Of a stretch of 64,000 bases of DNA, positions 1-64,000 are shown piece by piece. The notes below the pieces were generated by a model, which was not told the DNA's origin, made no database searches, and was given only the letters and a program-made list of their open reading frames with translations. Position numbers and translations under genes: made by a program. Each line of letters starts with the position of its first letter. Positions within the stretch are counted from its first letter, which is position 1. Source of the DNA: Lytechinus variegatus (Eukaryota); contig NC_054742.1 in NCBI RefSeq assembly GCF_018143015.1, positions 73,513,736-73,577,735 of the forward strand, in the 5' to 3' direction.

Positions 1-575
1 TATAAAGAAATTTTTTTTCTAATTTTCTTTTCATGGCTTCTATTTCAAGCTCCAGAAACGTTTACAAATTAAGTGGGTGATTTGAGTACTGGAAAAAGTA
101 AAGTCTAGACCAAATGGAGATTAGACTTATTTTATATAAGTACTAATAATAACAATAATACTAACATGTTTATATAGCGAATATCGGCACTGCCATATGC
201 ATCGCTATATGGATAGACTACATGGATTAAACTAATTAGATTTAACCCATATGGAATAAGACTTTCTGAAATGTAGTGCAACTCTTAGTAAATCAAGTGA
301 ATCTCAATCCTTTCAAACTTGTAATAAAACAATTTGTTTTAACATTCAGGGCTGTGAGTGATCACAAATAAAAAAAAAGAGCTGAAAAAAGCTGAAGAGT
401 GTTGAATAAAGCTGAAATTGTGGAAAAGAGCTCCCATGGCTTTTGTAGAGGAGAAAGCTAGAACAAATCAAAAGCAAAAAAAGTCGAAAGTGAAACCAGC
501 TACAAAGAAGCTGAAGACTTCAAAGGATGAACAAATCATCCTTTTAACCTGTGTAAGTTTTTGCTGCTTCCTTAC

Positions 576-700
576 CTTATAGATCTTGGTCTCCAGTTCT
601 CCAGCGGAGTCTTCCTCTTGGTGGGTCAGCATGTAGTTATCTGTCTTCCTGATATCCTTCATGGATGGATTGGATACACGCTTGGCATTCTTGGATTTGT
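576..700 (-). CDS. KIF23: KIF23 C-terminal exon: ..KNAKRVSNPSMKDIRKTDNYMLTHQEEDSAGELETKIYK (5' boundary unresolved)
   Basis: Aligns to human [35 protein letters not shown]. Donor gtaagg. No acceptor could be found that is in frame with the upstream exon, so an intervening exon between 700 and 1100 may have been missed. Confidence 0.6.
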
Positions 701-1103
701 TGGGCTGCAGGACCGTTTCTGATCGATCAAAACAAGAAATGCACGCAATGTTATATCACCAAGCACAGGAAACAGCAACTGGAGATAAAGCCGCAACAAT
801 ACCAAAGACGCTACAAAGGGAAAACTGGACAGTCAATAGATTGTGGAATGATATGCTTGGGTAGGGTACCCACAAAGCGCTGGGTAGCTACAAGTATATA
901 ACTATACTGTCATTCGAGCTATCCATATTCAAATCTTTCATGTAAAATAATGCTTTTTTCTTTTCATTGGGACTTGCTTCTCCAGGCACTACTGAAGAAT
1001 TCTGAATTATATGTGACTGGATTTCTGGAAAGTACTTACACCCATTTACAATTGACTTTCTTGAATTTCATTTTGAGATATTAGCAATTATCTCCCCACT
1101 TAC

Positions 1104-1383
1104 CTGTGTCCAGGGTCTCAACGGGTTGGTGATCGATCCAGACGCTGTTGGAGGCTGACCGCGATCGACGATGTCGCAGCCTGACCGGTGGTGGGTTGGT
1201 CTTCCTCTGCGGGGGAGGTGACTTGGATCGATTGAAGCTCTCAGCCAGCACCTCCTTGGCTGCTTTTTTGGCGCTCTCCTCCTCCTCGTGGCCCTGGACG
1301 ATCTCCTTCAGCTGGCGGAGCTTCTCCTCCCGGACCCACATCTCTGTCTGCATCTTCAGCTCCGTCTGCCGTACCCTCTTAGC
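1104..1383 (-). CDS. KIF23: KIF23 tail exon: [65 protein letters not shown]
   Basis: Aligns to human [23 protein letters not shown] .. [22 protein letters not shown] (the Aurora-B phospho-site region). Acceptor tgtag, donor gtaagt. Anchored on the ORF track. Confidence 0.85.
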
Positions 1384-2505
1384 CTACAATAGACATAATT
1401 ATAATATAGGGGGTTAATTGCCTATTCGTCTACTGCCAACATCCTCTCACCACACGGTCTACTTTCATTTAGTCTAATGCCATTCCCGACCATCAACATT
1501 TCTTCTAACAACCATTTGATCCAATCATCACTTTGTCTAATCACTATTTCATCTCATAACCAAATGGTCTAATATCCATTTCATTTTCATTCATATTGCA
1601 CAATTAACACTTTAGTCCAATCAGACCAAATGGTATATGGACTAAATGGCAATTGGACCAACTGGTTATTAGATGGAATGGCATCTTGGGCCCATTCAAA
1701 ACTTTGATAAAGGTTCAATAATGTGAGATATATTCCGGTATCCTTTTACACTCAATCTTCAGAAAGTGCAGTGCTCTTTGAATCTTCTTCATGTCACCCA
1801 TTAATTTTTGAAGAATATTTTTTAATTTTTTATTTGAAAATAGTCAGCATGCTCTCAGCAAAGCTAAGTACTTTTTAAAACAGGCCATGTAAACACTTAC
1901 TTAGTACGTGTAAACACACTTTAGTGACTGCATATCAGAATGCTACAAACAATGTTATATCCTGAAATTTTAGCCTATTCCATGATTAAAAAAACAATTA
2001 CTGAAACAGAAAAAAAAATACTTATTTTAATTTCGATCAGGTGATCAAAATAAACTTTAATGTTTATCAAAAAAATACATCCACTTTTAGGACAGACACA
2101 TTCATACAATCTGATAATAAATAAGCACCATAAACCTGGCTCTCCAATGAATTACTACAAAACACTAAAAAAAACATTTAAATAATTCAAGTACCTCTAT
2201 CTTATTGAAGTCCAAGAAATCAAGGTTACTTTTTACATTATTATAGACCTATATTGAGTATGTTTCCGCCTAGTTTATGTGAACCACACATGAAATATTA
2301 AAACAGGCAGAATATAAATTACGCTGAAAATCGCTGCCAGAGGTAAGCTCACAGGGGGTCTGTAGTACTTTCTCAAAAGAAAAACAAAGCCTAACATGTG
2401 TATTCCAGTAAAATTTCATGCTTATCTTGGGAATCACTGAGCATTGGATTTACCTTATTCTATCAAAATTATTTGACATATTATTATACAAAGCACTCTG
2501 GTGAA

Positions 2506-2692
2506 GGACCTGGGCCTCATTTCACTTAAAAATGCTATGATTGCAACTCTTGCTGGAATGTCAACTTTCATTGGAAGAGCCAATCAGGAAGCAGAATTTT
2601 CACTGTTGTCATGGTAGTTGACATTCCAGCTGATTTGCAGTCATATCAACTTTTTATGAAATGGGGCCCTGGAGGGGTTTTTCACGGAGTGT
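2506..2692. mobile_element. MITE family 7 (GGACCTGGGCCTCATTTCAC ... GTGAAATGGGGCCCTGG)
   Basis: TIR-bounded. A unit of similar architecture at 61361..61515 carries an internal TTGCCATTATGGCAA palindrome. Confidence 0.45.
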
Positions 2693-2838
2693 TAAGTATG
2701 ACTTTTAGTCATGCTTGAATGCCGACAAGCATTCTGTGTACCAATCTTAATGATTGGTATGAAGTAGTGCACATCCTAACTGCGAATGTAAGTGCGACTT
2801 TTAATCACATTTAAAATCTTTGTGAAACATTCCCTTGG
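2682..2838. mobile_element. MITE family 2 copy
   Basis: See the 9204 copy. Shared internal AAGTGCGACT motif. Confidence 0.5.
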
Positions 2839-2946
2839 TACACTGTACATTTTCTTTTTCATTCAAAAATAGAGATGTCTTACAGATATATCAGTACATT
2901 TACTCTCATATCTTCCATTGAAAATTGATGACCCGCTTATACTCAC

Positions 2947-3057
2947 ACATTCCTTTTCCCATTTATCTCTCTGGTTACTGACGGCTCCCTTGAGGGCTTG
3001 TTTCAGACGAGCTCTTTCTTGCGTTTCCATCTGAATCATTTTTTCCTTCTCAGAAAG
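2947..3057 (-). CDS. KIF23: KIF23 coiled-coil exon: LSEKEKMIQMETQERARLKQALKGAVSNQRDKWEKEC
   Basis: The RDKWEKEC segment aligns to human TMKWEKECE. Acceptor atttcag, donor gtgagtat. Confidence 0.75.
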
Positions 3058-3276
3058 CTGAAATATGTAAATTAAAAAGAAATTATATTTATTGGGTACA
3101 TATGAAAGTGATCTTTGTCTTTTTTTGTAAGTTTCTTCTGGAATATGAAATTCTAGAGAGATTCAAGCTGTAGTGAATACATGTTGGTGGGATGCTTTTC
3201 TTCTGATTTGGCATTCCCGGATGAATAAAGGTTAAAGGGGAATCCAGCCTTAGCTAAAAAAACAAAATGCTCTTAC

Positions 3277-3485
3277 CTCTGTAGCCATCTCTCGTTTGTC
3301 TTTCTCGTACATGTTGTGAGTGCGTTGCAGCATGGCGTTGTCCTGTTCCAGGGAACGGATGCGCTTCTCGTTTCGTTCATTTTCCCGCGTCTTAGAGCTC
3401 AGTTTGGCTGATAGCTCTGCGACGGTGGTGCGGAGGTGATCCAACTCGTGATCTCTTTCAACCAGCATTGCCCGAAAAGCGCCTT
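3277..3485 (-). CDS. KIF23: KIF23 coiled-coil exon: QGAFRAMLVERDHELDHLRTTVAELSAKLSSKTRENERNEKRIRSLEQDNAMLQRTHNMYEKDKREMATE
   Basis: Heptad-like coiled coil. Aligns to human NKQSNAFKALLQEFDNAV.. through the central stalk. Acceptor acacag, donor gtaaga. Anchored on the ORF track. Confidence 0.75.
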
Positions 3486-4275
3486 CTGTGTGTAAAACGA
3501 GACAATAAGAGGATGTTGGTAAGTAGAGTAAGTAAGAGCCTTAGACAAAATATACTCATATTTTTTATTGCTTCATTCATATTTCATACTTGCAGTTTTG
3601 TTACATCTTGAAAAGTTAGAAAAAAAGAAATTATAACTTAAGGTTCTAATATAATTGTGAGAAAATTAGGAAACTTTTTGCAGTATTCTTAATTCCATAG
3701 TTTTGCTTGGCTAATCAAAGGTTTGAAATTTAATATCATTGGATAGTTTCATATGGGCAATTCCACAGGTTGGTCCAAATCATGTAATGTGAGTAACCGA
3801 CACATTCCAAAGATATGCCAGGAGCATAATAGAATTCCCAAGTCTTGTTTTTATACAAAGGATAGTCAGACTGTGTACTTTGTTGTGATAAGGAGATGTT
3901 TAGTTCCTATCAATAATAATGGAGTTACAGCTCCAAGTATGAGTCAAGGTGTCTCAAATGTAACGTGAGTAACCGTGGAATAGCCCATATGTCAAAAAAA
4001 CTATATTATGACCCTGCTCTAATATTGACATTATGATATATACCCTAAACTCAGTTAAAAGTAATATACAGTCAAAACTGTCATTATTGCCACCCAGGAA
4101 AAACAGAATAGCGGCCATCGGCGACAGGCGGCCTCTTTGACAAGGTTATATAACACAGACACACATTTATTTTCAAATGAGAGACAATTTGGTTGCCATT
4201 AGAACAGATTTTCACTACAGACAGGTTGCCGATAAGCAAGTTTGTACATCGATGGACAAGAGTTTTTTCCCTTAC

Positions 4276-4378
4276 GTTTTCTTGCAAGTTCATCCTCCAT
4301 GGTTCTCCTCCTTTTCTGTCTCTCCGCCAAAAAGGCAATGAGATTAGAGAGGGTGTCCTCGTCCGAAGGATCGGAAAT
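4276..4378 (-). CDS. KIF23: KIF23 exon: ISDPSDEDTLSNLIAFLAERQKRRRTMEDELARK
   Basis: Aligns to human [31 protein letters not shown]. Acceptor ttttag, donor gtaagg. Confidence 0.75.
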
Positions 4379-5020
4379 CTAAAATGGGACATATGATAAT
4401 AATAATATGCAACATTTATCATACTTTATACAATGTAGATTATTATTCTAAGCACTGCACTCCCTTACTCTGGCAACATCCTAGCTATAGGCCTGATCTC
4501 ACTGGTTTTACGAAATTTAAGGGTAATTAGTGTCCATATTCTTTGTATGCTGGTTAAGGTAATGTATGTTATTGTTGCTCTTTTTTTCTGTAGGAATTTG
4601 ATCTGTTAATAGTTCTCCTGTGTTGAATGCATGCTCTTATGGAATATTTACATCCATTCATTAGTTTAATTATCAATAATTGCTAAGTTTAATTTCATGA
4701 AAGTATATGCTGGGTCATTTTCCTGGTGCACTCTAGGTTAATGTTTTATAGTCAATTTCTCCAGGTACCCCTTATGGGGTGCCTGGATACTCCTTTTTTT
4801 CCTCCTCCTTTTCAGTTCTTTCTCAACTGCACTATGGGAATGACCTTTTAAAGTTTTATACTCTTTATTGTGTAATTTTTGTGATTCTTCTGATTTGTAA
4901 TTAATTTTCACTTCAGTTTGTACTGCTAGACATGTTCTTTTCAATAAAATCCATTTTATCTATCTTGTCTATCTCATGTTTTAAAAAAATGAAATATTCA
5001 AAAATAAAAACCAAACAAAC

Positions 5021-5118
5021 CTGTAAGAGTGGAAACGGTGGTCCAAGGGAGAGAAGTGGGGGTGGAGGTGGCATATCACCACCGTTCTCCTCAAGAAGTT
5101 TCTTGTATTCTTCATTGG
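5021..5118 (-). CDS. KIF23: KIF23 exon: ANEEYKKLLEENGGDMPPPPPLLSLGPPFPLLQ
   Basis: Proline-rich neck-to-stalk region comparable to human PLVTDVVLQSFPPLPS. Acceptor cttgcag, donor gtttgt. In frame with both flanking exons. Confidence 0.65.
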
Positions 5119-5691
5119 CTGCAAGAAAAATAGAAAAAGCAATATTTGATGAGAATCAAAGATAATTTGACCATCGATGGGGGCTGACTTGTCAGCTAAA
5201 CAAATTCCCAATCATCTTATTCATGTCAACAATTTTATTTTGAGTAAAACACCTGAAGCAGATGAAAGACCTGCATGTTACTATATCCCTTCTCTTACCA
5301 TAACTGATAATATAAACTCTCTTATGGAGTGAAACCCTCAAACTACTCATAATTTTTATACTTTATGATCGTATATTTTCATATCTTACAATCATACATG
5401 ATTATTCTATTTGGTGTACATTCATCTATTCAATATCATAAATTAAATTTTACGTTTAGAAGATTTGTCTACTTCAAAAAAAAAAAAAGTTGAAGTATTA
5501 ACTTTTGATTTTGAGGGAATCTTTATTTGTGTATCAGCACATAAATTATTTTTCTATATCATTGTGACAGATGTCCACAGATTCATGTCAACTAAACTTT
5601 TTTGACAATAAAATCTTCTCTGATGTTATTTATTACCATCACATAATTCTGTTGAGAAGTGTTTGAGGCAGTGTTAACATAATCCAGGGGT

Positions 5692-5806
5692 ATGAGGAAT
5701 TGCAAATGAAAAGAGCCGAAGCATAACGAAAAAAGTGAAATTAAGCTGAAAATTAAAGGGCAAAATAACTGAATTCAGCCTTTTAAAAAGCTGAACTCTC
5801 ACACCC
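5692..5806. mobile_element. MITE family 1 copy
   Basis: AGGGGTATGAG..(AAGCTGAAA)n..CTCTCACACCCCT. Confidence 0.55.
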
Positions 5807-6066
5807 CTAATACTAATAATCTATAATAAACTAGTACTCCACTTCAGAATCAAACAAAATATCAGATACCCATAAACTGGGTGACTTTGGACACAACAGA
5901 GAGGGGCGTTGTTTCGTTTAATGTAGTAATGTTGGTGATAGTTACATTTATATAAATGTATATATAAATGTTTCTATCACCACCATTACTATTAAACGAA
6001 ACACCACCTCTCTCTGTTGTGTCCAAAGTCACCCCAGTTTGAGGTAATTTAAATGTGTGCACTCAC

Positions 6067-6163
6067 CCTTTCTCCTGCCTGGGGTAAGACCGATGTCAAA
6101 TCTGACCTCCGTTGGTCTCGCTACTTGTACTTCCTGCGTGATCTCTGCAAACCTCATGACATG
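6067..6163 (-). CDS. KIF23: KIF23 exon: HVMRFAEITQEVQVARPTEVRFDIGLTPGRRK
   Basis: Aligns to human [34 protein letters not shown]. Donor AAGG|GTGAGT. The acceptor is uncertain by a few nt. Confidence 0.75.
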
Positions 6164-6864
6164 CTTTTTGAAGCAAAACAAAACCAAAGCTTCATCAGTA
6201 ATCAACCATTCATATTAATTGTAGACTTGTACATTCTTCAAGCCCGACTTACACATTTTGGGCTAACGTTGTATTTCCTGGACACAGAAGATCGCAGTCA
6301 AGGTTAATACCCAGAAGCCTTTTGTCCGAGCTTGGCAACTGGAATTTTTTATCAAACAATCGCAACTGACCGCAACTAAATCTAAATGAGCAGAGACGAG
6401 TGGTCATGCCAGTGGCAATGAGCACATGCAAGGACACAAACAAGCAACAGCCATCATCTTACGTAGGGCAACACGATGTTACTGCTCAATATACCTTGCT
6501 TAAGCTCGCATCACCTCGCTATGCCAAGTGCATGTTGAGTTAATAATCAAAAGTGGAATCGCAACCTAACGTTTTGCTGTGTAGTATGCTGCGTTTGACA
6601 GCGTGTTGCTGCTTATGGTTGACACAGCAATACAAAAGTGTAAGCCAGGCTTAAAAGGGGTTGTTCATATATATCAAATTAATCATTATCAATATCAAAT
6701 TATGCTTGGTATTGAACTAGGAGGTATTTTGGAGGGCTCTTTTGTAACGAATACGGAAAACCTGGAGAGGAGGGGTGGGGGTGGATAAAAATCAGACAAT
6801 TATTTGGTTTGTATTCACAAATACACTCTTGTTAAGCAATATTGAGGATGGCACTAATACTTAC

Positions 6865-6984
6865 AGTGGTTTCATCATAGTCCTTTGCACTGGGGTTGAC
6901 ACACACCACCATACGGACTTTACCCTCACCGTCAAAGTAGTTCTTAAAGAGATGAGTGAGTTTGGACGTTCTGTAAGGGACCAT
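6865..6984 (-). CDS. KIF23: KIF23 exon (end of motor domain): [40 protein letters not shown]
   Basis: Aligns to human [39 protein letters not shown]. Acceptor cacag, donor gtaagt. Confidence 0.85.
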
Positions 6985-7354
6985 CTGTGTAGAAGAAACA
7001 ACATTTCATACCAGTGAGCAGCAAATGGCAATAGATTAACTCTGTTTCCATTCAATCTTTGTGTTTTGTTATTAAGAGGTAACAGTGAATTACGGAATGT
7101 TGAAAGTCCTTCAAATCAAAATTAATTGCAATTAATTACAAATTTGCAATAGATCGCAAGTTTCCTTTTTCTATTAACAGGTATAAATTGATTTGCTTTG
7201 GTTGAAAATAGACCTATCATTGGTGCATTTGCATCAAAAATTTGCAATTGATAGAAAAAAATTTCGTGCAAAACCTACTTATACTCTCAAGCTTGATCAA
7301 CTCCGACTCAGGTCAAGAGGAGATCCATCAGATTCTGAAACAGTTTCAACTGAC

Positions 7355-7537
7355 CTTGTTGGCCCCTTCTGACTGGTTCTCTCTCAATGTCTCAATGCAT
7401 GTCCTGAGTGTCATCAACGACGCATTGATGCTACCGGCTTCCTTGAGTCTGTCCCCCGTGTTGTTGGTTCGGTTGGTCCTTTCACTTCCTGCTAGGTCAA
7501 CCAGAGACAGCTGGCTGATGGCAATCTGGTCCTTGTC
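7355..7537 (-). CDS. KIF23: KIF23 exon (switch II): [61 protein letters not shown]
   Basis: Contains the LVDLAGSER motif. Aligns to human [61 protein letters not shown]. Boundaries were anchored on the ORF track. Confidence 0.9.
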
Positions 7538-7602
7538 CTGAACAATAGTAATTATCATAAAATGGTTTACTGAACTGTTGCTGAAGCAGCCCCAGTAGTA
7601 CA

Positions 7603-8382
7603 CACAATTGCCTTAACCCTATCTAGGCCGGGTATTTTGGGAGTTCATATGGCGGGGGGGGGGGCCTCCCAGGCCCCCCCCTAAGATCTCGGCCGTCGAG
7701 CGTGCGATCGCGCCGAAAATTGGCACGCGGGTTGCCTGGGGCATAATCTACAAGATTGTATAGAAATTTATTTCATGCAAATCACTATTAAGTGATTATG
7801 CTAATTTATGAGTAATTAGTATGCGAAATCATACTTTTTCCTCTAACTCCCTAAATAAAGCTCCAAATGTACTAATTTTTGGTATAGAAACTCTTTGAGG
7901 TGTCCTTAGCAAGTGTACATGAAAAAAATTGTGCTATCAAATCATTTTCTTATATATTATATTGTTTTTTCAATTTCTTATGTATTTCTTTGTTTTTTGG
8001 ACCTTTTGTTTTTCATTGTTTTTTCAATGAAATTTGTTGGGGACTCTTCTGTGATCATAAAAAGCATAAAATTAATACATATAGACTTGCAAAACTAAAA
8101 ATAATCATACATTTATGAATTTTGGTTGGAAACACAATTTGCATTGACTTTGTACACAAAATCACGTTTTTGAGCAATTTTCGGTCTGACATGCACTTAC
8201 ATAATGTTGCGTAATTTCGGAACCACGTACCCGAGTGACGCAAAATTGGTCTCAAAAGTTGCGCAAGACTTGAAAGTAAAAAGTCAGCGAGCGGCGCGGT
8301 CAAAAAATTTCGCACGGCGAAAATATTGCGCGATTCGTTGAGGGGGGGCCTCCGAGGCCCCCCCCGGCCTAGATAGGGTTAA
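7603..8382. mobile_element. Non-autonomous piggyBac-like DNA transposon (about 772 bp) flanked by a TTAA target-site duplication, in a KIF23 intron
   Basis: TTAA at 7603-7606 and at 8379-8382. Terminal inverted repeats CCCTATCTAGGCCGG.. and ..CCGGCCTAGATAGGG, each with a subterminal G-rich run and GGCCTCC(C/G)AGGCCCCCCC. There is no long ORF inside. Confidence 0.65.
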
Positions 8383-8569
8383 GCATGTTTAGCACGGCCT
8401 TTGATTCAGCAATCAAACTTCCCTGATTTCAGCCATTTCTATCCAATTTCCCGAATTTTTTCTGAGTGGAAAAAGAAAAAAGATTGCCCCTGATGGGCTG
8501 GGAACCCTGTCAATCATTTGATGAATTTTCATGATATCTTAAAAAACATTAAAACTTACTCAGGAACAT

Positions 8570-8712
8570 TTCCATTCACATCAAATGCCAAACTGGGGCC
8601 CGTACCACAAAGCTTAGCAATCATCGTAGTACATTCTCCTATGGTTGATTGCATTGTCTACAATGTACAATTACTCATGAAAGTTAAGCATACGATTACT
8701 GGCTGGCTAACT
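8570..8712. mobile_element. MITE family 3 (GGGCCCGTACCACAAAGCTTAGCAATCATCGTAG ... CATACGATTACTGGCTGGCTAACTTTGTG)
   Basis: TIR-bounded. A second copy at 37005..37137 shares about 80 percent identity. Confidence 0.55.
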
Positions 8713-8754
8713 TTGTGTTTATAATAAAGGACCCCACTCTGTTGACTGTCTTAC

Positions 8755-8876
8755 CTGTATGACCTCCTGGCCCAGTGAGTCTAGGGGTGCCTGGACCAGT
8801 CTGATATTGAAGACACTGTGGCTACGACTTGACTCTGTGTTCAGCTGGGTGTGAGCCACCTTACGCCTGGCCTGAC
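8755..8876 (-). CDS. KIF23: KIF23 exon (switch I): [41 protein letters not shown]
   Basis: Contains the NxxSSRSH motif. Aligns to human [39 protein letters not shown]. Acceptor acaacag, donor gtaaga. Confidence 0.85.
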
Positions 8877-9203
8877 CTGTTGTGTTAACAGTCAAAGTCA
8901 AAGGTCATTTATTTTGGATGGCTTTCAGAATACTTATTTTGCTCCTCCTTATCTTCTCAGCTGTGAATATGCTATTGATTCACTTGATTAATAATTGGCA
9001 GAATGTCATTAAGTGAGAGCCAAAAACATGACACCAAGCAACTTTCCACATTCAGCTGGCATTGTCCCTTGACTTGCCCGAGAAGCAAAACTCTATCATC
9101 CTTCTATAAATAGTTTGATTCATTGACATGTAGGTAACCTGCATGAGAAGACCTTCCCTTAGTCAAATATTTGCCAGAGTCAGATAAATTCTGTAGACCA
9201 TAG

Positions 9204-9408
9204 GGCTGTTTCACAAAGATTTAAGTATGACTGAATTGTATTTAAATGCCACTCGGTACATGACGTGCAACACGCAATCATTGCGCAATACTGCGCGTCC
9301 TCTAGGCATGATCTGACCAATGCGGTCATGCCTTTTTATATCGCAGGCAACTAGGCATTTAAGTGCGACTCTAAGTTATACTTAAATCATGGTGAAACAC
9401 CCCCTCCC
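9204..9408. mobile_element. MITE family 2 (TIR GTTTCACAAAGATTTAAGTATGAC ... TTAAATCATGGTGAAAC)
   Basis: Imperfect TIRs. A second copy sits at 2682..2838 (TTTCACGGAGTGTTAAGTATGACTTTTAG ... AATCTTTGTGAAAC). Confidence 0.55.
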
Positions 9409-9645
9409 CCCTCTCCTAGGTAAAATTTCTCCTCTAAGTGGAACAGATTCCTGTGGAGTCCCAAAATATTTGACTTATGCAGAGTTTCCCTTTACTTCTA
9501 CATGTATCATCCAACATATTCCTTGCCATTTTTTTTAACTTGCTAAGCTGATGATGCCAAATGAAGTAAAATCCAATATTGCATCACAAGATACCAAATT
9601 GAACGATTTTATTAAAATAGAAGGGAGTTTTATTTGGATTGTTAC

Positions 9646-9758
9646 CTTTGAGGAAGACCTTATACGCATCATCTGTTGACTTGACCTCTACCTCAGTACA
9701 CATCGCAACATACATGTTATGATTGCAATCTTCTCTCAGATTTCTTGGCGTCAAACCC
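9646..9758 (-). CDS. KIF23: KIF23 exon: [37 protein letters not shown]
   Basis: Aligns to human [33 protein letters not shown]. Acceptor ttttcag, donor gtaaca. Confidence 0.85.
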
Positions 9759-12437
9759 CTGAAAATGAATGAAATAGGAAAAAAAATATATGGTTTAAGA
9801 TTTTTTATTTTCAGAGGGGACATCACAATGCAAATGGGCATGAGAACAATGAAAGAGAAAGTAGACATTCATGTACAATTGAAAGGTACATAGAGTATGG
9901 CATTCATCTTCTCTAAATTTATGACAGATTTTAACACACACAAATAAAGCATAATTCTGAATTGTTTTTGTCTTCAGGTAGCATCCACAACTAGCCTTAT
10001 TTAACCAATTCTGATTCTTATCATTGACTTACAAATTGACCAAATTTACAAGACCTTTTCTTGTATTAAAAATTGAATACCGGTACTGCATGCTAAGCAA
10101 CATACTATTCAATACACGTTTAACGGTACTGAATTACTTTTAGTCAAACTTGAATTGCATATATAGTATGTAGATGTGCCCAACTTTACCCGAACTAATA
10201 CTGACTACTGAAGTTCTATTACTATCAATTTTTACCAACAAGAGATATGTAATATATTGCAAAGAGACAATAAATTGGATAATTTGTGTACAAGGTATGC
10301 TTTGCTTAGCTGTATTAAAAAAAAATGTTTTCAATATCATTTCCTCAAAGTTATTTGAAAGGCTATCAGACATGAACTAAAATCTTCATAATCTAAAGCC
10401 CCCCATCACACGTATTCCAAATCAAGCAGAATTGGCTGGAATGAAAGGACTATTGTTTGACCACCAGTTGGTCATTTAAATCTACTTCGAACACCGTTCG
10501 AAAATACCCCTTCGAATGTTTTGAACATGACCAAAACCCTCGGGATGGCTAAAAAGAAATGACAAAAATATTTTGAATGCACTCGAAATGCAGTCAGAAT
10601 ATTTAGAATGCGCCTAGAATGTCCAAGAGTGTAGCACAAATTATCAATCTGACTCCATTGCGGTTCATTTTGACTAGTGTATGATGATTCACCTGGTCAA
10701 TTTACTGAATTTCAACTCCAGTTTGGTGAATTCAGAAGTTTAGAAATTTCTAGATTTTTAAATATTTTTTTCGTTCCAGCTGATTAGAAATGTGTGATAG
10801 GAGCTTAAGGTAAATAAAAGCTGAAAAAAGCAATATCACCTAAACACAATTATGAACAAGCCTTGAAATTCCTTAAAACAAAGAGCATGTTTTGGGGTTT
10901 TTTTTCATGTAGCTTTCTACATGTACATTCATACCAAAATAAGTGCAAAACTGCATTTACATGCAAAATGACTTATGCCTCAGATGATCTTTGTAGGTTT
11001 GCATGGTGGAGTTTATCATGTGGAGAAGGTTTACGGTTCACCATGTGTAATATAAAGAAGGGAAGGAAATACAGGCAGAAAAATTGATATGGAAAGACGA
11101 GAAAGGATGAAAAGGGGAAATTAGAAGTATTCTCTTTCGACAAATGCCTCTTTGTTAATATGGATATAAAATTTAACAGTGAATAAGCTTTGAAATATAA
11201 ACAAAAAGTAACTGTATGCACTTCAGTCACAGGGAAAATAAGAGGACAGCCTCAAGTGGAAGGGAAAATAAATTAATATAATAATTAATCATATTTTCAA
11301 TAAAATAGTGTGTAGGCTTCTACTAACCCTGAATGAATTTTTTTTGACAGGCTTGAGAAAGTCCACGTGGGTGGATGAGAGCTTGTCAAAAATATTATCA
11401 AGGTTGGTAGAAACTTACATTTTTTGCTATGCTACAGAACTCTAATACGTCGGAACGAAATCTCTAAAGCGATTTACAGATAAATCAAACAGTGAGTAAA
11501 ATTTGTTCATGCAAATTTGTTTAAAGCATTAACATGAATGAAAGAAGAGTGATACTGAAACCATTTTAATAACACCGTTTTCAATCAATGCAGTTAGTTG
11601 TGAAGTGGCCCTAATTAAAAGAACTAAACAGAAAAGCAAAGCAGGTTACATAAAACCAGCTATAAAATAAACATGAAATAAAGAAACCAAACAGAAAACT
11701 CAATGACATACATTTCATCTCTGTTCCAACGATTCCTGGTGTAAGCAACAAGGAATTGAAGAAAAAAAAAGAGAATATAAAATCATAAAGTAAATACACA
11801 TAATGAATGAGCATGAGGGATGTGTAACTTCATAGTTTTTATTTCATAGGGTTAACTGTATGGTAAAGTGATGTGAACTTTAAAGCTGGGTTAACATGAA
11901 ATGAGTAACAAAATGATTAATGGTGGAATCTGACTTTTATACAATGATTGTGACATGTATGTCAACACACAGTTATGACGATGTCATATGATCACAATGT
12001 CATTTGAACCCCATGATTTAATGGTGAATAAATCTATTTTTGTTAATATTCCAAAACTGTTATGCATTGAAATGACCACCAAATGTGCCGAAAAATGAGT
12101 GTATGAGATTCAACAGTGTCCCAATAATACCTGCCAGAATTTAGAGATGGACAGCCAAGCCCAAAGGTCGGGGTTCAGAGGGCCGACTGAGTCTCCGAGA
12201 AGGTTCAGGGGCAGAGCCCCAGGCAGGGATCAAGAAGGAAGTTCCTGCTGAATATCTTGTATTTTAGCAACTTGGCCTCTAAAAAGGACTGGGCTATTAA
12301 TTTTTTTGCCATTTTGAAAGAAAATCAGGTCAGTTGGCAGGTCTGGGGTATTCATCGATCTAATTACTGAACTTGAGATCAGAGTTTAAACCAAACCCAA
12401 GATTAGAATACCGGCATTTATGTTTTAAGATACTCAC

Positions 12438-12602
12438 TTTGAATGGAGTGAGTAGGGAACCTCTTCTAGGAGGTCAAAGATCTGATTGTTGTAGATCTCA
12501 ACGTAGGAAACATAGATGGCATAGTTGTTATCCTCGTCCACGGTGCTGAGGCAAGTAGGGTCCGGTACCCGTACAAAGTTGTCCAAGTCCGGAAAAGCTT
12601 TC
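12438..12602 (-). CDS. KIF23: KIF23 exon: KAFPDLDNFVRVPDPTCLSTVDEDNNYAIYVSYVEIYNNQIFDLLEEVPYSLHS
   Basis: Aligns to human [28 protein letters not shown]. Acceptor tcaccag, donor gtgagta. Confidence 0.85.
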
Positions 12603-13150
12603 CTGGTGATAAAAAAAAAAGGTTCACAACTGATAAAGACCTGCAAACATCAAATATCCTTCTAGTGGAGCGTTGTGGCCCAGTTTCTTGGACATTAAAA
12701 TTGTGCAAACTGGTATCTTGAGAGAAAATTCAGCCTCAAGAATAACTCTACTTGGGTGTGTTATGATTTGCTCAACCAGAATACAAAAATGGATCATTGG
12801 GTACATTAATAAAAAACAATATTTATAATTGACACACTAAAATATGCATCCAAATCCATACTCACAAAATCCCAAAATCTGAATATTCAATATTTAGGGA
12901 AATTAAAATTTCAAAAACTGGACGGTTCAGTTAAAAACTGAATGGTTGGCAACACTGCTTGGGATTCACAAAGCTCTACCATCTCCTCCTCGTTCACTGA
13001 GCATGATATCTAGAAAAAATACACTTTCCAAAATATATAACTACCAATCAATATGAAACCTCAAAAACCCAATTCAAGTTTCATTGAATGTGGATCATTA
13101 TTATTCAAATGTAACTGGCTTGAAGCCATGCAACATTGCCTCTAGCATAT

Positions 13151-13372
13151 GGGGGCATTGTGATCTAGTGGTTACGACTTGCATTTCAATCAGAGGGACG
13201 TGGATTCAAATCCCAGCCAGGGTGTGTTTTCCTTCAGCAAGAACTTTACCCACTGAAAGGCAGCTCGAGCTAAAGCTGGAGTAAAAATAATAGTGCTCCT
13301 CAGAATAAATAATAATAAAAATAGATTTCTAGAAAGATGGCGCTATATAAATGCCTATGATAATTTTCATCA
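13151..13372 (+). mobile_element. tRNA-derived SINE, full-length copy (family A)
   Basis: tRNA-like head GTGATCTAGTGGTTA..GGATTCAAATCCCAGCC. Body with GGCAGCTCGAGCTAAAGC. Tail GATGGCGCTATATAAATGCCTAT. The same unit recurs at 58332, 50085, 49205 (-), 60962 (-), 43805 and 54620 (-). Confidence 0.75.
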
Positions 13373-13454
13373 TTATATTAAATGCATTTCATAAGTGAAA
13401 TTACGTCTCAGATAAGGGGCACACTTTGTCATTAAAGATTGCCTCCTTGTAAAC

Positions 13455-13612
13455 CTTAACACAGGGGTGTGAGCAAGAACAAATTAAAATAGCTGAAATT
13501 ACAAAAGCTCCTATACTTTTGTACAGACAAAAAACAAAGAATGCTGAAATAAGCTGACAATTAAGAACAAATATAGCTGAAATCAGCTAAAAAGCTGAGC
13601 TCTCACACCCCT
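13455..13612. mobile_element. MITE family 1 (TIR CAGGGGTGTGAG ... CTCACACCCCTG, internal AGCTGAAA repeats)
   Basis: Perfect 12-bp TIRs. Other copies at 5692..5806 and a partial copy at 340..460. Confidence 0.65.
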
Positions 13613-13733
13613 GACTTTGTGAAACTCCAAACCGGTCAACTAATATTCAATTCAAAAGTGCGTCATAATGGATATTTTCATAATGTAGTCTAAAAAAAAG
13701 TGATTTGACTTAGGAGTACTTCACAGTACTAAC

Positions 13734-13903
13734 TTTGGTTTTCTGCTAGGTGTGCTGGGCGCACGAGCGCTTTGTGGTGTCCTGGGAGTGCGTGGGGTAC
13801 GTGGTGCTACCGGCGGAGGCATCAACTCCTTCTTCTGTCTCTCCAACATAGCATCGGCCTCCGTCTGTACATCCATGCCATTCACCCTGTCCGGCTTGAA
13901 AAC
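13734..13903 (-). CDS. KIF23: KIF23 exon: VFKPDRVNGMDVQTEADAMLERQKKELMPPPVAPRTP..SRKPK (kinesin-6 loop insertion)
   Basis: Aligns to human [39 protein letters not shown]. Acceptor tgtag. Donor gttagt, phase 2, chosen so that the next exon is in frame. Confidence 0.7.
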
Positions 13904-14461
13904 CTACACAAGATGAACAATGGTTTTGAGTCAAGATTACCAAAATGGTCAATGAAGAAATTGACATTTTCAAGTTTGTTTACCGCATTTACTGTTGTAA
14001 TATTAATTTTGAATAAGGGATATCCTAGTCTTACTTCTGACAAGTTAATTTTCTGTAAACACTTATCCAATTGCAATTTACTATTTCACCAGATATGTTC
14101 ATGTATGAATTTGTGACTACACCAAAAATGTCAATTTTCTTCAGTTGTGCAAGGGTTTGTAGAAGAGTGGAACTTGCTTATAAGTCGAATCTCTTGGGAC
14201 TGGAGTAGGGATAGTAATTTTCTGCAATATCAAAACAGAAAATCTGGTTTGATTATCTACTTTTCATGTGAAAAATTCATTAAAGTTACCTTACCTTTGC
14301 AAAACATTCATACTTTCATGCCAAAATGGAATTTCCATTTTAGATCAAGTTTGATAGGAATTACAGCTTTTCAGATATAGAAAATTCACTGTCCTTACTG
14401 GAGGATTGATAAACTCTAAAAATCTGTTTGATGGTGGTTGGTGTCAACGATGATAACTTAC

Positions 14462-14597
14462 ATATTTCCTGGCCTGTAGGTCACCGAGGCTGTTGAAAAG
14501 GACATCAAGACACCTCGGCAGGACTCCTCCATCTGTGGGTGTCCCCTGCATGGTGTACGTCTTACCCGATCCCGTCACTCCATACATGAACAGCAAA
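14462..14597 (-). CDS. KIF23: KIF23 exon with the kinesin P-loop: [46 protein letters not shown]
   Basis: The GxxGSGKT(Y/H)TM kinesin N1 motif. Aligns to human [45 protein letters not shown]. Acceptor ttttcag, donor gtaagtt. Confidence 0.85.
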
Positions 14598-15584
14598 GCT
14601 GAAAATGAAATCAGGATGAAAATGGATAAATACTGATAACACCAAGTTACATTGAGAATGTATTCATCCTCATATAAAAAAAAATAGTAATTGCAGGCCA
14701 CCTTGGATGAATGATTCCCCCCACTATACTTTCTAAAACCTGGTAAAGTTGTTTATTAAATTTACGTTATCTGGTAACAGCCAATAATCTGGTATGATAT
14801 TGTCAAGAAATCAAAGTAATGATATTCATCTAAGAGCGTTGAACAAAGAGATAAAATCACTATATTTGTACATGATATTCCACATATATAAAAATAAAAT
14901 TAATTCTACTGTCCATTGTTTCTATTAGTTTGAGAGCGAAGGGCCCTGTAAAATATTATATATTTGTAAAGGTTAGATGGTTCAAAACAAATCTGTAAAT
15001 GAATCTTCAAAACATAAGAAAATTATGAATATCAGAATGTGAATGCTATATGTGAATCATACTACATATAAATGATCAATTTTAACAAGTTTAACATTCA
15101 CAAAAGCAATAATATCCAATAAAGATTCCAATTTATCAAACATTTTTTACAACTAAAATATCACTTTATTGTTTTGTAATGGGTTTTAAGCAGAAAGTAA
15201 TTCCACATTTTAGTCTGTTCTTGTTAGTTGGTAATCTAAGAAGATAACTTACAATTTTGCCATGGAGAGGTCTTAATAATATTATCTGTAAAGCTTTGTG
15301 CGATATTTTAACACTAATAACATATTGGTAATATTTGTCTAAAAAACAAATATTACCAATATATGCTGTCTACATGCTTCTGCAGTATTTCTAAAAAAAA
15401 TTGAAGATTTAAATAAGATTAGACCAAGAATTCTATCACTTTGCTTCAAGATTTTAAAAACATGATTTTAACAGTACACAAAATTACATATGGATATAAT
15501 AAAAGATCACTCATGGTAAGAAATGTCATATAAATTGATGAATAAAGTATGGTCAAAAAGGAAAACGTGGAATTACAAATAGGT

Positions 15585-15860
15585 AGAGACAGAGGCGGCG
15601 GAACATCAGGCTCGGACAAAGAAAGTGGAGGGACACCTTTTGTCTGCCAAACAATGGGTGCCCCTCCACTTTCACTGTATGAGCCTGACATTCCGCCGCC
15701 TCTGGGTAGAGAGATACATAGAGAGGGAGGGGGGGGGGGGGCAAATGGAGAGAGAGATGGGGATGGAAGACAGAGAGAGAAAGAGAGAGGCAAACAGAGA
15801 AAAAGAAAGGAAGAGGGAGAAACAAAGGGATCAATAGATACATGTAGCTGGAGAGAGACA
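15585..15860. repeat. Imperfect 110-bp palindrome (two inverted 48-bp arms) followed by a GA-rich microsatellite, in a KIF23 intron
   Basis: Left arm AGAGGCGGCGGAACATCAGGCTCGGACAAAGAAAGTGGAGGGACACC. The right arm is its near-perfect reverse complement. Then (GA)n with G runs through 15860. The overlapping track ORFs on both strands are artifacts. Confidence 0.7.
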
Positions 15861-15911
15861 GGAAGAAAGCACACTGCACAGACATCATATGAACGTAAAA
15901 TGTAAATTTAC

Positions 15912-15947
15912 CTCTTTGTAATTTCCAGTTCTGAATGCATGAGAACC
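15912..15947 (-). CDS. KIF23: KIF23 micro-exon: GSHAFRTGNYKE
   Basis: 36 nt, phase 0 on both sides. Acceptor cattacag, donor gtaaat. Aligns to human GYRLNRNGDYKE. Confidence 0.6.
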
Positions 15948-16159
15948 CTGTAATGAATAAACAGAAGGACTGTAAATAATTTTCATAAGCGGCTTTGCAT
16001 AAAGTTTATATTTTCATACAAACTACAAAATCAGTTGAGCTACATCATGTATCTCGATATTCAAGTTCTATTTTGTATATTTTGGCGAATCAAGTGGTTT
16101 ATGAGAAGCACAGATTATTGCGGACACACATACAAAAAGGCAAAGGTTCTGAATCATAC

Positions 16160-16249
16160 CTCAGGTGGTTTGAGTTGGATTGTGTTGCTGTTTATGACCT
16201 CAATACACAGTTCCTCATTCTCTTGCACTGGTCTCAACCTGCAATAAAC
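16160..16249 (-). CDS. KIF23: KIF23 exon: VYCRLRPVQENEELCIEVINSNTIQLKPPE (start of motor domain)
   Basis: Aligns to human [31 protein letters not shown]. Acceptor gtgtag, donor gtatga. In frame with the previous exon. Confidence 0.8.
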
Positions 16250-17096
16250 CTACACGAATACAATAGAATACATTTTAAATAAATTAATCAAAGATATTTA
16301 CATTGTAACTAGCAATGGATTGTGAGGGAATGTCAAGTAAAATGAAGTACGATGAAACCTGTCTATAGTGACCACTAGGAACCACCCAAGGGAAGCACAA
16401 AATGCGGTCTTTACAGACAGATGGCTGTTATAGACAGGTTCTTATACACACAATATGCCTCCATGGGAACCAGTTTTAGTGGTCATTATAGGCAGGTGGC
16501 CACTAACACAGGTTTAAATGTACATGAACAGTACATATGCTTTTAATAAGTTATGCATAAAAGCAATGTCACATCCTATAAACCCTTACACTTCTTTGAA
16601 AAAGAGAATACAAAAATTTATCCTCAATTTGAATCTAGCTACCCCCCCCCCCATAACCGATCCCAAATTATACCATTATGTAAATCAAATAGATTTGGAA
16701 TTTGTTAATATAACTGGTATTTAAATGAAATTCGAACAATTTCAAACAGTTTTTAATAACCCCCCAGTTTGTATCTTAAAAGCAGTGTACTGTTAAGAAT
16801 AATCCTCATCTAGTTGACTTATTTGTCTTCTTGTCAGACAAAGGTAACTTGATGAGGAAATGGCTATTGACTTCTACTTCCCAGCAAGCTGACTCAACAA
16901 GACACACCATACATGTAGTAAATTCTCCTTCAAGTCGAGTTGAATTGAAGAGAACCATGACCGCATATCTCCTTTTCACAAAAAAAGTTGAGTCCTTTTA
17001 TAGAAGTACAAAACTTGAATTTCTTGCCCTCTTTGCGAAAGTTTCATCCTGAATTATTTTGTCATCTCGGATCACTTTTCACCTTCCGCATCTTAC

Positions 17097-17160
17097 CTCT
17101 ACAGGGTCCTTAGCACAGCTAGGGGGCTTTCGAGGTGTCTTCTTAGGGGTCTTGCCTCGT
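17097..17160 (-). CDS. KIF23: KIF23 N-terminal exon: RGKTPKKTPRKPPSCAKDPVE
   Basis: Acceptor ttttcag, donor gtaaga. Matches human [24 protein letters not shown]. The ATG exon lies further 5' and was not found. Confidence 0.6.
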
Positions 17161-18699
17161 CTGAAAAATAATATGAAATGATACAAGAAATGATATTACA
17201 TATTTGTCCATGGTTTAGTGCATATGCACCTAAAGGGCAAAGATCAGGGGCCCATTTCATAACGAGTTACAAATGAAACGGGCTACCAATGGGAAGGTTA
17301 GGGGAAAAATGTTACTTTTTATTTTATTGAAGTCTCTTTCATATACAATAAATGTTCTATAATAGCAGCAACAACACACTAAGAAAATTTCATATATTGA
17401 TGCATTGGAAGATGTGTAAATATATGTCAACCCTCAGATGCAAAAGGTTACAAACTACAATTTTACATCCTTGTTTGATCAAAAGAAAGAAAGGAAGACA
17501 AGGAAGGAAGGAAAGAAAGAAAGAAAGAAAGAAAGAAGGAAAATACAAAGTAAAAAGGGAAGCAATAAAAAGGAATGAAAAAAGAAAGGAAAGAGAGAAA
17601 AAAAAAAAAGAATGAATTACACCTTTAGTAGTCCTACTTGTATATAGATATTATAGTATTACCAAGCCATTAGTAAAGTTTGGTGGCCCGAAAAATATAA
17701 AGAAAAAACATTAATTAAAAATGAATAAAACAAACTGAAATATTCTGTAGTCACTACCACGTACATGTACCACTATTCTTTGTACATCTTGTATGTAAAT
17801 CGTGCTTGCTGTTATTTTACTTTGCTTATTTCGTGGTAATATATAAATTGTTCTATCATTGTAAATATGAAATGATTGAAAGAGAATAAAAGAATTGTAT
17901 TGTTCCCAGTTTGTGTGGACTTTTAATCTCCATATAGACACACACTCATAATGGTAAAGTAAATAAATAGTTCATATAGCAAACTCAGATTTACAAAACA
18001 ATGATTTTTCCTGTCTTCCCTTTTGATCGTAAAACCTAGATTATGCAGACCCCAAATCCAGTTTATTTTCTCTTTTCCAGCATATTATAGCAGGAGAAAA
18101 TCACAGAAAAATATGCTGCAGATTTAGAACAATGTGTAAAAGGGGGAAATAAACAAAAATAATTTTTAGAATATTATATTGAAAAAAAGAAAACAAAAAT
18201 TGTAAAAATGAAAATAAAACAAAAGAAAAAATGATGAAAGAAAAAACAAAGAACAGGAAAAAAAACAAAAGAAAATGTAAGAAAAATGAATAAGACAAAA
18301 TTATAAAAAATGGGGAAAATTATTATTATTCAGTAGAAACATGTTCTTTAATCAGGCATATTCAATGGGAAGGGGTATAATTGGTTTCATCACTGTAAAA
18401 AAAAATGAAAGAAAAAAATAAGAAAACAGCAAAAGTTATCTGGAAAAAACAGTGAGAAAATTCCTTCCTTATATTTGACAAAATGATGGAAAAGAAATCA
18501 CATTTCATATCAATGAAATGCCTTTCCCAGGGCTCCACACTAACCCATTTTTTCTACTGGTCCAACCTATTCATGTCGGACCAGTAGATACCCAGTGTTT
18601 CAAATTTTTACTGGTCCGAACCTAAAATCTACTGGTCCCAAAAAATAAAGAAAACATTAAAAAAAGGCGCAAGTTTATTTTTGTAGCCTTTCGTTACCC

Positions 18700-19800
18700 C
18701 CCCCCCCCCTGAAATACGGGACAAAAAGAAAGCAAGACAGAAACAAAGAAGGAAAGAAGAAAGAAAGAACGAAAGAAAGAAGGACGGAAAAGAAAGAAAG
18801 AATAAGAGAAAGGAAGGAAGCAAGGAAGGAAAGGGAGGAAAAGAGAATAAAAAAGGAAGGAAGTAAGTAAAAAAGAAAAGGTAAAGAAAGGATAGATGTG
18901 AAGGAAGGAAAAAAGAAAGAACTAAGGAAGGAAAGAAAGGAATAAAGAAGGAACAAAAATAAGAAAGAAAAAAAAAAAGAAAGAAAGAAAGAAAGAAAAG
19001 AAAAGAAAAAGGAAATGAAGGAAAGAAATGAAGCAAGCAATACAGAAAGAACAAATCCAGAAAGTAGTGAAGGAAAGAAAGAAGAAGCAATAAAAAAAGA
19101 AAGGGTTAATGGAGAGATGGAAAGAAGGACAAAAGAAAGAAAGAGAGGAAGGATTGAAAGAAGGAAGAAAGGAAAGGTAAAATTATAAATAGAAGGAAAG
19201 AAATAAATGAAGGAAGGGAAGGAAAGACGCAAGCAATATAAAAAAAAGAAAAAATAAAATAGATGAAAGGAAGAAAAAAAGAAAGACTGAGAGACAAAGA
19301 AAGAAGAAATAAAAAAGATAAATAAATGAAGGAAAGAAAAGGGTAAAAGGAAGGAAAGGAAGAAGAGATGAATATAGGATGGATGGACTCAAGAATTAAA
19401 GAAAGAAAAACATCAAAAAGAAAGAAAGGAAGGAAGAAAGTAACGAAGAATGAAGGAAAGAAAAGGGTAAAAGGAAGAAAAGGAGAAGTGATGAATATAG
19501 GATGGATGGACTCAAGAATTAAAGAAAGAAAAACATCAAAAAGAAAGAAAGGAAGGAAGGAGGGAAGAAAGGAAGGAAGGAAGGAAAGAAAGAAAGAAAG
19601 AAAGAAAGAAAAAGAGAGAAAAAAAGAAATAGAGAAAAATATTTTTTAAAAGGATAGAAAGAATGAAAGAACGAATTAAAGAAAAAAAGAAAGACATTAA
19701 CCAAAAAAATGAAAGAAGAGAGGGAAGAAACAAAGAAAGATTGAAAAGAAAGAAGGAAAGAAAGATAGGAAGAAAACAGAGGAAGAAAGCTAAAACTATC
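18700..19800. repeat. About 1.1 kb polypurine/polypyrimidine microsatellite (AAGG, GAAA and GGAA units) in the intergenic region, with an internal 75-bp direct duplication (19368..19445 matching 19487..19565)
   Basis: Nearly pure R/Y strand asymmetry over more than 1 kb. The long purine or pyrimidine ORFs the track shows on both strands are artifacts. Smaller related tracts sit at 17460..17625 and 18100..18300. Confidence 0.9.
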
Positions 19801-22599
19801 ATAAATAATTTATCAATTTCTTTTTTGGCTCAATTAAAATACTAGTACCTACGAAAGAAAGTCAGAAACCAAGTGTATCAACACACACATAAATGCATGT
19901 GGTGCTAATATGTATTCAGACGATATCACCCGAAACCCGATCTGTTTGAACCAAATAGAAGTGAAAATTTATCCTTTTACTACTTACAAATGACAGATTT
20001 ACTCCAATTTTTAGGAAATATGGACATTATAAGAGCCTTTCATGAGTATGAACTGTGAATTTTGACAGTTCTGTGAGAGATTTCTGCCAGAGTTTAGCCA
20101 AGCTTCGTTCGCGCTGCCAGTAAATAATTTACCGCGTGAGTTGTGTGGCTGGCTACATGTACACTGTATCTGCTCTAGTAGCAATTATGTGCAATTCATT
20201 CTGTGTGTATTCTGTGTGTGAATGACAGAATTTATCGGGGGAAAATGGTTTGCAGTGAATTTGACCATTTCTGGAAAAGTTATTTGCCCAACAATGGTTT
20301 TTATTACTGGTCATGTCGGACCCTTAACATCTTGCTATTTTTGGAAAAATTACTGGCCCGACAATGATATTTTTTACTGGTCATGTCGGACCAGTAAATC
20401 TTCCCATTTCTGAAAATCTACCGGCCCGACAGCGATTTTTACCAGTCTGGGACCGTCAGACCACCGCTAGTGTCGAGCCCTGCCTTTCCGAAGTATTTAC
20501 TTCCTTAAGAGTGGTTTAAGAAGTCATGTATAAACAAGAAAGAAAGAAGCTGTCTATTTATTTTTGGCTAGAAGAGACAGCTTCGAAATAAACCAAATAT
20601 CAACATACATACAAATGCACATGTGGGACTGTGATGTACTCACCTATGTGTTTTATGTGTATTAATGCATTTGGAAATCGGTCTTTTTGAGTCAAAAAAG
20701 AGGTCATAATTCCTCCTTTGAATGCTTGCAAATAATCAGGTTTCAGTAATATGGACTATAGAAGGGCATTTCATTGGTGTAAAATGTGACTTTGACGTAG
20801 ATTTTCAAAGTTCTGGGGAAGATTTCTTAGCAGTAACATTTCGTATCGCAGCTCCCTGAGTCTGAATATTCTGCTAACGCACAGCTAGCTGCAGTGGTTT
20901 CATGCAAGCAAAGTTCAGCCAGACAGCTGGCACGGCCGGCTGAATAATAGTTACTGTATGCTAGCAGTAGGCCTACATACTGTCATGACTATGCAATCTT
21001 TGTGTGTGTATATTTGTTTGTAGATTAACAAAAAAGGCGCATGACGAATTTGATTGCAATTTGAACTGTAGAAAGTTGATAAATCATAAATGGATGCAGA
21101 ATCGGGAGAAAAATTGCGCTACTTTGAAAATTATTGGTTGCCCGATTCGGGCCACCAAAACTTAACATTTTTTCAATAATGGTTGCCCAAGATGAATTTT
21201 TGGTGGCCCTGGGCCGCCGCTAATGTCGAGCCTTGGTATTACTGTACTTTTGTACGACAGAGTAAAAATGGGGAGCAAATGCCAATAAAAAGAATCGAAA
21301 AAAAAAAAGACAGAAAGAAAGACGGAAAGAAAGATCGCTTCAGGGAAAAGTATTAAAATAAATAAAAATAAAGAAATGAAAAAGGTAGAAAGATGCTCTA
21401 AAAATAGTTGAATGTTAGTTCAACTTCAAGGAAGAGACAAATAAATGCCAGATTGATAAAATGGGCAAAAAGTAAAAGGAGAGCAAACGAAGGGACGGCG
21501 ATGATTGGACGACACTTCATACATCATGTATGAATGATGTTAACAAAAATTTAAAAATTCACAAAGAACAAAGTCAAACTTATAGCCAAAAATAAAAAAA
21601 CAAACTCAAACCCAAGTCAAATTCCATTTCCAAATTCAACCAAAAAATGGCATTGGCAAGCAACACAAGTCACAAATGATATAGGCCTAGATCGATCTAG
21701 GGCTAGCCTAGCCCTAGGCCCCTATAAAGTCAAAGCCAAACTAAAATGCAAATTACTGACTAAATATTCATTTGCACAATTAAAACAAAAATATACAACT
21801 GCCAACTGCAAGAGCCAAGATCATGAGAATGATGTAGGCCTAGTCGGTATTTTCTAGTCTTGGCATTTTTATTGCACAAAAATGGTTTAAAAATATGGTA
21901 GGATGGGGGGTCGGGTGTCCGGACACTTTAAAATACAATTTTGAAGCCTTCTTTTTTGTCTTTAGATTACACTAAAAATATGAATTCAATAGTTGCAATC
22001 ATCTTCTATTTTGTTCTCTATAATATTTTCTAACATTTTGTACTAAAAATTGATGAAACTTTGCTTGTATTTTTCCAAATGACATTCTCAAATTGATCGT
22101 CCGGACACACAACCTGTCCGGACACACAACAACTGGGTACCGTATATGCTCTCTCTCTCTCTGTTCTCATCCCTCCACTTGGTTCGGAGATCGTCGGGTC
22201 CAACCCGCATGTGACGTATATGTATCTTGACGACTGAATGATAGTGACTCATCATTCTCATCATATGCGTATGCATGTCACCTTGGCCCTGGAGATTTGG
22301 CCCCTGTGCAATGCCAACTAGGGTAACACGGATTCATGATATGTGAATTGGTCATTGTATGCATACGAGTTGCATACGCCAGAAATGAAAATGGTCTAAA
22401 AAGAAAAATATTGCGTGGAAAATGACCGAGGGCTCGGTTCATACTTTTTACTTTAAATTATCCAGACCGCCGTTGTCTTGACCATGTGCTTATTCTTTGA
22501 TAGTTACTTACGTTGGCTTCATGTTGGGATCCCTTCTTTAGTCAGAAATACAGCTAGTTTGGTGATATCTTTGCTCAAATTCAGAAGAAAATCGATCAG

Positions 22600-22870
22600 C
22601 CATTAAATGCACAAAAATCGTCTGCGCACAATATTGCATTCAAAAAGCGAGCGCGCTCGATCGAAAGAGCCAATCATCGTTGAAAATGGGCGAAAATCGC
22701 AAGGAGTGTGGCCGGAGAGGGAGACATTTCAAAACACGGAGATTTCGCGAACTTACATCACTGCTTATCTTGCGTAGGCATGTTGCAAGACCATTATCCC
22801 CCGGAACTTCCGGGGACCGGACCTACATATCGCGGTAAGGTACCGGGCTGGGCCGGCCAGGGGCGTGATC
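22600..22870 (+). promoter_or_regulatory. TEP1: CpG-rich candidate promoter and noncoding first exon of TEP1 (ends at donor CGCG|GTAAGG near 22836)
   Basis: The only CpG-dense segment between the two genes. It holds a CCAAT box (GAGCCAATCATCG near 22668) and a palindromic ETS/GABP-like site CCGGAACTTCCGG near 22800. A good donor follows. A good acceptor lies 70 nt before the TEP1 ATG. Confidence 0.35.
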
Positions 22871-24087
22871 TACGGCATACTACTACTAGATCATGTCTTA
22901 CAAGCTCATGTGGCACTTGACAATGACAGACTTCGGAAATTTATAGCCAGCAGAGGCAGAGCTGTACGAGACACAGATGAAGCTAATATTCATGCCACAT
23001 GTAGTAAAGAAGCTAGAACTCTAGAAGAGGTAATTTCATCAGATTCAAGGCAAGCCAAGACCCAATATCATCTGACTGAAGTGAAGACGTCTGAACTTTG
23101 TCTTTGTGTGACTGAGACCTTCTTCACATTTTCGTCAATGTTTTTATACTATAGTTTACGTTCTTGCTGTCAATGTGGTAATTATTTCTTGAATTGGTTT
23201 TGTACAAATTGTGAATATTTTGTGAACAAATTTAAGCCTGAAAAATATTTCTGAAAAGTCAGCAAAGTTTGGACACCCGATCATACGCAGACATGGGGCA
23301 CAATTTATTTTGTTCAATCTGAAAACGACTGGCCGCTGCTTTTTCCAAGAAGGTCATAAGCTGATAATAGATATAGATTGTATTTCTCTCAAATTTTAAT
23401 CAAAGATTTATGGCACAGTTGCTTGTACGATATTATTATAAGGAACATAAACAACTGAAATTATTTGTGAATTTTGTGATATAGGCCTAATGCTGGAATT
23501 CTATTGATTATTTTTCTAAATTAAAGAAAGTTTGTGGTTTTATTCCAATCAGACTCAAGAAAGAGGTACCATCCTGCTTCGTTAATAGAGGAGCATGTTT
23601 TTTTAGCTGCATTTAGTAACTTTGTAGAATCTTTCAAAATGGCACTACATATTCCACACCACCAGACCTGCGCCAAATGTAGTACAATAATACACCAGAC
23701 GATGGACTGTACTTCATCAGAAGAAGAGGAAGAGAAGACATCAGGAACCTAAAAAGAAGTGGAGGGATCAGCTGAGAGAGGTTTCCCATTTTCAGACCAA
23801 CTCTAGGCTACTTTCCACCTAGATGCACTAATATACTGTCCAAAACCTTCCTGCATGCAAATCAGTTCATCAGATTTTGTGTGCACTTCTACGGGAAACT
23901 ACATGTGAAATACAGACGAGATAGCTACTGGCCAGATACTGTCAACAAGTTCAGAGATATTTTTAGAAGAAATGATTTCCCAAAAGAATATTAAATCAAT
24001 CAAAAGTGTGTTGTTTATGTTGATCAGCATTTCAATGTCCATAGAGCTTTTCTGCCAATGATGCATTGCATTTTCTGTGCAGATTCA

Positions 24088-24232
24088 CTTGGAGTTGACT
24101 TTTAAAGATGAATGATATAAATTCTGTTATATTCCACAAAACTTTAATCATTTAATGAGTTGACTTTTAAAGATGAATGATATAAATTCTGTTATATTCC
24201 ACAAAACTTTAATCATTTAATTATTGCTAACT
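24088..24232. repeat. 72-bp direct duplication upstream of the TEP1 start codon
   Basis: TTGACTTTTAAAGATGAATGATATAAATTCTGTTATATTCCACAAAACTTTAATCATTTAAT occurs twice. Confidence 0.8.
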
Positions 24233-24384
24233 TGAATTTGAATCCTACCATTCAGAAGTCAAATCACCAATTTATTGATTTTCTTTTTCAATCATCTGTT
24301 TCTCTTAAATGCAGAACAATTCATACTTATGAGTGAAGAAAAATCAGCTTCTAGTGTCGATATTGAATTTGTCAACTTGTCAAG

Positions 24385-25083
24385 ATGAGTTACCTGTCAA
24401 ACCCTCTGTTGACGGGTTCATTGTCATCCGGTCTAACAGCAACAAAGCGAAAGGCAAGGGATGACGGTAGCAGTCAAGCGTCGGTCCCAAGCAAGCAGGC
24501 GTCCACTGGAATGTCCCTCCAAAACAGTAGCCTCCTCCTTGGAAGCTCCCTACTTGGTGGCGTCTCCAAGAAAGATGGCAAGTCCCAATTCGGGCTGGGC
24601 ATGAAGTCATCTATCCTGGGCACGAAGTCCCCACTGATTGAAAACAAGCTGCTCTCTTCTGCAACAGCCAATACTGGTTTGCATAGTAAGCTCCAGGGCA
24701 GCTCTGGAAGATCCCTTCTAGCAGGTGGAAGCTTGCTATCGATGGGCAGCTCTCTCTCATCATCATCCTCTTTATCAGCCTCAGGGTACGGCAGCATCCT
24801 GAAGGGTTCCCAGAAGACCCGCAGCTTGAGCCGTAGCAACAGCACCCAAGCTGAGGAGTCCAAGACCAAGAAGATCAAAGCCCAGCATCTTCCAGAGCAG
24901 TTGAAGGAGGACAATATCATTGACCCAACCCTTACCACATGTGAGCTGCCAGACTACGATTTCTCACGACAGCTTCCAGTTGCAAAGCCAGCTGTGCAGG
25001 AATATGATCACCAGTTTGAGAAGCTGGACGTGGCCAAAACTCTGACAACAAAGCCAGGGGAAAATTACTCAACAAAATTAAAG
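24385..25083 (+). CDS. TEP1: TEP1 first coding exon: [30 protein letters not shown].. (Ser-rich, lineage-specific N-terminus)
   Basis: ATG at 24385 in an acceptable Kozak context (tcaagATGa). The 236-aa ORF ends at a donor AAG|GTAGAG. A likely acceptor near 24313 (tcttaaatgcag) sits upstream of the ATG, which suggests a noncoding exon further 5'. Confidence 0.5.
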
Positions 25084-25455
25084 GTAGAGTATTAATAAAA
25101 AAATTCATCTATTCAACTTATCAGGCCAAGCTAAATACATTGTGTGTATTTGAGAAAAAAATGAGGCATCTAACTCATCTTATAAGAAAGATTCATAGTA
25201 CATCTCCATTAGCAATTATGACTATACATATTATGCATTCTATGAGATCATTTCTTGAAGCAATTTTGTCAATCATTTTAAGAAACAATATCAGATTGAT
25301 TTAAAGAAATTTAAATTGTTACAGGTTACTATAATGTCCTTCAACTTGCTTTGTATTTCTTTCAACTGGAAATATATATGTTCATGTTTGTTGTTTTGGA
25401 AAATTATGAAATAGCTATGAAATAATGTAGCTTATTGCAATTTTTGATTCAACAG

Positions 25456-25590
25456 CAACAGTTCATCAATGCTGTTAGTGCTTCCCTGATCGGTGGCCCA
25501 AACTTTCATGAGCGTGGAGATAGCACAAGAAAGAATATCAACAGGCAGGCCACTTCCATCATCAACGAAGATCCTGAATTTATTCTAAAG
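25456..25590 (+). CDS. TEP1: TEP1 exon (TROVE start): QQFINAVSASLIGGPNFHERGDSTRKNINRQATSIINEDPEFILK
   Basis: Aligns to human LAAIFEICRELALLEPEFILK. Acceptor ttcaacag, donor gtgagc. Phase 0. Confidence 0.75.
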
Positions 25591-28500
25591 GTGAGCAAAG
25601 AAAATTACTGCTGCAGAAGGATTCTAAATGTTTGGAGGGAAACTGAAGGGTGATACGACATTTGCTCCTGGGACGATTGCTCAGGGCTTAATTTTGTCTA
25701 AGGTGTAGAGTTAAGGGTTGCTATAGGGTTCTTTGTTAGCTTTAGGGTTAGGCTTAGGGTAGGGCATAGTGTTAAACTTATGGTTGAAGTTGGTCATTCG
25801 ATTAGTGTGTGGAATTTAGAGGGGAGCAATTGTCGCCGGAGCAGATGTCATGGAACCAACTGAAGAGATATTGCCTCTTGCTCTCAATTAGTTTGATGCC
25901 TTGATTTATAATTATATATTTCAACTTATTTACATTCTAAAGGCTGAAATTATGAAAAAGAAGTATGTTTACATGTATCTATTTTTTATAGATATTTAGG
26001 AAGTGTCAACTGCCAAAGTATGAGAAATATAAGAATATGTTTGAGTGACAGTTACCATACATGTATATGTTTTGTATCTGATTTGCTTTTGCAGAATGTT
26101 GTCATATTTTGTTTTTACTTTGATTGCTATATGTAGGAACTTTTTATTTCATATGATTGCATAAGGCCAGGACATGGTTGCTTTTATCACAACTGAGTCA
26201 TTTTTCCCCATTCAAAGCATGTATGTTTCAGATGATTTCTTGTATTGTATTGTGTACATAGCTGTGCATATTGCATTGGTTCACTTTTATGGCTGATGCA
26301 AGGCTTTGCAATACATTAGACCCCTTGAATTGCAACCTTGATGTCAAAAGTTATGCAAGGTGCGAATGCTGGGAACTGCCGTTATAATAATTCTATCTTC
26401 GGGAAGCCTTTTTTTTATTCGGTGATTTTAATGCGGAATGCTATTCATTGCCTATTAGTGATTACATTGGTCTCCTCCTTATTTATAATAATGACCTCCC
26501 TGATATTAACATTTCCCCTGATAAAAGTGGTCAAATAAGAGAATAAGTCATTGTTACAAGTATCAGATTTCCCAATTAACACATCATTACACATTCAGGG
26601 ACAGTGATTTTCTGTTTTACCTGTAGATAAAACAGAAAATCTGTTTGGTTCTTATATTTTTCATGTAAAAATTTATGGAATTCACCTTTGCAAAAACGGA
26701 ATTCAGGTTTTTGCTGTGTACATTTTCAGTGACAAAACAGAATTTCCAATTTTAGATCAAGTTGAAACGGAATTACAGATTTTCAGGAACGGAAAAGATA
26801 ATTTTTTGAAACGCTCTACACATTTTTTTGTTGCTGGAGCAAACGTTATGGAACCTACTGTCCATGGTCTAATATTTGATGATCAATCTTAGAAATGCAT
26901 ATAATATACTCTCTTTTAATATTTTTTGGATTTTCCATATTTTTTTAGTTCAGACAGTTTAAATGTGCCAATGAAGGTTATGATTGTATAGATATTTCAA
27001 TTATTAAACTGATAGAAACTAATGATACATACTAATACAGTGCGTATCAAAAAAAAGTTTACACTTTGAAAAGCCCTGGGAATTAAAAAATATACAACAT
27101 GTGGGTAACTTTTTCACTTATAATTTGGGTTTGGGTCTCATCTATCCAATGAAAGTAAAAGTTTTGACAGAATGTTTTACTTGAGTGAGCACTGTCCACT
27201 TTTGTAAAGCTCGCAGAAATCTGTTTGCGCAGAAATGCTCGTTTGTACACTGTGTCAAGGGGAAAAGGGCAAAATCAATCTTACCCTGTGAAACATTTCT
27301 CATACATTTCTCTTGCACTTTTAGTCAATTGATATAAAACGGATACATTCAAGCATTTTCTAACAATTTTGCCACCCAAATTTAAATTTCAACACTTAGT
27401 ATACACAACCTTTGCCCTTTTGTGCCAGCTGGATCTGAGGACATGACTGAATCTGAACAAAAGTTTATATCAGACATCTCTAGCATTTTTCACTAAGTTT
27501 TATCATTTAATGTCGGTTTACATTTCATTTTTCATTTAATACTTGTTTCTCCACACTTTTCCCAAGCTTGACAATGATTAACAAAATGAAAATCAACCCT
27601 AAGCCACTTTGTGTAAATCACAGCTCAGTGTAAAGCAAATATCGTCATGATGGCTTTGGTGTTTGGGGAGTGGGGTGGGGTGCAGTACACTCCTCGAAGT
27701 GGTTTAGGCAATGAAACAAGTTTTAAAAAAGGTAAAAGATATCTTCAAATCTATTTTACTAGCTAAATTCCATGTGTTATTCATGATTAAGGTCTACTTT
27801 TATTCGCGTAACTATTTCAAAGTTCTGCGTAAATCATTTTTCACTAACTTTTCACAAGTAAGTGGTGCTCACTCAAGTGGAAATATTTTCCGACAGTTAT
27901 ATCGTCATTTGCTTTAATGGATCTGTACCAATGTTACAATGTGAAAAAATCTTCAGGATATATAATTTTACAAGAAATTTTCTAAGTGTAAACTTTTTTT
28001 GATACCCACTGTATAGACTATCTTTGTTTTCACAGATGACTTGCAGGCTGAAGGTCATTCTGTATATGTCATGAATAGGTTTTTATAAACTGCAAACATA
28101 ATTGAAAAATGCACACTCTGAAGGAAAAAAAAGGATATTATTGGTGTTCCAGGGTCATTCTCAGAAAAATGAACCAATTGATGGGGGAAAAATCGTAAAA
28201 ATGAAGTCTACAGAATGGGTTGAAAGATGCATATTGTGAAAGTACCATGTATGAGAAAGTGGCAACAGAAAAGGGGCAAGTCGCTGTTGCGTCAATTTGA
28301 AGTACTGACCGGATTAAGTCAAGCACTGTATACCAACGTTACGGAGGTTAATCGTTAGCATGGCCCACGTGTGTTACTCAATTAAATCACTTTTGAAATG
28401 ATTGAAATTGAAATGCACACAATTTAACTTTAACGTGGTATCAACAATTTCATTTTCTGAAGCAAAATGGTTTGCAAGATGGAAAAACTATTCAATATTG

Positions 28501-29744
28501 TTTTCAGAAGCAGGACTTTACCAAATAACATATAACAAAAAGTACCATAAAAATCATTGCACATCTTCGTTCAGTTTAATGTTCATAATTTGAATGAGGC
28601 AACCTTAAAATAACTTTCATCCATAACCTGAGATCCTTAGCAATGCATGACCAATGCTGGGAATCCAAAGATAGTTTACCTATGTTTGATTATCGAAATA
28701 CGTATAATAAATTCCAACAAACCGTGAGTGTTTGAAATACCCCTTTTCATGTTTTCATGTCAGTAGGCCTATATCAATTATTTCAGCGCTTTTTCATGCG
28801 CATTAAAGGGGTCATCCAGGCTGAAAAATCTGATCTGAACAGATAATAATCAGACAAACAAAATACTGCAAATATGATCAAAATCGAACAAGGAATAACA
28901 GCGTTATGCCATATGAAAGATATGCATTATTTTAGTGAAACAGTTTGGTCTAGATGCATATCTTCATGAATATTAAAAGAGTTGATTGGTGGTGTACATA
29001 CATATAATCACCACTTGTTCTTTTGCATTCTCTTGCATGAAATTGTTTTTTATTCAATTTATATCCTCTTTTTTTGAAAGTGTACTTAAAATGTCTGGTT
29101 TTCATATTGGAATGACATATTTTCAGATGGCGCTTCGCACTCGCTGCTTATCATTTCCTTAGCAAGACACCCATCCTTTTTTATGATTACAGAAAGTTAA
29201 TAGAATGTCCCATTTTGGGTTCTAAACCTAAATAAGCGCCCGTTTTACCTTTGCAATAATTGTTTATTGGATATATACATGTATCTTGTTCTCGAATTAA
29301 AACGTCCAAAAAAATTATTGTTCTCAGATCAAAATATGAAATATTTACAGTCGCATCAATTAAGATACCCATCCTTGTAATTAGTACAAACAGTGTTTAG
29401 AATGTCAAGGTTTCAGTCAGAATACAAAAAAATCAGCTAGCACTTTGTACTTGCATTAATACTTTATTCAGATAACATCCTGATCATTTCTACAAAAAAA
29501 GTGCTTAGAATGTCAAGTTTTCAGATTAGACTATTCACAAGTTTTTTTGATCGGTGAAATAACCCTCCTCATGAGTCATTGCAAATAGTTTTCCTTCCTC
29601 TTTCCTTGTCCATGAAAGCTTAATTGTTTCTCCTTCTTCCTTTTTTCTACACCGTTTCTACCGACTTCAGCATTAGATAAAGCCATGTCACCTGTTCTGG
29701 AACTAGAATCGTACTATCAATCTCAGCAAAGTACAGCAGAGAAG

Positions 29745-30500
29745 TTTATTAACTTCCGTAACAGTATTGTTACGGAAGTTAATGCACTTTCTATAGCAAA
29801 GAAATTTAGAAATTTTAAGTTCTAAAGAAGATTCCAATATTCAAAATTTGTAGTATGAATTGTTTAAAATTCCAAAAGCATTAAATATCGTGTATAATTC
29901 TGGGGAAATTGTTTTTGCTGGCAATTTCCCCTCTTTACAAAGTGATGTTTGAAAATAAGATATGCAATAATAATTTTACAAGGATGAATAATTATTATTT
30001 CTATGGGTACGTAGGTGGAGGGTACCTTATATAATTTATATCTGTATGATCGGGAGTGATGCAGTATAGCACAAATTTGTAGCATATTCAAGAAAAAATG
30101 TTACGGAAGTTAATGCGTTACGGAAGTTAATGTTTTTGTGCTTTGTGGTCCAACGTGGACCTTATTTAGCAGCCCTACCTTTGAAACTGTATTTATTATG
30201 AAAGGTGTCTCTTATCCTATATAATACTGAATCCTTAACAGAACTGCCAAAGTGCATATTTTCTTAAGGTGCGTTACGGATGTTAAACCTGTTTAGTCAT
30301 ACATTTCATTTTTTAAGAATAGTCGTTTATTTTCATGTACATGTAATACAGGAAACACATATACTTCCCTATCAATTATTTATTAATGAATATCACTCTA
30401 CTTGCAGACACATTATCATGTAATATCATTCAGTTTAAAGGGAGAAAAAACTTGTGGCAGTATTCGTTACGGAAGTTAAAATGAATTGAGGGCAAAGTTA
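29745..30500. repeat. Cluster of six or more dispersed copies of the 16-mer GTTACGGAAGTTAATG, in both orientations, within a TEP1 intron
   Basis: Seen at 29752-29790 (inverted pair), 30100-30135 (tandem pair), 30268 and 30465. The sequence between them is unrelated. Confidence 0.6.
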
Positions 30501-30912
30501 AAAGTGAAATTAATCACAAAGTGATCATCAAATACTAGGATAAGCCCAGTTTGTCAGACGTATACACCATGCTGCTCTCACCAGACATTGATGTAGGTAA
30601 GAAATACAGAGTACATATAAAAGAGAATGATAGTAAAATAAAAACTGACCCGAGACAGTGTATATTCTAACAAAAAGCAAAAATAAAAGGCCTGTGTAAT
30701 AAATTTAGAGCTTTACTAGTCACTGGTCGCATATGGTTTGTGGAGCTAGTCTATTATTGTCATTTTGTTGATAATATTTTTGTAGAAAATGTTCAGGGTT
30801 GTGAAGCTAGCGGGCATAAGATAGTCGAGACACGTTTTTTGTGAATTGTAACATTTTTTTGAGAATGACCCTCCAGTGTTAAATATAGTATGTGTTATTT
30901 GCCTTTTATCAG

Positions 30913-31074
30913 GTTGCACTGTATACGAGGAAGGAGTTGAATATTCGTACCACAGCCAATTTCCTGCTAGCTCTTGCGGCCATGACCCCCGAATGCCGAC
31001 CTTTTCTCAGGAAGTATTTCAGCTCCAGCATTGCCCTGCCATCTGATTGGATAGATGTAGCAGAACTTTACCAG
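30913..31074 (+). CDS. TEP1: TEP1 TROVE exon: VALYTRKELNIRTTANFLLALAAMTPECRPFLRKYFSSSIALPSDWIDVAELYQ
   Basis: Aligns to human ASLYARQQLNVRNVANNILAIAAFLPACRPHLRRYFCAIVQLPSDWIQVAELYQ. Acceptor ttttatcag, donor gtaatg. Confidence 0.9.
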
Positions 31075-31652
31075 GTAATGATGAATTTGAAACAGATTTC
31101 TTCTTACTTTCAAAATCACAAACTGTCAACCAGGGAGGGAGGGAGGGAGAAAAAATGATATATGGATGGATAGAAAAATGGATGGATGGATGGATGGATA
31201 TGTAGTGCATCTCTGATTTCTCATATTTTAATCACAAATACAATAGACACATAATAATAATAATAATAATAAACAATTTTTATATGTATCGCAAAATTGC
31301 CTCTAAGCGGTTGAGAGAGAGGAAAATGAAGTATAAAGGAAATAGAAAATAGAAATACTTTGCACAACAAAATGTATCAAAACTAATATTACAATTTACA
31401 ACTTTCTCACCAGATCATGAATAAAGAAATACCATCAAATGACCCATCACATGACCCATCATTGTGAAGCATAGAAGAAAGGATACTAAAAGTCACTAGT
31501 GGGGCAGTATCCAAATTTCAAAAAAGAAAATAACTTGTCTAGAAAGAAGTTTAATATCTACTCTTTAATTTGACACTTCAATCAAAGAAATTGGTCAAGT
31601 AATGAATGTGTAGGTGTAAGGACAAACTTATTGTTGATTTCTCTTCTTACAG

Positions 31653-31749
31653 ACATTCCATGATAAGAATATCAACTACGGATCCCTGCCATCGGCCCTT
31701 CGCAAGGCCATGATTGATCGATTTCCTCGCTTTGATCAGTACCAGCTTG
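31653..31749 (+). CDS. TEP1: TEP1 TROVE exon: TFHDKNINYGSLPSALRKAMIDRFPRFDQYQL
   Basis: Aligns to human LPACLRTAMTDKFAQFDEYQLAKYN. Acceptor cttacag, donor gtaagt. Confidence 0.85.
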
Positions 31750-32920
31750 GTAAGTGTTTCAGGTTATTATTGAATCAAGCAATAGAACACACTCAAAATT
31801 GCAAACGAAAATCTGTTTGCCAATTTAATCAGGTCAGAACATTTATTGGATTTGACACCTTTGCCAACTATCTTTCATTCTTGAAATTGGCAGCCCAAGT
31901 ATAGTACTGTCATTGCTGCATTTTCCTTTTTAGATATATTTAGAAACTAATAGGGATTGTTGTATAATACCTCCACAAGGTAACGATTTCCAAATGGCAT
32001 CCATGGAAAAATACCACAGAGACATTTTTGTGCATCATAAATTTGACTCGCTATTCAATCAATCGTTTGATTTGCCTGGTGAGGAAACTACCAAATATTG
32101 GCAGCTAATTTTGCTGTCATGCCAGTGAAGATGATTCAAAACTGATCAAGGATATAACATTAATTTTGAAGGACGTAAAATCAGTAGGTTTGGATTCAGT
32201 TTTGTTGGTGTGATCATGAAACCTTATCACAGCAGGTTTCTCATAGGTAAAAAAAAGTAATTGCAACAAACAATTATTTCATGAGAAAGCTGTTAAAATC
32301 AAGGTTAATTGCTATCATATTATCATAGGTCTAGATCTGGTACATTAAAATCATGAAATCTTTACTGAAAAACCTATAATGATAATAACACAAAAAGGCA
32401 TAAGTGGGACAGTGCATTAATATTTGCTTGGAAAATATTGCTTATTTTGCTCATTTATCAGCAATTACACATTTTCTCCAGAGCCGATTGGCACATACAT
32501 GTACTTTGTTTATTTATGCATGCAAACATTTAGGTGGTCATTTTATTGGATTATGTTTGAACTCATTTTGAGATTGTAACAACTGGTTCTAAAAATGATG
32601 TTACAACATCAGAACTCGTCTTTGAAACGGAGGAACTTGGGGAGTATTTCATGAAACATGGTCAGTGATTTCAACTTAATATATGTTATAAGCTACTGAA
32701 ACCCTTGCATCTGATTGGCTCAAAGCAAATTGGTCAGTGAAAATCACCCAACAAGTTGCTTCATGAGACGTTCCCCAGAGGGGTGTTTCATAAAGATGTT
32801 CTCTAAGACGCTTTCTTGTGCTACATGATATATCCACATGTAGCTGACTTAGTACCTTAGAACCCATTCCAGTCTTTTAAACTCGTGCGTAACTTCACAA
32901 ATGGCTTTATGAAATATCCA

Positions 32921-33195
32921 CCAGGGTCCCTGTCTTACAAAGAGTTAGGATTGATCCGATCAACTCCAAGTATAACAAAATCCATCAATTTTATAATTTT
33001 TTCTTTAATAAGGAAATTTGCACAACGTCCTTTGAAAACAAAGAGTGACATATTGAATTGTTGTGAAAACAGTGACTGTACGAATATCCATCATACTTAG
33101 AAAATAATTTTAGCAAACATGTATTTTAGATGTTGGTGGCTTTCCATAGTTGTGGTTGATTGGATCAATCGTAACTCTTTGTAAGACGGGGCCTG
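32921..33195. mobile_element. MITE family 6 (TIR GGTCCCTGTCTTACAAAGAGTTAGGATTGATC ... GATCAATCGTAACTCTTTGTAAGACGGGGCC), 40 bp upstream of a TEP1 exon
   Basis: Long TIRs. A related copy at 42806..43050 (GGGCCCCATCTTATAAAGAGTTTTGATTGATC .. GGCCCCTGTCTTACAAGTAGTTGTGATTGTTC). Fragment at 35370..35425. Confidence 0.55.
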
Positions 33196-33236
33196 GATCT
33201 TTCATTCTTTGACACTGGATGCTTTGCTTTTTGCAG

Positions 33237-33456
33237 CAAAGTACAACAAGGACAAGAAGAAGAAGAAACCCGCTGCCAAAACGGACAAGCCAGCCGAGGA
33301 AGAGGACCTCCCGGATGATAGAGATGATGGAGATAGTGAGAACAGTGATACTGATGAAGAGGAGATGGAGAGATTGAGCTTTACCCTCAAGCAGTTGATC
33401 CGAAAGCTTCACATCAATGATCCAGTAGACAGTGTCATGTGCCTCCTTGGAAAGAG
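33237..33456 (+). CDS. TEP1: TEP1 exon: AKYNKDKKKKKPAAKTDKPAEEEDLPDDRDDGDSENSDTDEEEMERLSFTLKQLIRKLHINDPVDSVMCLLGK
   Basis: Aligns to human AKYNPRKHRAKRH..RFTLKKLVQRLHIHKPAQHVQALLGYR, with an acidic insertion. Acceptor ttttgcag, donor gtaaaa. Confidence 0.85.
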
Positions 33457-34036
33457 GTAAAATGCTTGGAACAACCAGGGGTGGGGGTGCGTCTCCCCCC
33501 CCCCCCATGCAAACAAATGCAAAGTTACTATGTTGCCACAGCTGTTGTGAAGTTACTGTTTCATTAATTTTGGATGAGGGTCATGGTTTATTTTTGTAAT
33601 CATATGGTTTGGCGTCAGAACAACTAAGTTTCAATGGAAATTATAACGAATATAGAAATACATGCATCTCATTTGCATGATTCAATATAATGGAATAATT
33701 CTATATAATAGAATACTTTTGCCAGCGGAGAAAATACATAGCTTTGTGGGCAATCAGCTGCAACAAAGTTCTGAGCATGTTCAAAACTTTTTGGAAGGCA
33801 AATCTGCGTGCAAGATCCTTTAAATACAGGTAACCTGCTGGTAGCAAGTCACACGCAAGGCTTGCATGGAAACAATGTGACATGGCCTTTTACGGCCAAA
33901 ATATGAGCGAAAATCCAGTAAAAACTTTGTCTGAAAATCTGCAATGCATATTGGGTTCAAGTGTAAAATAGGGTAAAATCTTTAATTCAATAAGCGGGAT
34001 AGAGACACCTCTGTAAATCACCCTTATGTTTTACAG

Positions 34037-34194
34037 GTACCCTGAAGACATGGAGTCCTTCTACCAGAGCCGTCTTCCCGGTACGTGGGACCCTGAGAGG
34101 GCGGGTAAGAGGATGAAGCTTCCTACCCCAGAGACCTGGGAGACACAGGTCTCACTGAAGGGCAATAAAGCACCGGTCTGGGAACAACTCATTG
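34037..34194 (+). CDS. TEP1: TEP1 TROVE exon: RYPEDMESFYQSRLPGTWDPERAGKRMKLPTPETWETQVSLKGNKAPVWEQLI
   Basis: Aligns to human YPSNLQLFSRSRLPGPWDSSRAGKRMKLSRPETWERELSLRGNKASVWEELI. Acceptor ttttacag, donor gtaagc. Confidence 0.9.
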
Positions 34195-34585
34195 GTAAGC
34201 TGAATGCTCCCCAGGGAGTGGAGATGGTGTGCATAGGAAGTATTATATTTGATTAGTTGCCTATTAAGTGCCTACCATTGAAAAGCAAATAAAAAATTCT
34301 ACACACATTAGAGAACAGGAAGCATGGGTCTCGGTGAAAGGAATTAAAGCACAAGGTTGGGAAAAAGGCATGCTCCACAGGGAGTTGGGATGGTTTGTGC
34401 ATCTAGGAATCTTGTATTGGTATATTCAGCACCTACCATTGAAAAGTAAAGAAAAAAAATGTAACAAGCTTCGGTAATTTTCAGCTCGGATTAAAGTGTA
34501 ACTGCCGTTCAACCTATGCAAGTTTATCGCCACCAGGATCAGTTAAGATCAAAGTCTAACATTTGATTATGTCTTTGCACCTTAG

Positions 34586-34786
34586 ACAACAAGAAACTGC
34601 CGTTCATGGCCATGCTGCGCAACCTGCGCAACATGATAGCTGCCGGGATCAGTGAGAAGCACCACAAGTGGGTCCTCTACAAGCTGACCGACAGAGGCTC
34701 GGTGGTCAACAGCAAGCAGTTTCCTTTCCGGTTCTTCTCGGCTTACGAGGTGCTTCAGAGCATGGAGCGTGAACTGGAGAAAGCAG
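34586..34786 (+). CDS. TEP1: TEP1 TROVE exon: DNKKLPFMAMLRNLRNMIAAGISEKHHKWVLYKLTDRGSVVNSKQFPFRFFSAYEVLQSMERELEKA
   Basis: Aligns to human ENGKLPFMAMLRNLCNLLRVGISSRHHELILQRLQHAKSVIHSRQFPFRFLNAHDAI. Acceptor ccttag, donor gtgagg. Confidence 0.9.
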
Positions 34787-35548
34787 GTGAGGATTCAATT
34801 TTTAAGGGTCTTGAAAAGTAGTAGTCACTTGGTGTAACACAACTTTAATTGGCCTGATTTCCAAATTATCTGTCACTGTAGTAGTTAAACCCATTGGCCT
34901 GTATTCTGAACTTTAGTTCAACTTCTACTATGGTCCGAGTGTCTGCTAAAATTGTGAAAAGCTATAGATTTTAAATTTTTATTTTAGTTTTGGTTCACTG
35001 GGTTCTCATAAAATAACTTTGTTCTCTTAGTTTTGGTCATTTAGTTAATGACTTTTCGGTCTATTACCATATTTGACAGACTACATAGATTTGTAACATT
35101 TGTTTGAAGCAATTTAGCGAAGTTCATATAGGACTGTCTAAAATGACTTCCGGATCCCATCCAACAAAGAGATGCCATTGATCCTCTCAATACCAACTAT
35201 ATTGGAATCCATCATATTTTTCCAACAGGAAATATTGCTCAAATGTCATATGCCAACAAGGAGCACACATTGAATTGACAAGAAAACAATGAATACACGA
35301 GTATGCATCCTATCTAGAAAATATTTTGAGCGAACGTGCATGTCAGATGTTGCCGTTGCTGACTTCCAGTTGTTGCGGTTGATCAGATCTATCACAACTC
35401 TTTTGTTGTAAGACGAAGCCCGTATTAGTGTGCATTAACAATCACAATATCAACACAATGCTTGACATTGTTAATTGTCATTTTAATACTGTTCTATGAG
35501 AGGAGAGTGTCTTGAGTAAAGACATTGCTGTAATTTGTCTTAGAAACA

Positions 35549-35860
35549 TTGGCCCGTATTCTGAAGTCGGGTTTAACTTAAACTCAGGTTTAAAGTATGG
35601 ATAGCCAATTGTTACATAAATCACTAACAGTAGAGATATCATATTTCAGTTCATTTGGCTCTCAAATCAATCATAATTGTCTAGGAAGTATGAATAGATG
35701 ATTGCCTTCACAATCGATGAACCGGGAAGGAGCACAGTAAACATAAGAAACATAAGACTTAATAAAAATTTTGACGCTTTTGGCTTCCCATAATTTTGGC
35801 ACAGAGTTAGACCATGGTCTAAGTTAAACCTGACTTTTGAATATGGGCCATTGTTCCAAT
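35549..35860. mobile_element. MITE family 4 (TIR GGCCCGTATTCTGAAGTCGGGTTTAAC ... GTTAAACCTGACTTTTGAATATGGGCC)
   Basis: About 310 bp, TIR-bounded, with an internal AACATAAGAAACATAAGA motif. Related copy at 51681+52199..52456. Fragment at 34879..34925. Confidence 0.6.
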
Positions 35861-35917
35861 GTGATAGGTGGTATTCAGAAGGAGATTATTCTTATATAAT
35901 TTTGATCTGTTTTGTAG

Positions 35918-36035
35918 ATAAACTGAAATTGCAGTTGGCCTGTGGTGTAAGACCCCCTCAACCAAGAGGCAAGCGGGCCAGAAAGGAAGACCAGGTACCC
36001 AAGTGGAAACGTGCCAAGATGGAGAAGAAACTCAG
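35918..36035 (+). CDS. TEP1: TEP1 exon: DKLKLQLACGVRPPQPRGKRARKEDQVPKWKRAKMEKKL (basic linker)
   Basis: Acceptor ttttgtag, donor CAG|GTTGGT. Weak similarity to human RNEKNRPRRRF..KLRVHKARQWK. In frame with both neighbouring exons. Confidence 0.6.
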
Positions 36036-36039
36036 GTTG

Positions 36040-36905
36040 GTGATTGGTACATAACTAATACCCATCATAGAGGGCACTAGTTAGAGTTATATGCACGGGA
36101 TACCTTTGGAACAGTTTTAACATGCGTAAGGCTTAGCCGAGGGCACTAGGACTGTTTTAATGGTTAATTGGTATATAACTAATACCCATCATAGAGGGCA
36201 CTAGTAAGAATTATATGCACATGATACCTTTGGAACAGTTTTAACATGCGTAAGGCTTAGCCGAGGGCACTAGGACTGTTTTAATGGTTAATTGGTATAT
36301 AACTAATACCCATCATAGAGGGCACTAGTAAGAATTATAATCACATGATACCTTTGGAACAGTTTTAACATGCGTAAGGCTTAGCAGAGGGCACTGGGAC
36401 TGTTTTAATGGTTAATTGGTATATAACAATACTAACCATCATAGAGGGCACTAGTAAGAATTATATGCACATGATACCTTTGGAACAGTTTTAACATGCG
36501 TAAGGCTTAGCAGAGGGCACTAGGACTGTTTTAATGGTTAATTGGTATATAACTAATACCCATCATAGAGGGCACTAGTAAGAATTATATGCACATGATA
36601 CCTTTGGAACAGTTTTAACATGCGTAAGGCTTAGCCGAGGGCACTAGGACTGTTTTAATGGTTAATTGGTATATAACTAATACCCATCATAGAGGGCACT
36701 AGTAAGAATTATATGCACGGGATACCTTTGGAATAGTTTTAACATGCGTAAGGCTTAGCCGAGGGCACTAGGACTGTTTTAATGGTTAATTGGTATATAA
36801 CTAATACCCATCATAGAGGGCACTAGTAAGAATTATATGCACAGGATACCTTTGGAACAGTTTTAACATGCGTAAGGCTTAGCCGAGGGCACTAGGACTG
36901 TTTTA
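36040..36905. repeat. Tandem array of about seven 122-bp units, starting exactly at the donor of the TEP1 exon that ends at 36035
   Basis: Unit ..GGTTAATTGGTATATAACTAATACCCATCATAGAGGGCACTAGTAAGAATTATATGCAC..GGAACAGTTTTAACATGCGTAAGGCTTAGCCGAGGGCACTAGGACTGTTTTAAT. Units are about 95 percent identical. The first unit overlaps the real donor context (CAGGTTGGTGATTGGTACATAACTAAT). Confidence 0.85.
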
Positions 36906-37004
36906 ATGTTTAACAAGAGCATCCATCCAGTTTCTTTGGGTATTTTCATTTGTGCCGTAATATAGTGTGTCCTATAGAAAAATTCTTAAAATATTGAAAG
37001 TTAA

Positions 37005-37137
37005 GGCCTGGGGCCCGTAACACAAACCTTAGCAATGGTCGTAGAACATTTTTCTACGATTGATTCCATTGACTATAATGTACAATCAATCGTAAAAATC
37101 AAGCATACGATTAATCACTAACTTTTGTGTTACAGGA
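37005..37137. mobile_element. MITE family 3 copy in a TEP1 intron
   Basis: GGGGCCCGTAACACAAACCTTAGCAATGGTCGTAG..CATACGATTAATCACTAACTTTTGTGTTAC. Confidence 0.55.
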
Positions 37138-37470
37138 CCCAGATGAAGTGTTGTGTTTTTGGATATTGGTTGTGTCACATAATCTGCAACTTTTTTTTTG
37201 CTCTTGCAACAGTTTTAATCATACATTCTATCGTAAGTTTTTATTTCTATTTTCAAGTTATGTATTATAAACATTGTCTACAAAAATCTATGTTATATGT
37301 ATGTAAATTTCTTTAAATAGTAATTGTTATATCATTGAATATAATTATAAATGTATGAAACTAATAAAATGAAATATGAAAGATGAAAATATGAAATATA
37401 TTTTCTGTTCTGTTGGATATATGATTGAAGTAGAATTTGAAGTTAAAATGCCTTATTTTTCCCCCTCCAG

Positions 37471-37651
37471 TGAGCTGCCATATGACATTACCATCTTGAA
37501 CCGCTACCGCAAGGCCCTTGACACTGCAGTCAAGATCGCCACCAGTTACAATGTGAAGCCAATCCCCGGCAAGACGCTTCTGCTTTGCAATGTTGGTAGT
37601 TATATGGATACCCCTTGCTCCTCTGCCAAGGGGCTTGGAAAGAAGAGAACT
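37471..37651 (+). CDS. TEP1: TEP1 exon: SELPYDITILNRYRKALDTAVKIATSYNVKPIPGKTLLLCNVGSYMDTPCSSAKGLGKKRT
   Basis: Aligns to human GEMLNRYRQALETAVNLSVKHSLPLLPGRTVLVYL. Acceptor ccctccag, donor gtgagt. Confidence 0.85.
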
Positions 37652-38189
37652 GTGAGTTTTTTTATTTCTTTCATCCCCTGCCCCTCATATTCATGATCTC
37701 TTATACCATACTTAATTCAATATCGTGGGTATTGAAGTCTACCTTTTCTTTTCTTTCACTTTGTCATAATTCTCAATTTGTTAATATCCTATATATGCAA
37801 GAAGTGTGTTAATTTAACACTCAATGGTATGTTGAAGCCCCAATACTGTAACTTTCTCATTACTTACATTTCCAATGCTCTCTGCCAATATTAGCAAAAA
37901 ACATGAATTTAGCATCATCCCTAGATATATTGAACCACTTTTTCACTTCTTTATCGTTTGCCTTTTCCGCAACCTCTTATCACGGACAACAAGCAATAAT
38001 TTAGCACTCTGTCTCATACTTAAGCCTCCCGTCTTTCACTTTCCCGTCAAATGTCAAACACCTGACCCTGTCATTGTCTTGTCGCAGACTGGTGTGCGCA
38101 CCAGACGCACATGTATCCATAGTACCCAAACTGAATACAGCGGTGAGGCACGATAACACACAACGCTATAGCATCAGATTTTTTGTTAG

Positions 38190-38285
38190 ACGCGTTTCGG
38201 CATGAGCGGGACTCGAACCCCTCACGATGAGATCTACGATCTTATCCGAAACATGCGCTCTAACCGACTGAGCTACGCTGCCTCT
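38190..38285 (-). tRNA. tRNA-like element in a TEP1 intron. Atypical middle region, so a probable tRNA pseudogene or tRNA-derived SINE head.
   Basis: The minus strand reads GGCAGCGTAGCTCAGTCGGTTAGAGCG ... GGGGTTCGAGTCCCGCTCATGCC. This carries a canonical D-arm (TAGCTCAGTCGGTTAGAGC) and T-arm (GGTTCGAGTCC). No clean anticodon stem-loop can be drawn, and a GATCGTAGATC hairpin is inserted in the middle. Confidence 0.35.
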
Positions 38286-38383
38286 ACTCTACGATGTCAC
38301 TACTGTCCTACAAGCACTCTCCGTCCATTGAAAATCTGTAGAAGATCATTGAACAGATCATGTGATGCGATTTGTTTTGCCAG

Positions 38384-38536
38384 GTGTTGGAGGTCGGTAT
38401 CCTGTTGGGTCTGATGTGCAAGTATTCCTGTGAGCACTGCGACATGCGCATCTTCGCCAGCAGCGCCCATTCCGCCGTAGAGCTGGAATCTGGCACCATC
38501 CTGGATAACATGACCAGCGTCTTGAGCCAAGCCCGG
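38384..38536 (+). CDS. TEP1: TEP1 exon: VLEVGILLGLMCKYSCEHCDMRIFASSAHSAVELESGTILDNMTSVLSQAR
   Basis: Acceptor tttgccag, donor gtaagt. Phase-consistent with both flanking exons. Corresponds to the human ALLLIGMMITRAEQVDVV region (vWA-like). Confidence 0.7.
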
Positions 38537-40019
38537 GTAAGTCACCACAGGGTGTAAATATTGAATGGTACAGCCTATTTCCCACTGTCACAATTGATAC
38601 CGTGGTCTAAATTGTGGAGTAATCATAATGGCCGGATCTTATCAGATCCTGAGGTCAGTCGTGATTTGATTATGAACAATTTTTAGACCTCTAAAAAAAT
38701 ATTTGCAATCAGCTATGAAAGGCCAATCATAATGAATGGCAGGACACTGGGAAAGAGGTGCCTTGAGATCCAAACAACAGCAACAATAAGAATAGGTGTG
38801 TATGAAAAAGGAAAGCCCAACTTTCATAAGTTTTATGAGAAAAGATTATTAAATTCAGTGACACTGAAGTTATTTTGAATAGATTGGTAATATATTAACA
38901 TTGGTACCAAGCATCTTGGTTTGAGGAAATTAGTCCAAAACACTGCAAATTAAATAAGAAAATTGTGAGTACTTTGTACTTTCCCATCCAGGTTTGGCTG
39001 GATGAGAAAAGGACGGGGGGGGGGCATGATGCCCCCTCGATGCTTCATAAGATTTTTTAGAAAAGACCCCCAAAAAAGCAAAAAGACAGCGTCGCAAAAT
39101 TTTATGACTTTTTTCTTTGAAGTCTTGCGCAACTTTTGAGCCAAAATTTACAACATCAGGTATAGCATCGCGACGTCACGTGACATTTTACAAGACAATG
39201 TCATGGCGAAAATGGCTCATTTTTTATACTTTGTGTACAAAGTCTATGGGAGATGAAATATATAAAAGGGTGATTATTTTTCATTCTAATTGGTCTACTT
39301 TAGTAATTTAGGGTTAAATTTAGTTGTTAAATGGTCTGTAATAATTTCCATTGAAAAAAATGAAAAACATACAGAAATGAAAAAAGAAATTCGAAAAAAA
39401 AAGAAATACATAAGGAAAAATTGGCTTTCACAATTTTTTCTTTGTGGAAACCTTTTAATTAGATTAAAAGATGACATTTGGAAAAAATGATAGAATTTGA
39501 AGTGAAATTTGGTGTTAAATATTGCAAATAATATTTTTCATGAATAAATTTGCATATTTTATTCATAATTAAAAAATCATTTGCAGAATTTTTTTTTATA
39601 CTGGCCTGTAGTTTATGTGGTGAAGATTGTGCATGCCAAATTTTGGCATGATCGAGCAAACATCAGCCGAGATCAAAAGGGGGGGGGGGGGCCAACATGT
39701 TCCCGGCCCCCAGTCCTTAATACACTTAAGGTAAAGCTATGCTATATCTTTGGTCAGATTCCATGAAATTCCAGGAAAATCTATAAATTGCAAATCCAAG
39801 AAATGAGGGAAAGTCATGGAATATCAAAGCATTTTCGGGCATCACATTGCTGCAAAATTCTCACAGGGCACATAAATTCAGCCAAGCCCCTTTAAGCAGT
39901 CAAGATAAGTGTAATATTTCTTTCCATGGACATGAAATGAGAGTAAAAAGAAAATTGAAAATATACAATCATGAGAACCCAATCTCACCATATCATGCAT
40001 ATTTCCCTTCTTTCTGCAG

Positions 40020-40097
40020 ATCATAGCACGCCAAGAAGTACATGGGCAAGGACTAGATCCCACCATTCTGGGGGAAATTCTGAGAGATAGGGTCGAG
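40020..40097 (+). CDS. TEP1: TEP1 exon: IIARQEVHGQGLDPTILGEILRDRVE
   Basis: Acceptor tttctgcag, donor gtgagt. Phase 0 on both sides. Weak similarity to human ..LAGQRVPVDRV. Confidence 0.6.
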
Positions 40098-40920
40098 GTG
40101 AGTCATTTGGACAAGCTGATAAATTAATTTGATGGAAAATAATATTTGGTTCTTTTATTTCACACAAATATTACAGGGAAGTTTTTCTCTTTGCGCCCAA
40201 AGCTTAAGTCTGGTCTTTGTTGGCCCTCAAATTATGATGCCACAAGCCTATGTTTATAGTTCAGTTCTGTTTAGTCCAGTAAGTATGCTCTGGTGTGAGC
40301 TGAGCACGTAGTGGAGTAAAAATGATTGAAAATGAGTGTTGGATGTACAAAAATTTGATTATTTTATGGAATTACTGCCTTTTAAATAGGTTTCCATTTT
40401 CTTCTTCCTTTCTTGTGCCATGAGCATCTTTTTATGATGGATACTGGTGCATTACAAATGTTCATATTATTTTTATTATTATTATAACAAGACAATGGCA
40501 AAACAAAGATGATGTGATTTTATATTTCGATCTCACATAGATAAATACTTTAAAATGGTTAAGGATAAAATTGATTATAACAATCTTGCTTGCGGAGTTG
40601 TACATGTACAATTTATAGCACGTCTTGATGTTACCGTCAGTCCCAGCACAAGTTTTGCTTCAAGTCTAGTTTTGTGTTCAATGTAAAAGCCTATCCTATC
40701 TGTTTGTGGGACATACTTATGATAATGCTTTACATGAAGTATCTTGTGATCAAAATTCATTTGTTTAAGTATGTATGAACTATTTTATTGTGATGTATTA
40801 GTGTACATGTATGTATTGAAATGTGTGCAGTGCATTTTGAAGATTTTACCTGTTCATTGTTTGCGTATTAATTTTTCAATGCTTTATTTTCACACTATTT
40901 CACCCATATTTTCCGTACAG

Positions 40921-41066
40921 CTGGATAACCTTGTTATACTGAGCACCTCCTCTGCGCACGGAGGGAAGGAAACGGAAATGATATCTGAATTCCTGTCCAA
41001 GTATCGGCGTGTCGTCAATGAGAATCTGCTCTACGTCAATGTCGACTTGAGCGGAGGCAGATGCAG
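40921..41066 (+). CDS. TEP1: TEP1 exon: LDNLVILSTSSAHGGKETEMISEFLSKYRRVVNENLLYVNVDLSGGRC
   Basis: Aligns to human ILLGQSMDDGMINVAKQLYWQRVNSKCLFVGILL. Acceptor ccgtacag, donor GCAG|GTCTGT. Confidence 0.7.
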
Positions 41067-41709
41067 GTCTGTTGACACCTCATGTTCCTCTGAAACGCAT
41101 TGGACCGTATTGCTGAAGTCCAGTTTCACTTAAAACATGGTCCAAAATATTGGTTTAACTATGGGTTGCCAGACGTGATGCAACTTTCCAGATGTCCGAT
41201 AATATACTTATCATCACATTTCGTGCTCAATGCATTACAAACCATCTTGAATTGATAAGTACAGTAGTTTTCTTCACCATGCAAATATGGGAAAGATCGG
41301 AGAAGTCCATAAAAAATACTCTTTGAGCTCACCAGCTGAAATTTGTTACGTTGCACTCATGTTTACACTGGGAATTCAGGTTCCTTTTTTTTTGGGGGGG
41401 GGCATTTTGAGGGTAAATTATTCACGAGTCGGATATAATTTTTTATTTGGAATGAGATAACCTTGAAATGCGCACTGAACTATTGAAGTCCACTCCCTAC
41501 TTGCTCTGCTTTAATGGTCTGGATTAAAACTTACATCAAATTGCCTTTGTGTATTCCAGTTATATATATATTGTAGATAGGAATTGCGAATTCAAAAAGT
41601 GATTTGAGTTTAGTATTGTCCAATTCAGCAAGGAGGGGTATCCTATTCATATCTAGTTTGTTCCTCTGTAGGAATGTTTTTAACTATTAAAATTGTTTTT
41701 GTTTACCAG

Positions 41710-41863
41710 TATGACTACATCGGACACTCCTTCCCATCCAAACGATATCTTCATTGCGGGATACAGTGATCAGATCTTGAGGTTCATCGCTGAGAGGGGC
41801 GATACTGGACAGGTCACTCACGTCCAGAACATTGACAAGGCATACAATCTCACTGATTGCAAG
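41710..41863 (+). CDS. TEP1: TEP1 exon: SMTTSDTPSHPNDIFIAGYSDQILRFIAERGDTGQVTHVQNIDKAYNLTDCK
   Basis: Aligns to human DVTLSGCTDAILKFIAEHGASHLLEHVGQMDKIFKIPPPPGK. Acceptor tttaccag, donor gttaga. Confidence 0.85.
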
Positions 41864-42479
41864 GTTAGAGTCTGGTTTATAGTAGAAAATGAAAGAAGGG
41901 ATGGAGGGGGTTGGGGGAACAACTGTGATAGTTGAGATTATTTTGGCAGAAAGGCATAACTCATGTCCAGAACATTGACAAGGCGTACAGTCTCACTGAT
42001 TGCAAAGTAGGAGATGATTTTTGCTAGTTACGATGGAGAGAGTGACTGTAAAAAACGTTTTAACAGTTGCACTTACACAACCAAACACAGAGGAAACATA
42101 TTTCACAGTTCTGTGGTCATAACATTCACACATACATGTATACAGTGGTTCCTTGTCATCTACTCCAGTGACAATTGCTCTGATGAAAAATCTACATGTT
42201 AAGCAAAATTTAAAATCTAACCTCCAAAATTGAGTAAATCATAATCTTTACATTATTCTGACTCAAAAGTTCTATTCCAACCCCAACGCTAACCCTATGC
42301 CCTTTGAGACATTAAGACCGGAGCAGATGTCATGCCACCGTATACAGCACGTAGCCTTAATACCGAAAATTTGGAAAGTTTAATAAAGAACTTGTTGGCA
42401 ATAAAGAAATGCATTGTGAATATCATCATTTCTTTCGCATTGCACATAGCCTTTATGGATAGATCTATGTATGATTCAT

Positions 42480-42660
42480 GCTTCAATCAAGAAATTATGA
42501 TTTAATCTGTTTCTAATTTATTAATTTGTTATTTGTTATAGATAATTGGTGGAAAGAAGGAAACTCTGCACATAGCATTTATGTGTAGATCCATGTATGC
42601 TTCGTGCTTCAATCAAGAAATTATAATTTAATCTGTTTCTAATTTGTTATAGATCATTGG
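42480..42660. repeat. Tandem duplication (2 x about 120 bp) of the acceptor region plus the first 25 nt of the TEP1 exon at 42653
   Basis: The upstream copy reads ..TTTGTTATAGATAATTGGTGGAAAGAAGGAAACTCTG. The real copy reads ..TTTGTTATAGATCATTGGTGGAAAGAAGAAAACTCTGG. Confidence 0.8.
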
Positions 42661-42729
42661 TGGAAAGAAGAAAACTCTGGTTTCTCCAGAGATTCCTTTA
42701 GCTCTACCGGCTTCCCAACAGACCAGAAG
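42653..42729 (+). CDS. TEP1: TEP1 exon: IIGGKKKTLVSPEIPLALPASQQTR
   Basis: Acceptor ttatag, donor AAG|GTAATA. In frame with both neighbours. Compare human TGVQSLRPLEEDTPSPLAPVSQQGWRS. A degenerate copy of its 5' end lies about 120 nt upstream. Confidence 0.65.
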
Positions 42730-44214
42730 GTAATACTTAACCTTTCATTTTTCACACCTCCTGTACTCTATCTTAAGACATTGACACCAAACTCTTCTTT
42801 CGAAACTTTAACCAAACAGTCTGGGCCCCATCTTATAAAGAGTTTTGATTGATCTCACCTATGGAAAGCCATCAGTGTCATATTTCATCTGGGAAATTTG
42901 TTCACTTCCCCTTTGTAAGCAAAGAGGAGCCATAAGTAGACAATAAGGAGACATAACTCATCTTAAGAAAATCAAACACACGCATATAATTGGATGAAAA
43001 TGGAGATGAGTTTTATGGCAAATCCTTTTGCAACAGGCCCCTGTCTTACAAGTAGTTGTGATTGTTCTCAACTATGGAAATCCATCAATGTCATATTTTT
43101 TCATCTAGGTAATCTGCACAGTGTCCTTTTGTAAAGGAAGAGGAGCTCATCGGATTGTCAAGACCGTGATGCACACATGAATATAGATTTTTTTTAGAAT
43201 GTTTTTAACAGACATATATGCATTTTTGATGTTGGGGTTGCTGGCTTTCTGCACTGTTGTGGTTAATTTGATCAAAAGCTGTTATCTGTAAAGGCTACCA
43301 AACACCTTACGACCTGACTGGTCTGCGACTGTGTGAGGGGAGATGAATCACGAGGTAGTCATAAGCCTTGACACCTTGCGATCTGACTGCCCTGTTGTCT
43401 GCGAATCACGCATACCCTATTTGCTTTTTGTCAGAGCAATAGAAAATGATGCGTATGCGCGTTGCGTATAATGTACGCATCGCAACTCTGCTGTCTGATT
43501 GGCTGGATGTTGGACTGAGCTTGCCATCCAGTTGTAATGATTCGACATGTCAAATCTTTACGATTTTTCCTTGCGATTCATCTCTGACTGGTCTGCAACT
43601 CTGAAGCTGACAAGAACTGTGACGTCACATTTCCCTTCACTCAGTCGCAAGCCAGTCATAGACCAGTTGGGTTGTAAGGTGTGCGGTGGCCTTGAGACGG
43701 GGCCCAGGAATACCATATTTACATGGTATATCTGCATACCTCTTTACCTAATTTTAGAAGCTTAGAAGAAACAGTAGGAAAACTTATATGTAATGATAAA
43801 CTTATCTACTAATCATTGAACATTCACCCACATTGTTCTAAACTCAACCCTGGTGAGGTGAATGGGTACCTGGCAGAATTAATTCCTTTGGCTAATACAT
43901 GTGTTTCTTAAAGAGATGTTTTTAACACATATTTGAATCTGTTGAAATCTGTTATTGATCTTATATTACGAGGCACATTGTTCCACAATTTTGGTGCCAT
44001 TTTCCCAAAAGCTCTATCACCAGAAGTCTTGGACTTTACTAGTTTTTCAGAGAGAAGATCCTTTGATTGTGAACGAACATTTTGACTGGGTTGATATTTC
44101 TGAATTAAAATGGTGCTATATAAATGCCTGTGAATTGTTAACATTCCAAAATGCATATGCATTGCCCTTATTTCTGTTTATCATTTTTTTTATCTTTCGT
44201 AAAATCATTTCCAG

Positions 44215-44391
44215 GCACCATACTTTACGTGTCTTCATCTCCTCCACGTTCCGCGACATGCACGGCGAGCGCGACCTCCTGACCCGGTTCGTCTTCCCGG
44301 AATTGCGGGCCAAGGCGCGCACCCGCTTTGTCAACCTGTACGAGGTAGATCTGAGGTGGGGAGTCAGTGAGGAACAGACAAGACACAGCAG
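44215..44391 (+). CDS. TEP1: TEP1 DUF4062 exon: [59 protein letters not shown]
   Basis: Aligns to human [55 protein letters not shown]. Acceptor ttccag, donor gtatca. Confidence 0.95.
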
Positions 44392-44797
44392 GTATCATTA
44401 TCATTTTTTTTTTCAGTCATGATAATAGAAAAGATGTAATCGATTGTATGTGATATCTGTTAGTATAAGTGTGTGGGGGCAGTTGCAAGAAAATATTTGC
44501 GATCAAATTTTAGATGCAATTTCAACTCAATCAAACCAAATTATACTTGTTGATGCGAAAAACTGACTGTCAATCAGTTGGAAATTTGCAATGAAATGCA
44601 TGACTTTCAATTAATTTTGGGACATGAAATTTGACTTGCGATTAATCGCAAGTTTCTTGAAATACCCCATATGGTAGACAATTATAAGGAGATAAATAAA
44701 ATCAATTGTAATTATGGATTGTATCTCTTTGTGTATCTATAATTCAAAGTCGAATTCAATTTAATTTTACATCGTATGTTTGCTCCTATCCTATCAG

Positions 44798-45040
44798 CTC
44801 TGTAGAGATCTGCTTACGGGAAGCCAATCGGTGTGATCTCTTCATCGGCATCCTGGGAGATCGCTATGGTTACGTCCCAAACGACTACCCCGATATGAGC
44901 GACATTGAAGACTTCGACTGGCTGTCGGCTCATCCCAAATCGCGTTCAATCACCGAGTTGGAGATGTATCACAAGGCTCTCAGAAACTGGGGGACAAGCA
45001 ACAATGCTTTCTTCTTCATCAGAAACTCAGAATTCATCAA
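44798..45040 (+). CDS. TEP1: TEP1 DUF4062 exon: SSVEICLREANRCDLFIGILGDRYGYVPNDYPDMSDIEDFDWLSAHPKSRSITELEMYHKALRNWGTSNNAFFFIRNSEFI
   Basis: Aligns to human [73 protein letters not shown]. Acceptor ctatcag, donor AA|GTATGT. Confidence 0.9.
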
Positions 45041-45867
45041 GTATGTTTTTGAAAAGAAGTTATTTATTTCTCATAGAGATAGGATATTTGGTAAAAAGAC
45101 TCCTACAGGAACAACTAGGGATTATTTTTCATCCAATACTCCATCAAGTATGTTTCGACAAGAACCTGTTGATTTTCTCCTAGAATTTGTTTATCTACTA
45201 AGTCTCTTTTATTATCAGGGTGACAATTTGAAAAACACAGGATTTCAGTTCTGAATTTTATTTTTGGAAATCAATTCTTTCATACAATAATTTCTTTTAT
45301 TCCAATATGTGTAGATGAGAAAGATTTTCCTTGCAACAATTGTCTGACCAGTAATATTTTACCTGTAACTTACTTTAAAAGTCTTATCAGCTCTGTAGAG
45401 AGTGAGCAGCGCGATCAAAAAACTTTGCGAAATGGCGTAGTGATGAAATTTGTCGAGGGGGGGTCAAATTTACCCCCCCCCCCAGTTTAATAAGGGTTAA
45501 AGTTAACTTGTATCCAATACAAAAAATGCATGTTAAGTCTGTCACTGGACTTTCTTTGACCTAAGAGTATTTCATTAAAAGTAGAAAGTTTTTTTTTTAA
45601 GTACCAGCAGCTATGACTTTAGTATTGAATTGTATACTGCCCCAGACCTTTCTGCGTAATCTGCAACAGATATTTCTGATTATTTGTAAGATAAATACTT
45701 AACGAGTCCTTAATTAGAAAAATGTGCAATAAAGGGCACCATATCTGATCAAGAGAACATTTTGAATTATCATAAAGAATCTTTCATAAAGAATTGGTCA
45801 GTGAACATTGATATAATGGTCAGGACATTTTTGCAAGATGCAAATTTTGGAATGATAATTCAATGTC

Positions 45868-46085
45868 CAGTGTGTTGGCTCAGTTGGTAGAGTTTCTGTC
45901 TCACAACCAGGAGGTCGGGAGTTCAACCCCCATCCGCGTTAGACCAAAAGATGTTAAAAGATGGGAGTTGTTGCTACCCTGTTTGGCGTTCAACGATTAA
46001 AGGGATAGAGCCTCGTCGATCTGGCGCTGCACAGTGGCTGCTGGGCCCATGATCAATTGGGCAAAGTAAATTTTCAGAGTACTTT
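45868..46085 (+). mobile_element. tRNA-derived SINE of a second family (family B)
   Basis: Head GGCTCAGTTGGTAGAG..GGTCGGGAGTTCAACCCCC, followed by a unique body. It lies in a TEP1 intron. It is not a functional tRNA, because no anticodon arm can be formed. Confidence 0.5.
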
Positions 46086-46241
46086 ATTTCATGTCTATTT
46101 TGAAAAATAAAATATGGATTTCCATTTCATTCATATTACTGAACCCTTACTAATATTTAGACAGGTATTAATATTATCTCACTCAGGTCATTATACTGTT
46201 GCAAGATGTGACATCGATAAGTTGTGATCTTTGATTTTCAG

Positions 46242-46355
46242 GAATGTCCCAAACAAGTTGAGAAGTCAGTTTGTTGATGAGAATACCCAGAGGAAGGAGA
46301 GACTCGCCAGCTTGAAGGATACCATCCGTACCAGTGGCTGTGAGGTCTTTGACGG
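46242..46355 (+). CDS. TEP1: TEP1 exon: KNVPNKLRSQFVDENTQRKERLASLKDTIRTSGCEVFD
   Basis: Aligns to human [38 protein letters not shown]. Acceptor ttttcag, donor gtaaga. Confidence 0.8.
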
Positions 46356-46439
46356 GTAAGAACACTTCTTTAAGCACTTGTAGGAATTGATTTGATGGAC
46401 AGGAGTGTTCCAAACAATTTGAGAAGTCAGTTTGTTTTC

Positions 46440-47071
46440 TGTTAATGTATTCATGGTTTCTTTCTCTTTTCTGTACTGTAACACTTGCCATAATGGTTTG
46501 TATCTCTCTAATTTTAGTCTTGTTATCGATACTATAATGGTGTTTATTTTTTAACTCTTTTCTGTCCAAATTAACCCATGCCATAAAGGTTTTGATATCT
46601 TACTATTTTCTTTCCATTTACCCTTGCTATAATTTTGTTATTTGTCACCATTTTCTGTCCACTGACCCTTGCCATAATAGTTTTGATTTCTTTTCTGTCC
46701 ACTTACCCTTACTATAATGGTTTTGATTACTTCTATTTTCTCTCCAGTTACCTATGATAGAAAGTCATCCAGGTTTTAAATCCTGTTTAGTCCCCGACTA
46801 TGGGGGTGGCTGGATTCACTTCACACTCACATAGATCACCTTAACCCCATCCCTCCACTTTACTCTATTCGATGCATCCCCCTCCCTCAACCCAACCCTC
46901 CTACTCTCCTCCACCACTTGCCCCCTCCATGTCTTCTTCACTTGTCCCCTTCCCCTCTGACCTGCCACCTCAAACTCACAAGCATCCTTCATATTGGGAT
47001 TTTTTAAAATAATTTTCTGTCTAGTTGCCTATGCCATAATGATTTATTCTTTCCTTCTATTTTCTGCCCAG
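46440..47071. repeat. Degenerate tandem array (unit about 38-40 bp, TTTTCTGTCCACTTACCCTTGCCATAATGGTTTTGAT) copying the polypyrimidine/acceptor region of the TEP1 exon at 47072
   Basis: At least eight units. The last unit (TTTTCTGCCCAG|TTACCCATGCCATTTTGG) is the real acceptor plus exon start. A C-rich segment interrupts the array at 46800..46990. Confidence 0.75.
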
Positions 47072-47192
47072 TTACCCATGCCATTTTGGTGGGGTAGTAG
47101 GCGGTAAGCCAGTTGTCGTGAACCTGGAGGAGTTTGGCCGCCGTGTCATCAACAATATCTGGAACTACATCAAGCATGCATATCCAGAAGAT
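47072..47192 (+). CDS. TEP1: TEP1 exon: GYPCHFGGVVGGKPVVVNLEEFGRRVINNIWNYIKHAYPED
   Basis: Aligns to human [37 protein letters not shown]. Acceptor ctgcccag, the last unit of a tandem array of acceptor-like copies. Donor gtaagc. Confidence 0.85.
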
Positions 47193-48053
47193 GTAAGCTT
47201 ATTTTTTGCATATTTCTGAGCTTCAATATTTGCATTATATGTAGATATTGCCATATGCATATGCATGAATAATGACTGTAAATTTGGATTCACATTTATA
47301 TGGTCCATTTCAATATCAAAATGCACAATTGATTATTTTTATGCAATGTTAAACATGATCATAGTTTTTGTTTGAATTTAAATGGTGTATGCCTGAATTT
47401 TTTAGCTGAGTAAGATGTAAGCATATTGATATTTGTGACAGTGATGTAGATTGTTACCACAGAGAGATCTTTACCTGAAAGGAGATCAATCCTTGCATTC
47501 ACTGAAAAAGTACTTGGCAAATGAAAAAAAAAGTGAATAACATTCCGAACTTATTAAAATCTGAATTTAGTAAACATGTATTTCAGTTGCTTGATTCTTG
47601 AACTCAGACAAAATTCTAATCGCTGGTAGTTTCGTTCTTATTTTTCCATGTCAATTGTAGTATTGGTTAGACGTTCTTGTTCCAGGGCGTTGGTTTGAAA
47701 GTAGAAACAATTACCATTTCAAGAAATGATAATTTATACAAGTTTAATGTTTTGTGAGAATTGAAGGTTTGCATGGTGGTAAGACCGAATAGAGAGTTTT
47801 GCGGTTACACCATGTAGGTTAGTCCTGAATAGGACTGTTTGTTAATCTTTCTGGTTATAGTTCCGAGAAGAACTGTTTTCTCGACGTTTCGAGCAGATAT
47901 GCTTTTCTCTACGTCAGGAGTCCTGAAAAAACAGTTATTCTCAGAACTATAACCAGAAAGATTAACAAACAGTCCTTTTCAGGACTAACCTACATGGTGT
48001 AACCGCAAAACTCTCTATTAAGTTCCATGTTTTGTTTGTATTTTTTTTTCAAG

Positions 48054-48236
48054 GGTGAGATCCTTGATGAAGTAGTTCATGAGAGAGCACAGCATGACAT
48101 GTTCCTCCAGTCACAGCTAGCAACCTTTACCGGTAGAAAGAACCAGGTCAAGCAGTGTTTGGATATCATCAAGAAACCTGAGACAGGGTTGTTGATGGTC
48201 ACAGGAAAGCAGGGGTGCGGCAAGACGGCTTTACTG
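48054..48236 (+). CDS. TEP1: TEP1 NACHT Walker A exon: GEILDEVVHERAQHDMFLQSQLATFTGRKNQVKQCLDIIKKPETGLLMVTGKQGCGKTALL
   Basis: P-loop GKQGCGKT, compare human GQSGQGKTAFLASLV. Acceptor ttttttttcaag, donor CTG|GTAAGA. Confidence 0.9.
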
Positions 48237-49080
48237 GTAAGATATGATAAAGGAGATAATAATAATAGTGTATAATTGTAGAGCGCACACACCGTCAGTA
48301 GACACTCATGGCGCTAGCCGAGCAACAGCTCTCTTTTACAATGGAAAAATTAGATTTTATAGAAATTTATATAAATACTACACAAGAACCATGACTAAGT
48401 ACATAGATGGGAGGGATGATTGAGAGAGCTAGTGGTCTTACCAGTAGGAAGAACCAGGTCAAGCAGTGTTTGGATATCCTCAAGAAACCTGAGACAGGGA
48501 TGCTATTGGTTAAAGGCAAGCAGGGGTGGGGCAAGACGGCTTTACTGGTAAGATATGATAAGAGAGATGGGAGGGGGAGGAGGGGGGGCAGTGAGATAGC
48601 CAGCGACCTTTACCGTAGGTAGAACCCGTTCAAACAGTGCTTAGATGTCATCAAGAAACCTGAGACAAGGATGCTATTGGTTACAGGCAAGCAAGCAGGG
48701 GTGCAGCAAGACATCCTTACTGGTAAGATATGATAAAAAAAGATTGGAGGGTAAGGGGTAGGGGTTGAGATAGCTAGCGACCTTCACTGGTAAGAAGAAT
48801 CAGTTCAAACAGTATTTGAATGCTGTCAAGAAAGCTGAGTCAGGGATACTGATGGTTACTGGCAAGCAGGAGTGTGGCAAGATGGCTTTACTGGTAAAAT
48901 GTGATAAGAGAGATGGGAGGGATGAAGGAGGGAGGGGGCAGTGAGATAGCTAGCGACACTGATGGTTACAGGCAAGCAGGGGTGCGGCAAGACAGCATTA
49001 GTTGTAAGATATGGTGAAAGGGTCAGAGAGATGCTAGCAAAGCGAAGCTTAGATGTAGGAGGGGGGGGGGGCGTTGATAT
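48237..49080. repeat. Four degenerate tandem copies (unit about 185 bp) of the 3' half of the NACHT Walker A exon plus its donor and the first 60 nt of the intron
   Basis: Copies at about 48395, 48590, 48780 and 48940. Each keeps ..KKPETG.LLV.GKQG.GK.A.L then GTAAGATATGATAA. The third and fourth copies keep readable P-loops (ECGKMAL, GCGKTAL) and GTAAG donors. The second is degenerate (QAGVQQD). Confidence 0.85.
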
Positions 49081-49204
49081 ATCTAGCAACATCCATGCGT
49101 CATTCCTCAGAATCGCTTTGGAAAGATAGCTACATCCAACTCCCTTTGGAAATGATAATAAGTCCCCTCACTCAAATCCCAATGGTGATTATTAACTTGA
49201 TATT

Positions 49205-49482
49205 AATAATAATAATAGTATGTCCATTTATATAGCGCAGTTACTATGTGCATATAATAAACTTTTGATTAATAAATTGATATTTGGTATCATACATGTA
49301 TCATTACCCCGGCTGTAGCTGAGTCGCCATATTAATAGGCGCTAAAGCGTTCAAGTAATAAATCCTACCAGTTACCCATTCACCTCACCTGGGTCAAGTG
49401 CAGCACAATGTGGATAAATTTCTTGCCGAAATTACGCCATAGCTAGGATCCGGGGACTAATTCACTGGGCCACAACGCTCCA
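49205..49482 (-). mobile_element. Family-A SINE copy in inverted orientation, about 600 bp upstream of the 50085 copy
   Basis: The reverse complement shows the head GTGGCCCAGTGAATTAG, body CACATTGTGCTGCACTTGACCCAGGTGAGGTGAATGGGTAA and tail GCGCTATATAAATGGA. Confidence 0.7.
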
Positions 49483-50084
49483 TGAGAATTATGTTGATAT
49501 TATGTTTAATGAATAGTCTTTAAAAATATCAAGCAATATAGGGAGAGAAAAAAAATTTGGTTGACATTATTTTAACCCTTGTGAGTTGGATTAAGGTCAT
49601 GGGGCAGAATGTCTGGGTTTTATGACCTTGCCTAAGAGGTTCATTCACTTGTGTTCCCAAGTCAGGCTTATCTTGGGCCATGAAATTATGAGAAGCCAAA
49701 AATGTCACAATCTTCTTCACGTTATGTGTTTCTGAAGTCCACTTTGCTCTTTCATCATGCTCTAATGGCAAAGAAAACTAATTTAGTTGTTATTCCCAGA
49801 CAGTTGTGAATGAAATGAATGACAGATGAGATGATAAATCTAACCTATACTGTTAGAGATTGGTGTGACAGTTGGTTATCCATTGTTAAACCACATCGAG
49901 AGTTTAAAATTAAATCTCATTTCAAAATACTGGCCCTTTTTATTTTTTAAAAAATTTAAAACCTCAATTTCTTACATTATCTTGTGAGGTGATATTATGT
50001 ATTGTGGAACCAAATATGATACAATATAACAAATGTTACATTTACATAGCGCATTACATTTACATTTTTGTCCAAATAGTATTA

Positions 50085-60565: not shown

Positions 60566-60819
60566 GGTCAACACGCTGAAGGGTCACAGGGGGCTCGTCA
60601 GCGGTGCATCTCCGACTCCAAGGGGGTCAACCTGGCTTCCTGTGGCTGGGATTGCCGGTCCTGATCTGGGACGGCCGCAGCGGCAAGCAGACCTCGGACA
60701 TCACCGAGCCACGCCCCATCAGCTGTCTGTCCTACCATCCAGATGGGAAGCTTCTCGTCACCGGGTCGTGGGATGCCACGCTGAAGATCTGGGATACCTT
60801 CAACAAGAAGAGGGTGGCT
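60566..60819 (+). CDS. TEP1: TEP1 WD40 exon, frame-disrupted as assembled: RVNTLKGHRGLVSG / CISDSKGVNLASCGWDCRS / LIWDGRSGKQTSDITEPRPISCLSYHPDGKLLVTGSWDATLKIWDTFNKKRVA
   Basis: The three segments lie in three different frames, seen both in the track ORFs 60543.. and 60604.. and by direct translation. Together they align to human RVLQTKAHQYQITGCCLSPDCRLLATVCLGGCLKLWDTVRGQLAFQHTYPKSLNCVAFHPEGQVIATGSWAGSISFFQVDGLKV. The acceptor is in frame with the upstream exon (frame A). The donor GCT|GTAAGT is in frame with the downstream exon (frame B). Confidence 0.75.
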
Positions 60820-61133
60820 GTAAGTACACATTGACATTGGATTGTAGTAATTCTGATAACAATGCAACTTGTTGCACCAACGAATCCACACTGCAGAGTG
60901 CTCAAGTTCCCAACTGTAGCCAGCTATCTTCTTGGTGCACAGGTGTTTCACTTTAAGCATATTCTGCAATGTACCCCTTTACTACAATCGGGTCGAGTGC
61001 AGCACAATGTGGACAATTTTTTTGCAGAAGAAAATAAAGGTACCCATTTTCTACACCGTTTACCGAAGTCTTCAGGTAGACCACTCACATGGCATTATTT
61101 GAAATAACCAATTTATGTTTGGACACTTTGCAG

Positions 61134-61253
61134 ATTCTGCGCGGTCACCGTTCTTCCGTCCGTGCCGTGACCTATTCACCAACTGGTCGTCACATTGCAT
61201 CTGCGTCACTAGATGGCGCTGTCAAACTCTGGTCGGCAGACACCGGAACACAG
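61134..61253 (+). CDS. TEP1: TEP1 WD40 exon: ILRGHRSSVRAVTYSPTGRHIASASLDGAVKLWSADTGTQ
   Basis: Canonical WD40 (GH .. WD-like). Acceptor tttgcag, donor gttagt. Confidence 0.9.
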
Positions 61254-61936
61254 GTTAGTACACATGATGAGGTTGTATTTTAATATAATAGTCTGTAGAT
61301 CTTTACTCGGCAGTGGAAGGCACCTTGTCAATAGTAAGAGCCAGAGACACAGCCCTTGACTTAACCTAGGGCCCTGAGAGTTACCACTGTTGCAACTTTG
61401 CCATTATGGCAACTACCATGGTAACCTTGATTTTGATTGGCTGCTGAGCCCTATTGCCATGGTATTTGCCATTATGGCAAAGATACAACAGTTGTAACTC
61501 CGTATGGAATGGGACCCCTGATGTCCAAATCCATTAGGAATATACTATCATTGTCATCTGTATTTGTGATTTATGTCATTCTTAAAACAATTTTTAAAAG
61601 AAATCTTAATTTCCTAATAGTACAAGATACAAACTTTGAAGTTATCATCTCCTTTTTTTACCCAATTTCAAATCAATTCATTTAATTTATTTCCTCTAAC
61701 TATCTTTTCATGAAGATTTACAATGATAGTAACAATTCAAATATTTGCACAATGTAAATCAAATGGCACAATACAATAACAGCATGAAATTGAAAGAGAA
61801 AATGAGGCCAACTAAAAATCAAAGCTTGCAGTGTGAAGGCCCCCTATTATAAGTACATATTATAAATTATTTCTTAATCAAATTATGATAGATATGACAA
61901 ATATTTTACATTTTAATTTTTGTGCCCTCTGTGCAG

Positions 61937-62035
61937 GTCGGCAGTCTGTGCGGCCATTCTCAGCCAATCAACCATATTGCTTTCTCAAAGAACGGGAGGG
62001 AGCTGGTCACTGTGAGCAACGACCACAAAACAAAG
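61937..62035 (+). CDS. TEP1: TEP1 WD40 exon: VGSLCGHSQPINHIAFSKNGRELVTVSNDHKTK
   Basis: Acceptor tgtgcag, donor gtaaaa. Aligns to human AFPAHHGFVAAALFLHAGCQLLTAGEDGKVQ. Confidence 0.9.
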
Positions 62036-62561
62036 GTAAAACATTATCAATCAAGCAACTTTTGAAGTTTTCCATGGCGAATAAAGAAGGCATTTAAAGG
62101 TTTCATGGTGCACCATGTATTTTTTTCCAGGCATGTGTTGGTCCTGATAAGGACTTACCAAACTGGATGTTATGACCAGTGTGTTCTGCTTGTCTTCAGG
62201 AGACGACATGCTTGTACTTGCCATAATGCCAAGTTTGGGTGGTCATTTAATTTTCATTTAATCTACCTTCATATGTAAAAGCAAGTAAAATGTGTGTTAG
62301 TTTTTTTCGGGTACAACACATGCCACAGAATGATTTAGATGTACCGTGAAACCTCTATAATCTAGCTGCAATCAAGGTAGAGAATGATCTGTAAAGCACT
62401 TAGGGGAATATTCTTGAATTTATGTAAAATGGGCTATATTCCTATCATATTCTTGTTGGAATGCTCCCTAGGTAGTGGAGAAAGTGCATACAAGCCAGGA
62501 TGCATTGACTGGGGTAATGATCTGTAGAGTGCTATTGGAATGTTCTTAATTGATGTCTTCA

Positions 62562-62826
62562 GGTTTGGTCTGGCAACCTCGGTAAACAGCTGGCTACCTT
62601 CAAGGGCAAGGACCAGTCAGCATCCACCCAAGCCACCTTCAGCCCGTACGGCGAGTACGTTGCCATGGGATACCATTCCGGAGAGGTCAAGGTCATCGAA
62701 GTTGCCAGCAAGCGCGAGGTCTTTGCCTCGGTGCTAAGGGAGTCGCGGGTCAAAGGAATCGCCTGGTTGGACGATAGCAAGGATGGTTTGACCTTCTTGG
62801 TGGGTTACGAGAGCGGACATGCTGTG
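62562..62826 (+). CDS. TEP1: TEP1 WD40 exon: VWSGNLGKQLATFKGKDQSASTQATFSPYGEYVAMGYHSGEVKVIEVASKREVFASVLRESRVKGIAWLDDSKDGLTFLVGYESGHAV
   Basis: Aligns to human VWSGSLGRPRGHLGS..SPDGDRVAVGYRADGIRIYKI. Acceptor tcttcag, donor gtaagt. Confidence 0.9.
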
Positions 62827-63391
62827 GTAAGTGGTGTTGCTCGTGTTTTTGTGTTTACATTCCAATATGTGTGTTTGTGTACACTTTATGCAATTGGTAT
62901 ATACTTTTGAACCTGTACGTGCATTTTAAACTAATAGAAAATCAAGCAGTTGCTTCTTTAAGTAAGAGCAAGAATAGACCTTTTGCAGATACCTGCCTTC
63001 ATAAAAGGTGTTTCTGAATTATTTTGAAAATCAAACTGCAAAGTCATTTATGCCAACTTGCATTAAAGTGAGTGAAATCAAATAGATTTAGAGTTAAACT
63101 GTTTCAAAATCAGATGTGCAGTGTTTTTTTTTAGAAAAATATAGTATCGTCAAAGTTTCTCGTGATAAATAAAGTAAAATTACAGAAGTGTTTGGTGAAG
63201 GACATTCTAGGTGTGCATCTTATACTGTAGTTTTGGAGAAATTTTTATCTGTATTTTCGCTGTCCAAAAAGAATAGAATTTCAAATGTCTATATGCCATT
63301 TTAGTACACAAAAGTTTGTACATGTATATTTCAACGAATTTTGCTTTGATAATGTCAACACATTTTCATTTCTGCTATTTTATTTTGATAG

Positions 63392-63567
63392 ATAATCAAG
63401 GGGGTTGATAAGTCCAAAACAACTGTAGTCCCACTCAAAGCAAATCATGCAGCCATCACCAGCCTGGCTTACTCCAACGCCACCCACACAGCCGCTATCA
63501 CCTACGACAACATGTGTGTCGCCCTTTGGTCATATCCGTTGGCTGCCAAAGCCGGCGCAAAGGATGG
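63392..63567 (+). CDS. TEP1: TEP1 WD40 exon: IIKGVDKSKTTVVPLKANHAAITSLAYSNATHTAAITYDNMCVALWSYPLAAKAGAKD
   Basis: Acceptor ttgatag, donor GG|GTAGGT. Open frame continuous with the previous exon. The gene continues beyond the window. Confidence 0.8.
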
Positions 63568-63844
63568 GTAGGTAGAGCTGGAAGCGCAACTGTTCTCTGT
63601 GATAATAGGGATGCATTTTACATACTGGTTTTATTGGTTATTTTAACTGAAAACTGTTTGATGCTAATGAAATCATGCAGTTGAGTGGTTGAGACCAAGT
63701 CTGTAGGTGAAAGTCACTGACTAGAGGCTTTTAACAGTTACCTACATGTAATGTCATTGGATGGTTCTTTTCGTTCTTTGTGTGCGTATAACATAACTTC
63801 CAAATGTACCACAGGCATTTTTTTCATCATGACTGGAGCAGTTG

Positions 63845-64000
63845 GATGTTATATTGAGCTCTGGGGAGCGTTTCATCATTATTTTCATCCGACAAGTTGT
63901 CAGATCTGACATCTTTTCTTGATTCTGATTGGCTGAGAGGCACTGTTCCTATGGTAACTGTCGGATAAACTGGTACTTGTCGGATAATATGTCCGACAAG
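63845..64000. mobile_element. Family-5 MITE copy (reverse orientation), truncated by the window end
   Basis: GGGGAGCGTTTCATCA..CCGACAAGTTGTCAGATCTGACATCTTTTCTTGATTCTGATTGGCTGAGAGGCA.. is the reverse complement of the 51714 unit. Confidence 0.55.

Follow-up and report, generated by a model that had tools for sequence, protein, structure and literature searches.

The window, by which we mean the whole 64,000-nucleotide stretch analysed here, carries on its + strand a gene in which a Pfam search found a NACHT NTPase domain followed by WD40 repeats. The NACHT family PF05729 scored 35.9 bits against a cut-off of 26.7, and AAA_16 scored 43.7 bits against a cut-off of 32.6. The Walker A motif of this gene, GKQGCGKT (48205-48228), fits GxxxxGK[ST], and an exon at about 51330 encodes LIIVIDG, a Walker B segment that fits hhhhD. 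By domain score, Walker A and Walker B, the host gene is a NACHT/STAND NTPase. Its best homologue, P0003, carries HTH_NWD1, an NWD1-like winged-helix domain, and the best named NWD1-like match, from the bivalve Solemya velum, is 55% identical. At the other end of the window, positions 1-15000 of the - strand hold a KIF23/MKLP1-like kinesin gene, with motor-domain exons that include 14447-14752, 12437-12649, 8722-8904, 7349-7612 and 6835-7005.

The Walker A exon of the NACHT-WD40 gene encodes GEILDEVVHERAQHDMFLQSQLATFTGRKNQVKQCLDIIKKPETGLLMVTGKQGCGKTALL; its translation ends in ..KKPETGLLMVTGKQGCGKTALL and is followed by the donor gtaagatatgataa. A tblastn search with the homologues P0003 and P0007 covers this exon, and six homologous proteins compared by tblastn have a single P-loop, with the sequence of the next exon directly after it. 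A protein search with the two real exons, made to look for same-species proteins with unit-derived peptides, gave only two matches, both genomic contigs from related species. In two such contigs, L001 and L002, the Walker A exon has the same boundaries as in the window, and in L001 it is joined to the next exon over a 578-nt intron. The exon of L002 is 93% identical to that of L001, and the intron starts of the two contigs differ. At its acceptor the Walker A exon has the unusual AAG in the window (48051-48053) and in L002 (674-676), and CAG in L001 (133-135).

Two further elements lie upstream of this exon. A near-perfect 232-nt palindrome (47788-48019), with 95-nt arms that are 96% complementary, ends 35 nt before the Walker A exon acceptor; the 281-nt stretch around it (47780-48060) came to -163.6 kcal/mol as RNA (z = -23.6). 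The palindrome looks like a MITE-type insertion and may interfere with the branch-point region; its Rfam matches were below threshold (mir-1422, 33 bits against 60). Farther upstream, in an intron of the same gene, 45869-45939 (+) matched tRNA in Rfam at 33.8 bits against a gathering threshold of 29, and could be either a tRNA gene or the head of a tRNA-derived SINE.

Downstream of the Walker A exon we found four extra copies of a unit of ~175 nt, each made up of the terminal ~120 nt of that exon, its donor and a further ~50 nt of G-rich intron sequence (Table 1). An earlier reading made from the letters of this DNA (hereafter the sequence-only reading) had described four further tandem units beyond the exon, and Tandem Repeats Finder, BLAST and a repeat search all bore this out. 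Tandem Repeats Finder reported an array at 48444-48957 with a period of 175, 3.0 copies, 77% matches and a score of 554. The repeat search placed in-register copies at 48127 (the exon), 48438, 48609, 48784 and 48952 (shortened), with ungapped identities to the exon copy of 62-90%. When unit 2 was compared with the whole window by BLAST, it matched array copies only, with E values from 1e-13 to 1e-47. These results confirmed that the array is real, with a similarity far beyond chance.

The unit starts at 48117, 63 nt inside the exon, leaving the acceptor and the first 63 exon bases (21 codons) uncopied. Successive units start at 48117, 48429, 48600, 48774 and 48950, and the array ends at 49083-49090. 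The copies that had been called exon-like are thus real but partial, running from about 48117 without an acceptor, and the end of the array falls at about 49090. The units are arranged head to tail with a constant spacing of 171-176 nt once a 147-nt insertion and a 66-nt deletion are allowed for; the first interval is 311-312 nt instead of about 175 because the insertion sits in the spacer of unit 1. The 8-mer CTAGCAAC occurs just twice in the 64 kb, counting both strands, and these two occurrences are the two boundaries of the array. The fourth copy of the repeat family (49052-49090) loses its similarity at the second of them. This terminal CTAGCAAC could belong to a truncated sixth unit, rather than being the original intronic microhomology.

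Table 1. Coordinates of the array, its units and the neighbouring exons (positions in the window; a slash marks the exon-intron boundary).
Feature	Position	Strand	Remarks
Exon preceding the Walker A exon	47072-47192		
Genuine Walker A exon of the NWD1-like NACHT-WD40 gene	48054-48236	+	183 nt, phase 0 at both ends
Left unit boundary CTAGCAAC, inside the exon	48117-48124	+	
Genuine donor CTG/gtaagatatgataaaggagat and first intron bases of unit 1	48237-48257	+	Intron start homologous to that of L001
147-nt insertion in the unit 1 spacer, AGAT on both sides	48258-48404	+	Extra block in copy 1 only
Rest of the unit 1 spacer (agatgggagggatgattgagagag)	48405-48428	+	
Unit 2 pseudo-exon	48429-48547	+	90% identical to the exon over 131 nt
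Unit 2 donor copy CTG/gtaagatatgataa (identical to the real donor) and G-rich spacer	48548-48599	+	
Unit 3 pseudo-exon	48600-48722	+	1-nt deletion, 4-nt GCAA duplication, in-frame stops
Unit 4 pseudo-exon	48774-48893	+	120 nt, open frame
Unit 5 truncated pseudo-exon	48950-49003	+	66 nt lost internally, between ACTG repeats
Final spacer; its last 8 nt (49083-49090) are the second exact CTAGCAAC, the right array boundary	49004-49090	+	
Following genuine exon (ASVVDTLQSRSIHPIVHFVGAVPGSS...QEYK), partner of the real donor	50328-50488	+	Covered by tblastn of homologues

The spacers begin with gagagatgggagggatga, nearly the same as the first bases of the L001 intron, and because the L001 intron begins almost alike we take this part of the unit to be original intron. 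The array is rich in G-runs, with 48.9 GGG per kb against 10.2 in the window, or about five times the density; its sole canonical G-quadruplex motif is at 48569-48588, in the spacer of unit 2. The AGAT on either side of the 147-nt insertion is a possible target-site duplication, and only the first ~30 nt of the insertion resemble the start of a SINE-like repeat at about 49208. BLAST found no further copy of the unit or of the insertion elsewhere in the window, which argues against a transposon with a captured exon. No Rfam match within 44000-54000 touched the array, and the remaining intron (49095-50327) contained no more exon relics above background. The same intron holds an inverted pair of SINE-like elements (49347-49430 and 50090-50173; 85% complementary, 659 nt apart), and more SINE-like copies lie at 58392-58608, 43822-43888 and 60971-61037.

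The start of the intron is itself similar between species. Over its first ~31 nt (gtaagatatgat.aga.agat.ggagggatga), the window units (48237-48268 and the spacers) agree with L001 (319-350) at about 27-28 positions, and unit 2 is like the L001 intron start at 24 of 28. This agreement contrasts with the neighbouring exon, whose synonymous sites have almost reached saturation (pS 0.61), and the matching ~31 nt may represent a conserved splicing element of the intron.

The individual units have decayed to different degrees. The sequence-only reading held that they keep both the Walker A motif and the donor, which is true of part of the array: GxxxxGK[ST] survives in units 2 and 5 only, and an exact donor in units 2 and 3 only. 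Unit 2 lacks 1 nt close to its 5' end and then has an open frame from SRKNQ.. to ..GKQGWGKTALL; it translates as SRKNQVKQCLDILKKPETGMLLVKGKQGWGKTALL, followed by the donor gtaagatatgataag, and its Walker A motif, GKQGWGKT, is formally intact. In unit 3, frameshifts of -1 and +4 lead to ..GKQAGVQQD, the decayed unit that had been noted near 48590, and its donor copy at 48723 is identical to the real donor. Unit 4 translates as LATFTGKKNQFKQYLNAVKKAESGILMVTGKQECGKMALL, followed by gtaaaatgtgataag. Its Walker A motif reads GKQECGKM, with GKT changed to GKM and a G to E, and its donor at 48894 is weakened to gtaaaa by loss of the G at +5. Point changes inside unit 4 have created a new donor-like site, CTG/gtaaga, at 48790 (48787-48795), which is absent from the parent exon sequence (CCGGTAGAAAG). 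Unit 5 encodes only LATLMVTGKQGCGKTALV, followed by gtaagatatgg; it keeps the Walker A motif GKQGCGKT, and with it the perfect GCGKTAL that had been reported near 48940, and its donor at 49004 (GTT/gtaaga) has lost the G at -1. Units 3, 4 and 5 have an in-frame TAG at their start, where the exon has CAG. The earlier statement that every unit encodes KKPETG.LLV does not extend to unit 4, which reads KKAESGILMV, or to unit 5, from which that part is missing; the other translations quoted were correct. As for phase compatibility, units 2 and 4 are open and in phase 0 at the donor, and unit 3 is frameshifted with stops.

We then considered whether the copies look like exons to the splicing machinery. 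Acceptors were assessed by the pyrimidine count at -20 to -4 and by consensus matches, rather than by a trained splice-site model. By this measure the nine real acceptors of the host gene have 59-88% pyrimidines, and no AG within 48243-49003 has at least 60%. For the unit-start AGs, use of which would include a complete unit in phase 0, the value is 12-24%, as a purine- and G-rich spacer precedes each unit. By contrast, donor-like sites are present. The extra donors at 48548, 48723 and 48790 match CAG/GTAAGT at 7 of 9 positions, as many as the real donor, and are no more than 560 nt away from it; no site matching at 7 of 9 occurs in the other 1.5 kb of the intron. Reading through past the real donor runs into a stop 12 codons on (48273-48275), so the exon would run into this stop whenever one of the extra donors served as the alternative 5' site. 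No inverted repeat of at least 20 nt involving the array was found within 47000-51000.

Substitutions in the copies also differ from those in the real exons. Between the window and L001, the real exons have 7/1/19 differences at codon positions 1, 2 and 3, with a dN/dS of 0.09. In the copies the changes are distributed evenly among the three codon positions: compared with the exon, the counts are 9/5/6 for unit 2 (dN/dS 0.29), 12/3/10 for unit 3, 10/6/12 for unit 4 (dN/dS 0.20) and 7/5/9 for unit 5; between units 2 and 4, the two open units, dN/dS is 0.95, all of these figures resting on 35-40 codons. The small codon-position counts agree with the lesions, namely the frameshifts and stops of unit 3, the loss of the threonine in unit 4 and the truncation of unit 5. 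The extra copies thus appear to evolve without coding constraint and look like neutral relics.

The order in which the copies arose can be read from individual shared bases, which we used in place of a neighbour-joining tree of the units (155 columns, weak bootstrap). At 48128, 48131, 48166, 48167, 48168 and 48177, unit 4 has the base of L001 and L002, and the window exon, unit 2 and unit 3 have all changed; at five of these six sites the exon, unit 2 and unit 3 have one derived base in common. At four other positions (48137, 48189, 48200 and 48206), the exon differs from all units and from the outgroups. This pattern indicates that unit 4 split off first and units 2 and 3 later, with the exon changing since; unit 5 was probably also among the first to split off, with unit 4. 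The copies are therefore of different ages, and the array grew stepwise.

A related event is visible in L001: about 95 nt inside the same intron lies a single decayed copy of the exon end and donor (local score 23, reached by none of 2,000 shuffles; z about 8). This relic is followed by a G-rich stretch, its donor is degraded and its bases are mostly of the L001 type, for which reason it may be an independent duplication rather than a sign of common ancestry. Either the exon-intron junction was duplicated independently in both lineages, or the copies were homogenised within each lineage. We also considered whether unit 5 is orthologous to the relic; this was rejected, as the L001 intron compared with unit 5 gave no significant match (z about 1) and the relic has L001-type bases. 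Other long-period arrays lie in the window at 36043-36913 (124 nt x 7, 96% matches), 51714-52198 (160 x 3), 52745-53419 (156 x 4.3) and 19325-19610 (123 x 2), and such minisatellites of 120-175 nt therefore form readily in this genome. The array at 52745-53419 ends about 65 nt short of the acceptor of an exon at 53484. Two further repeats were also seen. A purine-rich (AAAG)n tract of ~1 kb occupies 18632-19775 and is strongly asymmetric between the strands, with a GC skew of 0.38 and an AT skew of 0.52 in 18001-20000. The other, (GATGATAAC)n at 56846-57565, has a higher-order period of 45 nt and lies just past the NACHT-gene exon 56745-56936; it is open for 173-240 codons in at least three frames, on both strands, D/N-rich and, in reverse, H-rich, and may be either coding low-complexity or intronic sequence.

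Taken together, the array is very probably a minisatellite-like tandem duplication straddling the 3' end of the Walker A exon, and its downstream copies decaying intronic relics. A segment of ~175 nt would have been bracketed by two CTAGCAAC copies, one exonic and one intronic. Slippage or unequal exchange between them would have produced the first duplicate, and further unequal exchanges would have brought the array to about five and a half copies. An acceptor and the 5' third of the exon precede the first copy alone, which would thus remain the functional exon, with 48236 joined to 50328; the other copies lie inside the intron and would be removed with it and decay neutrally. We infer this duplication mechanism, and the absence of the copies from mRNA, from how the array is built, the repeat at its boundaries, the neutral substitutions, the lesions, the absence of acceptor-like sequence and the relic in the relative. 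The suggestion that the units are relics of unequal crossing-over thus agrees well with the head-to-tail constant period, the 8-mer at both boundaries, the neutral substitutions and the lesions. The open frames of units 2 and 4 and the identical donors of units 2 and 3 could leave room for occasional cryptic use.

One alternative is that the retained donors act as decoy or alternative 5' splice sites, whether as a side effect or in a regulated way. U1 snRNP bound at 48548, 48723 or 48790 would lead either to a poison extension subject to nonsense-mediated decay (NMD) or to unproductive complexes in the intron, and output of the NTPase would be lowered either way. Regulation through decoy splice sites, or through poison exons that trigger NMD, is known, and in vertebrates a 5' splice site can be used more efficiently when G-runs lie close to it. 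The clustering of the three 7-of-9 sites near the real donor, the fivefold GGG density and the early read-through stop speak for such a role. However, these sites arose as by-products of the duplication; of the four donors that the units carry, two have already degraded, which argues against selective retention, and the single relic in L001 has a degraded donor as well. The real donor is, moreover, the one nearest the acceptor of the 183-nt exon, and exon definition would be expected to favour it. We therefore regard this explanation as unlikely. Were it correct, duplication would here have created a minor instance of splicing regulation; none of our results points that way.

A broader version, that the array is not inert, seems to us improbable. 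The donors at 48548, 48723 and 48790, together with the G-runs, would recruit U1 and G-run-binding proteins and tune the mRNA of the NWD1-like STAND NTPase through a poison extension or intron detention; alternatively, unit 2 would occasionally be spliced in, providing a GWGKT variant of the P-loop. Were this so, the repeated duplication of the junction in two lineages would reflect selection, not a mutational hot spot.

The sequence-only reading had raised the possibility that the units are used as mutually exclusive exons, exchanging the context of the P-loop, or as poison exons; we consider a role as functional coding exons, alternative or mutually exclusive, very improbable. The frames of units 2 and 4 are open and end in phase 0 at the donor like the real exon, GxxxxGKT is intact in units 2 and 5, and an AG at 48772 would give unit 4 as a 120-nt exon in phase 0/0, as would AGs at 48405 or 48423 for unit 2. 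Against this, the units have no acceptor or pyrimidine tract and lack the first 21 exon codons, units 3 to 5 begin with an in-frame TAG, and the substitutions are neutral. Unit 4 has no Walker A threonine, unit 3 is frameshifted and unit 5 is truncated, so that instead of complete exons with an acceptor and a donor each, under purifying selection and with intact frames, there are partial copies with lesions. Neither is there a complementary docking or selector sequence of at least 20 nt in 47000-51000, the homologues have a single P-loop and the array is not conserved in L001. For a poison (NMD) cassette exon, donors are present, an acceptor-like site is absent and L001 offers only one decayed relic.

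Tandem repeats are a known cause of assembly error, and the array had been thought prone to collapse, but a falsely expanded or mis-joined repeat is hardly credible here: artefactual duplicates would be near-identical, whereas these copies are 62-90% identical (differing by 10-38%) with private indels, the longest exact stretch between any two units is 32 nt, and a relic copy occupies the same place in the independent assembly of a related species.

Tandem exon duplication is known to leave copies of exons in neighbouring introns, and commonly so; the locus is an instance of this kind, a partial duplication without an acceptor. Intronic copies of neighbouring exons number 4,027 in human genes, most of them without annotated use and only some expressed (PMC9013439, which also cites the survey that Letunic and colleagues made of animal genes in 2002). 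Like them, the array consists of exon-derived sequence placed in the adjacent intron by local tandem duplication; unlike them, its segment runs from mid-exon into the intron, with a donor and no acceptor, and there are four extra copies of different ages. With mutually exclusive clusters such as Dscam and the SCN alpha exon 5a/5b (PMC1397879 and PMC12772994), the array shares tandem, homologous, phase-compatible coding segments. The exons of those clusters are complete and under purifying selection, with both splice sites and a mechanism of choice, none of which was found in the array. Such clusters are a rare, conserved and functional outcome, and the locus lacks their features wherever these were tested. 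The array resembles minisatellites in its period of about 175 nt, its G-rich part, its lineage-variable copy number, the arrays of similar period nearby and growth by unequal exchange or slippage, but two-thirds of its unit is host coding sequence and its copies are old, diverged and not homogenised. It has strong intronic donor-like sites, use of which would lead to a premature stop, in common with the decoy sites and NMD poison exons of autoregulatory cases (PMC6547761); the known cases are conserved and supported by transcripts, whereas the sites in the array are decaying by-products.

The main value of these results is practical. Four P-loop-like copies with good donors in an intron can mislead gene predictors and homology annotators into calling a duplicated P-loop, choosing a wrong donor or splitting the gene, errors that are averted by knowing that only 48054-48236 joins 50328. 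The locus also illustrates cleanly, and in a form that can be dated, the birth of a minisatellite from microhomology at an exon-intron junction. It shows the raw material from which tandem exon duplication could start, and why partial copies without an acceptor stay non-exonic.

Follow-up and report, generated by a model that had tools for sequence, protein, structure and literature searches.

Two single-G deficits in one WD40 exon of an otherwise intact sea-urchin TEP1 gene are most likely an assembly error

How can an exon that codes for two WD40 repeats do so only when it is read in three frames, one after the other? The question is raised by a single exon in a stretch of DNA of 64,000 nucleotides, hereafter the window, in which the composition (36.6% GC, CpG observed/expected 0.49) and the presence of spliced genes are those of eukaryotic DNA. 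The exon, here called exon C, belongs to a gene for TEP1, the telomerase/vault protein component 1. Its frame may have been broken by errors in the assembly or by real deletions, or the sequence may be correct and the frame restored by splicing or by recoding. The features on which the answer depends are the following, the exons on either side being designated A, B and D.

59398-59493: exon A of TEP1, its exon boundaries readable in the sequence
59832-59956, + strand: exon B, upstream of exon C, ELKSF...VEQGF followed by two spare nucleotides, 'ag'
60566-60819, + strand: exon C of TEP1, 254 nt as assembled (256 nt in Lytechinus pictus), coding for two WD40 repeats of the second beta-propeller
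60566-60604, + strand: piece 1 of exon C, frame 0, (R)VNTLKGHRGLVSG
60603-60604, + strand: site 1, GG where L. pictus has GGG, change from frame 0 to frame 2
60605-60658, + strand: piece 2 of exon C, frame 2, CISDSKGVNLASCGWDCR
60657-60658, + strand: site 2, GG where L. pictus has GGG, change from frame 2 to frame 1
60659-60819, + strand: piece 3 of exon C, frame 1, (V)LIWDGRSGKQ...WDATLKIWDTFNKKRVA
60662-60664, + strand: TGA that closes frame 2 just past site 2, within the string UCC-UGA-U
61134-61253, + strand: exon D, downstream of exon C, ILRGHRSS...DTGTQ, starting in phase 0

Exon C is bounded by an acceptor AG at 60564-65 (ctctAG/g) and a donor GTAAGT at 60820 (gct/GTaagt). The 2 nt at the end of exon B fix frame 0 as the frame of entry into exon C, and the phase-0 start of exon D fixes frame 1 as that of exit. 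The 254 nt as assembled, less one, come to 253, which is not a multiple of three, and the frame is therefore broken. In the middle of the exon, frame 2 alone makes sense. The translations are RVNTLKGHRGLVSG for frame 0, CISDSKGVNLASCGWDCR(S) followed by the TGA for frame 2, and VLIWDGRSGKQ...KKRVA for frame 1, confirming that exon C has to be read in frames 0, 2 and 1, in this order, to yield two WD40 repeats. An earlier note on this DNA had described the same arrangement, and its coordinates, frames and split of the open reading frames are reproduced here exactly. Its statement that exon B is in frame with the first piece and exon D with the last is borne out by the exon phases.

The frame pattern of exon C exceeds chance by four independent measures. 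The concatenation of the three frames scores 67.1 bits against the Pfam WD40 profile, with two repeats, whereas the frame-0 read-through has no score and the best single-frame alternative attains 41.6 bits with one repeat. The third codon position, recognisable by its high GC, lies at pos%3=2 in piece 1 (0.92), at pos%3=1 in piece 2 (0.82) and at pos%3=0 in piece 3 (0.83), a composition signal that is independent of homology, and a codon-usage frame plot trained on the other exons agrees on the order 0, 2, 1. Piece 2 in frame 2 scores 41 against a distant orthologue (ungapped BLOSUM62), a value reached by 3 of 100,000 shuffles, while its other frames score between -9 and -24.

The gene to which exon C belongs was modelled as a chain from splice sites and codon usage, which was then corrected against the L. 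pictus homologue.

24385-63567, + strand: TEP1 gene, with its ATG at 24385 and at least 36 exons in the window, continuing past the 3' end of the window

All introns of the model are GT-AG except one GC-AG intron (gaagag/GCaagt), which follows the exon at 54201-54299 on the + strand (MKLLVSKREANLPLFLKLACEELRVFGVFEE), the site lying within 54201-54305. The gene is TEP1, as judged by its domain architecture and by its near-identity to the L. pictus protein annotated as 'telomerase protein component 1-like' (XP_063952437.1, isoform X2, and XP_063952436.1; gene at GCA_037042905.1 CM073228.1:11,422,019-11,478,258). When one G is added at 60604/05 and another at 60658/59, the model gives 2016 stop-free codons over 36 exons. 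Over 2013 aligned residues, spanning residues 1-2014, this repaired model shares 96.6% identity with XP_063952437.1, and its coding nucleotides are 95.8% identical to those of L. pictus. The window thereby covers about 2014 of the 2542 aa of the L. pictus protein, with collinear exon order. A tblastn search of XP_063952437.1 against the window returned one match, in one frame per exon, except in exon C. Only residues 1438-1469 and 1710-1740 lack a match: the former correspond to a short exon whose model translation agrees with XP_063952437.1 by eye, and the latter are pieces 1 and 2 of exon C.

Among the domains of the model, TROVE (PF05731) is found as one uninterrupted stretch at 369 bits, over positions 20-442 of the 442 in the profile, and a single TROVE exon alone also matches fragments of PF05731. 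DUF5920 and DUF4062 (61 bits) are also present, as is a complete NACHT at 34 bits (positions 3-165 of 167), together with AAA_16, APAF1_C and HTH_NWD1. With exon C repaired, the two TEP1-specific propeller families are detected, Beta-prop_TEP1_2nd at 134.3 bits (cut-off 89) and Beta-prop_TEP1_C at 71.6 bits (cut-off 32). The order of TROVE, DUF4062 (TIR-like), the NACHT/STAND NTPase and several WD40 propellers, the TEP1-specific Pfam families among them, is shared with vertebrate TEP1. A difference from the vertebrate protein is that Pfam found no N-terminal TEP1 repeats in the window model. The biology of the family has been described (PMC2193651; 10.64898/2026.05.01.722283). Sequence searches of the PDB returned generic WD40 structures and irrelevant AspA matches, with no structure of TEP1, and an exact-sequence look-up of the broken, repaired and exon D open reading frames found no identical entry in the sequence collection searched. 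Head-to-head with TEP1 lies a kinesin gene of the KIF23/MKLP1 type (576-14598, - strand; Kinesin motor 268 bits, MKLP1_Arf_bdg 87 bits), which is in frame across all of its predicted exons.

Comparison with the genomic DNA of L. pictus places the lesion at base resolution. At site 1 the window reads CAGCGG-TGCATC where L. pictus reads CAGCGGGTGCATC, and at site 2 it reads TGCCGG-TCCTGA where L. pictus reads TGCCGGGTCCTGA. At both sites one G is gone from the GGG run of a CGGGT pentamer, on the same strand and 53 nt apart. Eleven substitutions and exactly two single-G gaps separate exon C from its L. pictus counterpart, and nowhere else in 5,241 aligned coding nucleotides does an indel break the frame; the sole other coding indel is one of 3 nt, in frame, at 24531. 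L. pictus uses the same acceptor and donor for exon C, and its protein is identical to the repaired exon at 85 of 86 residues. In contrast to the window, it has GGG at both sites and reads GLVSGCISDS...WDCRVLIWD in an uninterrupted frame. The two 1-bp losses claimed by the earlier note, which had also named orthologous loci as a check, are thus matched in L. pictus by exactly one extra base per site and an intact frame. Its description of the breakpoint contexts held in part: the breakpoints it named lie within 1-3 nt of the true ones, but it singled out a T and a C, whereas what is missing in each case is a G from a run that L. pictus has as GGG.

The aligned L. pictus coding sequence contains 119 runs of three or more G or C, of which two are contracted in the window, both being the exon C sites. 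Exon C, the exon richest in such runs, holds 12 of the 119 and is the GC-richest exon of the gene model (GC 0.62, GC3 0.85). The pentamer CGGGT on this strand accounts for 6 of the 119, and the limitation of the contraction to two such sites suggests that a context-dependent process may have acted on them.

At the level of the whole locus, exons are about 96% identical between the window and L. pictus and introns about 80-90%, which, with a dS of 0.146, indicates that L. pictus is a different species from that of the window. Judged by this dS and by the list of species in the genus, the source is another Lytechinus, probably L. variegatus. A more distant point of comparison came from a word-index protein search, whose matches were for the most part generic WD40 proteins; one match, 80% identical to exon D, led to an ENA metagenome contig (ERZ27296354 k141_11646). 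In this contig 159 residues align without gaps to exons A and B and the three-frame exon C, although exon C itself is only 38% identical. Since the contig reads piece 2 as exon, piece 2 is coding in a relative; that it might be intronic, a possibility which the earlier note had held open against its own claim, is not so, the region being read across in a single exon. The contig also differs in gene structure: its positions 1393-1877 correspond to 59398-60819 of the window, with exons A, B and C fused in one uninterrupted exon. The window introns 59494-59831 and 59957-60565 are absent from it, pointing to intron gain or loss between the lineages.

Apart from exon C, the locus bears the marks of a functional, constrained gene. 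Over 1744 codons compared with L. pictus TEP1, dS is 0.146, dN 0.0156 and dN/dS 0.107. In its repaired frames exon C shows 10 synonymous differences and 1 non-synonymous (dN/dS 0.03), pieces 1 and 2 contributing 2 + 2 synonymous and no non-synonymous changes, and the exons 3' of the lesion are still constrained, with a dN/dS of 0.17. No further frameshift or stop occurs elsewhere in the 2016 codons of the repaired model. A long-standing pseudogene is excluded by this lack of other lesions together with the dN/dS of 0.107. Given the constraint on exon C and on the exons that follow, the gene can have been inactivated, if at all, only very recently when measured against the species split.

As assembled, the TEP1 frame is not uninterrupted, since exon C carries two 1-nt deficits. 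Translation of the canonical transcript would be correct for 1725 residues, continue out of frame for 151 more and then meet a stop.

62583-62585, + strand: first in-frame stop of the canonical transcript as assembled, codon 1877

Because this stop precedes further exon junctions, nonsense-mediated decay (NMD) is expected for the canonical transcript. Taken at face value, the sequence would mean that about a quarter of the 2542-aa TEP1 is lost.

The most likely cause of the lesion is a pair of homopolymer-length miscalls in the assembly consensus, an explanation which we consider probable. In an otherwise intact and constrained TEP1, the assembly would have dropped one G from each of two GGG runs, turning CGGGT into CGGT. 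The two missing Gs would account for the frame steps from 0 to 2 to 1 and for the end of the canonical transcript at codon 1877. The real exon C of the animal would then be 256 nt long and read GLVSG-CISDS...WDCR-VLIWD, as in L. pictus. In favour of this explanation, the change at each site is a single-base change of length inside a homopolymer run (GGG to GG), in a gene that is otherwise intact. Apparent frameshifts are known to arise from indels in long-read consensus sequences and from the collapse of haplotypes into a mosaic consensus (PMC12007338; PMC8445201). The present case resembles such errors in its single-base losses from short G runs within an intact, conserved gene. It differs from them in that the window shows neither a general deletion bias nor a depletion of the k-mer, and in that the runs are just 3 nt long.

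These differences can be put in numbers. Single-base differences from L. pictus leave the window shorter in 56 cases and longer in 46, so that no window-wide deletion bias is seen, real interspecies indels in the introns dominating this tally; for runs of three or more G or C, 6 are shorter and 4 longer in the window. A systematic collapse of CGGGT to CGGT was rejected as a cause, CGGGT/ACCCG being observed 30 times in the window with 29 expected. Among the CGGGT sites of the coding sequence 7 of 11 are intact, and three other CGGGT sites in the coding sequence are intact, including one at 60762 within exon C itself. Two random errors would both fall in exon C with a chance of about 1% ((12/119)^2), and a local cause must therefore be assumed. 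No duplicate of exon C that could have served as a gene-conversion donor was found within the window. While the exact lesion, the identity of the gene and the intact state of the remaining locus are established, we infer an artefact rather than an allele, the lesion being most likely an assembly error and at most a very recent broken allele, in either case an ordinary event. These were the two explanations that the earlier note had proposed, and the intact L. pictus gene, with one more G per site, supports them.

A second reading, less probable although a serious one, is that the deletions are real, and that the sequenced haplotype carries a very recent loss-of-function allele of TEP1 produced by two G-run slippage deletions. 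A variant carried by the whole species instead of by one haplotype would be less likely. The absence of both a general excess of single-base deletions and a collapse of CGGGT, as reported above, lends this reading some weight, since the baseline quality of the consensus thereby looks good. Slippage in G runs is, moreover, a natural mutational mechanism as well, and polymorphism is high in sea urchins. One species is called 'highly heterozygous' in the title of a report (PMC9557091). A null allele could also be tolerated and would come as no surprise, since mice lacking TEP1 are viable, the knockout altering only vault RNA stability (PMC2193651). Against real deletions stands the occurrence of two independent frameshifts that lie 53 nt apart while the remainder of the 2016 codons is free of lesions; given the first, a second frameshift in a coding sequence of 6 kb would land in this 254-nt exon with a chance of only about 4%. 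The strong constraint in exon C and downstream would furthermore require the inactivation to be extremely recent when set against a dS of 0.146. Were the deletions real, translation of the canonical mRNA would end at codon 1877, and the message would probably be degraded by NMD.

The DUF4062 domain of TEP1 is reportedly a TIR-like NADase. It is a tentative and rather doubtful proposition that the window records a naturally segregating null allele in a wild sea urchin, a natural knockout of a vault/telomerase NADase-STAND protein. Such a tolerated natural null in an experimental sea-urchin model would, in view of the NADase, be of some use. The main consequences concern annotation and quality control and not new biology. 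Annotated as assembled, the locus would pass for a TEP1 that is truncated or 'low-quality', unless the gene models made a detour around the lesion by way of spurious cryptic introns, at the cost of a propeller blade.

Such detours bear on a third and improbable reading, in which nothing is wrong with the sequence and splicing restores a TEP1 that is in frame but shorter. The earlier note had stated that the locus cannot encode an intact TEP1 by ordinary splicing. The canonical frame is indeed broken, but routes that preserve an open reading frame do exist, at the cost of WD40 residues. They comprise an alternative acceptor at 60580-81, giving an exon at 60582-60819 that is in frame 1 throughout (frame 1 is open from 60580), and a cryptic intron at either 60604-60742 or 60626-60680; all three leave the frame open between exons B and D. 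The cryptic donors are nevertheless weak (0.0 and -2.1), and the alternative acceptor (cacgctgaAG/g) is without a polypyrimidine tract. The putative cryptic introns are 61% GC and coding-like. The products would lose a WD40 repeat, with conserved residues deleted or replaced, and would fall from 67.1 to 41.6 bits against Pfam; compared with the orthologue they score 141 or 93, against 205. Both L. pictus and the ENA contig, moreover, read the full stretch as one continuous exon.

Recoding, by two programmed -1 ribosomal frameshifts or by the site-specific insertion of a G into the transcript at CGG/T, would make an animal nuclear gene depend on recoding and is highly improbable: the two sites share their pentamer context and the UCC-UGA-U at 60659-65 resembles an antizyme +1 site, but neither site has an X_XXY_YYZ slippery heptamer (C AGC GGT GCA; TGC CGG TCC), the RNA fold of exon C is ordinary (z = -1.22, with 25 of 200 shuffles folding as well), a +1 shift at UCC-UGA enters frame 0 (PDLGRPQ...) and not the conserved frame 1, making the resemblance a coincidence, and relatives lack the shift, the frame being ordinary and continuous in L. 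pictus and in the ENA contig. Insertional editing is not known to occur in any nuclear mRNA of an animal. The judgement of the earlier note that a programmed frameshift is very unlikely agrees with the lack of a recoding signal in exon C.

Several repeat features accompany the two genes in the window. Between KIF23 and TEP1, at 18725-19775, lies a purine-rich (AAAG)n microsatellite of about 1 kb with embedded 123-nt repeats, and a spike of GC skew and AT skew at 18-20 kb is due to this microsatellite. The intron that follows the TEP1 P-loop exon (48054-48236; ...VTGKQGCGKTALL) contains, at 48437-49003 on the + strand, four partial and diverged copies of the 3' half of that exon. Their identities are 81%, 58% (in a copy that contains a stop), 72% and 93% (a 15-aa fragment), and the array is reported by TRF with a period of 175 in 3 copies. 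It also aligns to the L. pictus locus and is therefore older than the species split. An interspersed repeat with the core GGGTCGAGTGCAGCACAATGTGGA and an ORF-like stretch, …GSNPNHGV…, occurs in TEP1 introns of both species, at the following positions.

60970-61030, + strand: copy of the GGGTCGAGTGCAGCACAATGTGGA repeat in the window
58376-58456, + strand: copy of the GGGTCGAGTGCAGCACAATGTGGA repeat in the window
50094-50243, - strand: copy of the GGGTCGAGTGCAGCACAATGTGGA repeat in the window
45420-45484, - strand: copy of the GGGTCGAGTGCAGCACAATGTGGA repeat in the L. pictus locus
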